Assembly: GCA_963796105.1 (NCBI GenBank)
Contig: CAWCKJ010000009.1
Span: 32,001-96,000 of the forward strand
DNA: 64,000 nt
Direction of reading: 5' to 3'
Source of the DNA: a candidate division FCPU426 bacterium
Lineage (GTDB): Bacteria; Oederibacteriota; Muellerivitia; Muellerivitales; Muellerivitaceae
Positions 1-64,000 of this stretch are shown here, piece after piece. The position numbers and the translations under genes are program-made. The notes beneath the pieces were generated by a model, which saw only the letters and a list, made by a program, of their open reading frames with translations, ran no database searches and was not told where the DNA came from. Numbering within the stretch: position 1 is the first letter of the stretch; each line of letters opens with the position of its first letter.

Positions 1-2
1 CC

Positions 3-1667
3 TGGCTCCTTCAGGAAACCCTCAGGGACCTCTGGGGATTCCAGGGTTTCGTGGTCTCGGATTGGGGCGCGGTCAACGACCGGGTGGAGGGATTAAAGTC
101 CGGGAACAACCTGGAGATGCCCGGCACTAAAGATTACAACAGCCGCAAAATCCTCCAGGCGGTCAAGGCCGGAATAATCACCAAGACCTGTCTCGGCAAG
201 AGGGCGGCCGAATTACTCGCGGTAGTCCTCAGGGCGAAAGCCTGCCAAAAGCGGGGTTCCTCTTTCAGCAGGGACGCCCATCACCAGCTCGCAAGACAAG
301 TGGCCTCCGAAAGCATAGTCCTTTTAAAAAACAAAGGCGGTTTGCTTCCCCTCAATAGCCGCCGCGCCAGAAAAATCGCCCTGATCGGCGCCTTCGCCAA
401 ATCTCCCCGTTTCCAAGGCGCCGGAAGCTCCCAGGTTAACCCGACCAGGGTCTCGAACGCATTCGATGAGCTCACGCGCTTAGGGGGAAATGATTTTCAT
501 TTCAACTGGGCCAAGGGTTATGAAATGAACGGCACCACCTCCAAGAAACTGGTCCTAGAGGCTGTCCGTCTCGCGAAAAAGTCGGAACTCGTGGTCTTGT
601 TCGCGGGTCTTCCTGATAGTTACGAATCCGAGGGTTTTGACCGCATTACCCTGGACTTGCCTGCAGGCCACAACAACTTGATTGAGACCGTGGCCAAAGC
701 CCAGCCGAATTTAGCGGTCGTATTGATGAATGGTTCGTCCGTGGCCATGCCCTGGGTCCACAGGGCCCAAGCCATCGTGGAGGGGTGGCTAGGCGGACAA
801 GCTGGGAGCGGCGCCATCGCCGACATCCTTCTGGGCAAGGTGAATCCTTCCGGAAAGCTTTCGGAGACCTTTCCTGTTCGTCTAGAGGACACCCCGGCTT
901 TTCCCGAGTTCCCCGGCGAGAACCTGAACACGAACTATGGTGAGGGCCTTCACATCGGGTACCGCCATTACGACGCGCGGAAAATCGAGCCTTTGTTTCC
1001 CTTTGGTTTCGGCCTGAGCTACACGACTTTTGCCTTTTCCGGCCTCTTCGTCAGCCGCGTTCCAAAGGGCTTCCGGGTCACGTGCACGGTCAAAAACACA
1101 GGCAAGGTCGAGGGAGCGGAGGTAGTCCAACTTTATATCCATGAGCAACAGCCAAGGGTCACACGGCCGGTTCAGGAGCTCAAGGCCTTTGAGAGGATTT
1201 TCCTTAAACCGGGGGTATCCAAAAAAATCCACTTTCGTCTGGATGACCGCGCTTTCGCCTATTGGGATGTCCGGCTTCATGATTGGAACGTAATCGCCGG
1301 GAAATTCGATATCCGAGTGGGCTCCTCCTCCCGCGACCTCCCCCTCTTTAAAACGATAGATCATCCCGGAACACCTCTCCGATGTCCTCCATTGACGCGG
1401 GATTCCATGGGCAAGGAATTCACCAGACATCCCAAGGGAAAGATTTATTTAAGGAAACTCCTCTATGCCACAGGCTTGATGGAGTCGATTGGGGGCAGGC
1501 GGCGAAAGACTGTAAAGCTTAACCCCGAGGAAAAGGCGGATATCATAAAAGCGGAGAAAGCCCTGATGGCCTTCTTAAACGAGCTTCCTGTCAAAAAAAT
1601 ATCCCTTTTTTCGGAGGGAAAGTTCACAGATCGGATGCTGGAGACGATCCTGAGAAAGACGAGGTGA
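3..1667 (+). CDS. GH3 beta-glucosidase/xylosidase (5'-truncated by window edge)
   Basis: Frame is open from the window start (WLLQETLRDLWGFQGFVVSDW, nucleophile SDW). Also SIVLLKN, ESEGFDR, PSGKL, YGEGLHIGYR, FPFGFGLSYT and an Fn3-like GAEVVQLY...ELKAF. Confidence 0.95.
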   Translation, partial: WLLQETLRDLWGFQGFVVSDWGAVNDRVEGLKSGNNLEMPGTKDYNSRKILQAVKAGIITKTCLGKRAAELLAVVLRAKACQKRGSSFSRDAHHQLARQVASESIVLLKNKGGLLPLNSRRARKIALIGAFAKSPRFQGAGSSQVNPTRVSNAFDELTRLGGNDFHFNWAKGYEMNGTTSKKLVLEAVRLAKKSELVVLFAGLPDSYESEGFDRITLDLPAGHNNLIETVAKAQPNLAVVLMNGSSVAMPWVHRAQAIVEGWLGGQAGSGAIADILLGKVNPSGKLSETFPVRLEDTPAFPEFPGENLNTNYGEGLHIGYRHYDARKIEPLFPFGFGLSYTTFAFSGLFVSRVPKGFRVTCTVKNTGKVEGAEVVQLYIHEQQPRVTRPVQELKAFERIFLKPGVSKKIHFRLDDRAFAYWDVRLHDWNVIAGKFDIRVGSSSRDLPLFKTIDHPGTPLRCPPLTRDSMGKEFTRHPKGKIYLRKLLYATGLMESIGGRRRKTVKLNPEEKADIIKAEKALMAFLNELPVKKISLFSEGKFTDRMLETILRKTR

Positions 1668-1860
1668 TTTCCCGAGAAGTTTAACGAGGGTTAAATCCAA
1701 GAAACTTCTTGGAAAAATCTGGCAGGAAAAAATTTAAAATCTTTCGATCCAACGCATTCCATTTCCTAACCCTCACCTCAACTGCCCTGAACCTACCAAG
1801 CGAATAGTGCGGCAGGGTTGTCCCAACTGTCAATAAAACATTCGGAACTGGCTCCTAACT

Positions 1861-3099
1861 TTATTTTGTTCCCCCTTTTTGAACATTAATGGCCGGTCCT
1901 GTTTCTCCTGTTCTCTCGAGGATTTCCAAACAGGCCCTTCCCGTGTGATAAGGGCATTTCCACAAACCCGCGATCTCGCGCTTAATATCCGGCATGCCAT
2001 TATCATTGATGCCCGCAAACCATTCGCCGCCAGGTCGTAAAAAATACTTTTTGCAATATTCCCATGCCAACTTGGACTTCTCAAAATAGAGATCTTTTCC
2101 GGTCATCTCGTAAGCATTGAAGAAACCAACCATAGCTTCCGCCTGCATCCACCATTCCTTGCCGGGTTTCAGGGATCCATCCGCCTCCTTTTCGTTCAAA
2201 ACGCCCCCTTGGGCGTCAAGACCTTCCCCCAGGACCGCTTGGGCCATACTAACGGCGATGGGCGTGACTTTCTTTAATAGGCTTTCTCGCCTAGTTGCTT
2301 CGGCGGCCTCGATCAAGAGCCAACTGCCTTCGATATCATGACCGTAAGATATATTTCCCGAGACTTCATTCCACTCCATATCAAAAAAAAGCCCGAAATG
2401 ACGGTTAGGCATGATGATTTTCTCTAAAAAAACATTTAGTAAGCTTTCCAGTGATTCGATCACGGGCCCCGCAGGATCATATTGGGCAAGTAGCGAGTAT
2501 GCCTCCAGAATATGAAGGTTCGTGTTCATCGATTTGGGGGTGTTAAGATCCTTCTCGGATAGCCGGGTATCCTGAACTGGCGCCCAGTCGCGCCCAAGGG
2601 CGTCGAGGTAACCTCCTTCGATGGGATCCCTTCCATATCTTTCCACCATATGGAAAATTTTTTTCGCCTCATCCAAAGCCTGCCGGTCGCCAGACGCTTG
2701 TGAAAATTCAGAGAACGCATATATCGCGAAAGCTTGCCCGTAAAATTTCTTGGTGGTGTCAAGGGGTTTGCCCTTGTGGTCGACAAGCCAGAAGACGCCC
2801 CCATGCTCTCGGTCCAGGAAATGATCCCGGAGATACCGGTACATCAACTCGGCGGCACGGATATACTTCTCATTCCCCAACCTGGAATAGGCCCGGGAAA
2901 AGGTCCACAAAATGCGCGTCGCCAAAATCACGCCCTTATCCGCCGTCGGATCGGCGGTACCCTGGCCGTTCACCGAACCCTGGAATCCGCCCGAATCGAA
3001 ATCGATGATGTTCCGTAACCAATAAGCAAGAATGTCATCCGTCAATTCGTTGAGCACTTCTTCACGGTATCTGATTAAGTCTGTTTTTATTTTTACCAA
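1861..3099 (-). CDS. Cellobiose 2-epimerase / AGE-family epimerase
   Basis: Motifs RILWTFS, KSMNTNLHILEAY, GHDIEGSW, WWMQAEA and WKCPYHTGR. Likely TTG start at 3099 after GAGGG; the ORF track starts at 3165. Confidence 0.9.
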   Translation of the reverse strand: MVKIKTDLIRYREEVLNELTDDILAYWLRNIIDFDSGGFQGSVNGQGTADPTADKGVILATRILWTFSRAYSRLGNEKYIRAAELMYRYLRDHFLDREHGGVFWLVDHKGKPLDTTKKFYGQAFAIYAFSEFSQASGDRQALDEAKKIFHMVERYGRDPIEGGYLDALGRDWAPVQDTRLSEKDLNTPKSMNTNLHILEAYSLLAQYDPAGPVIESLESLLNVFLEKIIMPNRHFGLFFDMEWNEVSGNISYGHDIEGSWLLIEAAEATRRESLLKKVTPIAVSMAQAVLGEGLDAQGGVLNEKEADGSLKPGKEWWMQAEAMVGFFNAYEMTGKDLYFEKSKLAWEYCKKYFLRPGGEWFAGINDNGMPDIKREIAGLWKCPYHTGRACLEILERTGETGPAINVQKGGTK

Positions 3100-3280
3100 G
3101 TCACCCTCTTCAATCCAAGAACTGCATATTACTTTTCGGATCAAATTTGGGCAAATAATAACCATTAAACCTCTGAATAACTAAAATAAAACACAAAACA
3201 GAGATTTCAACCCAAAGTATTTCACGGGAAAACACGGGTTTACTAGGTATTGGGAGAGAAATCGCGCAGGAAAAGGCCTA

Positions 3281-6200
3281 TTACTGTTTCACCAGAATCT
3301 TGAGCGTTTGCCTGGCGATCACGTGATCTCCGGAGTCCTTCTGCTCGGTCTTGCAGATGTAGAGCCCGCTGGCGATCCCAGCCGCATTCCATGCCGCCTG
3401 GCTGGTCCCTGCAACGCCCCTCACTTCCGTCACCAGTTCTCCCGCCAGGTCGTAAATCTTGACACTCAGGCTCAATCCCGGCACCGCACCCTGGAAGGTC
3501 ACGATCTTGATTCCGTCTGTCAGGGGGTTCGGATAGGCCCAAACCTTGGCAAGGGATGGCTTCGGGTTGTTCACCACCAGAACAGAAGTGACGATCATCG
3601 TCTCCCCGCCCTTCCCGTCGGTGGAATGCACTTCGATAAAGTAGTTCCCGTTGGGTACGACCGTCCCATTGGAAGCGTACCCGTCCCAAACCACCTGTAC
3701 CCCATTATTAGTCTTAATGGTTAGTGTTCCGTCCGTCGGGGAACCCGGCTCTAACACCCCGCTGGACAATTTTACCGAGGTGATCACCACCCCCTGGGGG
3801 TTTTCCACCACGCTATACAGCGACCGCACGATCTCCCCTGCTTCGTTGTAGATGTCGATGGTTACCTTCTCCAACTGCCTGCTCACCACCACGTTCAAGA
3901 TGACGCTCGAGTCCACGCCGAACGAGTCGATATTGTCCACCTTGAGGTAGTAATCCCCGTTGGGGACCGGGCTTCCATCCTGGTTCGTCCCGTCCCACAC
4001 CGTGATGAAGTGGTTCTGATCCATGATTGTCACGGGGCTGTTTAAGCCGTTGATCAAGTTCCCGTTCTGAAATTGCAGGTTCACCAAGGGCTGGGAATAT
4101 TCGGTCACTAGAAGGGTCTTCACCAGCTCCCCCGCCTCGTTGTAAACCCCAATTCGAACCGTGTAGTTCCCCATGACCATGAGGGTCGCGCAGGCCGACT
4201 TTGACAAGGACCCCGGGTAGGAGTAGGCCGCGCAGTTCACCAGGGGCCCACCCTGGGTGAAGGTGTTGATGGTGACAATGTAGCTTAGCTGATAGTTTCC
4301 AGGGGCCAGAGTCGGGAAAGTCCAGTTCATGACCGTCACCCCGCCCGCCACGTTCGTAACCGCAGAGGTCCCGGCCGGAGAAGTCCCGAAGGATACGAAA
4401 CTGCATTGGGCCGGCAGGGGGTCGCTCACCGTCAACCCAGTCACGAAGTTATAGGCCACGTTCACGTTCAGGGTGTAGGTCACAGCGTCCCCCGGCAGCC
4501 CTTGGGGCTCGGATTCCAGCTTTTGCAGGGTCACCACCGCGGTAGGGGTGGGAGTCCAGGTCGGCGTAAAGGTGTTAGTGGGCGTGTTGGTGTTCGTCGG
4601 GGTATAGGTTTTTGTTGGGGTATTGGTCGGGGTCGGCGTATTCGTGGGGGTAAAGGTATTGGTTGGAGTGAAAGTGTTGGTCGGGGTGGGGGTATTCGTC
4701 GGCGTGTTGGTATTGGTTGGCGTGTAGGTCGGCGTAGGAGTGTTGGTATTCGTCGGCGTGTTGGTGGGGGTAAATGTGTTGGTCGGAGTATATGTGTTGG
4801 TCGGCGTATAGGTCGACGTGGGGGTTGGAGTATTCGTCGGGGTGTAAGTGTTCGTTGGGGTGTTCGTCGGGGTAAAGGTATTGGTCGGCGTGGGAGTGTT
4901 GGTCAGGGTAAAGGACGGGGTGGGTGTCGGGGTATTGGTGGGGGTGTAAGTGTTCGTCGCCGTGTTGGTATTGGTAGGAGTGGGGGTATTCGTCGGCGTA
5001 TAGGTGGAGGTATTTGTGTTGGTCGGTGTGGGTGTCGGAGTGTTTGTCTGCGTATTCGTGGGGCTGTTGGTATTCGTCGGCGTGTTGCTATTGGTGTTGG
5101 TCGGCGTGTTCGTCGGGGTATTCGTCGGGGTAAAGGTATTAGTCGGCGTAGAGGTTGGTGTATTTGTCGGTGTACTCGTGGGGCTATTGGTTTTAGTCGG
5201 CGTGTTGGTGTTTGTCGGAGTCGGGGTATTTGTGGGTGTGTAGGTAGATGTACTGGTGTTGGTGGGTGTAGGGGTAGGTGTATTGGTCGGCGTATTCGTG
5301 GGGGTGTTGGTATTCGTGGGAGTGTAGCTGGGGGTGCTGGTCGGGTTATTCGTCGGCGTGCTTGTAGGTGTGGAAGTCGGGGTACTCGTCGAGGTGTTTG
5401 TCGGGGTGGGGGTCGCAGTGTTGGTGTTGGTTGGAGTTGGGGTATTCGTGGGTGTGGGGGTAGGCGTACTTGTGGGTGTATTCGTCGAGGTAAAGGAATT
5501 GGTCGGCGTAGGGGTCGGTGTACTCGTTGGTGTGGAAGTGGGCGTGTTGGTATTGGTGGGAGTGTTTGTCGAAGTGGGGGTCGGGGTCGGAGTGTAAGAA
5601 TTCGTCGGGGTAGGCGTCGGGGACTGAGTTCCGGTCGAGGTCAAGGTGGGCGTCGGAGTGTTTGTTGGTGTGGGTGTCGAAGTGGAGGTATTGGTTGGGG
5701 TGGGGGTAGGCGTGTTTGTCGGTGTATTAGTTGGAGTATTCGTAGGCGTGGGCGTTGAAGTGGCCGTAGGTGTATTGGTCGGTGTATTCGTTGGAGTATT
5801 AGTGGGCGTTAGAGTGGGCGTATTCGTAGGCGTAGGGGTCGGAGTGTTTGTTCGCGTAGGTGTCGAAGTGGAGGTATTGGTTGGAGTTGGGGTAGGCGTA
5901 TTTGTCGGCGTGTTAGTCGAAGTATTGGTCGAGGTGGGCGTAGGGGTGTTCGTCGGAGTTGGAGTAGGTGTGTTTGTCGGCGTATTGGTCGGGGTATTTG
6001 TAGGAGTAGGAGTGAATGTGACTGTGGGTGTATTCGTCGGAGTCGCCGTAGGGGTTGGAGTAAAGGTATTGGTAAAGGTATTTGTCGGGGACTGGGTTCC
6101 GGTTGGAGTAAGGGTGGGAGTCGGCGTGTTCGTCGGTGTCGAGGTCAATGTTGGTGTCGGGGTGGTGGTAGGCGTGTTCGTGGGTGTGGGGGTCGGGGTA

Positions 6201-9200
6201 CTCGTCGGCGTATTCGTCGGAGTAGGGGTGGGAGTGGCCGTAGGGGTCGGGGTCGGAGTGTTCGTGGGCGTGGGTGTAGGAGTATTGGTAGAAGTCGGAG
6301 TGGGTGTTGTCGTAGGGGTCGGAGTGGGCGTATTCGTTGGGGTAGGAGTAGGCGTATTCGTGGGAGTGGGGGTGGGTGTTGTAGTGGAAGTAGGCGTTGG
6401 GGTATTGGTCGGGGTTTTTGTTGGGGTGCTGGTCGGTGTGGGCGTAGGAGTTGTCGTGGGGGTCGGGGTCGGAGTATTCGTCGGTGTGTTGGTTGGAGTA
6501 TTCGTCAGCGTCGGTGTCGGCGTAATCGTGGGAGTGTTGGTCGGAGTAGGTGTCGGTGTGAGCGTCGGAGTAAGCGTCGGTGTATTGGTTGGGGATTGAG
6601 TACCTGTCGGGGTTAGGGTGGGTGTGGGAGTGTTAGTGGGAGTGGGCGTCAAAGTCGGCGTCGGGGTGGTCGTGGGAGTGTTGGTGGGAGTTGGGGTTGG
6701 AGTTTTGGTGGGTGTGTTGGTTGGCGTGGGTGTTGGCGTCGTCGTGGGAGTAGGAGTTGGGGTATTGGTGGGAGTCAGTGTCGGAGTATTGGTGGGGGTA
6801 GGAGTGGGCGTGGTTGTTGGAGTGGGCGTAGGGGTGTTCGTGGGGGTATTGGTCGGGGTATTGGTGGGGGTCGGGGTAGGTGTCGTTGTTGGAGTCGGGG
6901 TCGGAGTATTCGTGGGTGTCCGGGTCGGGGTATTCGTTGGTGTTGGTGTGGGGGTGGTTGTTGGGGTTGGAGTTGGCGTATTGGTTGGGGTATTCGTGGG
7001 GGTATTCGTGGGAGTGGGTGTTGCGGTCGTAGTCGGGGTCGTAGTCGGCGTGTTCGTCGGCGTCAAGGTCGGGGTATTGGTGGGAGTAGGCGTCGGAGTC
7101 GTCGTCGGAGTAGGGGTGGGTGTATTCGTTGGCGTCGGAGTTGGGGTTCTTGTGGGAGTTGGCGTGGGTGTTGTCGTAGGGGTTGGAGTTGGTGTATTCG
7201 TCGGGGTCGGGGTCGAGGTATTGGTGGGAGTGGGCGTAGGGGTCGTTGTCGGAGTAGGTGTGGATGTATTCGTTGACGTCGGAGTTGGGGTTCTTGTGGG
7301 AGTTGGCGTGGGTGTTGTCGTAGGGGTTGGAGTTGGTGTATTCGTCGGGGTCAGCGTCGGGGTATTGGTGGGGGTGGGTGTCGGGGTCGTCGTCGGAGTG
7401 GGAGTAGAAGTGTTCGTCGGTGTCTTTGTCGGAGTGTTGGTCGGTGTCGGTGTAGGCGTAATGGTGGGGGTGTTAGTGGGAGTGGGCGTAGGCGTCAGCG
7501 TTGGAGTGAGAGTCGGAGTATTAGTTGGGGATTGGGTTCCCGTTGGGGTGAGAGTCGGCGTGGGAGTGTTTGTCGGTGTGGGTGTCAAAGTGGGTGTTGG
7601 TGTTGTCGTAGGGGTATTCGTCGGGGTTGGCGTTGGAGTCTTGGTCGGAGTGTTGGTGGGCGTAGGCGTCGGAGTGGTTGTTGGAGTTGGTGTCGGGGTG
7701 TTGGTCGGCGTATTGGTTGGGGTATTGGTGGGAGTTGGCGTCGGTGTCATCGTGGGCGTGGGGGTCGGCGTGTTCGTGGGTGTATTGGTCGGTGTAGGCG
7801 TTGGGGTCGGAGTCGGCGTCCTGGTCGGGGTAGGAGTGGGGGTGTTCGTTGGGGTTGGAGTAGGCGTGTTCGTCGGAGTTGGCGTCGGTGTCGTCGTGGG
7901 CGTGGGGGTCGGCGTGTTCGTGGGTGTATTGGTCGGTGTAGGCGTTGGGGTCGGAGTCGGCGTCCTGGTCGGGGTAGGAGTGGGGGTGTTCGTTGGGGTT
8001 GGAGTAGGCGTGTTCGTCGGAGTTGGCGTCGGTGTCGTCGTGGGCGTGGGGGTCGGCGTGTTCGTGGGTGTATTGGTCGGTGTAGGCGTTGGGGTCGGAG
8101 TCGGCGTCCTGGTCGGGGTAGGAGTGGGGGTGTTCGTTGGGGTTGGAGTAGGCGTGTTAGTCGGAGTTGGCGTCGGTGTCGTCGTGGGCGTGGGGGTCGG
8201 CGTGTTCGTGGGCGTATTAGTCGGTGTAGGCGTTGGGGTCGGAGTCGGCGTCCTGGTCGGGGTAGGAGTGGGGGTGTTCGTTGGGGTTGGAGTAGGCGTG
8301 TTAGTCGGAGTTGGCGTCGGTGTCGTCGTGGGCGTGGGGGTCGGCGTGTTCGTGGGCGTATTAGTCGGTGTAGGCGTTGGGGTCGGAGTCGGCGTCCTGG
8401 TCGGGGTAGGAGTGGGGGTGTTCGTTGGGGTTGGAGTAGGCGTGTTCGTCGGAGTTGGCGTCGGTGTCGTCGTGTGCGTGGGGGTCGGCGTGTTCGTGGG
8501 TGTATTGGTCGGTGTAGGCGTTGGGGTCGGAGTCGGCGTCCTGGTCGGGGTAGGAGTGGGGGTGTTCGTTGGGGTTGGAGTAGGCGTGTTCGTCGGAGTT
8601 GGCGTCGGTGTCGTCGTGGGCGTGGGGGTCGGCGTGTTCGTGGGTGTATTGGTCGGTGTAGGCGTTGGGGTCGGAGTCGGCGTCCTGGTCGGGGTAGGAG
8701 TGGGGGTGTTCGTTGGGGTTGGAGTAGGCGTGTTCGTCGGAGTTGGCGTCGGTGTCGTCGTGGGCGTGGGGGTCGGCGTGTTCGTGGGTGTATTGGTCGG
8801 TGTAGGCGTTGGGGTCGGAGTCGGCGTCCTGGTCGGGGTAGGAGTGGGGGTGTTGGTTGGAGTTGGAGTGGGCGTGTTCGTCGGAGTTCTGGTAGGAGTA
8901 GGCGTTGGCGTGGGAGTTGGAGTGGGTGTATTCGTAGGAGTATTGGTTGGAGTGTTCGTCGGAGTAGGCGTGGGCGTTTTGGTAGGTGTAGGAGTTGGTG
9001 TCGGTGTGTTGGTGGGGGTTGGAGTCGGCGAAGGAGTGGGCGTGGGAGTCGGAGTCCTGGTCGGAGTAGGCGTTGGGGTGGGAGTCGGCGTGTTTGTTGG
9101 TGTAGGGGTATTTGTCGGCGTGGGCGTTTTTGTGGGTGTAGGCGTTGGAGTCGGAGTGTTGGTATAAGTATACGTAAAAGTGGGCGTGGTGGCGCAAACA

Positions 9201-10762
9201 ACGGTGATAGCAATGTTGTTGCTGTTCACGGGCCCCCCGCCCGCCCAACTGGCCACACCCTTGTCCGTGACAACCTGGCAATAATCACTGGTATTAACGC
9301 TGTAGGAACCCACGAAAAACGTGATCGGGGCACAAGCCCCGCCTGGCATGCCGGTAACCAACCAACTCAGGGTTGGATAAGTCGTGGATAAAGGATTGAT
9401 TGTCACAGTGTTGCTGCCCACAGTGATCGTATATTGACTGTAATTGGGCCCCTGGAATGCCCATCCCAAAGGATTGGTGATGTTGTCCGTCACAGTGATT
9501 CCGTTGCCAGGCCCCGCTCCCGCCGCGTTGCACAAATTGATCGTCATCGTAATGGCCCCGGTATCCGGATAGTTAGAGGTAGGGCCACCGGTTGTCTTGG
9601 TCAAGGACGGGTTGGGAGGAACCGGTGTGGGCGTATTGGTCACGGTAGGGGTGTTGGTAAAGCAGGGACGGTTCACCGTCACAGGCGGGTTGGAAGTTTT
9701 AGTACCGCCCGAGTAACCCACGCTCGCAGTATTGGAGATCGTTTGGCATTGGTTCCCCAGCCAATAGTAATCCTCCATGCTGGCCATCAAGGTCACGCAG
9801 GAATTGCCTTGGAAATCACCCCAGATCGCTGTGGCCCCGTTTCCAGCGGGTGCCGGCCAGCTGGCCTGTCCACCTATCAAAGAAACGGGAGATATGGCTG
9901 GAACTAACCAGCCTACAAAACCCAAAGGCGCCGTTCCAACTTGAGAATCAATCAGAGTCACGCCGCCCGACGTCACAGGGCCCCCAGTGTCGCAAACCAC
10001 CACTTGAAATGTCACGAACATGTCATTACTGCCATTGGTGACTTGCGAACCGGCGACAAGGGTTTTCGTGATAGTCAGCGTAGGCGGTCCGGCTGTGGGC
10101 TGGGGTGGTGGGATGGTGGTAGCTTGAGTGTAAAAAAGACCCCCGTTGCAATTGGTGGTGCTGTAATCACCATCAGTGGTGGAAGCTGTGAAGGGTACAA
10201 TTTGGCCCGATACGGGATTGAAAATTCCTTGGCCCCAGCAGCAATAACCCGAGGTAGTGTTGACAACAACCGGGGCAATCCAGGTGCCTCCTGTCCCTGT
10301 GTAATTAGTCGCGTACCAGTTGGTTGCTGGAGGCGAGGCTGGATTTCCAGCACTCACGTAATCCATAGATACACCGGCGGTTGAACTGGTGATCTCGGAA
10401 TGATTCCCTCCCTGGCAGGTGATATCCAAATCCCAGGAGGCATAGAGATTGTTGCAAGCAGTGTTTTGGGTAAAAACAGATACATAAACTTTGGCGCCGG
10501 TTAAAAGCGATGTGGGTACTGTGATACAACCGGGCGGGCAGGAACCAGTTCCATCCCAGTTGCAATAAGCGATTTGGCCCAGGTAAACACCACCCACATA
10601 GACTTGGGACCAGTCATCACTGGCTATACAAATCTGTGCGGAAGTAGGAGTGCATTGGGCCGACAACTTTATAGGAACTCCCAATAAAAACAGTACTCCT
10701 AATATCGTTATGAGTCGAATGCCGTGATATTTTCTTTTTTTACATTCTGATAAACTGCTCAT
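3281..10762 (-). CDS. Giant secreted Pro/Thr-repeat protein (2493 aa) with DUF11, FlgD-Ig and T9SS-CTD-like C-terminus
   Basis: Signal peptide (..IKLSA|QC), Cys-rich head and DUF11-like Ig units. About 1550-aa (X-T)n stalk. C-terminal IYNEAGE/WDG..G.YY repeats and [24 protein letters not shown]. Confidence 0.85.
4541..9190 (-). repeat. Low-complexity (Pro/Asn/Thr-Thr)n coding repeat
   Basis: Thr at almost every second residue; the opposite strand reads as (VG)n. Confidence 0.95.
7731..8854. repeat. Near-perfect 144-bp tandem repeat (~7.8 copies; 48-aa unit)
   Basis: The anchor taggcgtgtt recurs at 7861, 8005, 8149, 8293, 8437, 8581 and 8725. Confidence 0.9.
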
Positions 10763-11269
10763 TAAATCTACCCCGCTTGAATTTTCAAACAGTTTTCAGG
10801 TTAAACTTTCGACAACTGATTATAATCTTTTTAAAAACCATTTTCATGGTAAAAGCTTTAACGATAAATATATGCATATTTTGTACCAATATGGTTACCC
10901 CGAAGATTCTTGAAAGACCTAAAAATCTTCATTTTCCTGCATTTCTCGTTAAACTAGGGTAGTTTTCGGTTGTTCCTTTTGTCAGTTTTCCGAGTTTTTT
11001 GGGCTTTTTTTGACTAGGTTTGAAAACAATGGAATATTCAAGCGGTTTTCTTCGTCGATTCCCATCCCCGCAGAAATGACACATTTAGTTGTTTATTGTC
11101 GATTTTTCCAAATAGATTTTAATCATTAAATGCAGGAAGGTTTTCTTGGGATTATTGAATCAAAGGACAACTGATTCAGTAATAGAGAAGGAGTTTTAAG
11201 ATTAAATAAAATTCTAGAATAACTTTAAACGGCTACACTTGAAAATTTGGTGTTAAACAACCCCAGATG

Positions 11270-14200
11270 TTAATGCTCCACCAGGACCTTAATTGTCTGC
11301 TTGGCAATGATCTTCCCGGTAAGGTCCTTCTGTTCCACCTTGGCGATGTAGAGTCCACTTGAGATTCCAGCGGCGTTCCAGGTCACCCGGCTCGTTCCTC
11401 CAGCGCCTTTCAGCTCCGTCACCAGTTCCCCAGCCAGGTCATAGATCCTCACCGTCAGGTTCACGTTCGTGACAGATCCCTGGAATTCCACTTGGCTGAA
11501 TCCACCGGTTAAGGGGTTCGGATAAGCCCATACTTTCGGTACCGTCTGTTTCGCGTTGTTCAACACCATCACCGACGTCACGATCACCGTCTCCCCGCCT
11601 TTTCCATCGGTCGAGTGCACCTCGATGAAGTATTTCCCGTTGGGTACCACCACCCCGCTTGAGGCGTATCCTGTCCAGATGGCTGTCACCCCGTTATTTG
11701 TCGTAATAATCAGGTTCCCGTCCGTCGGCGATCCCGGCTCCAACACCGTCCCTGACAGCTTCACCCCCGTAATCACCGTCCCTTGAGGGTCCTCCACCAC
11801 GCTGTATAGCGTGTCTACGATCTCACCCGCCTCGTTGTAGATGTCGATCGTCACCTTTTCCAATGACCTGCTCACCACCACGTTCAATACCACGCTCTTG
11901 TCCACCCCGAAGGAGTCCACATTGTCCACCTTCACGTAATAGTCACCATTGGGCACGGGGTTCCCGTTCTGGTCCGTCCCGTTCCATACCGTGATCTGGG
12001 TGTTCTGGTCGTAGATTAATATCGGGTCATTGAGTCCATTAATCAGGTCCCCGTTCTTCAACTGCAGGTCCACCAAGGGCTGGGAATATTGAGTCACCAA
12101 GAGTGTCTTCACCAATTCTCCCGCCTCGTTATACACCCCGATCTTCACCGTGTAGCTCCCCGTCACCATCAATGTCGCGCAGGAACTTAAAGGCGATATT
12201 CCCGGATAGGTCAAGACCGCGCAGTTCACGATCGGTCCCGCCGGCGTGAAACTGTTAATCGACACCGTATAGGTGAGTTGGTAGTTCCCTGGAGTAAGAG
12301 TGGGTAATGTCCAGTTCATCATGGTCACCCCGCCTGATACGGTGGTCACGGCCGAGGTCCCGGCTGGGGAGACCCCAAAGGCCACGAAAGTGCAGTTGGG
12401 AGGAAGTTGGTCCTGCACCACTACCCCAGGGGCGTTGGCATTGGAGACATTCACATTCAAGGTATAGGTCACCATGTCCCCTGAGGAACCGGTTGATTCC
12501 GACTCCTGCTTTTGCAAGGTTAATGCCGCCGCGGGAGTGGGGGTAGGGGTGAAGGTCGCCGTGGGGGTAGGTGTCAGGGTATTGGTATTCGTGGGTGTAT
12601 TGGTGGCTGTAAGCGTATTCGTGGGAGTGGGGGTATTGGTAGGCGTCCTAGTCGGGGTTGGAGTCGGCGTATTGGTTGCAGTATTGGTGGCAGTCGGAGT
12701 GTTGGTATTGGTCGGGGTATTCGTGGCCGTATAGGTGTTGGTGGGGGTGGGAGTATTGGTAGCTGTATTGGTGTTAGTCGGGGTATTGGTATTGGTTGGC
12801 GTATTTGTGTTTGTCGGAGTGTTGGTGGCGGTATAGGTGTTGGTAGCGGTATTGGTATTCGTCGGCGTGGCGGTATCAGTCGGGGTATTGGTATTGGTAG
12901 GTGTATTGGATGTAGTCGAAGTGGGGGTATTGGTTGGGGTGTTGGTGGGAGTGTTGGTATTCGTCGATGTGGCGGTATCCGTAGGGGTATTGGTATTCGT
13001 GGGCGTATTGGTAGGTGTAGACGTGGGGGTATTGGTTGGAGTTGGGGTGGGTGTATATGTTTCCGTCGGGGTGGAAGTGTCTGTCGGAGTATAGGAATTC
13101 GTCGGGGTAAATAAGGGTGTATAAGTCCAAGTAGGGGTATCAGTGTAAGTATCTGTGTACGTGGATGTTGGAGTCTGCGTGGGCGTATTCGTAAAAGTTG
13201 GGGTCGGGGTGGTGGTGGGAGTATTGGTCGAGGTATTCGTCGGTGTTGAAGTGGGCGTGGCCGTTGGTGTGGGAGTAGGTGTCGTAGTTGGAGTACTCGT
13301 AGGTGTTGGGGAAGGTGTCAATGTCGGGGTGACCGTAAAGGTGTTTGTGGGAGATGTCGTCCCGGTTGAGGTATTCGTTGGGGTCGGGGTAACGGTTGGG
13401 GTGGAAGTAGGCGTAGGTGTGGGCGTGGTGGTCGGGGTGGGGGTTGGGGTATTGGTCGGAGTAGACGTAGGCGTATTCGTCGGTGTGGGGGTAGGCGTGG
13501 TTGTGGGAGTTGATGTGGGTGTTGGCGTCGGGGTCCTCGTCGGGGTATTGGTGGGTGTCGGCGTAGGAGTTGTCGTAGGCGTAGGAGTTGGCGTGTTGGT
13601 TGGTGTAGAAGTCGGGGTATTGGTAGGCGTCGGCGTGGGGGTCACAGTCGGAGTGGGCGTGGGAGTAGGGGTTGGGGTCTTAGTCGGTGTGATGGTGGGC
13701 GTATTCGTGGGCGGCTGAGTTCCTGTAGGAGTATTCGTCGGCGTTGGCGTGATGGTAGGGGTTGGAGTCATGGTAGGCGTCGGGGTGATCGTCGGGGTTG
13801 GGGTAGGCGTACGGGTCGGGGTAGAGGTGGGGGTATTGGTCGGGGTTGGAGTTGGGGTCGTGGTTGGTGTCGGAGTAGGTGTATTGGTCGGCGTTGGCGT
13901 CGGGGTTCTCGTGGGGGTCGGTGTAGGCGTTGTCGTTGGGGTAGGTGTGGGCGTATTCGTAGGTGTGGGTGTCGGTGTATTCGTCGGTGTAGGTGAAGGC
14001 GTCAGGGTCGGGGTGGGTGTGGGCGTATTGGTCGGCGTGGGTGTCGGTGTCCTTGTGGGAGTAGGTGTCGGCGTCGTGGTGGGAGTGGGCGTTGGCGTAT
14101 TGGTCGGTGTGGGCGTTGGGGTATTTGTGGGTGTTGGCGTGGGAGTCGTTGTCGGGGTTGGAGTCGGGGTAGGGGTTGGCGTCCTTGTGGGGGTATTGGT

Positions 14201-17149
14201 AGGCGTTGGTGTGGGTGTAATGGTGGGAGTATTGGTGGGTGTCGGCGTCGGGGTTTTGGTCGGGGTGATGGTAGGAGTATTCGTGGGCGACTGGGTCCCG
14301 GTTGGGGTATTTGTGGGTGTAGGGGTAATGGTCGGGGTCGGCGTGGGTGTGGGAGTAGGCGTAGTCGTTGGGGTATTGGTCGTGGTCGGCGTGGGCGTCC
14401 TGGTCGGGGTATTCGTGGGCGTCGGGGTAGGTGTGGTTGTCGGTGTTGGAGTAGGAGTGCGTGTGGGAGTTGGGGTTGGCGTGTTGGTTGGTGTTGGAGT
14501 AGGAGTTGTTGTTGGGGTGGGTGTCGGGGTATTGGTAGGGGTCGGCGTTGGAGTCCTCGTCGGAGTGGGCGTTGGGGTGGTTGTGGGTGTTGGTGTGGGC
14601 GTGTTGGTGGGTGTATTGGTAGGAGTCGGAGTGGGAGTGTTGGTCGGGGTTCGAGTCGGTGTTGGCGTTGGCGTGTTGGTAGGGGTCGGAGTGGGGGTAT
14701 TGGTCGGGGTGGGAGTGGGAGTGGTTGTCGGCGTCGGTGTAGGTGTCCTAGTCGGGGTCGGGGTGGGTGTGTTGGTAGGAGTTGGAGTCGGTGTCGTGGT
14801 CGGGGTTGGAGTAGGCGTGTTGGTGGGCGTAGGAGTTGGGGTTCTCGTAGGGGTTGGTGTCGGGGTCGTAGTGGGTGTAGGAGTAGGCGTATTGGTAGGG
14901 GTCGGGCTAGGAGTAGGGGTGGGCGTGGGGGTGGGTGTCCTGGTAGGTGTGGGCGTAGGAGTTACGGTTGGGGTTGGGGTAGGTGTGTTAGTGGGAGTCG
15001 GGGTGGGTGTTGTTGTGGGTGTGGGTGTCGGGGTACGTGTAGGAGTCGGTGTGGGTGAAGGCGTCGGGGTTGGTGTCGGGGTGTTAGTAGGGGTTGGAGT
15101 CCTGGTTGGCGTAGGGGTCGGGGAAACAGTTGGCGTGGGGGTTGGTGAGGGTGTGGGGGTTGGGGTATTTGTGGGGGTAGGTGTTGGAGTTCTGGTCGGG
15201 GTGTTAGTCGGCGTCGGAGTAGGTGTATTGGTTGGGGTCGGTGTGGGTGTTCGAGTAGGGGTTGGAGATGGCGTTGGGGTCGGCGTGGGGGTTGGCGTAT
15301 TAGTTGGAGTGTTTGTCGGGGTGGGTGTCGGCGTCCTCGTGGGTGTGGGGGTAGGTGAAGGCGTTGGTGTGGGAGTGGGAGTGTTGGTGGGTGTTGGAGT
15401 TGGGGTCCTAGTCGGGGTAGGGGTAGGAGTCGGGGTATTGGTGGGTGTGGGGGTTGGGGTCAGGCTCCTGGTTGGCGTTGGAGAAGGAGTGGGAGTTGGG
15501 GTATTGGTACGGGTAGGAGTCGGTGTATAAGTGAATGTTGGAGTATAAGTGTAAGTATATGTGTAAGTATATGTAAAGGTCGGGGTACTGCACTGTTGGG
15601 TGATGGCTACGGTACTAGTGGTCAATGGACAGCCGGAAATCAATTCGGAATAATCAGTAAATACTGAACAGTTGGCTGGTTGGCTATTGAATTGATAATT
15701 CAATTCCCAAGTTACGCATTGACTGGGTGCCAATCCAAAATAAACAATGGTTGGAGGAACACTGTTATTGCCGCCGGTAGGAGCCGCATAACTGACCCCG
15801 GCACCTGTCACATGAGTGTTTGCGTCATTCATGTTGCAACCGCTGGTATCGCCGCAAAAGCCCAATAAAGCCAGGTTTCCGCCGGCGTATCCCGTGGCTA
15901 CATCCGTAATGGTTACTGACGCTTGGGTAACAGTGCCACTATTGCAAACCGCGATATCGAAAGTAACACCGGTTCCTCCTTGGAAATTGGCCGGAAGGGT
16001 GTTCGCAAGCTTTTTCGATATCGTGAAGGGATTTACTCCGACAGTTACCGCACCTGGCACTCCCGTACCGGCGCTGCTGGTGACCGAGGCCGTGTTGGGA
16101 TAGTTGCCTGTACATGCAGACCCCACCTGCTCAACAACTTTCAAGGTCACCGGAGTCTGACAGGCAGTCAGGTTGCCGACGCTCCAGGTGAGAGTGCCCC
16201 CCGAGTAAGTCGCGGTTCCCTGCCCCGCCGTGGCGCTCGTGTAAGTGAAACAACTCGGCAATGGATCTGTGACTGTGACGTTGGTTTCCGCCGCGATGTT
16301 ATAAACACTCAAGTTCCGGAAAGTGATGTCACCCTGGTTCGCCTGAAAGCCGAAATCACCTGTAGAATAGGTATTCAGGTTGTTGTCCGTGACTGTCAAC
16401 TGCCAGCCCGGTTCCGCCGTGCCCGATTGCCATATTTTCGCTAAAAGCTGGTTGCCGCAAATGCGCACGCGGTAGGAAAACCAGGTGTTGCGCGAAATGC
16501 AGGGAACTGTGGCCTGGGTGGTGGTGGTGTTGTTCCCATCAGTAAAGGAAGTATTGGTACAAGAACTTCCTTGAACTGTGTCGTAGAAAAGCCTGCTGGT
16601 TCCATTACAAGTATCGCTCAACTGCCATTGGTCGGCCCGGAGCATGAAATATTGCTGGCAGTTGGCGTAGCGCGGTATAAAAACAGTGTCGTCATCGCCG
16701 GAGAGAGCTGAATCGGGAAGGCAAGACTCGTAGGTAAATTCAACATTCGGCCCAACTGACACGTTGGATATGATTTGGGGGTATTGGCTTACCGCCGCTG
16801 AGTTGTATGGCCCGTAATTAAGACCCGTGCATCCCCCGGTTTCAGCCCGGATTCCCCAGGAAGCTCCGGTCCAACCATAGGTCGCTCCACTGCTGGCTGT
16901 CCCTGCGTTGGTCCAGCCCGTTGGGACAGATCCGCTGGTTAAAGCATAGGAATCGACTAGGTCCGAGGCTGTGTCGCCTGGTTGCACCACAAGGGTGTAG
17001 GTGATGGGAGCGCAGGGTAAGTAAGAAGTATTGTCCGCGATCTTGGTAACCATGGCGGCGTTCGCAGGCAAGAAGGAACAAACGACTAATGCCAAAACTA
17101 TTAAAAAACTAAGAGACCGGCGAACGGTCAGGTTATCAATTTTTTTCAT
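11270..17149 (-). CDS. Giant secreted Pro/Thr-repeat protein (1959 aa), paralogue of 3281..10762
   Basis: Signal peptide (LPANA|A), DUF11 with an inserted ConA/DUF1080-like domain, and a ~1000-aa (X-T)n stalk. Its last ~420 aa are colinear with the neighbour. Confidence 0.85.
12533..15589 (-). repeat. Low-complexity (X-T)n coding repeat
   Basis: PT/NT/RT/TT alternation visible in the translation. Confidence 0.95.
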
Positions 17150-17529
17150 ATTAAAATTCTAAATCCTAATTATTACTTACAAACTCGAACATCCATTACA
17201 AACGTTATGAGTAATTATCTCGCAAAAGATGGTTAATTTTATTATAAAACCTGCAAAAAACGTTCCACCTTCAGGTATTTTTTAGGGCCTAAAAACGTGA
17301 TATTTCAGCCAAATCATCCCGAAAAGATTGGAAATCCAGGAATCAATTCCAAAAATGTCAGTTTTTTTGTTTTTCTAGGGTTTATTTTGACTATCTATGG
17401 TTAATCCCCATGATACTTGGCGAGTGGGGTATTCTTAAAAGAAGTGCATTGATCCCTGAAAATTAGGAAAATGATTCACTCCGTTTTGTTTCCCAAAATC
17501 AAAAACGATAACTTCATCGGTAGGATCAA

Positions 17530-19572
17530 ATGCTGGAAACTGACCCTAAAATCCAAAAACGTAAAATATTCACCCTGACTCGGCTTCTGGTAATTTTAAT
17601 CTTGGCGGGAATTTCCATTTTAATCTGGACACTCCACCAACGCGCTGAGCGGGAAAAAATTGAGAACAGGCCCGACATTCTGGAACCCCTGGCTTTCCAG
17701 CCGCTACCCCTCGGGGCCATCAAGCCCAAAGGCTGGCTATTGGACCAGCTCCAGCTTCAGGCAAGCGGACTCTCGGGGCATCTGGACGAATTCTGGCCTG
17801 ATATCTCTCAGAGCGGCTGGATTGGGGGCAAGGGAGAAGGTTGGGAGCGAGGGCCCTATTGGCTGGACGGCGTTGTTCCCCTCGCGTTCTTGCTTGATGA
17901 CCCTAAGCTCAAAAAAAAAGTCACCCATTGGATGGACTATATCCTTAACCACCAGCTTCCCGACGGATGGCTGGGACCCGAACAAGGCGCTACCCCTTAC
18001 GGTTTCAAGCCCTACCAGAATCCAGTGCGCGACCCATGGCCGCAATTCGTCATTCTCAAGGCCATGTCCCAATACGAGGAAGCCACCGGCGACAAGAGAA
18101 TCATTCCGGCAATGCGGAAAGATCTCCAAAGCTTGAACACCCAACTGGACCAGAGAAAATTATTCGGTTGGAATTTCTTCAGGTGGCAGGACCTTTTGGT
18201 CAGTATCTACTGGCTTTACGACCGGACCGGAGAGTCCTGGCTTTTGGAACTGGCGAGGAAGACGGCCATCCAGGGTTATAATTGGCCTAAGCATTTCTCC
18301 GACTTGCCGGTCAAGGAAAAGACCAAGGAATGGAACATGGTGGCCCACGTGGTCAATAACGCCATGGGCCTTAAGGCCCCGGCCATCCTCTACCGCCTGA
18401 CGGGAGAAGACTTGTTCAAAAAGTCATCGCTGAAAGCCCTGCAGGAGCTGGATCGCTGGCACGGCGAACCCAACGGCCTTATGAGCGGCGATGAGTGCCT
18501 AGCGGGAAGGAGTCCCTCTCAAGGCACGGAATTATGCGCCATCGTGGAAACCATGTTCTCCCTGGAAACTGACCTGTCAATCCTTGGAAGCACCGTCTTC
18601 GCCGACCGTCTGGAAAAAATCGCCTTCAACGCCCTCCCTGCCGCCTTCACGAATGACTATTGGTGCCATCAATATGTGGAGCAATCTAACCAGGTCGTCT
18701 GTGCTTTTTTTAAGGAGCCTGTTTATTCCACAAACACCGGCGGCGCCAACATTTTCGGTTTGGAACCCCATTACGGTTGCTGCACCTCCAATATGCACCA
18801 GGGATGGCCCAAGCTGGTTTCCCATTTGTGGATGAAAACACCGGATGGGGGTTTAGCAGCCGTGGCCTACGCGCCAAGCTTGGTGGAGTACCAGTTTTCA
18901 GGCGTCCCCGTTCGAATTGAGCTGGAAACGAATTATCCCTTCAGCGAGGACCTGCTTTTTAAGGTTTCGGTTCCCAATGTTGTTGAATTCCCTCTCTATT
19001 TACGCGTGCCGGGTTGGGCGGAAGGGGCCACTTTAAAAATGCCTGATGGAAGCATTCAAACCCTCAAGGCTGGCTGTTACCAAAAAATATTGCGCGCCTG
19101 GGCTGGAAATCAAACTTTATCCCTACATTTGCCGATGAACTTCCGGTTGTATGGGGGCATGAATGATTCCGTAAGCGTGGAGAGGGGGCCTTTGGTATAC
19201 AGCCTGGGTCTCAAGGAAAACTGGGTAAAATTCCAGCCATTCAGGTTCCAACCCCGGAATAATCCTAAGAATGATTTCGCAGTCTTGCCCCAAAGTCCTT
19301 GGAATTACGGGCTGGTGCTTGACAAAAGCCATCTCGGCAAATCGCTGACATTTCAGGACAGCCCTCTTAAGGGAAATCCCTTTTCATCAGAAGGTACTCC
19401 AGAACATATCTTGGTGCAAGCCAAGCGTATTCCAAACTGGATGGATTCCCAAGGAGCGCCTTCCCCCCCTCCCCAAAGCCCTGTCAAGACTGACGTTTCC
19501 GCGGAGGGATTAACCCTTGTTCCATATGGATCCACCCGTTTGCGAGTCACCGAATTCCCGGTTTGTAAATAA
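17530..19572 (+). CDS. GH127/GH146 beta-L-arabinofuranosidase-like, N-terminally membrane anchored
   Basis: KPKGWL, WERGPYWLDG, HVVN, GDE, GTELC, LEKIAFNALP, YGCC, YLRVPGW and RGPLVY. TM helix at about aa 15-34. Confidence 0.88.
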   Translation: MLETDPKIQKRKIFTLTRLLVILILAGISILIWTLHQRAEREKIENRPDILEPLAFQPLPLGAIKPKGWLLDQLQLQASGLSGHLDEFWPDISQSGWIGGKGEGWERGPYWLDGVVPLAFLLDDPKLKKKVTHWMDYILNHQLPDGWLGPEQGATPYGFKPYQNPVRDPWPQFVILKAMSQYEEATGDKRIIPAMRKDLQSLNTQLDQRKLFGWNFFRWQDLLVSIYWLYDRTGESWLLELARKTAIQGYNWPKHFSDLPVKEKTKEWNMVAHVVNNAMGLKAPAILYRLTGEDLFKKSSLKALQELDRWHGEPNGLMSGDECLAGRSPSQGTELCAIVETMFSLETDLSILGSTVFADRLEKIAFNALPAAFTNDYWCHQYVEQSNQVVCAFFKEPVYSTNTGGANIFGLEPHYGCCTSNMHQGWPKLVSHLWMKTPDGGLAAVAYAPSLVEYQFSGVPVRIELETNYPFSEDLLFKVSVPNVVEFPLYLRVPGWAEGATLKMPDGSIQTLKAGCYQKILRAWAGNQTLSLHLPMNFRLYGGMNDSVSVERGPLVYSLGLKENWVKFQPFRFQPRNNPKNDFAVLPQSPWNYGLVLDKSHLGKSLTFQDSPLKGNPFSSEGTPEHILVQAKRIPNWMDSQGAPSPPPQSPVKTDVSAEGLTLVPYGSTRLRVTEFPVCK

Positions 19573-19636
19573 TGAATATTTGACACCCATGAATGCGAGA
19601 AGAAATATTTCCTGAACCACAGGCAGGAAAAAGCTT

Positions 19637-22438
19637 TTATTCCCTCGGACTTTGAAGCATGAAAAGATAATCCCTCAAGGCTTCCCGTTGTTTCTGGGAA
19701 TCCCCATGGAAATATTGCGTAATCGGCGAGGCACCCTGGGGCCAGAAACCAGGCATGCGGGTTCCCGGCATGAGGTCGTCCGGATTTTTCAGCCATTCCA
19801 CCACCCAATCCGGCTTTAAACGCATATGCACTTTCAACAAATCCGGCGCCGCAGAATTGAGATCCGGCGGAATCTTATTACCTAATACGTGGCACTTTTG
19901 GCACTGTAATTTGCCGAACAGGGCATGTGCCTGGGCCAAATCATTTCCCTTCAAGGGGGTCGTGGAATAATCCTTGAAAGGGAATACTTGGTCATCCCTT
20001 AGGTTGAAATAAGATATGACATTGCTGGTGTCCTCGTCATTCCAATGAAAGCTAGGCATGCGAATGTGAAGCCAAGGCCGGATGGCTTGAACATTCGTTA
20101 GAAAATCATGGAACCAGCCAATTTGAACCTTGGAACCTTCCTTGCGAAGGTTGGGGGGAGCCAGTGAAAAATCCAAACCCTCTTTCTCATATATTTGCCT
20201 GATCTTACCACCCTGGTCCTCGATCAGATGGCAACCCCTGCAATTGAACTTGGCGATAACCCGCCGCCCTTTTTCCAATAGGGGTCCATTTCCATGGATA
20301 CCCGCCATCATCTCATCGGGTATGTAGCTGTTGGTTAGTCCCAAGACCGCTGTTACGATCGCATCCCGGTCGGAATCCGAAAGGTAAAAGTTAGGCATCT
20401 TCAGCCGGTCTTGGAAAGCCTGAACCCGGATATCATAAAACTGGCGGGGATTGGAAAGCTTCGCGTTGATAAAAGCCTCGTGTGTATGAGGCAGATTAGT
20501 CAGGCCGAAATCAATCTGGCTAATCTGCTTGGAACCCCATTCGGACAATTCGGTTCCTATACCCTGGGCCGTCTCAAAACCCTGGATTATATGACAGCCG
20601 TAACAACCGTACTTAACCAGACTCTTCTGTCCCAAAAGCTTTTGCTTGTCCGCCTCAGCCATTGCTCTGACCTGGGATTGGGCGGCGGTCTGGCCCATTT
20701 GAATTTTCAAGTAATCCACCAGTAAAGCATCCCGCGCGGTCAGATCGGCTTTTGGGGATTCCAGTTGCTCGAAGTCAATATTTCTCTTTGAAGAGAGATA
20801 AGCGGTAAGATCGGAAGCCTCCTTGGCCGACAACCTCAGATTGGGCATGCGCGTATCGGGATCATAACGGCGGGGATCCTTGATCCAACTGTAGATCCAG
20901 GGAGATGAAAGTTTACTTCCCACGGATGAAAGGTCCGGAGCAAAATTCGCGTGGTAACTGGTGATGTCATCGATTCCGTGGCAGGCCGCGCAGCCCACCG
21001 TCTTGAAAAGTTTCTTACCTTCCACGGCATTGCCGGGAAGGGGCGATTCCATGGGGCGGTAGTCCCCCGAGTGGTCGTAAAGATAATCCACAATGGAAGT
21101 CATCTCGGCTTTGGTCTTGGCGAGACCTTCCTTGTCCTTATTGTTGTCTTGCTGGAAATAACTGGGCATCCGAGCCTCGGGATTGTAGGCGTGTGGATTC
21201 CAAACCCACTTCAGGACAAAATTTCTTTGAAGTTTTCCTTTGATCCTCAGCAGATTGGGCCCAGCTTTCGGCATGTTTTCGAGGTTCTTGACCTTGTGGC
21301 AACCCACGCAACCCCTTACCACCATGAGTTCCCTACCCTTATCCAACGTTGGGGCGAAGTTGACGTGTTGTTGAGTCCCATGGCACTTGAGACAGGAACC
21401 CTCGGTATACTTCAAGGGAAGCATGGGAACGGGCACACCCTCCGGTTCTTTCCAGCCGAATTTCTTTTTCCACTTAAGGGCCATTTCCTCGTTATTAGGA
21501 ACATGAGCGCAGGTATTGAAGTTGACGGCTTCCCCCACACCTCCATGGCAAACCGTACAACCGATCTTATCCAGAGGATGGGGGCTGGTGGCGCCTAGGT
21601 AGAGATCCAAATGGGGGTGGGTTCGGTACGGCTGGGGGGCGTCCTCAAAACCCTTTTGGTCGATTGCCAAGTGGCAGGTCGTACACCTGTCCACCCTCAT
21701 GGTACGGGCAAAGTAAAGATCCTCAGGCAGGTTCTTCAACACAATCTGGTTCACCTTCAGGGTTGGGGACATGAAATCTAAAAGCATCGCGTTCCGGAAT
21801 TGGAAGATAGAGTTGAAACTTAAATTCCGATACTTGGTTTTTAGGAGATTGAGTTTGGCCGTGAGTTTTTTGATCCGGTCAGAGAGGTCATCCCGCCGGC
21901 CGTTTATGGCAGATAATGCTTTCTCGGTCTCTCCCTGGGCCTGTCGAAGCTCAAAAAGCTTCTGGTTCATCCGGTTGGCGTCGTCGATAAGGCCGTTGAG
22001 TTTTTTCTCAAGACCCGGGTTTTCCCGGTGTTCCTTCAGGAAATGCTCGGTATAGTCATATTTAACCGCGTCGATCCGGGCTTTTCCAAGGAGATAATCG
22101 CCGTTCAGCTTGTAGATTTGAGCGTCCTTGAGCGCTATTTCCTTCTGGAAGTTTTCAATTTGGTCACCGTGAGATTTCAAATCATGGTTGGCTTCCTGCA
22201 AGTCAGCTTGTAATTGATTAACCTGGGTCCAGTCCACTTCCGAGTTCACCAGCGGGTACTGCTCCCGGATCTTGGCCCTTTGAAGTCGCATGAAACCGCG
22301 CTGGTAGGCTTTCCAGGGCTTGTTGTAGTCGAACCAGGCCATCAGGACCACGCAAACGAGCAAAGCCATGCTGGACCCAAGAAAAACCTTGGTCAAAGTA
22401 TGGACGTTGTAAACCCGTTCGTCCTTGATATCAGCCAA
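19637..22438 (-). CDS. Octaheme c-type cytochrome subunit of the Rieske/cyt b complex
   Basis: Eight CxxCH motifs (CTTCH, CTVCH, CLKCH, CVGCH, CAACH, CYGCH, CRGCH, CQKCH), an N-terminal TM and a coiled-coil. Confidence 0.92.
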   Translation of the reverse strand: MADIKDERVYNVHTLTKVFLGSSMALLVCVVLMAWFDYNKPWKAYQRGFMRLQRAKIREQYPLVNSEVDWTQVNQLQADLQEANHDLKSHGDQIENFQKEIALKDAQIYKLNGDYLLGKARIDAVKYDYTEHFLKEHRENPGLEKKLNGLIDDANRMNQKLFELRQAQGETEKALSAINGRRDDLSDRIKKLTAKLNLLKTKYRNLSFNSIFQFRNAMLLDFMSPTLKVNQIVLKNLPEDLYFARTMRVDRCTTCHLAIDQKGFEDAPQPYRTHPHLDLYLGATSPHPLDKIGCTVCHGGVGEAVNFNTCAHVPNNEEMALKWKKKFGWKEPEGVPVPMLPLKYTEGSCLKCHGTQQHVNFAPTLDKGRELMVVRGCVGCHKVKNLENMPKAGPNLLRIKGKLQRNFVLKWVWNPHAYNPEARMPSYFQQDNNKDKEGLAKTKAEMTSIVDYLYDHSGDYRPMESPLPGNAVEGKKLFKTVGCAACHGIDDITSYHANFAPDLSSVGSKLSSPWIYSWIKDPRRYDPDTRMPNLRLSAKEASDLTAYLSSKRNIDFEQLESPKADLTARDALLVDYLKIQMGQTAAQSQVRAMAEADKQKLLGQKSLVKYGCYGCHIIQGFETAQGIGTELSEWGSKQISQIDFGLTNLPHTHEAFINAKLSNPRQFYDIRVQAFQDRLKMPNFYLSDSDRDAIVTAVLGLTNSYIPDEMMAGIHGNGPLLEKGRRVIAKFNCRGCHLIEDQGGKIRQIYEKEGLDFSLAPPNLRKEGSKVQIGWFHDFLTNVQAIRPWLHIRMPSFHWNDEDTSNVISYFNLRDDQVFPFKDYSTTPLKGNDLAQAHALFGKLQCQKCHVLGNKIPPDLNSAAPDLLKVHMRLKPDWVVEWLKNPDDLMPGTRMPGFWPQGASPITQYFHGDSQKQREALRDYLFMLQSPRE

Positions 22439-22450
22439 TGAACTTTCCTT

Positions 22451-23536
22451 TCAAATATTAAAAAAGAATTCTGGAATGGAGATGATGTATTTCAGGTTCA
22501 AAACCCACCTCAGGATCATTTTGATCGGAAGCGCCGCCATCATGAGGGACAAGTTGATCAGGATGGCGTAGCGCACGATGCCCATCCGTTCCAACAATCT
22601 ACCAAAGAGAGGCACCATCTTGGTCAAAAGAGGCGGCAAACCAGTAAAATAAAGGATCACGATCAGGAATCCCCAGATCTCCCGAAGAAACCAGTTGTGC
22701 GGCAGGCCCATCCCCAGCCATTTCACCCAAACATATTCTGAGACGTTTACATTGTTCAAGACCACCACTTTATGGATGTCCCATTCCTCAAAGGGACCAA
22801 AAAAGTTCCATGCAGGTCCGCGGAGGAAAGTGCCCAGGAAGATAAGGGTGACCCAAAGGATAAAAAAGCCGAAGAGGAACGGAATGATCGCCATCTTGCG
22901 CTCATTGAAGGTGTAATATCCGTTTCCGGCGGGATTCTTATCAATATAAGGAATGGACATAAGACCCACGATAATGAATGTTGGAAATACCACCCCGGCA
23001 AGCCAGGGGTCGTAATAAACCAGCATCTCCTGCAGGCCCAGGAAATACCAGGGCGCCTTGGAAGGATTAGGAGTCCAAGCAGGCGTAGCAGGCTCCTCCA
23101 GAGGCGCTTTCAGATAGAAGGACCAGGCCAGAAGTGCCACTCCCGCGATGACCGTGACGATAAACTCGATATAAACCAAGTCGGGCCAGACATATGTTTT
23201 CTTGTCTGAAGTCTCCTTTTCCACGGGACCTTGGCCCTGTGCCAGCCGTTTGTCGTTCACAGTCGCTTGCCGGAAGGATAGCCAAGTAAAGAAAGCCACA
23301 GAGAAAACCATGATGAAGATGGGGAAATTATCAGCCTTTGTAGAAATTTCACGGAAATGGCCGTTGAACATGGAGAGTCCTAAAATAGCCAACACACCAA
23401 GGAAAAGTTTCAAGACGAATTTGGGTTCTGTCCATTTGTCTCGGTAATGGATCATGGCCCAAAAACCTGTGACCGAGAAAATGAAATACATATAGGGCTG
23501 GAACAGAAAATTTGTGACTTGAATTAAGTAGTGCAT
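22451..23536 (-). CDS. Cytochrome b C-terminal (subunit IV/QcrC-like) membrane protein
   Basis: VWPDLVY, APLEEPA..TPNPSKAPWYFLGLQE (PEWY-equivalent) and multiple TM helices. Confidence 0.85.
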   Translation of the reverse strand: MHYLIQVTNFLFQPYMYFIFSVTGFWAMIHYRDKWTEPKFVLKLFLGVLAILGLSMFNGHFREISTKADNFPIFIMVFSVAFFTWLSFRQATVNDKRLAQGQGPVEKETSDKKTYVWPDLVYIEFIVTVIAGVALLAWSFYLKAPLEEPATPAWTPNPSKAPWYFLGLQEMLVYYDPWLAGVVFPTFIIVGLMSIPYIDKNPAGNGYYTFNERKMAIIPFLFGFFILWVTLIFLGTFLRGPAWNFFGPFEEWDIHKVVVLNNVNVSEYVWVKWLGMGLPHNWFLREIWGFLIVILYFTGLPPLLTKMVPLFGRLLERMGIVRYAILINLSLMMAALPIKMILRWVLNLKYIISIPEFFFNI

Positions 23537-23581
23537 CTATCCTCAATTAATCGTTTTAAACTTCTCTTCATAAACAGATTC

Positions 23582-24418
23582 TTACAGGGGCCCTGAAATG
23601 CCGCCGTCCTTGCGCACCCGCCAAAAATGAACCGCCATAAAGGTTGCGGCTACAATCGGAATGAACACACAATGAAGCACATAAAAACGGAGCAGGGTCG
23701 CCTCAGAAACGAAATGCCCTCCTAAAAGGGCAAAATGAATGTCCGATCCTCCGTGCACCAGATGGACTCCCCCTATTTGAATCATGGAAGCTCCAGGTCC
23801 TTCGTAACCCAGGAATGGAGTGGCGCGCGCCATGTTGGTACCCACTGTGATGGCCCACATGGCCAACTGATCCCAAGGGAGCAGATAACCTGTAAAGGAA
23901 AGAAGGAGCGTCAATACCAGAAGCACTACGCCTACCACCCAATTGAATTCTCTTGGCGGTTTATAGGAACCTGTCATAAAAACCCTGAACATATGAAGCC
24001 AAACCGCGATGACCATAGCATGGGCTCCCCAACGGTGGATTTCCCGCATGATTCCCAATGGAACATGTTCCCTCAGGGCCACGATATCATTGAAGGCGTA
24101 TTCAGCGGTCGGTCTGTAATAAAACATCAAAAGCAATCCAGAAATGGTGAGATTCAAAAAAAGGAAGAAGGACAATCCGCCCATGCACCAGGTATAGCTC
24201 ATCTTGATCCCAGAATAACGCACCTTAACCGGATGCAAATGCAGGAAAACGTTCGAGAGCACCGCCATGATCCGGTTTCGGGGCGTATCGGGATATCCAT
24301 GCCGGAAAATAGATTTCCAAACCTGTCCCTCGGATACAGCCTTTTTCACCAACGAAAGCGCCGGGGCCTTCGCCCTTAAATCGCTGATCGTTTTTTTAAG
24401 TCCTTCCAGCATTCCCAT
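23582..24418 (-). CDS. Cytochrome b6-like (QcrB/PetB) subunit
   Basis: WCMGG (heme ci Cys), [27 protein letters not shown] and RFYVLH-x14-H. Confidence 0.95.
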
Positions 24419-24486
24419 CTCCTCCCCCTATAAATTCCGGAAATCGAACCCAGAATTCAACCCTTCAATCCTCGTTTATAATCTTT

Positions 24487-25266
24487 TCAGGCTTTGTACT
24501 CCAGAAAAGACCCCGGTAAACCCCATTGCCCAAGTTCCTGCTGGTACTTGACGCCTTCGTCCACCTCAATCTGTCCATCATCCGCCAAGGAAATCCTGAA
24601 GCGTTCTAAAGGCCTAGGAGCAGGTCCCTCGAAGTTGACGCCGGTAACGTAAAAACCGCTGCCATGGCAGGGACACTTGAACTTCTGCTCTGTCTGGAGC
24701 CAATTGGGCGTACAGCCCAAGTGGGTGCAAATGGTGGAGAGGGCATAAAATCCTTTTTCCTCCCGAACAATCCAAACCCGGTGCTCATTCTTGAACCTTT
24801 CGTCAACCCCAAGCGCAAACTGGTCGGGAACCCCCACCTTAAATTGGAGCGGGGGTTCAAAGGTAACGTTGGGGAAAAAGAACCTTAGCACAGTACTGAG
24901 AGCTCCCATGGTTGCGGCTGTAAAAGCGACCCAAGCCCACCCCAGAAGAGTGATGAATGATCTGCGGGTCATGGGTGGGTTCAGGTCCAAACCCCCTGCA
25001 GACACTTCGACTAAGGACCGTTTTGGAGTTTTAGGTTTCGGTTCAGGTACTTGTTCTTTATTGGAAGCAAAGTGGTAAAAAGTCAAGGAAAGGAGAACTA
25101 CCGCGTAAAGGGCGACCAAACCCATGATGACCCATGCGGTCAGGGGAAGGGTCTTGGTATGAATTTCTTCCTTTGCCGCAAAAACACCAGTCGACCAGAG
25201 AAGAACAGGGATAACCAAGAATGAGACCAACCGCGCGAATCGGAAGGATTTTAATAATTCGGACAC
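24487..25266 (-). CDS. Rieske 2Fe-2S subunit with N-terminal membrane extension
   Basis: CTHLGC, CPCHGS and GPAPRPL; internal Tat motif TRRSF; GGGGAG SD before the GTG. Confidence 0.95.
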   Translation of the reverse strand: MSELLKSFRFARLVSFLVIPVLLWSTGVFAAKEEIHTKTLPLTAWVIMGLVALYAVVLLSLTFYHFASNKEQVPEPKPKTPKRSLVEVSAGGLDLNPPMTRRSFITLLGWAWVAFTAATMGALSTVLRFFFPNVTFEPPLQFKVGVPDQFALGVDERFKNEHRVWIVREEKGFYALSTICTHLGCTPNWLQTEQKFKCPCHGSGFYVTGVNFEGPAPRPLERFRISLADDGQIEVDEGVKYQQELGQWGLPGSFLEYKA

Positions 25267-25322
25267 CGTGACTCCCCAGGTTTAAAAATAACCACGAATG
25301 TTATAATTTAAGATTGGTCCCC

Positions 25323-25353
25323 AAAAAAAAGCCACCCCCTTTTGGGGAGTGGT
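25323..25353 (-). terminator. Intrinsic terminator upstream of the Rieske gene
   Basis: Minus strand ACCACTCCCC-AAAA-GGGGGTGGC followed by T8. Confidence 0.75.
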
Positions 25354-25383
25354 AAAGCTCGGACAACCCATTGAGCGAGGGGT

Positions 25384-25413
25384 ATTCTAGTCTGGTAATT
25401 TTTTAAGTGTCAA
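25384..25413 (-). promoter_or_regulatory. Sigma70-type promoter
   Basis: TTGACA-18 nt-TAGAAT on the minus strand. Confidence 0.7.
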
Positions 25414-25572
25414 GAATACGTCAGGTAAAATCGACTATTTTTATCGGGTTTTTCACAATTCACGGTTTATCCCTGAAGTTCTTGCCAAATATTTTTAACC
25501 ATTCATCTTCCCAATGTAACACAGCTTCTCCCTCTAATAGCCATGAGTCTCCAGTATTGGGCATTAAATACT

Positions 25573-26895
25573 TCAGAACAAACTTCCAGATCGTCTCTCG
25601 CCTACGAGGTGATAATTCCGTTCCTGGATCGCCTTTACCAGCGTGGCCCTATCCTTATATAGGGATTGTGTTCTCAATTTTTCAATAAGGTACCCCGATT
25701 GAAACCAGATGCTGGCAATGACACATATCAAACCAAATACCCTCCAGAGTCTGTCCGAGTCAAACCGAGCCCAAATATAGAAAGAATAGACTATGACTAG
25801 AGGGGCCAGGATGAAATACATATGAGCCAAAGGGGGCTTTGAAGTAAAACAAAAAGCTGTCCAAACGAGCATGAAGGATGCAAAAATAAGAAGCCCTATT
25901 TTTCTTGAGTCGATATTTTTTTTATCTTTTTTAAACCCGAGTAGCAAAAGAACGACCGGTTGAAGCCACCCCAGAAACATTAAAAACAATCCCGGAAGGG
26001 CTATCCAGGGAACCTGCTTAAGAAGAAAATCCAAACGTTGGCGCGAATGCTCCCCGATGAACCTGGGCACCTCATAACAAGCGAAAGAAAGATACCGCGC
26101 TAGAATGGTAAAAAAAGAGAAAAAGTTATCCGAGTTAAATGCCACCGCCAACCCAATGGCTTCCGACCCTCGAGAGAAACCATACTTTAAAAACGTCGGC
26201 ATTATAAATAGGAGTGGAAAAAAGGAGCCCATCAAAAAACCCAGCAAAGGTTGGTAAAGTTGTCGCAGACCTGATTTCCAATGTAAAAACAAAGGTAGCA
26301 TTAACAAGGGAAGAAGAAGAACCCAGGAATAATGTAATTGCATGTCCCAAAAAAGGCCGAAACCCATTAATGCGAAAGACATCCCCGGGGGTATTCTGTT
26401 GAGCGAAAAACCGGGAATGGATTCCATAAGTCCTATAAAAAAAAGAGTACTTCCTAGAAAAAGATAAGACGGGTTATAAACACTTGCCCCCATGTGAAGA
26501 GTCCAGGGAAGAAGAGCTGACCACGCAAAGACAAATACCAGAGAGAGCTCGGGAAGACGTAGGGTAATGTACCAGGAAAGTAGCGCAATTGCTGATGTTG
26601 AAAGCAGACTCGCCAGTATAAATGGCGCCTCTGGTATGGGAAGAAGATAAAACGGGAAGCCCACCAAAAAGGCTTCCAACGCCCCTGGTATTTGGGAATG
26701 AAACCCTTTGTGAATCCCCGAAAGTACGTACTCGTCCGGCCCAAAATACGGCCAACCTCCTTGGCAAAACCATTTCATGCCAAGCAGATAAGTTTGAAGA
26801 TAATCGTCATCTCGAAAGGGCTGGGATAATCCAAAAACCAACCGGAATACAAATAAGAAAACAAAAAGAAGAATGAATTTCCAACGATTGCTCAG
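25573..26895 (-). CDS. Polytopic membrane protein, probable GT-C (ArnT/PMT-like) glycosyltransferase
   Basis: Many TM helices and an acidic RDDD after TM1. An in-frame CTG at 26895 after AAGGAG supplies TM1; the ORF track starts at 26841. Confidence 0.55.
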   Translation of the reverse strand: MSNRWKFILLFVFLFVFRLVFGLSQPFRDDDYLQTYLLGMKWFCQGGWPYFGPDEYVLSGIHKGFHSQIPGALEAFLVGFPFYLLPIPEAPFILASLLSTSAIALLSWYITLRLPELSLVFVFAWSALLPWTLHMGASVYNPSYLFLGSTLFFIGLMESIPGFSLNRIPPGMSFALMGFGLFWDMQLHYSWVLLLPLLMLPLFLHWKSGLRQLYQPLLGFLMGSFFPLLFIMPTFLKYGFSRGSEAIGLAVAFNSDNFFSFFTILARYLSFACYEVPRFIGEHSRQRLDFLLKQVPWIALPGLFLMFLGWLQPVVLLLLGFKKDKKNIDSRKIGLLIFASFMLVWTAFCFTSKPPLAHMYFILAPLVIVYSFYIWARFDSDRLWRVFGLICVIASIWFQSGYLIEKLRTQSLYKDRATLVKAIQERNYHLVGERRSGSLF

Positions 26896-26938
26896 TTAAA
26901 TCTCCTTTTGAATGCAATCCCAATGGGGCTGAAGGATT

Positions 26939-29255
26939 TTAATTAGTAATAAGAAATTCACTTTTGAGATGGATGTCTTTCGATGAAGAACCTACCTGAA
27001 TTTGAACTCGACCCGGTTCAACATTCCAAGATCCTTGCGCGGGATCTAATGGCCTTTCCTTATTTTCTCGCCAATATGCAAGATCAGAAGCCTTAACGGC
27101 AAATTGAATTTCCTTGGTTTTTCCCGGTTCCAAAAAAACTCTTTGGAAACCCTTTAATTCCTTGTTCGGTCTTTGGATTTTGGAATCCATATATTTCAAG
27201 TAAAGCTGAACCACCTCGTCGCCTGGTCTTGAACCACTATTAATCAATTCAAAGGTGACATTTATCTGCCCGTTTGTTTTCACGGATGTTGTATTCATCT
27301 TTAAATTTGAATATTTAAAATTCGTGTAGCTTAAACCATAGCCAAACGGGAAGAGGGGTTCTCCTTTAAAGTAAAGGTAGGTGTGGCCATGGCGGATATC
27401 GTAGTCCATCATAGGCGGAAGTTGATCTATAGAGCGGGGCCAAGTTTCCACCAAACGACCGCCCGGATTGACATCCCCAAATAAGGCTTCAGCCAAAGCG
27501 GTTCCACTTTCCTGTCCACTATGGGCCATGTGAAGAATGGCTGGAACATGATCAACGGTCCAGGTCATAGTGAAAGGAAAACTGCTGATAAGAGCCACAA
27601 TTGTGCGCGGGTTTGCATGTAAAACTTTCTTAATCAATTCTTCCTGCCGAAGATCCATGGATTCCCGGTCCAGAGATTCCTTGCCCTCCGCAGTCGAATC
27701 GCGCTTTCCCCATCCCCCATTACCCAGGGGATGATTCCCGGCGCAGACAATTGCCGCATCACATGAACGCGCTAATTTTTCGGCAGCTCCGCCTGTGTTA
27801 TCTTGAGCGAATTGAACCCGGACGCCTTCTCCCAATCGTTTTTGAATTCCCTCCAATGGGGAAATTCGATATGGAGCGTCCCCTCCATACCAATCTGAAA
27901 TCACCATATCCGCATAAGGTCCAATTACAGCCAGGGATCGAATCTTTCCAGCATCAAGGGGAAGCAATCTTCCCTTATTCTTCAACAATACGATTGATTC
28001 TCGAGCAGCCCTCAAAGCCAGCGTTTTGTGCTCCACACTCTCCCAGGGAAGTTCTTTTCCCACGTTGCGGTAAGGTACCATCTCAGGGGGATCTATCATC
28101 CCTAGACGAATCATCACGCGAAAAACACCCCGCAAGGATTCGTCCATTTGTGAATCCGACAAAATTTCTTGACCCAAGGCGGTACGAACTGGTTCCTCAA
28201 AACGGTCCAAGAATTGATTGATTCCCGATTTAACGCAATCGGCCGCAGCCTCCTCCAGCTTCGAATAACGTTTATGCTCGGTTACCAGATTCTCCATCGC
28301 TCCCCCATCGGTACAGATGATGCCGTCGTGACCCCAGTCCTGAATGACAACGTTCTTAAGGAAAGGGTTGACCGCACAGGGAATCCCGTTGACCGCGTTG
28401 TAGGCCGCCATCATGCCCTGCGCCTTGGCATCCCGAATGGCCATTCGAAAAGGCACTGAATAATACTCCCGAAAAAGCCTTGAGTCATAAATAGATACCC
28501 ACGGGCAAGCCCGTGGTACTAAAATCAAAATTCAAGCTTCGCTTGCCGTGCTTTCAGCACGGTGGCCTTTCACCCACGGGCAAGCCCGTGGAACTCAAAG
28601 CGGCCGGATTGGAGGAACTGCTCACTCGGCCTTTCTCATTACTATTGGAGAGAAAATGTTTCAAGAGGGATGCACATTGGAGGTAATGTGGATCCTCTCC
28701 TTGAAGACCCCGGGTCATGGCCGTAGCCATGGTTCCGTTGAAAAAAGAGTCTTCCCCAAAGCATTCCTCAGTACGGCCCCAGCGGGGGTCCCGGCCCAAA
28801 TCGGCGTTTGGCGCCCTCACGACCAAACCACCCCGGTGGTACATGGGGCTTTCCCAAAGGTACCGAATTTCTCTGCCTTCGGCCTTACCCACTTGTCGCA
28901 CCAGTTCGGAGTCCCAAGTTTCTCCCAGACCGATGGCCTGGGGAAATTGTGTTGTCGGAACTGGGTCTCCTCTTCCCCAATTCCCTACTTCACCCAAAGC
29001 AAGACCGTGTAATCCTTCAACATGCCCCGTTCCCTTGACCCAAAGACGCGGAATATCCGGAACTGTGCTCAAACAGCGAATTTTCTCCTCCCGTGACATC
29101 AAGGAGAGAAGATTGGTAATTCTTTCTTCAATATACAAGTCGGGATTTTGAAATGGATATTGATAGTTCTTTTTAATCGCGCCCATGGCAGGAATTAGGA
29201 GGAAGCACAGAACAAAACGAGCAAATCGGGGCAAAGTACTATTTCGTTTTCGCAT
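26939..29255 (-). pseudogene. GH3 beta-glucosidase/xylosidase interrupted by a 118-bp insertion
   Basis: The N-part (FPQAIG, RDPRWGR, KHF..SSSSN) and the C-part (YDSRLFREYY, TDGG, PFGYGLSY) join in frame when 28491..28608 is removed. Confidence 0.92.
28491..28608 (-). mobile_element. Non-autonomous IS200/IS605-type palindrome-associated mini-element (PATE)
   Basis: Identical subterminal hairpins CCACGGGCAAGCCCGTGG at 28499-28516 and 28574-28591; no TSD; no transposase. Confidence 0.85.
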
Positions 29256-29397
29256 AGCAGGCGTAATAAAGATTCATTTGTAAACCTATCCATTTAATAT
29301 TACTTTCGATTTATCCAGAAATCACATCTGTTGCCCTGCCCCCCCAAGACAAATTTTCATCTATTATTGGTTTTTTATGTGTTTTTGTTAAGCGGAA

Positions 29398-31281
29398 TCA
29401 ACGCTTCAAACCTTCCATTCGCTTTGCGCAAAGAAGAGCCAGATCCTTCCGATTCGAGCGGGAATAAATGAACTCCAAATTGTGGTAAAACTCCGGATAC
29501 CTACCCTGGGAGCGGCGGAGGGCCTCCAGGTAGAACGCTTCCGCCGCGTCGCTCCGATTATTCATGAGGCTGAAAAGAGCCAAGGAATGGAGGCCTTGGG
29601 GATAATCCGGTGTGACGACAAAATCTTTCCAAAAACAATTCCAGGCCGACGGGAGAGGCATCTGAAGAAGTTCATGGGCTTTACGAGTGATGTCTTTAGA
29701 AATACCATTTTGAGCTAAAATCTTCTCGTAATCTAAGCCCGGGGTAAGATCCAAATAGCCTTTGCGAAGGAAAATCACGGACGACCCATCCATATAAACA
29801 GGACGCCAATCCGGCAACTTGGACAGCTCGAACTGCCACTGCATGGACTCTAGCGGTATGTAACAAATGATATTCGCATGGTATTTATCCGCGAGCGGCT
29901 TCAATCCCCCAAGGCTGAAGGATGTCATATATTCCTTGAAAAATTCCCGTCCCATAACCTCTAACCGGCCGTCAATAAATGTTTTCTGTTGTCCCTGCCA
30001 ATCCATCCAACTTCCAGATTCAAGTGGGTTTAATACTCGACCATCCAAGTGATTCTGTTTCAGGAATACACAAGCCCTTTCTGGGAGAAAATCCCGGTTC
30101 AAACCCAGGCCGGTAACATTCCACCATCGTTCAGGTATATAGTATGCGCCGGTAGAGACCCTTAAGCAAAGCCCTCCGATTAGAATCGTGAAAGCCAGCG
30201 GCAAAATAGTTTTTTTCAAAATTGGGAAATTGAAATTTTTAAGCCATCTATGTTTTAAATCTTGAAAAAATATTCCGGCATGGGGAGCGCACGCAATCAT
30301 ATATAAAGGAATATTCCTTATAGCAGCCGCAGATAAATATAAAAAAATAAATATCAAAAGCACTTCATGGATTTTTCTTTTTCTGAGTGTTGCTAGGAGC
30401 ATGAGTATCAAGCAAACGCTGAATAGTTTGTAAATGAAGAGTCCAGGTGAAAGGCTAGATTGAGCCAAGCCACTCAAAGTCCATGAGGATTGAAACTCAA
30501 AAATGCTGGACTTAAAAACATTAGAACTGGCTACTGTTTTTAGAAGGTCAAAAGGAAAAATAAACCCATGAAAGAAATAGGGATTAACCAGACAGGCGAG
30601 CAAACTCCATCCAAAATACTTCAAGAGATGGAAATCGATTTTTCTTGAGTGAAAAGAGCTCGATAAAATAAACATACCTAATATGACTAAACCGATCGCG
30701 AACAATCCCTCCACATTGGCCCATGCCAACATAATAAAAGGTATTAGATACAGGCAACTCTTGATTTTCCCGTTTCTTTTTTCAACCTCCAAAAGAAGAA
30801 AGTTCATAAAAATCCAACTGAGTGTTTCTGGTCTGGCCCAAAAGCGGAATTCCGACGTTAGAAGAACCGCCAACAATAAAACTATGCATAACCATTCCGA
30901 AGCGCCCGACTGACGTATACGTTTCCAAACAAGGTAAATAAGCAAGAGAATCAGGAGAATATTAACGATGCAAATAAAGCTATATCCCCCGATCATATAA
31001 ATTAAATATAGAAAAACCTGGTAAAGCCAATGAATATCCAGATATTTATGGTTTGATACGGTATAGGTGAAGGAATCACTGACTGGAAAACATTTGTGAT
31101 CTAAGATCCATTTCCCGCCCATTAAGTGGTAACCCAGATCGGGATCGGAAAGAAGACGGGAACTGAAAAGAACTGCCAGAAGAAATCCGGCGACCATAGC
31201 GTAGGTCCAAGGATTCTCCCAACGCCGACTTGATGATGCCTCCGCCGGAATTATTAAATCAACAGGGAATACCACTTCCAT
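29398..31281 (-). CDS. Polytopic membrane protein (GT-C-like) with C-terminal TPR-like helices
   Basis: DPDLGYHL..GKWI, RPE, WAN, NPY and FIDGR motifs; many TMs; helical tail. Confidence 0.6.
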   Translation of the reverse strand: MEVVFPVDLIIPAEASSSRRWENPWTYAMVAGFLLAVLFSSRLLSDPDLGYHLMGGKWILDHKCFPVSDSFTYTVSNHKYLDIHWLYQVFLYLIYMIGGYSFICIVNILLILLLIYLVWKRIRQSGASEWLCIVLLLAVLLTSEFRFWARPETLSWIFMNFLLLEVEKRNGKIKSCLYLIPFIMLAWANVEGLFAIGLVILGMFILSSSFHSRKIDFHLLKYFGWSLLACLVNPYFFHGFIFPFDLLKTVASSNVFKSSIFEFQSSWTLSGLAQSSLSPGLFIYKLFSVCLILMLLATLRKRKIHEVLLIFIFLYLSAAAIRNIPLYMIACAPHAGIFFQDLKHRWLKNFNFPILKKTILPLAFTILIGGLCLRVSTGAYYIPERWWNVTGLGLNRDFLPERACVFLKQNHLDGRVLNPLESGSWMDWQGQQKTFIDGRLEVMGREFFKEYMTSFSLGGLKPLADKYHANIICYIPLESMQWQFELSKLPDWRPVYMDGSSVIFLRKGYLDLTPGLDYEKILAQNGISKDITRKAHELLQMPLPSAWNCFWKDFVVTPDYPQGLHSLALFSLMNNRSDAAEAFYLEALRRSQGRYPEFYHNLEFIYSRSNRKDLALLCAKRMEGLKR

Positions 31282-31562
31282 TGGTTTTACCTTTCTAGGA
31301 AAAAAGGGATTGAAAGTTATCCTTAAGACAATGGTGTTGGAGCAATTGCAAATGGAAGGAGTTGTGAGCGAAGGAATCTATTGTTTATTTTAAACCCGTT
31401 TATGAGGATTTTTGTTAGGAATGTTTTACCGCTAAAAAGGGCACTCATTCTAAGGAAATAAACTCTTCGGAAGGGTTAAAACAGGTCCCTGATTTATTTG
31501 TCAATAGTTTCTGAACTAAAATTTAACGTTACCACATTTCTTTAGCTGGGAACGTTGGGACT

Positions 31563-32843
31563 TTATTTTCTATCTACTATAGGGACATAAGAACGCTTCG
31601 TTTCCCCTTGGTAGATTTGGCGTGGTCGAGCGATACGGGTATCCTTAGAATGTCTCATTTCCCGCCAGTGGGCTAACCATCCCGGAACCCGTCCGATGGC
31701 GAATAGTACCGTGAACATATTGATAGGAAATCCCGCTGCCTTCAAAATCAACCCGGAATAAAAATCCACATTGGGATATAGTTTTCGGCTGAGGAAGTAA
31801 TCATCCTTCAAAGCGATTTCCTCTAATTTTAGGGCGATGTCAAAGGCTGGATCCACCATGCCGGGTTTTTTCAGGAGCGAATGGCAAAGTTCCTTGATAA
31901 TCTTAGCCCGGGGATCGAAATTTTTATATACCCTGTGCCCAAAACCCATCAACTTACCCCTGTTGTTCTTGATGTCCTCTACAAAAGCCTCGGGGGTCGT
32001 CTTTGTGTCCCGTAAATGGTCCAACATTTCGATTACTTCCTGGTTGGCGCCTCCATGGAGTTTTCCCCAGAGCGCGCAGATGCCGGCCCCGATGACTGAG
32101 TAGATATTAGCCAGACTGGAGCCCGCCATTCGAACGGTGGAGGTGCTACAATTCTGTTCGTGATCCGCGCTCAGGATGAAGAAAAGATCGAGAGCCTTGA
32201 CGATGTCCGGATCCAGGACGTAATCCTTGACCGGCGATGAAAACATCATGGTCAGGAAATTTTCCACGAAACGAAGCTTATTGGAGGGATAAACCACCGG
32301 CTCACCAATGGACTTCTTGTAAGAAAAAGCCGCGATAGTCCGGATTTGGGACATCAGGTTGGCGATAATGACTTCCTCTGCGTGAGGATCTAGGTTTTCC
32401 TTGACCGGATAGAAAGCCGAGAGGGATCCTACCACGCTCGTCAGGATGGCCATAGGGTGGGCCCCTTTTGGGTATCCCGTGAAAAAATGCAGCATGTCCT
32501 CATGGATGAGGGAGGATTTGTTTAACCTCTCTGAAAAACCCTGAAGCTGGGCATCATTGGGTAAGTCGCCATGCATGATGAGGTAAGCCGCCTCGGTGAA
32601 AAAAGATTTCTCCGCGAGTTCTTCAATGGGGATACCTCGATACCGAAGAATTCCCTTGTCCCCGTCAATGAAGGTGATGTTGCTCTCGCAGGCACCAGTG
32701 TTGCTATATCCATTGTCTAGGGTGATGTAACCCGTTTCCGCACGCAAGGCTGAGATGTCAATGGCCTTCTCGCCTTCCGTTCCAACGATAATAGGGAATT
32801 CATAGGTTTTTCCGTCCAAAATGACTTTCGCTTTATCAGGCAT
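31563..32843 (-). CDS. gltA: Citrate synthase
   Basis: GILRYRG, DHEQNCST, LHGGANQ, MGFGHRVYK and YPNVDFYSG. Confidence 0.97.
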   Translation of the reverse strand: MPDKAKVILDGKTYEFPIIVGTEGEKAIDISALRAETGYITLDNGYSNTGACESNITFIDGDKGILRYRGIPIEELAEKSFFTEAAYLIMHGDLPNDAQLQGFSERLNKSSLIHEDMLHFFTGYPKGAHPMAILTSVVGSLSAFYPVKENLDPHAEEVIIANLMSQIRTIAAFSYKKSIGEPVVYPSNKLRFVENFLTMMFSSPVKDYVLDPDIVKALDLFFILSADHEQNCSTSTVRMAGSSLANIYSVIGAGICALWGKLHGGANQEVIEMLDHLRDTKTTPEAFVEDIKNNRGKLMGFGHRVYKNFDPRAKIIKELCHSLLKKPGMVDPAFDIALKLEEIALKDDYFLSRKLYPNVDFYSGLILKAAGFPINMFTVLFAIGRVPGWLAHWREMRHSKDTRIARPRQIYQGETKRSYVPIVDRK

Positions 32844-33124
32844 ATCCGACCTCCGTAAATTGGCTCGACGGGATTATAACGTTTGTTCCGGGCGAAGGGG
32901 CTTCAAATTAAGTGAGTTTATAATATTGAAGAAGGCCCTTAAAGCCCACCTTAAAATGGGAATTAGATTTAAAAATATCAAGCTGTTTAAGAATCAACAA
33001 CATTTAGTTTTATCAGGAAAAACCTGTGAATTACTGGTTTCCAAAAGGAACCTAATAAAAAACGTTAGGATTCCCACCTCTCCCTTTTCGAACCCAGCGT
33101 ATTGATGGAGAAAATTTTATTTTT

Positions 33125-34516
33125 TTACGGAGTTTTGGCGCAGCGGCACCCAACATTAAACAATAGAAGATTATCAGGTTTCGCGCGGGTTCGATTTCCC
33201 ACCCGTAGATCCGCCCAGGAACTTCCCCAAGCAGCACCCCTTAAAATTTTTTCCTGCCCGTTTGAGGGTCCTTGAGGATCCGTTTGAGGATCTGCGGTAT
33301 ATTCGTTTTCTGAATACCAATCGGAACACCACACCATAACATTCCCCACCATGTCGTAAAGTCCGTTAGAATTCGGTTTTTTCTCCCCAACCGGATGAAT
33401 GACATTTCCGGAATTGGCGTTAAACCACGAGTATAAATAGCCCTGATTCGGATCATGCCCCCAAAAATACTCATCCTCATTATCCCCACGGGCGGCCATT
33501 TCCCATTCCGCCTCGGTTGGAAGCCGTCCCCCTCCGCCGGGACCTTTGGCCCATTTGCAATAAACCGACGCGTCGTTCCAGGTGATCTGAACCATCGGCT
33601 GATTCCAGCCATTGGGGCTTCCGTAATTTCCGGGTGTCCGCCGGAGAGCAGGTTTCTTAGCCTTTTCAACCTCAGTCACATATCCGGTAGCTTTTTCGAA
33701 TTTCGAGAATGCCTCCTCCGTGACCGGATAACGATCCAGAAAAAAATCTCCCAGAAACACCTTGTGACGTGGATGTTCATCAGGATTGCCGATGCCCTCA
33801 GGCGACCCCATCCAAAACCATCCACTCGGAATATGAACCATTTCCCTGGCGTCAGGCCCCACCCACACCGGAAGTTTTTTAACAGTCTCATTCACCCCAA
33901 AACCAGAATGTAGCCACCACCAAATCAGGTTCGCTCCCAGCCCCAAAAGGAAAGCTCCACAAAGCCAAAATCCGATTGCTAACTTGCGCCGGCTCTTTCC
34001 CTCCCGAAGCTCAGTTATTCTTTTGGACAATTCATGAAAACTCCAAGGCGCTTTTCTGACCTTTTTATAATGAATCCGTAAACTATCGACCATATTGGAG
34101 CCTACAACAGCCACGGTCAGCATTTCCCTCTTGTCCGCGTCCAAAACGCGTCCCTGACCTTGGGAAGGAACAAGAACCGTTTTACCAATCCATTTTTTCT
34201 TGAAACGACTTAATTTGGCTTCGTTCAAATAATTCGTGCCCTGGTTTCCCTTAAAAAAACCATTCGCGGGGTTTTCCCACTCAGAAGCCATAAGTTCCGC
34301 GGCCGGAATTTTCGGTATTCCTGCAGCAAAGTCTTTCAGGAGAACTTGAAATTTTCTTTCCCTTGTATCCAAACCGTCAGCCTGTTCAATCCAAACCGAC
34401 CAAATTTCATCAGACAAACTTGTTTTTACAGCGAAAGGACTTACTTCCAAGCCGTGTTTCTCGAAATGTTGGAGAATTGACGAAATGATTTCTTCTTTTT
34501 CTTTTTCGAAAGCCAT
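33125..34516 (-). CDS. Membrane-anchored FGE-sulfatase (SUMF1)-domain protein
   Basis: FWMGS, DEHPRH, RLPTEAEWE.AARG and GLYDMVGNV. Start moved to MAFEKE (34516, GGGGGA SD) because the longer ORF overlaps the tRNA. Confidence 0.85.
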   Translation of the reverse strand: MAFEKEKEEIISSILQHFEKHGLEVSPFAVKTSLSDEIWSVWIEQADGLDTRERKFQVLLKDFAAGIPKIPAAELMASEWENPANGFFKGNQGTNYLNEAKLSRFKKKWIGKTVLVPSQGQGRVLDADKREMLTVAVVGSNMVDSLRIHYKKVRKAPWSFHELSKRITELREGKSRRKLAIGFWLCGAFLLGLGANLIWWWLHSGFGVNETVKKLPVWVGPDAREMVHIPSGWFWMGSPEGIGNPDEHPRHKVFLGDFFLDRYPVTEEAFSKFEKATGYVTEVEKAKKPALRRTPGNYGSPNGWNQPMVQITWNDASVYCKWAKGPGGGGRLPTEAEWEMAARGDNEDEYFWGHDPNQGYLYSWFNANSGNVIHPVGEKKPNSNGLYDMVGNVMVWCSDWYSENEYTADPQTDPQGPSNGQEKILRGAAWGSSWADLRVGNRTRAKPDNLLLFNVGCRCAKTP

Positions 34517-34575
34517 AAAAAAATCCCCCGACTTCAATTCCGCGCTTAAAACTGTATTTAACAGGTTAAAAAACT

Positions 34576-34651
34576 TGGTGGGGCGTGTAGGATTTGAACC
34601 TACGACCAAGGCATTATGAGTGCCCTGCTCTAACCACTGAGCTAACGCCCC
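34576..34651 (-). tRNA. tRNA-Ile2 (CAU anticodon, lysidine type)
   Basis: GGGGCGTTAGCTCAGTGGTTAGAGCAGGGCACTCATAATGCCTTGGTCGTAGGTTCAAATCCTACACGCCCCACCA. It is ileX-like in sequence and sits downstream of rpoD. Confidence 0.92.
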
Positions 34652-34829
34652 AAAATTCATCCAATAACGAACATTCAAGAATCGACTGAAGCCTTGAAAC
34701 CAAGACTCTATCAGTAAAAGGATTGGATTTAACTATATAACAAGCTGGGTCTTTAAACCGCGCTATTCCAAAAATCGTAACATTATAATGTTTCATATTA
34801 TTGAATATGTGTTTCATAAACACTAAAAC

Positions 34830-34859
34830 AAAAAAGGCGGACCCTTAAAGAGCCCGCCC
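34830..34859 (-). terminator. Intrinsic terminator after rpoD
   Basis: GGCGGGCTCT-TTA-AGGGTCCGCC followed by a T tract. Confidence 0.75.
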
Positions 34860-34873
34860 TCATTATCTTTAAA

Positions 34874-36682
34874 TTAATCGAGATAACCTTTGAGTTTTCG
34901 GCTGCGGGAGGGATGACGTAGTTTCCTCAGAGCTTTCGCCTCGATCTGCCGGACACGTTCGCGGGTGACTTTGAATGTATTACCAACTTCTTCCAATGTA
35001 TGGGGATATCCGTCATTCAGACCAAATCGAAGGCGTAATACCTCCGCCTCTCTTTCTTTCAGGGTTCCCAAGACCTTGGAAATCTGTTCCTGTAAGAGGA
35101 CAAAGGCTGCAGCGTTGGCAGGGGAGATGACATCTTTATCCTCGATAAAATCCCCGAGGTGGCTGTCTTTTTCCTCCCCGATAGGTGTTTCCAGCGAAAT
35201 GGGTTCCTGGGCAATCTTGAGGATCGCCCGGACCTTCTCAACTGGCATTTCCAGTTTTTCCGCGATTTCGTCGGCCATCGGTTCCCGGCCCAGTTCCTGC
35301 ACTAAATCCCTTGAAACCTTGATTGATTTGTTGATGGTTTCGATCATGTGAACAGGGATACGGATGGTTCTGGCTTGGTCGGCAATGGCTCGTGTTATCG
35401 CTTGACGAATCCACCATGTTGCATAAGTTGAAAATTTATACCCCCTCCTATATTCAAACTTTTCAACCGCGCGCATGAGCCCAATGTTCCCTTCTTGAAT
35501 CAGGTCTAAGAAAGGCAACCCGCGGTTTGTGTATTTCTTGGCGATGGAAATGACGAGGCGGAGATTGGCTTCCACCAGCTCCATCCTTGCCTGGTAGGCT
35601 TCCCTCTCGCCTACTCGTATGCTGCGCATCATGAACTTGATGTGTTCACGAGAGGCCATTGCCTCTTTTTCAAGTTTTTTAATGTGTCGCCGGGCCTCAT
35701 CCCACCGGCAACATACAGAGACGAAATTCTCCCCCTTGAGAGCACTCTTCTTTTCCAATGGCTTCAAGTCGGCATGGCCCCCATGCTTCAGGAGACAGGG
35801 CAGCTTGACGTAACTCTCGGGAGACAGCTTCAACTGTTTCTCCTGCATGTGCATGACGTGTTCCTGTTCCTCAATGCTTTCACCATGGTCCCGCAATTTG
35901 CCAATAAGCCTTTCCTTCACCTTTTTCTGGAACTGGCAATCCTTGACCAGCCAGATGAGGTCGATTAGTTTTCCGTCCAACTGCTCTGCGATTTGTTTGC
36001 GGGCCTCTTGAGTCAGGGATCTTAAACCCACCTTATGCTGAAGGGCCTTAATATGACGTTCCAGTATTTTCAATTTGGATAGATTTTTCATGATTTTCGC
36101 CAGGATCTGTTTTTCGGGAATACACGGCATTTCCGCATAGGGATCGAGGTCGATAGTTTCCTGGAGGGTTTTCTTTTTTTTAACAATATCCGCAAACAAG
36201 GCATGCAATTCCTGGAATCCCAGTGCTGAACCCAGAACGGCCTTTTCCACTTTGAACTCGCCGGCTTCAATTCGTTTTGCGATGGAAATTTCTTCTTCAC
36301 GAGTCAACAGGGGTATGCGACCCATTTCATGCAGATACATCTTGACCGGGTCTCCCATGCGAGTTTCAACGCCGGCCGTCTCAAAAGTCTTCTCAAATTC
36401 CTCTCCGTCGTCCTCATCCTCATCTTTAACAATGGCGCCAGGAGGCGCCGCGCCCACTTCTTTCTCGTCGTCAGGAAGGGCCGCTGTTTTTTCCTCTTGG
36501 TCGACGATTTTGATGTCGTTTTCGCCCAGCATCAACAGAATGTCATCGATCTCCTCGGAGGAAACAACCTCGTCGGGGAGGATGTCGTTCACCTGTTTAT
36601 AGGTGATATATCCTTTTTCTTTTCCCACTTCCAAGATTTTGTTGACGTGGTCCGATTTCGTTTTCTCGGGCGCTTGCTTCAT
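34874..36682 (-). CDS. rpoD: RNA polymerase primary sigma factor
   Basis: [39 protein letters not shown] and [10 protein letters not shown]. Confidence 0.98.
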
Positions 36683-38478
36683 TTAAGTTCCACCTCTTGG
36701 GAAAATTGCTTCTTTAAAGCAACTAATTTTTGAGCCAACTCCAGGGATTTATTCATATCCCCGACTTTTTCCGCCTCAGACTGCAAAATCTTCAATTCTT
36801 CCATCCGGCGTTTCAAGTAGTTTTTTTGCAAAGCAGATGCCAAATCCGCCAACATGGCAGCCCGTATGCGTTTCCCGGGCAAAATTTCCAGGCGAATAAA
36901 AGATCCGGTAAGCTCGGGCAATCGTCCCAAAGACGAAACCGGGATTTCCCCGGCACACAACTGTTCAAACAACCGCCTGAAGTTTTCTCGAGTAAAAACT
37001 TCAGGCGAAAGTTCGTCTTTGGCCCAGGGGATAAAATCACCCTCAGCTTCGGTCAAAAGCGACAAAAAATCCGACTCAATCCTGCTATCTATTGATTCCA
37101 ATTCCGAATTGGAACCGGATTTATTTCCGCCTTTTAGGACTTGCGGCTCACTCTGTCCCCTTCCCAGTTCGGATTTTCCTTTCTTGCGTTCGGCGTTCAC
37201 AATGGTCAAAAGGTCTCGGTTATCAAGTACCCACGCGGATCCAACCGCCGCGCAAGCGGCTTGTATCGAGGCTTCTGACGGCATTTGAAGAATAAAGGGC
37301 ACAAACTCCTGGAACTTTCTAAGTCTCTCTTCCACTGCAGCATTCGGCGTTTTCCTTTTTATTGAGTCTGCCCACCAACGGGCAAAATCCGGGGCATTCT
37401 CCAACAAAAATGAAAATTCCTGCTTAGGATGCCGCCGAAGAAACTCGTCGGGGTCTTTGCTATCGGGCATCACAAGAACCTTCACGTTCAATCCTGCTGA
37501 AAGAAGTGGTTCCCATCCCCTTAAAATCGCCGCCTGGCCCGCATCATCCGCATCATATGAAAAGACAACATTTAATGTGTACCGTTTCAGAATTCTTCCG
37601 TGCTGTTGAGTCAGCGCAGTCCCTAACGTGGCAACTGTATTTTCAAAACCGTGATGGTGAAGAGCTAGCGCGTCAAAATAACCCTCCACCAGTAAAACAC
37701 ACCCTTTTCGCCTGATGGCTTCACGTGCTTTATCCAGTAAATATAGATTTTCACCCTTTTTAAAAAGAAGAGTTTCTGGCGAATTAAGGTATTTAGGCTC
37801 CGTATCGTCGTTTAACGTTCGCCCGCCAAAAGCAATAATTTTATCATAATTATTCTTGACCGGAAAGATGAGCCTATTTCTAAATTTATCATAAAAGCTT
37901 TTATTTTCTTCGTTATGAACAATCAACCCCGCTTGAAGAAGTTCCTCTTGTGAAAACCTCTCTTTTTGGCCGGCATTTTTCAAGTTATCCCAACCAGGAG
38001 GAGCATATCCAATCAGGAATTTTAAAGCATCTTCCTTCGCGAATCCTCTTTTTTTGAAATACTCCCGAGCCACCAGGCCATCGGAAGAAAGAAGGCGCTC
38101 CTGAAAAAATCTCGAGGCAAATTCGTTAATTTGAATCATCCGTTCCCTTTGCCGTCCGACCTCCTGGTCCTCAATATTTGACTCTAGTTTCGGCAATACA
38201 ATTCCCGCTTTGTCCGCTAAGAGTCGTAGGGTTTCTGGAAAAGAAATTTTCTCCATTTCCATAATAAAGGTGATGGCATTGCCGCCTTTGCCGCACCCAA
38301 AACAGTGGAAACTATTTCTGGAAGGGGAGACAATGAAACTCGGTGTTTTTTCATTATGAAACGGACAAAGACCCTTATAGCTGGCTCCTGCCTTCTTGAG
38401 TTTGACATGTTCCCCGACCACCGCCACGATGTCGGTGGAATCTTTTACTCGCTGGATAATGTCGTCGGAATACTTCAT
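36679..38478 (-). CDS. dnaG: DNA primase
   Basis: [15 protein letters not shown] zinc finger, [15 protein letters not shown] and YDADDAG. Confidence 0.98.
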
Positions 38479-38503
38479 AGAACCTCTGAGAAAAGGACAG
38501 CTA

Positions 38504-41035
38504 TTAATTTTTCTTGAATTTTACCACGGTAACTCCCGCGCCGCCTTGAGCTTGCTCGGCTAGGGTGAAATCAACATTCGGATGAGCGGTTGGTAAATGT
38601 TTATGGATAGCTTCTTTCAGCGCTCCCGTTCCTTTTCCATGAATAATCCGGACAAAAGGCAGGTTTACCAATAACGCGTCATCGAGAAACTTGTCGATCA
38701 ATGGCAATGCCTGGTCCACCAATTTCCCACGCAAATCCAAGTCGAGATTTCCTTTCTCATCTACCCCGCCGGGAATCAGGCTCCCTCCATTCATTGTCGG
38801 AGGCGCATGGTAAAGCTTTGGTTTCTCATCTTTCACAACTTTACCTAAGTCCGAATACTTGCAAGAAAGCTTAAGTCCGTTGCCCATGAGGATTACCGCA
38901 TCTTCTTTTTCATCGTCGGCAGATACAACTTTGACTTCGGCATTGCCCGACTTAAAGAATACGGACTCTCCTTCCCTCAATTCTCGGATTTCGGAGTACT
39001 TTTTCGTGGGAAGCGGTACTATATTCCTGAGTTTCCTGTTTATTTCCTGCCGAGCGTTTTTTATTTTATCCCGATCCACGGGTGTGCCTTTTGGTTTTTC
39101 CACTCCCTGGATCAGATGTTCCATTTTCCTCCGGGCGTTTTTTATCAATCCCTCCGCCTCAATTTGAGCCTCTTTTTTGATCCTGCGCGCCTCGTCTTTG
39201 ATCTGTCGCCGCGCGACCAAAAGCTCGGCTTCCATTTTCCTCACATTTCCTAGGGTTTTTTCGGCTTCCCGCCGGGCTTTTTCAAGGTTTTGCTTTTCCC
39301 CACCTAATTTGGTCAGTATTTCCGCAAGATCAACTTCACCGGCAGGAAGATGTGCTTTCGCTTTTTCGAGGATATCTTCTGGAAATCCCAAATTGCTTGC
39401 CAAAGCCAAGGCATAGGACCGACCGGGAATTCCGGAAACCAGTTGGTATGTTGGTTGTCCAGTAACCTCATCAAACAACATGGCAGCATTGGCCATTCCC
39501 GTCTCTTCCTGGGTCAAGAGTTTCAAAAGAGGCTGGTGGGTGTTGGCCATGACCCACGCGCCTCTTTCCCGGAAAGTTTCCAGGCATGCTAAGCCCAGGG
39601 CGCCCCCCTCACGGGGATCGGTACCAGCGCCAAGCTCATCCAAAAGAAACAGGCTGTTTATAGTTTCCTCCCCATCGTCTCCTGAAAGCCGTGAATGGTC
39701 TAACATGCGTTTAAGGGCCATGAGTTTGGCCGCATAAGCGCTCAAATGATCCTGTAAACTCTGGCCGTCTTTTAGATCTGAATCAAAATACCTGATCAAC
39801 GGGAGTGTGCTTTCATTGCCCGCGATTACCGGTAAACCCGACTGCGCCATCAAACAAACCAACCCCAAGGTTTTCAGGGCCACGGTTTTACCTCCCGCGT
39901 TCGGTCCGGAAACCAAGACAACGCGAACCCCTTCTTTGAATTCAATATCCAGGGGAATGACTTTTTCCCTGAACTTCTTCCCGGCTTCCATTGATAACAA
40001 TGGATGACGTCCTGCCTTGAGAACCAAGGCATGGCCCGGATAAGGTTCAATAAACTGAGCATCATACCGGGATGCGAATATGGCCAAAGCGCCATGGGCG
40101 TCAATTTCAGCGCTCGCGATCAGGGTTTCTTCGATTTTTTCCCCGAATTCCAAAACCCCTTGAGTGAGTTCCCTCAATATCTTGCGAACTTCCTCGTTCT
40201 CTTGTAAAAGAGCCTCTTTAATCCTGTTGTTGCTCTCAACAGCCCCCTCCGGTTCTATAAAAAGAGTGGCTCCGGAAGCAGAAACTCCGTGAACAAATCC
40301 GGGAACCTGGTTTTGGTGGTCCCTCCTTACAGGAATTACCAATCTCCCTTCTCTCTCTGTGATAATTCGATCCTGGAAAATGCTTTCCGCCTCTTGCTGC
40401 CGAAGAAGTTCCTGATATGTATTTTGAACTTCCGAACGCAAAGTCCTGATTCTATCCCTCAGGTTCTTCAACTCAGGTGAAGCCGTATCTTGAATATCAC
40501 CTCGGTCTGTCAATTGAGTTTGAAGCTTATCTTTTAATTCCGGAAGGCTGTGAAGTCGATCAAGCCATCCCTGAAAAACTCCTGTAACCGTATTTTCCAC
40601 TGAGGTATCTCTTATCGTTTCTGCTTTTTCCGAGGGTTCCGTTAATGTCGAGCTGGAGTTCTGGCCCACTTGAACTGGTTGAGGCAAGTAATCCTGTTTG
40701 GAAAAATATTGCCTCAAACGCACCACATCCCTTAGAAATTTTAATAAAGCCGTCAATTCTTTCCCGGAAAAAGCTTCCCCTTTTTCCCTGGCATTTCCAA
40801 AAGCCTCAATGAATCTTTGTGGATCGGGGATGGAAGGAATAGCCTGTTTAAGGATTTGCTTTTCCAGTTCTCTTGTTTTCCCCAAACGCTCTTCTATAGC
40901 GAGGGTTTCGCCTAGAGGTCGCAACATCCTCAAATAATCCCTGCCGGAAGGCGTTTGACAATCTTTTGTTAAAATATCCAACAGCCTGGGAAATTCGACA
41001 GCTTCCAGAAAATTTTGGTTTATTTCGATTTTCAA
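38504..41035 (-). CDS. mutS2: MutS2 with Smr domain
   Basis: SASGATLFIEP, GPNAGGKT, LDELGAGTDP and DLRG..IIHGKGTG. Confidence 0.93.
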   Translation of the reverse strand: MKIEINQNFLEAVEFPRLLDILTKDCQTPSGRDYLRMLRPLGETLAIEERLGKTRELEKQILKQAIPSIPDPQRFIEAFGNAREKGEAFSGKELTALLKFLRDVVRLRQYFSKQDYLPQPVQVGQNSSSTLTEPSEKAETIRDTSVENTVTGVFQGWLDRLHSLPELKDKLQTQLTDRGDIQDTASPELKNLRDRIRTLRSEVQNTYQELLRQQEAESIFQDRIITEREGRLVIPVRRDHQNQVPGFVHGVSASGATLFIEPEGAVESNNRIKEALLQENEEVRKILRELTQGVLEFGEKIEETLIASAEIDAHGALAIFASRYDAQFIEPYPGHALVLKAGRHPLLSMEAGKKFREKVIPLDIEFKEGVRVVLVSGPNAGGKTVALKTLGLVCLMAQSGLPVIAGNESTLPLIRYFDSDLKDGQSLQDHLSAYAAKLMALKRMLDHSRLSGDDGEETINSLFLLDELGAGTDPREGGALGLACLETFRERGAWVMANTHQPLLKLLTQEETGMANAAMLFDEVTGQPTYQLVSGIPGRSYALALASNLGFPEDILEKAKAHLPAGEVDLAEILTKLGGEKQNLEKARREAEKTLGNVRKMEAELLVARRQIKDEARRIKKEAQIEAEGLIKNARRKMEHLIQGVEKPKGTPVDRDKIKNARQEINRKLRNIVPLPTKKYSEIRELREGESVFFKSGNAEVKVVSADDEKEDAVILMGNGLKLSCKYSDLGKVVKDEKPKLYHAPPTMNGGSLIPGGVDEKGNLDLDLRGKLVDQALPLIDKFLDDALLVNLPFVRIIHGKGTGALKEAIHKHLPTAHPNVDFTLAEQAQGGAGVTVVKFKKN

Positions 41036-41343
41036 TTTTTATTCCTTCAATTTATTTAGTTGAACCAATTTTTTATGAAAAAGATCATAAAATCTGATGT
41101 CCGAAGCTTCTTCTTGGCTTCCATTAGTTTGAGTATTTTAGCGCCGGGTTCCTCATGGGCAATCCAGTCCATATCATAGACTAAGCCCGGCCGAAGAACC
41201 TTTCAGCCACCCGAAAAATGCCCTTTTAAACCTTTCAAATGCGGATGAAAAAAAGGTGTGACATTTCCACTTTTACCCCCAATTTCAAGCGGGTCTTTTT
41301 TCTAACCTTTGAAACCGATGAAATTATTTTTCGCCTTTTTCTT

Positions 41344-41949
41344 TCAGCCTTTGGCGGGATAGCCCCTTCCTGCCTTAACGGATAAATATGGATTTTCTAA
41401 CAAATAAAACCGCAAGGGTAATTTCCAACCCTCTGTAATACCAATTCTTGTCGTAATTCCGATTTTTTCGGTTCTTTTTGCCTTTTTCACATAAAGAGGT
41501 TTTTTCCAAATCGGAGTACGGTTATGTTTCCTTTCGATTCCGAGGGCTTGAACCAGTTTTCCCGGGCCATTCGTCAGGTTCAGGGATTTTGGAGGCAATC
41601 CCCCCCGCCGATAGCACATCAGTTCAATCCCCATCATTGGTTCCAGAGCCCGGATCAAAACAGCCCCAGGAACTCCCTCCTTCTCCGTCACGATATTGAA
41701 TAAGAAATGGTTTCCGTAGCAGAAATAAACATAGGCGTGACCAGGCGGTCCGAACATCACGGAGTTTCGGGGAGTGCGGCCCCGGGCAGCATGGCACCCG
41801 GGATCTTTGCGGGGAAGATAAGCTTCGACTTCAACAATTCTGCCGGCAGACGTGCCGTCTGGACTTTCATGAACCAGGATTTGACCTAGTAGTTCTCGAG
41901 CGACAAGAACAGTACGGCGGGAGTAAAATGGCTTTGTAAGAATCATCAT
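41344..41949 (-). CDS. 3-methyladenine DNA glycosylase (MPG/AAG)
   Basis: GRIVEVEAY, YVYFCYG, AVLIRALEP, NGPGKL and RIGI. Confidence 0.95.
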   Translation of the reverse strand: MMILTKPFYSRRTVLVARELLGQILVHESPDGTSAGRIVEVEAYLPRKDPGCHAARGRTPRNSVMFGPPGHAYVYFCYGNHFLFNIVTEKEGVPGAVLIRALEPMMGIELMCYRRGGLPPKSLNLTNGPGKLVQALGIERKHNRTPIWKKPLYVKKAKRTEKIGITTRIGITEGWKLPLRFYLLENPYLSVKAGRGYPAKG

Positions 41950-42026
41950 GCTCTCAATGGACGGTCGCCCGAAGACGAACCAACCTAGTATTTAACCTTG
42001 AGCGAATTCTTCCGCCCCAGGAATTT

Positions 42027-42479
42027 TTATGCGCCTAATTTGGCCTTGACTTGACTGCTAACCTTGGCCATATCGGCTTTTCCCTTGATTTTAGGATTAA
42101 GCCAGCCCATCACTTTACCCATGTCTTTAGGCCCCGCAGCACCGGTCGATTTCAATGCTTCCTCGATCAAATGGACGAGTTCTTCATCGCCCAAAGCCGC
42201 CGGAAGAAATTTTTCAATCAATGTCAATTCATCTTTTTCCTTTGCAGCGCTTTCCGTCCTTCCACCCTTATTAAAACCCTCGATGGATTCCTTGCGCTGT
42301 TTAGCCTGTTTGGCAAGAACTTCTATGACATCCTCATCTGTCAATTCACGCCTCAGGTCCACTTCTTTGTACTTAATGGCAGATTTCAACATGCGAAGGG
42401 CTGAAACAACAGCTTCATTCCTTGCCTTCATGGCAGTCACAAGGTCGGAATTTATCTTATCTAGAATTGCGGATGCCAT
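42027..42479 (-). CDS. yqeY: GatB/YqeY domain protein
   Basis: AMKAR, KQRKESI and DMGKVMG; follows rpsU. Confidence 0.95.
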   Translation of the reverse strand: MASAILDKINSDLVTAMKARNEAVVSALRMLKSAIKYKEVDLRRELTDEDVIEVLAKQAKQRKESIEGFNKGGRTESAAKEKDELTLIEKFLPAALGDEELVHLIEEALKSTGAAGPKDMGKVMGWLNPKIKGKADMAKVSSQVKAKLGA

Positions 42480-42560
42480 TATTCCTCCAACTATAGGGAA
42501 AACAAGTACAAGCCGTAAACTGGTTTTATGTTAAGAATATCTAGGTGTAAATCGAGATAT

Positions 42561-42595
42561 TTAAAAGGGCCGGATTTTGAACCGGCCCCTTTAAA
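42561..42595 (-). terminator. Hairpin/terminator after rpsU
   Basis: aaagggccgg..ccggcccctttaaa inverted repeat. Confidence 0.6.
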
Positions 42596-42599
42596 CCAC

Positions 42600-42800
42600 T
42601 TAATCGTTTCGAAACTTCATCGCTCGGCGACGCGCTTTTTTGCGGGCTGCCGCCTCACGCTTTTTCCTTCTTTCGCTGGGTTTCTCATAGAACTCCCGTT
42701 TTTTCATTTCCGAGATGAGTCCCGAATTCTGGACGACTTTTTTGAAACGCTTCAGGGCGTTTTCAATAGGCTCATTTTCTTCTAATCTGACTTCGACCAC
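42600..42800 (-). CDS. rpsU: 30S ribosomal protein S21
   Basis: ALKRFKK..KREFYEKPS. Confidence 0.97.
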   Translation of the reverse strand: MVEVRLEENEPIENALKRFKKVVQNSGLISEMKKREFYEKPSERRKKREAAARKKARRRAMKFRND

Positions 42801-42984
42801 GTGGTCACTCTCCCCTCTATGGGTGGGATATCTTCTCGGCTTAATGGCCGAAAGAGGAGAGGAGTTTAATAGTTTAGGAGGGAACCGTCAAGCAAGAGCT
42901 AAATCGCATGTTTTAGGGGGTTTCAGGATAAAATTCTTGCAAAAAAGCAGTTTCCAGCTTAACGCAATTTTTATAACTCCTTGA

Positions 42985-43329
42985 TCAACCAGGTGGCCAT
43001 TGAAGCTCCCGCCCTCCTAAAAGATGCATGTGGAGATGTGGTATTGCTTGACCCCCATTCACCCCGCTATTCGTGATGAGACGGAAACCATCTTTGGCAA
43101 CTCCAAGTTTATCAGCAATTTTCACGGCTCTGTTAGTCAGGATGGAAACGATCGGATCACCCTCCTCGATCTCGCTGACGGAATCAACGTGTTTTTTGGG
43201 TATCAAGACAATGTGAATGGGAGCTTGGGGTTGAATATCGTAAAACGCCAATGTTTCTTCATCCTCGAAAACGATGCGAGGCGAGATTTCCTTCCTGACG
43301 AACCTGCAAAAAAGACAGTCTTGTATCAA
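42985..43329 (-). CDS. HIT (Hint) family nucleotide-binding protein
   Basis: DCLFC, PQAPIH and HLHMH triad. Confidence 0.95.
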   Translation of the reverse strand: MIQDCLFCRFVRKEISPRIVFEDEETLAFYDIQPQAPIHIVLIPKKHVDSVSEIEEGDPIVSILTNRAVKIADKLGVAKDGFRLITNSGVNGGQAIPHLHMHLLGGRELQWPPG

Positions 43330-43342
43330 TTTTCCACCCGGC

Positions 43343-43966
43343 CTAATGAAATAGATAAACCGTTAAATCCTCGCCTGGCAAATAGCCGTCCAATATTTTA
43401 TATTTTCCCTCGGACCAAAGATGGACTTTATCATCCAAAACCATCGGATCAGCGTAAAAAAGATCATCATCCTTCCATGGACAATTCGCGTTGAGGATAT
43501 TAAAAGCCACTCCCTTATTTGAGATTAGCATGGCTTTTTTTATCATTTGCTCAACCCATGCCCAGTTATCCTTTACCTTATGGTTAAAAATCCCGCTGAT
43601 TAAAACATAATCACATTTTCGCCCAGGAAATGAAGAAAGAATGTCTTTTTTTTCAAAGATAACCCCAGGATAACGACGTCGAGCCGCTCTGACCATTAGA
43701 CCCAAAGTATCAAATCCTATGTATTCTCCCTGCCAACCTTGGGATTTCAAATAACCATAAAGACATCCCAAACCGCAGCCAACATCCATGATGCATTTTC
43801 CATTCAAATCTCCGATTCCTGTCAAAAGGCGAAAACGAATTTCCTGGTTTTGCCTTGAACGCCATCCCACCCTGTTCTCGGGCAAGTCGTATTGAAATGC
43901 GCGCATCAAATAAAAAAACCAAAGATAAATTTTATTGTAAAAACTCAGGGGCTTTGTGGCGGACAT
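43343..43966 (-). CDS. Class I SAM-dependent methyltransferase
   Basis: MDVGCGLG motif I and DYVLISGIFN. Confidence 0.85.
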   Translation of the reverse strand: MSATKPLSFYNKIYLWFFYLMRAFQYDLPENRVGWRSRQNQEIRFRLLTGIGDLNGKCIMDVGCGLGCLYGYLKSQGWQGEYIGFDTLGLMVRAARRRYPGVIFEKKDILSSFPGRKCDYVLISGIFNHKVKDNWAWVEQMIKKAMLISNKGVAFNILNANCPWKDDDLFYADPMVLDDKVHLWSEGKYKILDGYLPGEDLTVYLFH

Positions 43967-44062
43967 GGTTAAACTTTAACATGAATTATGCGAAGGTAAT
44001 AACTGGAATTTCGTCGCGATTCGAACATTAAGCGCTCAGGGTTGAGTTTTTAAAAGCATTGT

Positions 44063-45403
44063 TTATTGGGTAACTTCCGCCTTTACCTGTCCATCTTTCG
44101 CGCCCATGACCTTTACCGTGATATCTTTCCCCAATTGATTTCCTTCCCTTGGAAAATAAACTCTCAAACCGTTATTTGTCAGTCCGGAATAGGATTGATC
44201 GTCATGTTTTTCAACGATGACACGGAAAGTTTTGCGCAATGCCTGTGACGCCAAATTTATAAGGCATTCCTTTCGAAGGGCTTTCAGTCGTTTCATTCGA
44301 TCATGAATCAAGGAATCGCTCACTTTAGGCTCTAGCTTGTCGCCGATCGTTCCAGGCCGATCTGAATAAGGAAAAGGGTGAAAGTCCGAAAATTTCAATT
44401 CACTTATGAAATTTAAAGTATTCTGGAAATTCTCTTCCGTTTCCCCTGGAAAACCCGCGATCACATCGGTGGTGAGACCAAGAGAGGGTGCCACAGCTCG
44501 GACTTTTTCAACTGTTCGGCGAAAATTCTCAAGTGTGTAAGGCCGCCGCATCACTTTCAATAGGGCCGGATCCCCGCTTTGGAGCGGCAGGTGGAGATGA
44601 GGACAAAAGCCCTTGTCCTCTTTCCATAAGTCAAGGAGGGCGTCCTCAAAATCCGCCACTCCATAGGAGGACAAGCGAATCCTTTGAATACCTTTGATTC
44701 CTAATAGTCCTTTGATAACCGGGGCCAATCGGGGCTCGGACGTCTTGTACCCCCAATCCCGTCCGTAGGAAGATAACTGGATGCCCGTTAAAACTAATTC
44801 TTTGGTTCCACAATCCGAGAGCCTTTTCCCCTCGGCCAGGATTTCATCCTTGGGCCGGGAAATGACTTTTCCTCTAACCCTGGGAACCAGACAGAATGAA
44901 CAGCCAAAATTGCAACCTTCCTGTACCTTTACAATGGCCCTTTGGTGCTCGTCAAAACGGGTGATCCCCAACCCCCAGGGGATGCTCCCGAAGCCATTGA
45001 AATATTCCGGATGGGGGGTAATGAGCTCGGGTTTTGGATAGGCTTCAAGGATTTTTCGAAGAAATGCTGGTTTTCCATCATTGCCAATCACTAAATTTAC
45101 ACCCACTTGAGAGGCGACTTCTTCAGGCCGGTCCTGCGCCAGACAACCGGTCACCACAACGAACGAATCGGGATTTTGGGCCTTCGCACGTCGGATCAGC
45201 ATTCTTCCCTCGGAATCCGCCGCCGCAGTCACGGTGCAGGTATTGATAACATAAATATCAGCTATTTCCCCAAAGGGAATTGGGACTAGATTGGTCCTTT
45301 CCAATTGTTCTTTCATAGCTTGGGTGTCGTATTGGTTTACCCGGCAACCCAAAGTTGTAAAGGCTATGGTGGTTGAATGGTGGGTCATGAGTGTTTTACT
45401 CAT
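44063..45403 (-). CDS. mtaB: tRNA t6A37 methylthiotransferase
   Basis: TLGCRVNQYD, NTCTVT, GCNFGCSFC radical-SAM motif, HLPLQSG and GFPGET. Confidence 0.9.
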   Translation of the reverse strand: MSKTLMTHHSTTIAFTTLGCRVNQYDTQAMKEQLERTNLVPIPFGEIADIYVINTCTVTAAADSEGRMLIRRAKAQNPDSFVVVTGCLAQDRPEEVASQVGVNLVIGNDGKPAFLRKILEAYPKPELITPHPEYFNGFGSIPWGLGITRFDEHQRAIVKVQEGCNFGCSFCLVPRVRGKVISRPKDEILAEGKRLSDCGTKELVLTGIQLSSYGRDWGYKTSEPRLAPVIKGLLGIKGIQRIRLSSYGVADFEDALLDLWKEDKGFCPHLHLPLQSGDPALLKVMRRPYTLENFRRTVEKVRAVAPSLGLTTDVIAGFPGETEENFQNTLNFISELKFSDFHPFPYSDRPGTIGDKLEPKVSDSLIHDRMKRLKALRKECLINLASQALRKTFRVIVEKHDDQSYSGLTNNGLRVYFPREGNQLGKDITVKVMGAKDGQVKAEVTQ

Positions 45404-45530
45404 TTTATCCAGATCTTGTTGGGGATTTCCAGGCGTACCGGAAAAAAGAGAGCGAAAATGCTATCCATGAACAAATCGTCCATAACGGGTGAGGTGAATA
45501 GGTACGTCTTAGGATTAATAAGGAAGAAAT

Positions 45531-45559
45531 AAAAAAAACGGGGGCCGTAGGCCCCCGTT
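45531..45559 (-). terminator. Intrinsic terminator
   Basis: AACGGGGGCC-TAC-GGCCCCCGTT plus T tract on the minus strand. Confidence 0.85.
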
Positions 45560-45583
45560 CACATGTTCTTTTTAAACCGGGTT

Positions 45584-47152
45584 TTAGAATAAGAAGGTCA
45601 GGTTCAAGCCGCCAAGAACACCGCTGAAATCCAAATCCAGCTTGGATGAGCTTTTCCATAACTGGGTAGCCGCAAGCGTGCTGTTGGAAACTTCCCCGGT
45701 GCTGTTATTGAGCATCAAAGTCCCATTGGAATTTTTCAGGTTGGTTACATCCAGGTACTTATATCCAATATAGGGTCCAAACCCGATATCCGGGCCCAAG
45801 TAAAAATCCACGCCCAAAACAGCATGGCCGCCTAGCCCCAAAGTTGAATAATCCCCGCCCCCGCCTGCACTGGAACTAGGATCTTGCTGATGGGCATAAG
45901 TGCCGGTGTGATCGTATATTTCCTTGGTGAAAGTAACATTGGTAGGTGAAAAATCAAACCCCGCGCCGAAATATCCTTTGGTCTTTGCATCGCCAAAAAG
46001 GAATTTCATTCCCAAACTTCCTGTAAAGGCCGAGATATCATAATCATATTTGACGACATTCGGGTTGAACCCATCCCAGCTGAGCTGACCGTAATCATAA
46101 GTGGTGTAAGACATGGTCCCCAGGGGCAAATAATAACCGGCCAAATCCACCTCAAATTGGGGGCTGACCTGGGCGAAAAATTCCAACCCCGGCATGGATA
46201 TAAAATTCGGGGTCAATCCGGACATCGAAACTGAACCTGCCGCAGCTAAAGCCGTTTTGATTTTGGTTGGGTCTGACTGTATATAATCCATGGAAGCTCC
46301 CACATGGATTCCGAGAACAATTTCATTTTTGGCGGGCTTACCTGGTCCAGAGGCCACAGCCACGCCAGCTTGAGAAAACTTGCTGAGTTGATCTTCCACC
46401 CATTTTTGATCAATGGGATTAAGGGTTTTTTTGATCCGTTCCGAATAAGTCAAAAGGGATGCATTAGGTTGTTTTAAATTCGCCACCCCAAAATATAAGG
46501 CGGAGAGTTTATTGTTCCTAATCATGTAATAGCTATAAGCTTCATAGTAATAAGGAAGATAATTATTTGGGCTTTGGCTTGAGGCTTGTTGAAAATAAGG
46601 AATGGCTGCCGCGTATTGCTTCTGTTGGAACAGGACCTTTCCTTGGGCCAAAGGATCTGCGGCCAAACCCATGCCGGCAGCTGTTCCAACCGTATTAGCT
46701 CCCGCCACGGGAGAAATTACGGCCGGGGCAGAAGTTCCCGTGCTTGGAGCTACAGCAGGAGCGGCGCCAGCTGGCGCGACAGCCCCTGTTGTTGCCGTAA
46801 CAGCCGGCGTGGCAGACAACTTAGCTTTTAAGCTTTGGACAAATTGGGCCAATTGAGGGTTATTGGGTTGAAGATTCAACGCCCTTTGGAAACAGGTCAA
46901 GGCATATGGCTTTTGGTTAAGAAAATAATAGCAGTTCCCCAGGCTTTGATAAGCTGATGCATATGCGGGATTTAACTTAATCGCCGCGTAATAATATTTG
47001 CCAGCCTGGGCATAACTATGAGCGGCATAAAGTTTGTTTGCCGCCGCAAGGTATTGAGAAGCAGTGGCCCCCTGGGCATGCAAAGCATCTGGAATTTCAA
47101 GGCTAATCAATATCCCTAAAAATAAAAAAACATATTTTCCAAAGCCGCGCAT
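45584..47152 (-). CDS. Secreted TPR protein with C-terminal outer-membrane beta-barrel
   Basis: Signal peptide, two TPR blocks separated by an Ala/Pro linker, and amphipathic strands ending GLNLTFLF. Confidence 0.7.
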   Translation of the reverse strand: MRGFGKYVFLFLGILISLEIPDALHAQGATASQYLAAANKLYAAHSYAQAGKYYYAAIKLNPAYASAYQSLGNCYYFLNQKPYALTCFQRALNLQPNNPQLAQFVQSLKAKLSATPAVTATTGAVAPAGAAPAVAPSTGTSAPAVISPVAGANTVGTAAGMGLAADPLAQGKVLFQQKQYAAAIPYFQQASSQSPNNYLPYYYEAYSYYMIRNNKLSALYFGVANLKQPNASLLTYSERIKKTLNPIDQKWVEDQLSKFSQAGVAVASGPGKPAKNEIVLGIHVGASMDYIQSDPTKIKTALAAAGSVSMSGLTPNFISMPGLEFFAQVSPQFEVDLAGYYLPLGTMSYTTYDYGQLSWDGFNPNVVKYDYDISAFTGSLGMKFLFGDAKTKGYFGAGFDFSPTNVTFTKEIYDHTGTYAHQQDPSSSAGGGGDYSTLGLGGHAVLGVDFYLGPDIGFGPYIGYKYLDVTNLKNSNGTLMLNNSTGEVSNSTLAATQLWKSSSKLDLDFSGVLGGLNLTFLF

Positions 47153-47373
47153 TTCCGCCTCCGAATTTGGGTTAAGGAACTTTCAATAATGGTTTTTGGA
47201 CTAACCTGGGACATTATAAAGTGTTTTAAAAACCCGTCTAGAAAAATGATTTTTACTCAAATAGCCGTTGCCAAGCCTTTTTTAAGAACTTTGGCCTTGT
47301 TTTAACCTAAAAACGTCGGACAATGAAAAACCCATTGAAAACTGACGTCCCGATATCATTATGATGTATTTAT

Positions 47374-48564
47374 TTATGTTAGGGATGCCTCCACTTCCCG
47401 CGCGCCTTCTTGGGGTTCGTTGATAAAAACCTGCGGAGATATATTAACCAGTTTTTTATATTCTCCCTTAACCCGGTCCACAAATTCATCCGCTTTCCCC
47501 GCCTCCACCAAGCAGAGGATTGAACCGCCCCACCCTATTCCTTCCATCCTAGAACCCAGGCAACCTGGCTGCCGTCGAATAATTTGAGACAAAATATCCA
47601 CTTCCTCGCAACCCACCTTGAGTTTTTCAATCAGCGAATCGTGGGACTCGGATAACAGGGCTCCCAAACCCCTGTAATCGCCTTTCATCATGATTTCCTT
47701 CGCTTTTCTAACTCTTTGGTTCTCATAGACGACATGATCCAAACGTTTTCTTTGAATGATATCTATTTTTTTTCGGACAGCTTCATAAGACTCAATATCC
47801 ACATCACGGAGGGAAAGGACTTTGGGCACATATTTGCGAATCTCAAGCAATAACTGATTGAATAGATCCAACCGCTTTTTAAACTCATCCTCCCGTTCCT
47901 TTTTCCGCACCCCGCTGTCCACCACCACCAATTTGCATATTTTCCCGTCAAAAGGTGTGTACTCCGGCTTGAAGGAACGGGCATCAAAAAGTACCAGCTG
48001 GTCTTTTTTTGAGAATTTAACCGCGTAAGGGCTGAAATAATCCCCCCTGAGATTCATGAATTGATTTTCAACGCGGTGGCATAGCTTCACCAAGGTAGAA
48101 TCATCAAGCGGCTGGGTTCCGAGGGCGTTACAGGCCACTGCGGTGGCTACCGTGATGGCCGCCGATAAACCCATTCCAACACCTTCCGGCATGTCTCCGG
48201 CTAATACCATCTGCAGGCCGTCAATTTTCCTTCCAGTCCTGCCATAGAAATAAACAACGCCTTTGGGAAAATTCGCCCACCCATCCTCCCGGTCAAACTT
48301 CAGGGTAAGAAGAGAAACCTTTATTTTCTCATCATATTGAAGGGAATGGAAACAGGCTTCCTTGTCATTTCTGCGCTGGGCGGCAACCAACATCTGGTGG
48401 TTGCCCGCGGCCAAAAGGCTGTAACCTTCAACCGCTTCTGTATATTCCCCGCCCAAAAGGATAATGCGGCTTGGCGCGGCGACCAATGTAACTTTTCTCC
48501 CGCCATCCCCGTACTGGTGGACAAAAGTCATCAAGGCTTTTTTAGCGAGCTCTTCAAGAGGCAT
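47374..48564 (-). CDS. Galactokinase-like GHMP protein with degenerate motifs
   Basis: APSRIILLG, WANFPKGV, GDMPEGVGMGLSAA, HVVYENQRV, SHDSL and GSRMEGIGWGG. Confidence 0.75.
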   Translation of the reverse strand: MPLEELAKKALMTFVHQYGDGGRKVTLVAAPSRIILLGGEYTEAVEGYSLLAAGNHQMLVAAQRRNDKEACFHSLQYDEKIKVSLLTLKFDREDGWANFPKGVVYFYGRTGRKIDGLQMVLAGDMPEGVGMGLSAAITVATAVACNALGTQPLDDSTLVKLCHRVENQFMNLRGDYFSPYAVKFSKKDQLVLFDARSFKPEYTPFDGKICKLVVVDSGVRKKEREDEFKKRLDLFNQLLLEIRKYVPKVLSLRDVDIESYEAVRKKIDIIQRKRLDHVVYENQRVRKAKEIMMKGDYRGLGALLSESHDSLIEKLKVGCEEVDILSQIIRRQPGCLGSRMEGIGWGGSILCLVEAGKADEFVDRVKGEYKKLVNISPQVFINEPQEGAREVEASLT

Positions 48565-48606
48565 TCATCCCTCCGGAAATATTTTTCTGGATTAAATTCC
48601 TATCGA

Positions 48607-49428
48607 TCATCCATGTTTGATTAATACAATAAAATAAAACAACACCGGCGCGTTAAAAATCAAACCATCGATACGGTCAAAAATACCGCCATGCCCAGGA
48701 ATCATCGTTCCGGAATCCTTGGCCCTCAAACTTCTTTTAACAAGCGACTCCGTCAGATCCCCCAATTGGGCAAAAACAGACAAAGTAACTGAGAGAAGAA
48801 CAACTTCCACTCCCGAATATGCTTGGAAAACAGGGAAAATTTTCCACGTCAGGAGAAGCGCCAGGGTCGCCAGAAGAAAACCGCCCGCGCATCCTTCCCA
48901 TGTTTTATGAGGGGAAGTCTTTGGCGCTAACGGGTGCTTTCCAAAACTCTTACCAAAAAAATAACCCCCAGAATCATATGCCCAAGTGGCTAAGTAAAGC
49001 CAAACCAAATACCAAGGACCATGGTTCAATTCACGAAGCCGAAATAAATACCCGGCAAATATTCCAAAGTATGCCACGCCAAAAAAAGTAACACTGACGC
49101 TAAAAATCATGTCCTTTACGGGACGAGAGGAACCTAAATAAGAAATAGTGATGAGAAAAAATGCCATCAGAAAAGAGGCTTCCTCGGACCACATAAACCA
49201 AGGCTTTAAAAGCCAGGGGAAGAGAAAAAAACTCAATGCCAACAGTCCTTCAATTTTTAGGATTTTCAGCCCTTTTAATTCGGCTAATTTTAAAAACTCA
49301 AGAAGGCATAATGAAAAAACCGCCGATACCAAGAGACGCCAAGGAAAGGATGTCTCCAAGAAGGTCAAAATCAAAATAACTGGTATGGCTATAGCCGCCG
49401 ATAACATTCTTTTGGTCAAGGGGCCCAT
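48607..49428 (-). CDS. cdsA: Phosphatidate cytidylyltransferase
   Basis: SPHKTWEG and GDLTESLVKR..KDSG..IPGHGGIFDRID. Confidence 0.96.
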   Translation of the reverse strand: MGPLTKRMLSAAIAIPVILILTFLETSFPWRLLVSAVFSLCLLEFLKLAELKGLKILKIEGLLALSFFLFPWLLKPWFMWSEEASFLMAFFLITISYLGSSRPVKDMIFSVSVTFFGVAYFGIFAGYLFRLRELNHGPWYLVWLYLATWAYDSGGYFFGKSFGKHPLAPKTSPHKTWEGCAGGFLLATLALLLTWKIFPVFQAYSGVEVVLLSVTLSVFAQLGDLTESLVKRSLRAKDSGTMIPGHGGIFDRIDGLIFNAPVLFYFIVLIKHG

Positions 49429-50198
49429 GAAGTAGAACTCCCAAGAACACTTTTGATTCCGCCAAATCGCCTTTTCCGTTTTTGAAAATCACTTAAGGCC
49501 TTGACGAAATGCCTGGTCCTGAAATCGGGCCAGAGGGTCGATGTGACGTGGAACTCGGAATAAGCCAACTCCCAAAGCAAAAAGTTCGAAATTCTCATTT
49601 CCCCGCTCGTCCGAATCAAAAGGTCTACTTCAGGAAGGGATGCCGTGGATAGAAATCGAGTAATCGTATTTTCTCGGACAGCGGAGGATTTGATTTGACC
49701 CGTCTTTATTTTTTGGGTGATTTTCTTGAAAGCGCTCAATAGATCGGACCGTCCGCTGTAAGAAAGGGCCAAAACTAGAGTAAGCCCTTTGCAATGCGCG
49801 GTAGTTTGAATGGCCTTTCGAAGTTCTTTTCGAATGGGCGGTGGCAGCTGCCCGGTATTCCCGATGGTTTGAAGCTTAACATCGTTTCGGAGAAGTTCTT
49901 GTACCTCGTTGCGCAAGTACTGGCGCAGGAGAGCCATTAACAGCCTTATCTCCCGCCGGGGTCTTTTCCAGTTTTCAGTCGAAAAAGCGTAAAGGGTCAA
50001 TGCCTCCAACCCCAATTCTCCGGAAAATCGGACGATTTCACGAATCGTTGCCGCCCCCGCCCGATGTCCGGCGATCCGGGGCAGGCCTCGCTTTTTCGCC
50101 CATCGTCCGTTTCCGTCCATAATGATGGCGACATGCCTGGGCAAATTTGGTTTTAATCGGTGGCGTTTTAGGAGTGAATCCAGTTTCGCGGTATGCAA
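49416..50198 (-). CDS. uppS: Undecaprenyl diphosphate synthase
   Basis: IIMDGNGRWA, FSTENWKRP and RTSGEMRISNF. Confidence 0.97.
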   Translation of the reverse strand: MHTAKLDSLLKRHRLKPNLPRHVAIIMDGNGRWAKKRGLPRIAGHRAGAATIREIVRFSGELGLEALTLYAFSTENWKRPRREIRLLMALLRQYLRNEVQELLRNDVKLQTIGNTGQLPPPIRKELRKAIQTTAHCKGLTLVLALSYSGRSDLLSAFKKITQKIKTGQIKSSAVRENTITRFLSTASLPEVDLLIRTSGEMRISNFLLWELAYSEFHVTSTLWPDFRTRHFVKALSDFQKRKRRFGGIKSVLGSSTSWAP

Positions 50199-50206
50199 AG
50201 GGGGTT

Positions 50207-50770
50207 TTAGAACTCCATGATTTCTTTTTCCTTGTGAACGCTCAAGGCATTGACTTCCTGGGTATGGGCGTCGGTCATTTTCTGGATGCGGTCATGGAAT
50301 TTCTTGAATTCATCTTCCGTGATAGTCTTGTCCTTTTTAAGCTGTTCCAAATGCTTGTTGGCGTCTTGACGAATGGAACGAATGGCGACACGCCCGCTTT
50401 CAGCGTCTTTATGGACCAGTTTCACGAATTCCTTGCGGCGTTCCTCGGTTAACGGCGGAAGGTTGATTCGGATGACTTTTCCATCGTTATTAGGGGTCAA
50501 CCCAAGATCGCTTTTAAGAATGGCTTTCTCGATTTCGGTAAGGGCCTGGGCATCCCAGGGCTTTAGTTCGATTGTTTTGGAATCGGGTATGGATAGATTG
50601 GCGACCTGGTTGATGGGCACTAAACTTCCGTAATACTCCACCTTGATATGTTCCACCAGGGAGGTGGTGGCCCGCCCGGTTCGTATTCCGGCGAAATCGC
50701 GTTTCGTGGAATCAATGACCTTTTTCATCTTGGATTCCGATTCGCTGATAACTTGATTTGCGTCGGGCAT
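50207..50770 (-). CDS. frr: Ribosome recycling factor
   Basis: IRTGRA and PPLTEERRKE. Confidence 0.98.
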   Translation of the reverse strand: MPDANQVISESESKMKKVIDSTKRDFAGIRTGRATTSLVEHIKVEYYGSLVPINQVANLSIPDSKTIELKPWDAQALTEIEKAILKSDLGLTPNNDGKVIRINLPPLTEERRKEFVKLVHKDAESGRVAIRSIRQDANKHLEQLKKDKTITEDEFKKFHDRIQKMTDAHTQEVNALSVHKEKEIMEF

Positions 50771-51005
50771 TTATCAAACCTCGCGTTTAAACTTGTCGTA
50801 GTCTAAATTAGTTTTCTTTCCATCGGTCTCAACATTCAAACCCGCAACCAATAATTTGAAACCCCTGAGAAACTATTAAAAAGCGACCAACAGAGGTTTC
50901 GACCCCAAAGATCTCCGCAGGAAATAGTGGGGTTTCCATAAATGTTTTACTAAAAAAGGAGGCGATAGCCGGCTTTATTAGAGTTTACGATTTATAAAAA
51001 AGCGC

Positions 51006-51752
<747 letters not shown>

Positions 51753-51848
51753 TTATTCCTCGAGACACATGGCTAATTTTTAAAAAAATCAAATTTCCAG
51801 ATGAAACATTTTAAATGTATAAGAAACTAATCCTAATAGCAGACAGTA

Positions 51849-52442
51849 TCACGAATCTCCCAATTGAAACCGGCAGAACCGTTTCACCACCAAATTTTCG
51901 CCTAATTTCGCCGCAACTTCCGTCAATAATTGTTTCACCGTTTTCTTGGGTTCCCGGATGTAGGGCTGCTCTAGGAGGCAGACTTGTTTGAAATAACTCT
52001 CGATTTTCCCGTCGGCGATTTTTTGCTGGACAGTCTCGGGTTTGCCGGATTGCTTGGCCTCATTCAAATAGATGGCCCTCTCCTGTTCCAATTCGGACGC
52101 AGGGACTTCTTCTTTCATAACATACTTGGGGATTGAAGCCGCTACCTGCATGGCCAACTCTTTAGCAAGATTCTGGAAATCAGGCGTTTTTGCCACAAAA
52201 TCCGTCTCGCAATTCACTTCCACGAGTACGCCCACTTTTCCGCCATGGATATAACTTCCTATGATTCCCTGATTGGCGTTTCTCCCGACCCTTTTCGCCA
52301 CTTGGGCCACGCCTTTTTCCCGCAACCAAACAACGGCCTTCTCAAAGTCACCCTTAGTTTCAGCCAGGGCTTTTTTGCAATCCATCATGCCGGCGCCGGT
52401 TTTCTCGCGCAATTCCTTCACCGCGTTCGCTGTGATTTCCAT
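51849..52442 (-). CDS. tsf: Elongation factor Ts (short form, 197 aa)
   Basis: [19 protein letters not shown] and NCETDFV. Confidence 0.98.
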
Positions 52443-52549
52443 TTTTCACCCCTCCGAAGCCTTTACACCATTGCCATTTTGGGTGGTTTTAAATGCCGGC
52501 TTCCTATAAATGATATTCTCAACACAACTCAAAGCAGGTTTAAGTGTTT

Positions 52550-53518
52550 TTAAGCCTTGTCGTCCCGGACCCGCTTCGTGCGAATACGTTCCACCTTCTC
52601 ATCCGCAAGCTCATCGGCCAAGACCGCTACCGTTTCAGCGTCCCCGGCAAGATGCTCGACATTGCCGATCAAAAGCTCGGCCACTTCTTTCTTTTCTTCG
52701 GTTGTTTCAGGAATATCCTGGGTGATTTCTTCGGTTACAACGGGTATTTCCGCCTCTTTTTCAGCCGCGGCAAGCATTTCGGCCCCGACTTCAGTGGGAA
52801 GGGCGGCGGCTTCGGGCGAAATCTCTTTTCCTTCCAATTCCCTGGATCGTCCTTCCATCACGGCGCTGGCCATGACAGAGGCCATGAGTTTAACGGCCCT
52901 AATGGCGTCATCATTGCCGGGAATGACCAAATCCACCTCGCCTGGGTCGCAATTGGTGTCCACGACCGCCACAACAGGAATTCCCAGTTTGCGCGCTTCC
53001 TGCACTGCGATGTGCTCTTTTTTCGTGTCGATAACAAAAATAGCTCCGGGAAGTTTGGCAATATTTTTGATGCCTCCCAAGGATCGCTCCAGCTTCATCT
53101 TGTCTTTGTTTAACCTGGCTTGCTCCTTCTTCGACCTATCGGCCAATTCCTGCTCGGAAATGCCTTCCAGCTCCTTCAAGTAGGAAATGGATTTTTTGAT
53201 GGTCGTGAAGTTGGTCAGCATGCCTCCCAGCCAGCGGTAATTGACATAAGGCATGCCGCAGCGGTCAGCTTCTTCCTTGATCGCGTCTTGGGCCTGTTTC
53301 TTGGTGCCGACAAAAACAATAGAATCGCCGGCAGCCACTAAATCCTTGACGAATTGGTAGGCTTCCTTGAGCTTTTTAACTGTTTTTTGAAGATCAATAA
53401 TGTGAATCCCGTTGCGCTCGCCAAATATATAGAGAGCCATTTTGGGATTCCAACGGCGGGTCTGGTGGCCGAAATGGACCCCGGCTTCCAGTAACTGCTT
53501 CATTGAAACGGACATCAT
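52550..53518 (-). CDS. rpsB: 30S ribosomal protein S2 with acidic C-terminal extension
   Basis: [21 protein letters not shown] and PGNDDA. Confidence 0.98.
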
Positions 53519-53534
53519 GGTAATGCTCCTTTAG

Positions 53535-53626
53535 TTTTGCCACCGCTTTTTCTTTCCATTTGCGAATGGGTTCCTTTCTAATCCCTTATCAGGACCACTA
53601 AAAGGAACATTGGAAAAGCGTGTGAA
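53535..53626 (-). ncRNA. rpsB leader (t44-like S2 autoregulatory RNA)
   Basis: Minus strand CACACGC...nested stems...GCGGTGGC directly upstream of the rpsB SD (AAGGAG). Confidence 0.6.
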
Positions 53627-53833
53627 ATAGGCCGGCATCAAACTTCGCCCGGCGCCCCCTTGGTTTAAGATGAACCAAGGGAGTAAGGTTATAACACAAG
53701 GCCCCTAAAAACGACAAGGATTGTTTAACGAGAAAATACCGGAACATTTTAATTAGGCAAAAACATACCAAAAGCCTCAAATGATTTAGATAAACCCTCA
53801 GAGAAAAAGAACAAATTGATTAATTTTGATTAA

Positions 53834-56095
53834 CTATCTTTTCGGGTCGGGGCCCATGTTAAAAACAATAGTTTTTCCATATATCAAGTCCTCCCATTTT
53901 AAATACGGATTTTTATAAGGGACTCCATCCATTAATACCGATTGGATATAAATATTCCGGTCCGAGTTATTATTTGTTTTAAGTAATAGTTTTCCCCCGT
54001 AATAAAAACTTTGATTGAGACTGATTTCGGCTTCCCTGAAAAGGGGACTGCCGATTTGGAAAATTCCGTTTCCAGGACACACTGGATAGAACCCCAGGGC
54101 TGAAAAGACATACCAAGCCGAAAGAACTCCGCTATCATCATTTCCTGGGATTCCATCTGGAGTCGGCTTAAAATATTTATCCATCAATTCCCTGATTTGT
54201 TTTTGTGTTTTCCAAGCTTCACCCGGGACTTCGTCAAAAAGATACGGCCAGAATAGGTCTGATTTTCGCGAGGGATCATAATGTCCTTTTTCAAAACATT
54301 CTTGGAGCCGTTTTATGAAATTCTCATCGCCTCCCAATGAAAGTTTCAAACCATCGATGTCCTGCGGAACAAAAAACAAATATTGCCAGGCGTTCCCTTT
54401 TGTATATCCCGGGCCCCCGCTGTTAGGCCGGTTTTTATCGCAACAGGTGGCTTGGGGATCAAAAGGGCTGGTCCAGGAACCATCTTGATTCTTGGGCCTC
54501 ACAAAGCCAGTGTACTGGTCGAAAAGATTCCGATATATTCCCGAGTCATGAATGTATTTCTCATAATCCTGGCTATTTTGGAGACTCCGGGCCATCTGAG
54601 CGAGGCACCAAAAATCATAGGAATACTCCAAACTTGCCGAAACTGAGCCCCACACCGGATCCCCTTTGTTGTCGTCTTGGGGAATATAACCAAAGCGGGT
54701 GATTGATTGAAGCCCGCTGTAAATTTTGTTGTTCTTCGGCGAGAGACTTTTCGTCATCGCGTCGTAGGCTGAGGAAACATCGAAATTTTTAATTCCCGCC
54801 AAATAAGTTCCCGCGATGACCGGAACCGAGGGGTCCCCGGCCATGGCGCCGGTTTCTATTCCAGCCAACTCGGCGCGGGGAAGCCATCCCCCTTCCTTGG
54901 ACATTTCAACCATACTTCTCACCATGTCCAGTTCCCGATCTGGGTAAAAGAGGGTGAGCAGGGGGTGAAGATCGCGGTAGGTGTTCCACAGGGAGAAATT
55001 GGTGTATCGAATATAATTTTTGTCCTTGGTTGATTTGACTTCTTGATTCTTCATGGAAGGATATTCACCGTTTACATCCGAAAAAACATTGGGATGGATG
55101 AGGCAATGGTATAAAGCCGTGTAAAAAACCTTCAATCTTTTCGGGTCGGATTTGCCAACCTTAATTTTGGATAATTCCATTTCCCAAGCCGACCGCGCCT
55201 TGGCCTTGACTTCCTCAAAATCCCAGTCCGGCATTTCGGTTTCCAAATTCATTCTGGCGTTCGCGGCGCTGACATAAGAAATTCCGACTTTCACTTCGAC
55301 CGGCTCCTTTTCCCCTGTGGAGAACCTAAAATAAGCTCCTATGTCCTTTCCCGTTTTTTCCCTATCATAATCGGGAAAATTATTTTTCCATGTCCCGAAT
55401 TCCTGGGCCGGTTTGCTGAACTTCATGAAAAAATAAATCGTTCTTTTATGGGCGGAACTGGGGCAGCAAAAGTTTCCATTTTGGGTATAACCCTCCGCCT
55501 CCGTGGGCGAGTCAATCCTCACGTGGGATTCAAATGAATTCTTCAAGGTGGCTGATTCGGAAGTTAATCCTGCTCCGATATCCAAAAGAATGTTGGAATT
55601 TCCTTTTCTCGCGGGAAAAATATATTGACTGTATCCCGCGCGGGCCGTGGCGGACATTTGGGCGAAAATATCATAGGTTTTCAAATAAACCGCGTAAGCT
55701 CCCGGAACAGCGCTTTCCGAGCCATATTCGGATTTCCAATCTTCCCTTGAGACCTTTAAATCCCCGGTTGTCGGCATGAGCACTATATTTCCCAACTCGG
55801 GATATTCGGAACCGCTTAAATGGATATGGCCAAATCCATAAACAAAAGGATTGCCGAATACATATCCGGATGAGGAATGAAGATCGGTATGGGGGCTGAC
55901 CGAAACCATACCCCATGGCGTCAGAGCTCCGGGGAAAGTGTTGCCTCCATTTGCCGTTCCAACAAAGGGATCAACGAAGTCTGAGGGACCGGACCATGAA
56001 ATTTTGGGGCAAAGGTTGATTAGGAGGAATACCAAGACCCCAAAAAGGTTCAATTTTAGCCAGCCGGTTTTAATGTTAGGAACGGATGAGATCAT
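53834..56095 (-). CDS. GH92 alpha-mannosidase-like protein with altered active site
   Basis: VDPFVGT..GNTFPGA, FYTALYH, SLEY and GNDDSG..SAWYVFSALGFYP. Likely start M49 (56095). Confidence 0.88.
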   Translation of the reverse strand: MISSVPNIKTGWLKLNLFGVLVFLLINLCPKISWSGPSDFVDPFVGTANGGNTFPGALTPWGMVSVSPHTDLHSSSGYVFGNPFVYGFGHIHLSGSEYPELGNIVLMPTTGDLKVSREDWKSEYGSESAVPGAYAVYLKTYDIFAQMSATARAGYSQYIFPARKGNSNILLDIGAGLTSESATLKNSFESHVRIDSPTEAEGYTQNGNFCCPSSAHKRTIYFFMKFSKPAQEFGTWKNNFPDYDREKTGKDIGAYFRFSTGEKEPVEVKVGISYVSAANARMNLETEMPDWDFEEVKAKARSAWEMELSKIKVGKSDPKRLKVFYTALYHCLIHPNVFSDVNGEYPSMKNQEVKSTKDKNYIRYTNFSLWNTYRDLHPLLTLFYPDRELDMVRSMVEMSKEGGWLPRAELAGIETGAMAGDPSVPVIAGTYLAGIKNFDVSSAYDAMTKSLSPKNNKIYSGLQSITRFGYIPQDDNKGDPVWGSVSASLEYSYDFWCLAQMARSLQNSQDYEKYIHDSGIYRNLFDQYTGFVRPKNQDGSWTSPFDPQATCCDKNRPNSGGPGYTKGNAWQYLFFVPQDIDGLKLSLGGDENFIKRLQECFEKGHYDPSRKSDLFWPYLFDEVPGEAWKTQKQIRELMDKYFKPTPDGIPGNDDSGVLSAWYVFSALGFYPVCPGNGIFQIGSPLFREAEISLNQSFYYGGKLLLKTNNNSDRNIYIQSVLMDGVPYKNPYLKWEDLIYGKTIVFNMGPDPKR

Positions 56096-56548
56096 CTCAT
56101 CGCCAATAAATAAACACCTGAGTATTTTACGTTTTTTGAAGCGAACATTAAAAGGCCTCCTTAAGAACAGACCTCTCTTTAAAATAATTGATTCCTGTTT
56201 CCTAGACTTCGTTGTTTCAAAACGATCAAAAGCAATCACATTTTGCCCGCATCCACCAGCGCTGGCATCTTTTCATACCTAACTGCCAAGGCCGTCCTAG
56301 TAAAGACCCCCAACCCACCGTCTGCGGGAATTCTTGAGATTTTGTTATTCTTGATACAAGACTTCCCCGTTTTATTTCAATGAATGAAAGCTTTTCATTA
56401 GAAGTTATCAGAATAAAACCTTAAAATACTTTCCTTGAATAAGATGTGTTTCTCGGGCATTTTTCAGTTTAATCTTCTCGAAGTTTCTGGAATTTAAATG
56501 GTAGCTGGAATTTTGGATTTCTTAGGATAAAAAAACTGGAGATAGAAA

Positions 56549-57565
56549 TTGTTCCTAATGCCCCAATTATCCTCTATACGCACCCGTTTCGGATACCCTT
56601 ATCATCAATGGATGACCCAGGAATTTAACGAAGAGGGCTGGAGGCTCGTGGAAAAAAGCATCCGTCAAAAGCGGGTCCATGACGTCACGCTGTTAATCGA
56701 GGGTATCGACGGCCGTTTTGCCATGATGAGCAAGCACAGCTACCCTCCCGGCATTTACCGTTCCCCGTCAGGAGGCATTAAGCCGAACGAGGATTTTGTG
56801 GCGGGAGCCCTCAGGGAAGCTAAGGAGGAAACAGGGCTGGATATTGCCCTCAAACGGTTCCTCCTGCAAATAACATTGGATATTAGTTTCGAGGGGGAAG
56901 TCGTCACCTGGAATTCCTTTGTTTTTCACGCCACCACCACGGACACCGAATTGCGGCATACGGATTTCAAGGAAGTCCGTGACACGAAATGGGCGACCCG
57001 CATCCAGGTCTTGGATTTGGCGACGCGGTTGAATGAAACCAAGAACGGTGGGTTGATTTATAGGGGGGAATTAACTTCCGCGTCCCTTTGGGCGATGGAT
57101 CATCCCTTGGTCATCCGCGAAGCGGGCCCTCGTGACTTCTACGGGATCGAAAAAAGCCTCGAGGCCAATCGGATGGAAATCCCAAAAATGGAGGATACCC
57201 TATGGTGGATCGCCGAGATCCAGGGTTTATCCTCCGGCACGGTGGGGATCACGGCCCATGAGGACTGCGTTGAATTAACAGGCTTGACCGTCGATCCGCT
57301 TTTCCGGGGCAAGGGTTTGGGGCATGCCATGACGGAGTACGCCTGCGATCAATGGCATGATTCGGAAAAAAGAAGGCGGTTTGCCGAAAAGAAAAAAATA
57401 TTTTTAAATGAGAAACTTTGGCTAGTGACCCAGATTCCAGGTTATTTCCTGCCGGTCAACTTTGTGATGACGGATAAGGAACTCCTGCCTCAAACCCTTC
57501 AAAACCAGCTGACCGGAGCCAGGGCGAAATGGCGCGGGATGCGCTACCAGCTCTATCGGATTTAG
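56549..57565 (+). CDS. NUDIX hydrolase-GNAT acetyltransferase fusion
   Basis: Nudix box GGIKPNE..ALREAKEETGL and GNAT motif A VDPLFRGKGLG. Confidence 0.85.
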   Translation: MFLMPQLSSIRTRFGYPYHQWMTQEFNEEGWRLVEKSIRQKRVHDVTLLIEGIDGRFAMMSKHSYPPGIYRSPSGGIKPNEDFVAGALREAKEETGLDIALKRFLLQITLDISFEGEVVTWNSFVFHATTTDTELRHTDFKEVRDTKWATRIQVLDLATRLNETKNGGLIYRGELTSASLWAMDHPLVIREAGPRDFYGIEKSLEANRMEIPKMEDTLWWIAEIQGLSSGTVGITAHEDCVELTGLTVDPLFRGKGLGHAMTEYACDQWHDSEKRRRFAEKKKIFLNEKLWLVTQIPGYFLPVNFVMTDKELLPQTLQNQLTGARAKWRGMRYQLYRI

Positions 57566-57645
57566 GCCATTACCTGGAAAGTGCAAGGTTGGCTGTTTCA
57601 CATTGGTTTCGAGAAATAAACCGGCTGCTTCCCACTGGAAAATTA

Positions 57646-58634
57646 CATGCCTATCCGAACAACGCTTGCGCAGTAATGGGTTTTGCCAAAGCGCAAGCGG
57701 TTAAGGCCCGGTGAAATAAGGAATCTGGGTCATGGCGACGATTGAACCGATAAGTATATTCGCTCAAGTATCCAGGCAGATATTTCACGTTGACTCCATG
57801 ATGGGTTCCTAGGATCCAAGCCTTGGCGTTGGAAATGAATCGGTGGACCCAAGGTAACCAGTGATTTAACACCACTGGGTCATTGGCTGTTACCTGGTAC
57901 TCCACATCCACGTTTTCCAAGTTTCTCAAGCTGGGACTGGCATCCGTGTTTATCATGGCGCCTTTCTGGATTGCTTGATCGACGAATGCTTGGGCTTCCC
58001 ACTTGGTTTCTGCGGTCACCTTTATCTTTGCAAAACCCGCTTTCTCTTTTTTGCGCCCTTTCTCATCTATCCATTCTTTGCTTTCAACCGCCACCAGCAC
58101 TTCAGCCTGGTTTTCCTTTTCTCTCTTGCCGAATACAGCCCCATCCAACTCAATGATTTCCTTGAGTTGGTAATTTTCATCCCTTTGTCGAAGACTTTCC
58201 CGAATCTTATGCAACATCCTCCAAACGGTATCGTAGGAGGGCATTCCCAATTGCCGCTGAAGTTCCAGGGCTGAAATGCCCCTTTTCCCTTGCATCACCA
58301 ATCCAATCATCCTCAACCAGGTTAAGATTGGGATTCTTGGATTTCCGGAAGATCGTTCCGGCTCGAAGCCGTATTTGCTTTCGACAATAGTCACATTCCC
58401 GCACTTCGGGGCGGTTTTTGTGTTGCCAGAAACTTTCTCCTTCACATTGTGGGCAAACAAAGTCTTTTCCGGCAAAACGGCTCTTCCACACCCATTGACG
58501 TGCCTTTTCTTCTGTATCGATTTCCTTGAAAATCTCAATCCCCTTCATCCGTTGGTAGTTCATAATTTGCCCCTCCAACAATGAGTATACTCCTGTATTC
58601 CTTTATTTCAACAGGTACCGTTTGGAGAGGCATT
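57646..58634 (-). mobile_element. IS1595-family insertion sequence (989 bp)
   Basis: Imperfect terminal IRs ATGCCTATCCGAAC / ATGCCTCTCCAAAC and an 8-bp direct repeat GAAAATTA at 57638-57645 and 58635-58642. Confidence 0.9.
57651..58563 (-). pseudogene. IS1595 transposase, frameshifted near 58335
   Basis: The Zn-ribbon CPQC..CDYC..AGTIF is in one frame; the HTH and ELDG/TDAS/WVH..YLSEYTYRFNRR are in another. Confidence 0.88.
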
Positions 58635-58675
58635 GAAAATTATCATTTTTTCCAGAAGCTATTCACTCATCTTTT

Positions 58676-59371
58676 TTACCCTAGCAGATCCAACGCGTCC
58701 TTCACGCTCATCAACTTGCAGGTGTAGATAGGGGTATCCCTGACGGTATATTTGGAGGATTCTGTTTCCCTGAGAGCCATGACCAAATCCAAAAAATCCT
58801 TGGGTTCATCTGTTTCGAATGCCACCACAAAGTCCTGGTCGTCCAAGCCAAAAGAATAGGTGGTATTCAGCTTCACGCTGGGATATAGGTTCCCCACCCG
58901 GATATGCTCATCCATCACTTTCTGCCTTTCCGCCTTGTCCAAGAGGTACCATTGGCGGGTTTTCACGAAGGGATAGACAAAAATGTATTTGAACCTGCCG
59001 GGAACAATGCTGCTTCGGGCTCCGTCCTGGCTAGGGTGCTGGTGTTTCTCGATATAAATGCTTCTTTTGGTCATGGATAGGTAGGACGCGGGGGTTTTCA
59101 AAAAAGGCCCCATGGTTGACTTGAACAGCGTCGAGTTCATCCGCTGGAAGCTGTCCAAATCATAGCTGATGCGCCAAAGCATCAAATCCACGTCGCTCCT
59201 GAAACCAACGGTGGAATAAGCCAGCAGGATTCCATCTTTTTGGTATGCCGCCGCGGTTTTCGCGAAAGATTTCTTCGCGGCCTCCCGTTTCGAAGAGGAC
59301 AAACCCCGGAACGCCTCCGCGACCTTGAAAAACGAGAAACTGACGAATTGTTGTTTGATCGGTTCATTCAT
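58676..59371 (-). CDS. Chlorite dismutase family, probable coproheme decarboxylase (ChdC/HemQ)
   Basis: YPFVK..WY, EHIRVG and SFGLDDQDFVVAFE. Start MNEPI after AGGAGG. Confidence 0.85.
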   Translation of the reverse strand: MNEPIKQQFVSFSFFKVAEAFRGLSSSKREAAKKSFAKTAAAYQKDGILLAYSTVGFRSDVDLMLWRISYDLDSFQRMNSTLFKSTMGPFLKTPASYLSMTKRSIYIEKHQHPSQDGARSSIVPGRFKYIFVYPFVKTRQWYLLDKAERQKVMDEHIRVGNLYPSVKLNTTYSFGLDDQDFVVAFETDEPKDFLDLVMALRETESSKYTVRDTPIYTCKLMSVKDALDLLG

Positions 59372-59493
59372 GGCGCTTTCCTCCTGATGGACGTCTGCGA
59401 ATCGGCCCGTATTGTAAGGCGCGATCCCCCCAAAAAGCAAAATCCTTGGACCATTCTTTCAACTCAGGTCATTACTCGGCGGTAACTTACTGG

Positions 59494-61620
59494 TTATTTA
59501 CCGTTCGAGTCAATTTTCAGGACCGCCGCCGGCGCGAAAGACTGGTTCATGGCTGGATTCAGGCTTTCAGAAACCTTCCAGAAACCTTTTTCATCCAGGC
59601 CGTTTTGGCCCGCGGAAAACTGCACCAGCGCCCCCTTTGCCCCTCGTCCCATAAACTTTTCAAGGTTCTGGAATTCATTGCGTTCATAGAATTCACCCTG
59701 GTACGATTCCCTTCCGTATGTACTTTTCAGCGCTTGTTTTTGAAGGCCCACCATCAGGCGGTAATTTCCAACTGGAAAATCGGAGGGAATAAATAGAATC
59801 CTTCTTTCGGAATAAAACCGGCCTTTTCCCATCCGGCTGAATGACAGCCCAAACGGCTCATGGATATCATGGAGCCAGAAGACGCCATTCTTCATCCAGT
59901 AGCCGCCTTTTTCATCCGTGAAGATCGCGAGCACGGACGATGTTCCCTCGGCTGTTTTTTCTTCTCCCCCCTGGAGCCCCCCCCTTCCCCAAAGGTAAGT
60001 GATCTCAACCATACCGCCTGGTTGGACTGTGGAAGGCCGCAAAGCCACGGCTTGCAATAATACATTTCCCCACTGGGCCAGTGGTTTCCCAATGGGAATG
60101 GTCTTTTCGGGCTGGGTAGTTCCCTGGCTGGCCACCTGGAGAAGCGGCCCCTTGGCCTCATAGGTCCATCCCGGCGGAAGATCCCACTTCCGGGTCACGT
60201 ACAGGGATCTTCCCTGGGTCAGGGCCTCCTTGATCAACCGCCCCATTTCATCAGGGTCGCTTCCCGGCTCGATCACCGTCACATCCTCCCGGAAGTGGAA
60301 CGATTGCTGCGTCCCAACGACGGGGAAATATTCGTTCTCCTCGGTTGGGACGTAAAGCGCTTTCGGGTCCATGATCGTCAGGAGATTTTTCGCGTAATCC
60401 TGGGCTCCCCTTCCATTCTTTCGCTCGGCCAGGTGCCGGATGGAACCAGCCTGTGTCACCAGCCATAGAACCAAAATAAAAAAAATAATGCTTGGGTGAT
60501 ACAACCTTGGTTTCACGCCGGAATTTTCCCCGTGACTTTTTTCGAACAAGCGGGACAAGCCGGCCGAGGCGAACAACCCGCTGAAGACCCAGCCCAGCAA
60601 AACCTGGTGGGATTCGAAAGTCGGGAAAGGAATGGTAAATACGAAAAGCGCCTCCATCAAACCCCAGCCCAAGGCGATCCACAAAAAAGCGGGGATGGTT
60701 TTCCTCCGGATCCAGGCCGTCACCAGGCCAAAAAGGATTAATCCGATCCCGATAGGAGTAAGATCCGTCCACAAATGTGATCCCATTTGCCTGAGAACCG
60801 GGAGAATATGGGACCCGGAACCGCCCCCGATATAATGTGAAAAGCGTAAGGCGAAAAGATGCCTCAGGAATGGAATGACCCTGGTCAGTTCCGTGTAAGC
60901 CATGGCCGGGTGAAGGGCGGATCTCAACGGAAGATAAAGAAAAGTGCTCTGGCCAAGGAAAAAAACCGAAATAACCCCCATCATCATCTTGGGAGATTTA
61001 AGGTTTTTCCCGCTACCGTCCAAGATAAAGGCCAAACCCAGGAACGGAAGGGCGAAATACTGGGTCGGCCTGAAAACCGTCGCCAACCCGGCAATGAAAA
61101 AAGCCAACAGCCATTTCGCGGGTTTTTCCAGGCTGACGGCCCAAAGAACCAGGAGTGCGAGCAGGAGATGGAGGGCGTACACAAGCGGGACCAGGGAATA
61201 GCGCCACCAGGGCAGGCTCAGGTTCCAAATGAGGGTTAAAGCGAAAAGCCATTTTTTGAGTTTCGAATAATATTTATCGCTATTTTCTAGGTCCGGCATG
61301 AGGAAACCGGAAATTCTCAGGCAGAGGTGCCAAAACAAAACGGAAGCGATTGAAGAGCAAAAAACAGACAGGAGGCCAAGTCGGAAAGCCGGTGTTCCAA
61401 ACGGCAAAAGAATGAAGATTTTTCCTAAAAGATGGAATAAAACCTGCCCGGAAGGGTGGGAAATTCCCAAGCAAAGGGTGGCCGCTACCATTTCACCCGA
61501 GTCATACCAGCCGATGAAAGGGGAAACTAAGAAAGCGTTGAGGATGAATAAAAAGAAAAAAAGGGCCGTGGGATGGATCCAGGTTTTATCTCTTCCGCCG
61601 CTTCCGGAATAGGCTCCCAT
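59494..61620 (-). CDS. DUF2723 (TMEM260-like) membrane glycosyltransferase
   Basis: DSGEM..LGISHPSG, YLPLRS and many TMs. Confidence 0.8.
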   Translation of the reverse strand: MGAYSGSGGRDKTWIHPTALFFFLFILNAFLVSPFIGWYDSGEMVAATLCLGISHPSGQVLFHLLGKIFILLPFGTPAFRLGLLSVFCSSIASVLFWHLCLRISGFLMPDLENSDKYYSKLKKWLFALTLIWNLSLPWWRYSLVPLVYALHLLLALLVLWAVSLEKPAKWLLAFFIAGLATVFRPTQYFALPFLGLAFILDGSGKNLKSPKMMMGVISVFFLGQSTFLYLPLRSALHPAMAYTELTRVIPFLRHLFALRFSHYIGGGSGSHILPVLRQMGSHLWTDLTPIGIGLILFGLVTAWIRRKTIPAFLWIALGWGLMEALFVFTIPFPTFESHQVLLGWVFSGLFASAGLSRLFEKSHGENSGVKPRLYHPSIIFFILVLWLVTQAGSIRHLAERKNGRGAQDYAKNLLTIMDPKALYVPTEENEYFPVVGTQQSFHFREDVTVIEPGSDPDEMGRLIKEALTQGRSLYVTRKWDLPPGWTYEAKGPLLQVASQGTTQPEKTIPIGKPLAQWGNVLLQAVALRPSTVQPGGMVEITYLWGRGGLQGGEEKTAEGTSSVLAIFTDEKGGYWMKNGVFWLHDIHEPFGLSFSRMGKGRFYSERRILFIPSDFPVGNYRLMVGLQKQALKSTYGRESYQGEFYERNEFQNLEKFMGRGAKGALVQFSAGQNGLDEKGFWKVSESLNPAMNQSFAPAAVLKIDSNGK

Positions 61621-62342
61621 CAGGAAGAACCCTTAAGCCTCTCGATGTTGGGCTCCACCCAGCCGGAAGGGTCCCCCATGTGGATGTTGAGAAGCATGTC
61701 ACGGGCCTCTTCATAGGCGTGAAGCGCCTCGTTTCTCCGCCCCATCGACTCCAGGATCTGGGCCTTTAATATGTATCCCGGGAGGAAATAAGGATACTTG
61801 TCCACGAGTTTCTGGGCGGGCTTGAGGGCTTCCCCGACATGGCCCATTTTGGCCAGGATGGAACCCAGGCTCAAATAATTATTCGGGAGTTCCGGACCTT
61901 TCTCCAACAGCTGCTTTTGGAGGTCCAGGGCTTGTTCCAAACGGCCCCGGAGAACCAGGCTTTGGATCTGATTTTCCCTCGGCTCGGAGGCGTAGGGGGA
62001 GCACTGGATGGCCCGCTGAAAATAACCGTCCGCCAACTCATAATATTTTTCCCGCTGGGAAAAGTTATCGGCCTTTCCGGCCCGCGCGTCCTCCACCGCC
62101 CCGAGGGTATTCCAAGGGTCCATGAAATTGGGGCGCCAGCGGAGGCTTTGCTGGGCGTCTATTTCCGCTTGGTCCAAGTCCCCCATCCTCTGGGCGAGGT
62201 TTCCCTTCAGGTCATATATTCTGGCGGCAAAATCCCTGAAGCCTCCCCATCCCAAAATCCAGGAAACCAGGATGAAAACAACCATGAGGGCGGTCCGAAA
62301 AACGGGGGGGATCATCCGGACATCCAGCTTGAACAAATCCAC
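61620..62342 (-). CDS. TM + TPR segment, probably the frameshifted C-terminus of the upstream O-antigen-ligase-like gene
   Basis: TPR repeats; overlaps the upstream ORF at an A7 tract. Confidence 0.7.
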   Translation of the reverse strand: MDLFKLDVRMIPPVFRTALMVVFILVSWILGWGGFRDFAARIYDLKGNLAQRMGDLDQAEIDAQQSLRWRPNFMDPWNTLGAVEDARAGKADNFSQREKYYELADGYFQRAIQCSPYASEPRENQIQSLVLRGRLEQALDLQKQLLEKGPELPNNYLSLGSILAKMGHVGEALKPAQKLVDKYPYFLPGYILKAQILESMGRRNEALHAYEEARDMLLNIHMGDPSGWVEPNIERLKGSS

Positions 62343-63598
62343 CTTTTTTTGTCGCCCAGGGCGTAAGCGGCAACCCCCAATAAAACCAGGCGGTGGGACC
62401 AGTCATGAAAGGTGAAATCGACCAAATTATGCAAAACCTCAAAGAGGATGAGGTAAAACGCCAATTCGGCCGTTCTCACCCCTTCCGCGGACCGCTCCAA
62501 AAGGGAGGTCTTGAGAAGAACGCTGGAAAATTCCCTTAATAAAACCCAAAGAAGCAGGAGGATTAAGGCCAGTGCCGGAAGGCCGCACTCAGCGGCCGAC
62601 TGGAGGAACTCATTATGGGCGAAGGGGTTGAAGACGTTCCAATACATGTCCGGACGGAAATAGGGATAGACATCCGCGAAGGTTCCGGGGCCGAATCCGA
62701 AAATCGGCTGGGCCTTGATCATGTGGAAACTGCTGTTCCATATGTCGATCCTGAAGTAGGACCTTGGGTCGGCGTTCTCCCCGTTTAAAAAACGGTTGAC
62801 CATCGCTGAAAGGCAAATCACCACGAAAAGCACCCCGGCCCCTGACCACAGCCACTGCTTGGTGTCCCAGCCGGAAATCCACTCCTCGATCTCCCTCATG
62901 TGCAATACCATGTAGGCGACCACGACCAATACCATCGCCGCAAGGGATCCCCGGCTTTCGGTCAAGCCCCAGGCGGCGGTCAGAAGCACCAGTCCGGCCC
63001 ATGGAAAAGGAACGCGGTTGATCTTGCGGTGCGCGCCCCAGAGAAGGGCCATTCCCAGGAATCCCGCCGCGATATTGGGGTTGGTAAAGGGTCCCTCCCG
63101 GGGAACGAATCTCGAGAAAGTGCCGAACCAGAACCAACGGCCCATGGTGGTGATGAGAAGCCAAGTCCCCGCCAAATAAGCCGTCCAAAAGAAAACACGC
63201 GCGAACCAGCCAAACAATTCCGGCCACCGCTTCCAAGCGATCCGCATGGAGAACCACCATAGGATCGAGGACAGGAAAGTCCTGAAGGCGCCGAAACTGT
63301 CGAAGGAGGTCATGGAATTTTTGGTGGAAAGGATGATCCAGCCTAAAAGCAGTAAAAATAAGAAATCAGGGGAATCCAGAGAAAGCGCGGCAGGGAAACG
63401 GCTCCGAAATAAATAAACAGCGGTGATCAGGATGAAAACGGCCGCGGAAATCCACCAGAGGGATAATTCCATCGGCAGCCAAACAAGCAGGGTTTCGTGC
63501 GGGATCAAAGTGACAGCCGGGAAAAGGATGAGAATGAGGAATCCCAGCAACCGGCCGCTAAAACCCAACAGGGATTTATTTTGTCCAGCCTCTATCAT
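62312..63598 (-). CDS. O-antigen ligase / O-oligosaccharyltransferase (Wzy_C) family
   Basis: GPFTNPN, TESRGS, R..IW, GFGPGTF and AHNEFLQ..AECG. Confidence 0.88.
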   Translation of the reverse strand: MIEAGQNKSLLGFSGRLLGFLILILFPAVTLIPHETLLVWLPMELSLWWISAAVFILITAVYLFRSRFPAALSLDSPDFLFLLLLGWIILSTKNSMTSFDSFGAFRTFLSSILWWFSMRIAWKRWPELFGWFARVFFWTAYLAGTWLLITTMGRWFWFGTFSRFVPREGPFTNPNIAAGFLGMALLWGAHRKINRVPFPWAGLVLLTAAWGLTESRGSLAAMVLVVVAYMVLHMREIEEWISGWDTKQWLWSGAGVLFVVICLSAMVNRFLNGENADPRSYFRIDIWNSSFHMIKAQPIFGFGPGTFADVYPYFRPDMYWNVFNPFAHNEFLQSAAECGLPALALILLLLWVLLREFSSVLLKTSLLERSAEGVRTAELAFYLILFEVLHNLVDFTFHDWSHRLVLLGVAAYALGDKKRWICSSWMSG

Positions 63599-63903
63599 CG
63601 ATTTAACCTTTTGTAGGTCGTTCCCTCGCGAAAGCGGTCAAGCCGCCAGAATCAGCCAGGGTATTCTTTCCGCAACTTCATCATCATAATCTAACAAGGG
63701 AAAAAAGTCCGTCAGAACCGGGTCTGGAAACAAACGGGGCTGGGGAGAGGCGGAATCTCGAGGTAATGGCGGGGGTGAAAAAGGCGCTGGATGAAAGCTA
63801 CCGATAAGCCCTCGGCGGGTCACCCAGGCCGCCCCAGGGGCGGGGCAATGGCTTCGCGTTCCCCGCCCAAGTTGGCCGGTTTAAAACCCTGGAGTGGCTT
63901 CAG

Positions 63904-63999
63904 TTAAAACTCGATCCCCACCCCGGCGTTGATGTTTTGAAGGCCGTAATTCGTCAAACCCAATTTCCCCTGGTATTGCACGTAGGCCCCCAAGGAAGG
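63904..63999 (-). CDS. C-terminus of an outer-membrane beta-barrel (autotransporter-like), truncated by window edge
   Basis: PSLGAYVQYQGKLGLTNYGLQNINAGVGIEF-stop: alternating strands and a terminal Phe. Confidence 0.65.
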   Translation of the reverse strand, partial: PSLGAYVQYQGKLGLTNYGLQNINAGVGIEF

Positions 64000-64000
64000 G

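Follow-up and report, generated by a model that had tools for sequence, protein, structure and literature searches.

Two tandem minus-strand genes, P0001 (3281–10762, 2493 aa) and P0002 (11270–17149, 1959 aa), lie in the window, the whole 64,000-nt stretch of DNA analysed here. Their products are probably giant Sec-exported proteins with a type A C-terminal sorting domain (CTD), exported by SprA and PorV relatives and held at the surface so that a Thr-Pro (TP) stalk acts as a tether for the head. From the open reading frame (ORF) listing and the sequence, both consist of a signal peptide, a head (A in P0001, B in P0002), a TP stalk and a tail.

Architecture of the two proteins

The N-terminus of P0001 (residues 1–35, 10658..10762) is signal-peptide-like, with a basic stretch, a hydrophobic core, LSA before Q36 and a hydropathy maximum of 2.82 at residue 17; that of P0002 (residues 1–31, 17057..17149) is similarly signal-peptide-like, with ANA before A32 and a hydropathy maximum of 3.22. 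In the spacer between the genes (10763..11269), a sigma-70-like site running from 10847 to 10819 upstream of P0001 agrees with the consensus at 10 of 12 positions, a consensus match only.

The preliminary description held that the two paralogues have unrelated heads, and blastp of one head against the other returned no match at E ≤ 1e-3. The heads are not each unique, as the P0001 head class has five members in the genome and the P0002 class two. Head A begins with a distal Cys-rich beta-sandwich (approximately residues 36–222, 10097..10657), for which no Pfam family was found and which occurs in 115 representative clusters among 1.84e9 proteins. In the AF2 model of head A (pLDDT 84.1) this domain resembles the lectin 6kbj_A (Z 10.4, rmsd 3.0, 126 residues aligned), a moderate match given that unmatched models typically reach a best Z of 7–8, and the sugar-binding module 3w5n_A (Z 9.6); a lectin/CBM-like fold is predicted from the model. 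The second domain (residues 224–368, 9659..10093) is a CLIPPER/DUF11-like Ig fold by structural match to 9ifr_A (Z 11.4, rmsd 2.5, 117 residues aligned). By sequence, residues 369–525 (9188..9658) comprise a short TP linker and a beta-rich segment, on which the local CLIPPER profile reached an iE of only 0.29. Head B (15584..17056) contains a weak 3keto-disac_hyd/ConA-like stretch (residues 206–282; PF06439 at 16.8 bits, under its Pfam cut-off; atlas lead 0.89–0.90), followed by DUF11 domains (Pfam, 49.3 bits).

The stalks are as large and as regular as first described: 1550 aa in P0001 (residues 526–2075, 4544..9187) and 1018 aa in P0002 (residues 523–1540, 12533..15583), about half Thr, with Thr at every second residue. 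Composition is 50.8% T, 30.3% P and 10.5% N in the former and 50.3% T, 30.8% P and 7.8% N in the latter. Given a Thr at position i, the probability of Thr at i+2 is 0.95 and 0.93, respectively, and at i+1 only 0.06 and 0.07; GC skew also marks the P0001 stalk. At the textbook value of 0.25–0.3 nm per residue, the stalks would be extended with a contour length of roughly 250–470 nm, taking repeat lengths from one assembly. Eight copies of a 144-nt (48-aa) unit in the P0001 stalk (7731..8888) are 98% matching and represent a recent tandem expansion. ORFs on the opposite strand over the stalks were rejected as genes: only on the minus strand do the frames begin like a signal peptide and contain Pfam domains, so the others are considered to arise from the repeat itself.

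The shared tail ends in a type A sorting domain

The C-termini are colinear, the last 420 aa being 70% identical between the two proteins. HMM searches recovered the proposed order of a DUF11/CLIPPER domain, two FlgD_ig units and a type A CTD, all over curated cut-offs. The first domain (4172..4543 in P0001, 12161..12532 in P0002) scored 31.1 and 35.1 bits with DUF11 (PF01345; Pfam cut-off 24.6). The two FlgD_ig-like beta-sandwiches (3575..4165 and 11564..12154) scored 63.3 and 61.9 bits (Pfam cut-off 27), with matches in 3–4 stretches; the AF2 model of the P0002 tail (pLDDT 85.9) places their strands at tail residues 127–220 and 224–323, and the P0001 boundaries are borrowed from this model.

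The final unit (3284..3553 and 11273..11542), earlier noted to match the type A pattern, is a true type A CTD by two models at the extreme C-terminus: PF18962 (Por_Secre_tail; 45.5 and 45.7 bits, cut-off 27) and TIGR04183 (38.1 and 37.2 bits, cut-off 23). Alignment agrees for P0001, and in P0002 seven strands are modelled in tail residues 334–418; the RgpB CTD is described as a beta-sandwich of seven strands (PMC4804311). The type B model TIGR04131 was rejected, as it reached 18.7–20.7 bits against a cut-off of 35 and matched an Ig unit, not the CTD. When a profile of 15 CTDs was searched against 177,635 PDB sequences, the PorU CTD ranked first (E 0.063) and the translocon-bound NucA CTD 8glk_D second (E 0.65); Foldseek with the whole tail model gave generic multi-Ig matches only.

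The P0002 tail CLIPPER domain superimposes on 9ifr_A with Z 15.9 and rmsd 1.8 over 117 of 123 residues (26% identity). Its K8, D41 and N103 (K1547/D1580/N1642 of the protein) fall at or near Lys715, Asp748 and Asn806 of the 9IFR crystal, and K2081/D2114/N2176 of P0001 occupy the same isopeptide-triad positions. We predict an isopeptide bond in this domain, which with its triad is probably a load-bearing base.

A paralogue family and a general cargo plan

The expectation that other secreted proteins share the tail was borne out: the genome holds 12 tail copies, of which 10 are intact, and the family includes at least five classes of head. The tail family is found in 29 of 30 other genomes of the taxonomic family at 37–47% tail identity, and 14 outside homologues (five of them read) have the same head-stalk-tail plan. 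Family tails have been homogenised by gene conversion. P0002 shares a tract of about 1600 nt with C4_1016029 at 94–100% nucleotide identity, beyond which identity falls to about 60%; the heads differ and the flanks after the stop codons are unrelated. Heads may be exchanged by recombination inside stalk DNA.

The plan extends well beyond this family. CTDs occur in 122 frames (9% of the genome), at most eight residues from the stop; 82 of these frames have a TP-rich stalk of at least 100 aa, and the 39 most TP-rich frames of the genome all end in a CTD. A scan of 40 further heads identified 13 as GH5/8/9/12/30/116 enzymes and three as Barwin/DPBB, expansin-like domains. Head, TP stalk and CTD thus form a general cargo plan of this genome, often with cellulase or hemicellulase heads.

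The genome also encodes 11 TMEM260-like GT-C paralogues, including one in the window, another 558 nt downstream of a stalk-CTD gene and a third within a cluster of five.

Host and secretion machinery

The suggestion that the host is not an ordinary member of the Bacteroidota agrees with its RpoD relatives and its complement of secretion genes. The best named RpoD relatives are from Acidobacteriota, Myxococcota and others (42–51% whole-length identity), and Bacteroidota are absent among the best 80. RpoD (602 aa) has region 1.1; the housekeeping features remarked on before were also recovered, with an EF-Ts of 197 aa and YqeY, MutS2(Smr), DnaG and RpoD in order. GldL, GldM, GldN and Peptidase_C25 gave no match in the genome, and GldM none in the 99 species genomes of the host phylum in our collection, in searches run without a positive control. 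Candidates for GldK were only FGE-sulfatase-like proteins, at 45–63 bits against a cut-off of 350.

The export route had been proposed to be either T9SS-like or undescribed; the first part stands, with a SprA/Sov ORF over its cut-off and 16 PorV-family barrels, and the second does not. The SprA/Sov ORF (C3:212289–218342) scored 207.6 bits against a cut-off of 200; phmmer did not match it to any PDB sequence, and no Pfam family was assigned to it at E ≤ 0.001. SprA matches are present in 92 of the 99 phylum genomes and TIGR04183 matches in all 99. The PorV_fam matches over cut-off in the genome number 16; the PorV equivalog model NF033710 reached at best 67.5 bits, under its cut-off of 250. Eleven of 18 barrels lie 75–291 bp after a cargo gene. 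P0001/P0002 family genes have no adjoining barrel gene. One 318-aa barrel, itself unpaired, is present as a single copy in 27 of the 31 genomes of the taxonomic family.

Modelling the P0002 CTD with this 318-aa barrel gave a complex score of 0.90, against 0.00 for the best of three controls. The pass mark of the method is one that 116 of 157 solved complexes attain, as do 2 of 215 mismatched pairs; the pass here may owe something to resemblance to the solved F. johnsoniae complex. Partner pLDDT was at least 88, three runs agreed in at least 93% of contacts, and the modelled contacts are made through the conserved [12 protein letters not shown] and SGLY stretches and through the invariant K85. 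A CTD-PorV contact is predicted on this model.

Relation to known systems

Bacteroidota type A cargo, such as RgpB of P. gingivalis, RemZ and NucA of F. johnsoniae and the cellulases of Cytophaga hutchinsonii, resembles the present proteins in having a signal peptide and a TIGR04183/PF18962 domain after an Ig-like domain, a conserved near-C-terminal Lys set against PorV loops (in a solved complex there, in a model here), an encoded SprA/Sov translocon and PorV-family carrier, and cellulolytic heads among the cargo. In contrast, the host here belongs to another phylum, GldKLMN/PorKLMN and PorU were not detected in it, the stalks are (T-x)n low-complexity sequence of 1000–1550 aa, and the 16–18 PorV-family barrels, which in many cases are paired with cargo genes, match the family model and not the equivalog.

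Pro-Thr linkers are found in secreted cellulases, and the fungal adhesins Als, Flo and Epa consist of a head, an O-mannosylated Ser/Thr stalk and a GPI anchor. Like these and other mucin-like stalks, the present ones are Thr/Pro-rich, probably O-glycosylated spacers between a functional head and the rest of the protein or the cell. Glycoside-hydrolase heads occur in the sister proteins, and the GT-C (PMT/TMEM260-like) family is expanded and may O-glycosylate the stalk. Classical PT boxes are, however, 50-fold shorter and lack the strict Thr-x alternation, and unlike Als, Flo and Epa the host is a diderm bacterium and the C-terminal signal is type IX.

CLIPPER (DUF11) fibrillar adhesins, for example Acinetobacter silvestris B9T28_05395 (PDB 9IFR; PMC12617251), share the very long head-stalk-anchor design as well as the CLIPPER fold and isopeptide positions. 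As described there, the stalk consists of tandem folded CLIPPER/cadherin-like domains and the anchor is OmpA-like, whereas the present proteins have an unfolded-type TP repeat as their stalk, carry CLIPPER in the heads and as a single basal copy, and end in a T9SS CTD as anchor or signal. For SprB type B cargo with PorP/SprF-like carriers, cargo is described as kept on the outer-membrane carrier that received it from the translocon (PMC9143113; PMC10994853), which is the anchoring mode proposed here, and cargo and carrier genes adjoin for many cargo of the present genome; by HMM, however, the present CTD is of type A, and P0001 and P0002 lack an adjoining barrel. Abundant CTD-tagged proteins outside the Bacteroidota have been described before. 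In Poribacteria, TIGR04183-tagged proteins were reported with Por structural genes not found and a pathway that 'remains to be revealed' (PMC3909097), and in SAR406 they were reported without Por machinery (PMC5596340). The present analysis, in contrast, identifies a SprA-family translocon together with PorV-family barrels, and adds an account of cargo architecture and paralogue dynamics.

Proposed surface retention and alternative explanations

Because no sortase was found in the genome, we infer that retention at the surface would depend on an uncleaved CTD held by its barrel. The absence of detectable sortase and A-LPS attachment machinery is also compatible with release, in which the proteins take the same export route and the CTD is then removed by a protease or shed with the carrier; the glycosylated TP polypeptides would serve in free form as enzymes or lectins whose PT linkers are hypertrophied, or would make up a mucin-like extracellular matrix. 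Many sister proteins carry soluble-type cellulase or hemicellulase heads, and PT linkers are classical in secreted cellulases. Bacteroidota type A cargo is itself described as released or LPS-linked (PMC10994853). In the 412-aa tail, however, stalk and CTD are separated by two Ig domains and a CLIPPER domain that is probably isopeptide-locked, an arrangement more in keeping with a load-bearing base than with a discarded signal. The tail is also conserved over the taxonomic family and homogenised within the genome, and the pairing of cargo and barrel genes points to stable partnerships of the kind described for type B cargo. We regard release as possible but rather unlikely.

There is little reason to think that the giant size is partly an artefact, with mis-assembled repeats or decaying genes and proteins that are shorter or not made. 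The near-identity of the eight P0001 stalk units would allow it, as would the frame change that splits two of the 12 family members at the stalk-tail junction; the stretch was present in no RNA run, and the sole DNA run shares 0.06 of sampled words. Yet the ten intact paralogues have open frames of 1635–2493 aa, about 45 CTD frames have stalks longer than 700 aa, open frames of 1100–2300 aa with the same tail at the end are found among relatives from other assemblies, and the assembly comprises 16 contigs at 96.8% completeness. Least likely of all is that the CTD is only a structural Ig-like module, the proteins leaving by another route (type II secretion, lysis) and the SprA-like and PorV-like genes serving other functions: searches of the genome found no motor, ring or sortase of the canonical kind, and one PorV_fam match also appeared in the control genome of Bacteroides thetaiotaomicron, which is not known to have a T9SS, but the terminal position of 122 CTDs over HMM cut-offs, the co-occurrence of CTD and SprA over the phylum, the coincidence of conserved CTD motifs with the predicted barrel interface and the barrels directly after cargo genes all argue against it.

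In the tethered display that we favour, P0001 and P0002 would be members of a 12-gene family of Sec-exported proteins ending in a type A CTD. Their predicted path across the outer membrane is the SprA-like translocon, with a PorV-family barrel as the bound carrier, after which the tail would likely keep the cargo on the cell surface. The new elements are this family of stalked display proteins and the tail cassette that they share, in which a probably O-glycosylated Thr-Pro tether of 1000–1550 residues would keep a probable sugar-binding head far from the cell.

Architecture of the giant stalked proteins

The two giant open reading frames described beforehand are real and lie in tandem on the reverse strand of the window, at 3281–10762 (P0001, 2493 aa) and 11270–17149 (P0002, 1959 aa), each comprising a head, a Thr-Pro stalk and a tail. 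Both N-termini combine basic residues with a hydrophobic core and a small-x-small site, and a Sec-signal-like N-terminus is seen in nine of ten full-length paralogues, in each case as judged solely by a hydropathy heuristic. The stalks span residues 526–2075 of P0001 (1550 aa) and 523–1540 of P0002 (1018 aa). Both consist of 50% Thr, 30% Pro and 8–10% Asn, with nearly no charged residues or Cys, and they are strongly periodic: given Thr at position i, the probability of Thr is 0.93–0.95 at i+2 and 0.06–0.07 at i+1. No folded repeat domains were found between head and tail of either protein, the stalk being low-complexity (T-x)n sequence throughout. The P0001 stalk contains a 144-nt unit repeated eight times with 98% matching, a recent tandem expansion that explains some of the difference in length between the two proteins. 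Long plus-strand ORFs across the stalks were rejected as genes and are by-products of the repeat. No RNA runs containing the stretch were listed, and the single DNA run shares 0.06 of words.

The common tail and its type IX sorting domain

The last 420 residues of P0001 and P0002 are colinear and 70% identical. The preliminary description had read this tail as a DUF11 unit followed by FlgD-like Ig units and a T9SS-like C-terminal sorting domain (CTD), and profile searches bear this out, every model scoring above its curated cut-off in both tails: for P0001 and P0002, respectively, DUF11 (PF01345) gave 31.1 and 35.1 bits (cut-off 24.6), FlgD_ig (PF13860) 63.3 and 61.9 bits (cut-off 27, in 3–4 stretches), Por_Secre_tail (PF18962) 45.5 and 45.7 bits (cut-off 27) and TIGR04183 38.1 and 37.2 bits (cut-off 23). 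The CTD match ends 11–18 residues before the stop codon, and the alignment reaches the last residue. With C-terminal matches above cut-off, both proteins are type A CTD cargo.

An AlphaFold2 model of the P0002 tail, built with 24 aligned tails as input (pLDDT 85.9), shows four beta-sandwich domains on a string, two of them in the FlgD_ig region. Its CTD, tail residues 334–418 (the last 85 residues), has seven strands, the number described for the RgpB CTD (PMC4804311). When a profile of 15 CTDs was compared with all PDB sequences, the top two matches were type IX CTDs, both weak: PorU residues 1056–1102 (E 0.063) and 8glk_D, the NucA CTD chain of the substrate-bound F. johnsoniae translocon (E 0.65). 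A phmmer search of the tail against PDB sequences returned no match. Foldseek searches with the whole-tail and head A models gave just generic multi-Ig, adhesin and viral-glycoprotein matches (TM ≤ 0.27); fold searches of the four-domain tail model are dominated by its non-CTD domains, with PorU (6za2_B) at Foldseek rank 41.

The first tail domain (residues 1–124) has a CnaA-like fold and superposes on the CLIPPER crystal structure 9ifr_A with a Z score of 15.9 (rmsd 1.8 Å, 117 of 123 residues, 26% identity), and the next matches are isopeptide-bonded Gram-positive pilin domains (Z 13–15). CLIPPER is the new name for DUF11; as described for the 9ifr crystal, whose construct starts at residue 708, an isopeptide joins Lys715 to Asn806 with Asp748 nearby (PMC12617251). 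Lys8, Asp41 and Asn103 occur in both tails; among the 24 aligned tails Asp41 is invariant, and Lys8 and Asn103 are each at least 90% conserved. Since these residues fall at or near the crystal's Lys715, Asp748 and Asn806 (domain positions 8, 41 and 99), we predict from sequence conservation that the CLIPPER base is isopeptide-locked.

Export machinery

We asked which type IX components accompany this cargo. Of the SprA, PorV, PorU and GldKLMN set that a T9SS-like route would draw on, SprA and the PorV family were found, while GldL, GldM, GldN, the C25 peptidase, GldK and PorU were not matched as such. The SprA/Sov candidate is a 2017-aa ORF at C3:212289–218342 (207.6 bits with TIGR04189, cut-off 200), which has no Pfam match and no phmmer match among PDB sequences. 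SprA-like ORFs are present in 92 of 99 genomes of the phylum, including 58 of 60 of high quality, and TIGR04183 matches occur in all 99. In the surrounding locus (C3:205001–225000), divergent LptF/LptG genes lie upstream of the SprA-like gene, and downstream follow a 1618-aa protein, which matches fn3 weakly, and a double-zinc-ribbon protein.

The PorV family model NF033709 was passed by 16 matches (best 175.1 bits, cut-off 90); the PorV equivalog NF033710 stayed below its cut-off in the genome (best 67.5 versus 250). Eleven of 18 PorV-family barrels lie 75–291 bp downstream of a CTD gene, forming cargo–barrel pairs, as exemplified by the barrel at C2:36932–37747 that follows C2_37885_45090; the longest Thr-Pro tract (2401 aa) belongs to a protein in one such pair. 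P0001 and P0002 are not paired with any barrel gene. An unpaired barrel of 318 aa has the best PorV-family score (175 bits) and is single-copy in 27 of 31 genomes of the taxonomic family, at 54–84% identity. A complex model of this barrel with the P0002 CTD scored 0.90, versus 0.00 for the best of three controls; 116 of 157 solved complexes reach the mark for such models, as do 2 of 215 mismatched pairs. The partners have pLDDT values of 88 or more, and agreement between runs is 93% of contacts or better. On the CTD side the modelled interface comprises the conserved [12 protein letters not shown] and SGLY stretches together with Lys85, which is invariant in 15 of 15 CTDs. In the solved F. johnsoniae complex a conserved CTD lysine (Lys1110 of RemZ) is described as bonding to PorV loops (PMC10994853). 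Because a like complex has been solved in that organism, the model is read as evidence of likeness, not of binding.

Searches for the motor and ring returned no match to GldL, GldM or GldN in the genome, and none to GldM in the 99 genomes of the phylum. The only GldK matches were FGE-sulfatase-like proteins at 45–63 bits (cut-off 350). The comparison set for these searches, and for Peptidase_C25 (PF01364), which also gave no match in the genome, comprised 14 genomes that all lack a T9SS and thus offered no positive control; motor, ring and sortase are accordingly described here as undetected rather than absent. In canonical systems PorU, a C25-type sortase, removes the CTD, and cargo is attached to A-LPS. 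The PorU model NF033707 was matched just through its own CTD part (model positions 962–1095). One of four weak GldK-model matches lies in the window itself, a 517-aa FGE-sulfatase-domain protein at 33125–34678(-) whose 61.1 bits do not make it a GldK equivalent.

The tail family, its heads and their apparent recombination

A tblastn search of the 4.98-Mb, 16-contig genome found 12 copies of the whole tail, which answers how many proteins carry it genome-wide. Ten of these end intact frames of 1635–2493 aa. The other two sit after overlapping TP-rich frames and are therefore taken as members broken by a change of frame. These two, at C4:630440–635949 and C6:516–4203, are split into overlapping frames at the stalk–tail junction, where the reading frame has changed or the repeat contains a sequencing error.

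The heads of P0001 and P0002 show no similarity to each other by blastp at E ≤ 1e-3. That each head is unique was rejected, as two classes recur in the genome: head A in five genes (49–74% identity) and head B in two (83% identity). The family tail is further combined with one expansin-like DPBB head (39.7 bits) and two single heads. Head A of P0001 belongs to no Pfam or NCBIfam family, gave no usable match in the ESM atlas and is represented by 115 clusters among 1.84 billion proteins. In its AlphaFold2 model (pLDDT 84.1, pTM 0.79) a distal Cys-rich sandwich (about residues 36–222) resembles the mushroom lectin 6kbj_A (Z 10.4, rmsd 3.0 over 126 residues) and the sugar-binding modules of alpha-L-rhamnosidases (3w5n_A, Z 9.6; 6gsz_A, Z 8.6). 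We therefore predict a lectin-like distal domain, an assignment that stays a prediction because the structural matches are moderate. Residues 224–368 of P0001 are CLIPPER-like (Z 11.4), and a local CLIPPER profile was not significant against residues 400–514 (iE 0.29). Head B of P0002 has DUF11 domains (49.3 bits) following a 3-keto-disaccharide-hydrolase/ConA-like stretch, the latter a sub-threshold match (16.8 bits) with an ESM atlas lead at 0.89–0.90.

At the protein level the P0002 tail is 95–98% identical to those of six paralogues; the P0001 tail is the outlier at 70%. P0002 and its paralogue C4_1016029, encoded on different contigs and bearing different heads, share 94–100% nucleotide identity over their last ~1600 nt, into the stalk, whereas beyond this tract identity drops to ~60% and the flanks after the stop codons are unrelated. 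Judged from the sequences, this pattern is characteristic of gene conversion or recombination, with the breakpoint inside the stalk, and a common tail under different heads supports the earlier proposal of interchangeable heads.

Beyond this genome the full tail is matched by 14 proteins (37–45% identity), and the five inspected all have the head, Thr-Pro stalk and tail arrangement, among them head A and an expansin-like head. Of 30 further genomes of the taxonomic family, 29 have the full tail, as does the order's only other genome; the copies often form tandem arrays, and up to 18 matches are listed per genome. Other families of the phylum gave partial tail matches only. As to the preliminary description's remark that the housekeeping genes do not look like those of Bacteroidota, the relatives of RpoD come from several phyla at just 42–51% whole-length identity, in a searched set from which records of the organism's own lineage were apparently left out.

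Stalked cargo across the genome

TIGR04183 matched the genome 48 times, with 47 matches above cut-off. An iterated profile, run to convergence and retaining matches that end within 8 residues of the stop, identified 122 CTD frames, which make up 9.0% of the genome. TP-rich sequence of at least 100 aa occurs in 82 of the 122, the TP tracts of CTD frames total 3.3% of the genome, and all 39 of its most TP-rich frames have a CTD at the end. In most stalk–CTD proteins just a bare CTD of ~90–110 aa follows the stalk; the tail of 412–415 aa sets the family of P0001 and P0002 apart from this bare-CTD cargo.

Among the other frames, 43 have a stalk of at least 300 aa, and the head scan covered 40 of these, three being omitted. 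Thirteen are glycoside hydrolases (four GH5, four GH8, two GH12 and one each of GH9, GH30 and GH116), three are Barwin/DPBB heads, six have other domains (PA14, PPC, Sortilin-Vps10, DUF4082, NHL and IgGFc_binding) and 18 have no family. Several family genes lie in arrays with other stalk proteins, C3_465854, for example, between a GH116-headed and a Barwin-headed one, and the window itself contains GH3, GH92, GH127-like and epimerase genes. The picture is one of a plant-polysaccharide degrader that carries enzymes and probable binding modules on long Thr-Pro tethers with a type IX tag.

Eleven TMEM260-like GT-C paralogues (653–738 aa) are encoded in the genome, one of them in the window. Two adjoin stalk genes: one follows the stalk–CTD gene C8_25076_30532 at a distance of 558 nt, and the other is inside the cluster at C11:5386–35240(-), where it stands among five tandem stalk–CTD genes of 1550–1694 aa whose heads (366–422 aa) have no Pfam match. 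The copy in the window (DUF2723/TMEM260-like, 59494–61620) is in a row on the reverse strand with genes for a TPR protein (61620–62342) and a Wzy_C O-antigen-ligase-like protein (62312–63598). We consider the TMEM260-like proteins candidates for the enzymes of stalk O-glycosylation.

Several other genes of the window, all on the reverse strand, are recorded here. The GH3 gene at 26939–29255 is apparently split into ORFs of 233 aa (Glyco_hydro_3 profile positions 82–172) and 529 aa (positions 191–313, together with the GH3_C and Fn3-like domains), and may reflect a frameshift or a pseudogene. A respiratory cluster at 19637–25266 encodes a 933-aa multi-haem cytochrome c, a 361-aa protein without assignment, a cytochrome b and a Rieske protein. 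An IS1595-family (ISXO2-like) transposase gene (57651–58538) adjoins one for a chlorite-dismutase-family protein (58676–59440).

Proposed route and display

We propose that the proteins would leave the cytoplasm through Sec and that their stalks are probably O-glycosylated in the periplasm, as suggested by stalk composition and the 11 TMEM260-like paralogues. A PorV-family carrier is then predicted to capture the CTD at the SprA-like pore, and after exit the uncleaved CTD–barrel pair would keep the protein on the surface, where CLIPPER and Ig domains could form a stiff, possibly isopeptide-locked base and the Thr-Pro tract a tether of 250–470 nm. Taken as a whole, the chain from Sec export through glycosylation and carrier and pore to surface retention is the reading we favour, with some reserve. 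Its main rival follows the same export route and has the proteins then released into the medium. The two part at the last step, where retention is suggested by the failure to find a sortase and by the parallel with type B cargo, and we judge release rather unlikely. The favoured chain supplies no mechanism by which the carrier and its cargo would exit the pore without GldLM as energy chain; this release is described as the step that requires energy in F. johnsoniae (PMC10994853).

In fibrillar adhesins, as described, a stalk that normally consists of tandem folded repeat domains projects an adhesive domain (PMC9210967). P0001 and P0002 would work in the same way as these and as yeast adhesins, but they lack a folded-repeat stalk and are not typical members. 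The CTD, SprA and PorV components all belong to families already known, and TIGR04183 tags without Por genes have been noted in accounts of Poribacteria in 2014 (PMC3909097) and of SAR406 (PMC5596340). Reviews and recent structural papers confine type IX secretion to Bacteroidota or at most the FCB superphylum and hold that it needs a proton-driven motor (PMC10994853), and a 2025 paper calls SprA 'FCB-specific' (PMC12611786). Literature searches turned up no account of long Thr-Pro stalks on bacterial type IX cargo. The present contribution is stalked display as the rule for the cargo of a genome, a tail cassette of 12 genes built on a CLIPPER base, the concerted evolution of that cassette, and a single-copy carrier candidate.

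More tentatively, we suggest a phylum-wide, stripped-down type IX system with a SprA-like pore and many PorV-like barrels, operating without GldKLMN and PorU. In this taxonomic family it might plant a glycosylated Thr-Pro brush, hundreds of nanometres long and tipped with enzymes or lectins, each CTD held in its carrier barrel, for a cellulosome-free attack on plant walls; heads and tails would recombine in the stalk DNA while gene conversion kept the tail uniform. We hold this broader proposal to be doubtful as a whole.

These observations describe a phylum with pore and carriers present and motor and sortase undetected, and a genome of which 9% is CTD-tagged and 3.3% Thr-Pro stalk. Three of the components, namely the CTD, its single-copy carrier barrel and the CLIPPER base, are compact and clearly delimited enough for study in T9SS hosts that grow in culture. 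If the proteins are exported and retained as proposed, the outer-membrane core of the T9SS would be able to function and to anchor its cargo independently of the known energy chain; bacteria would possess a display of enzymes far from the cell that resembles mucins and yeast adhesins, and the repetitive stalk DNA would be a built-in recombination site for head shuffling.
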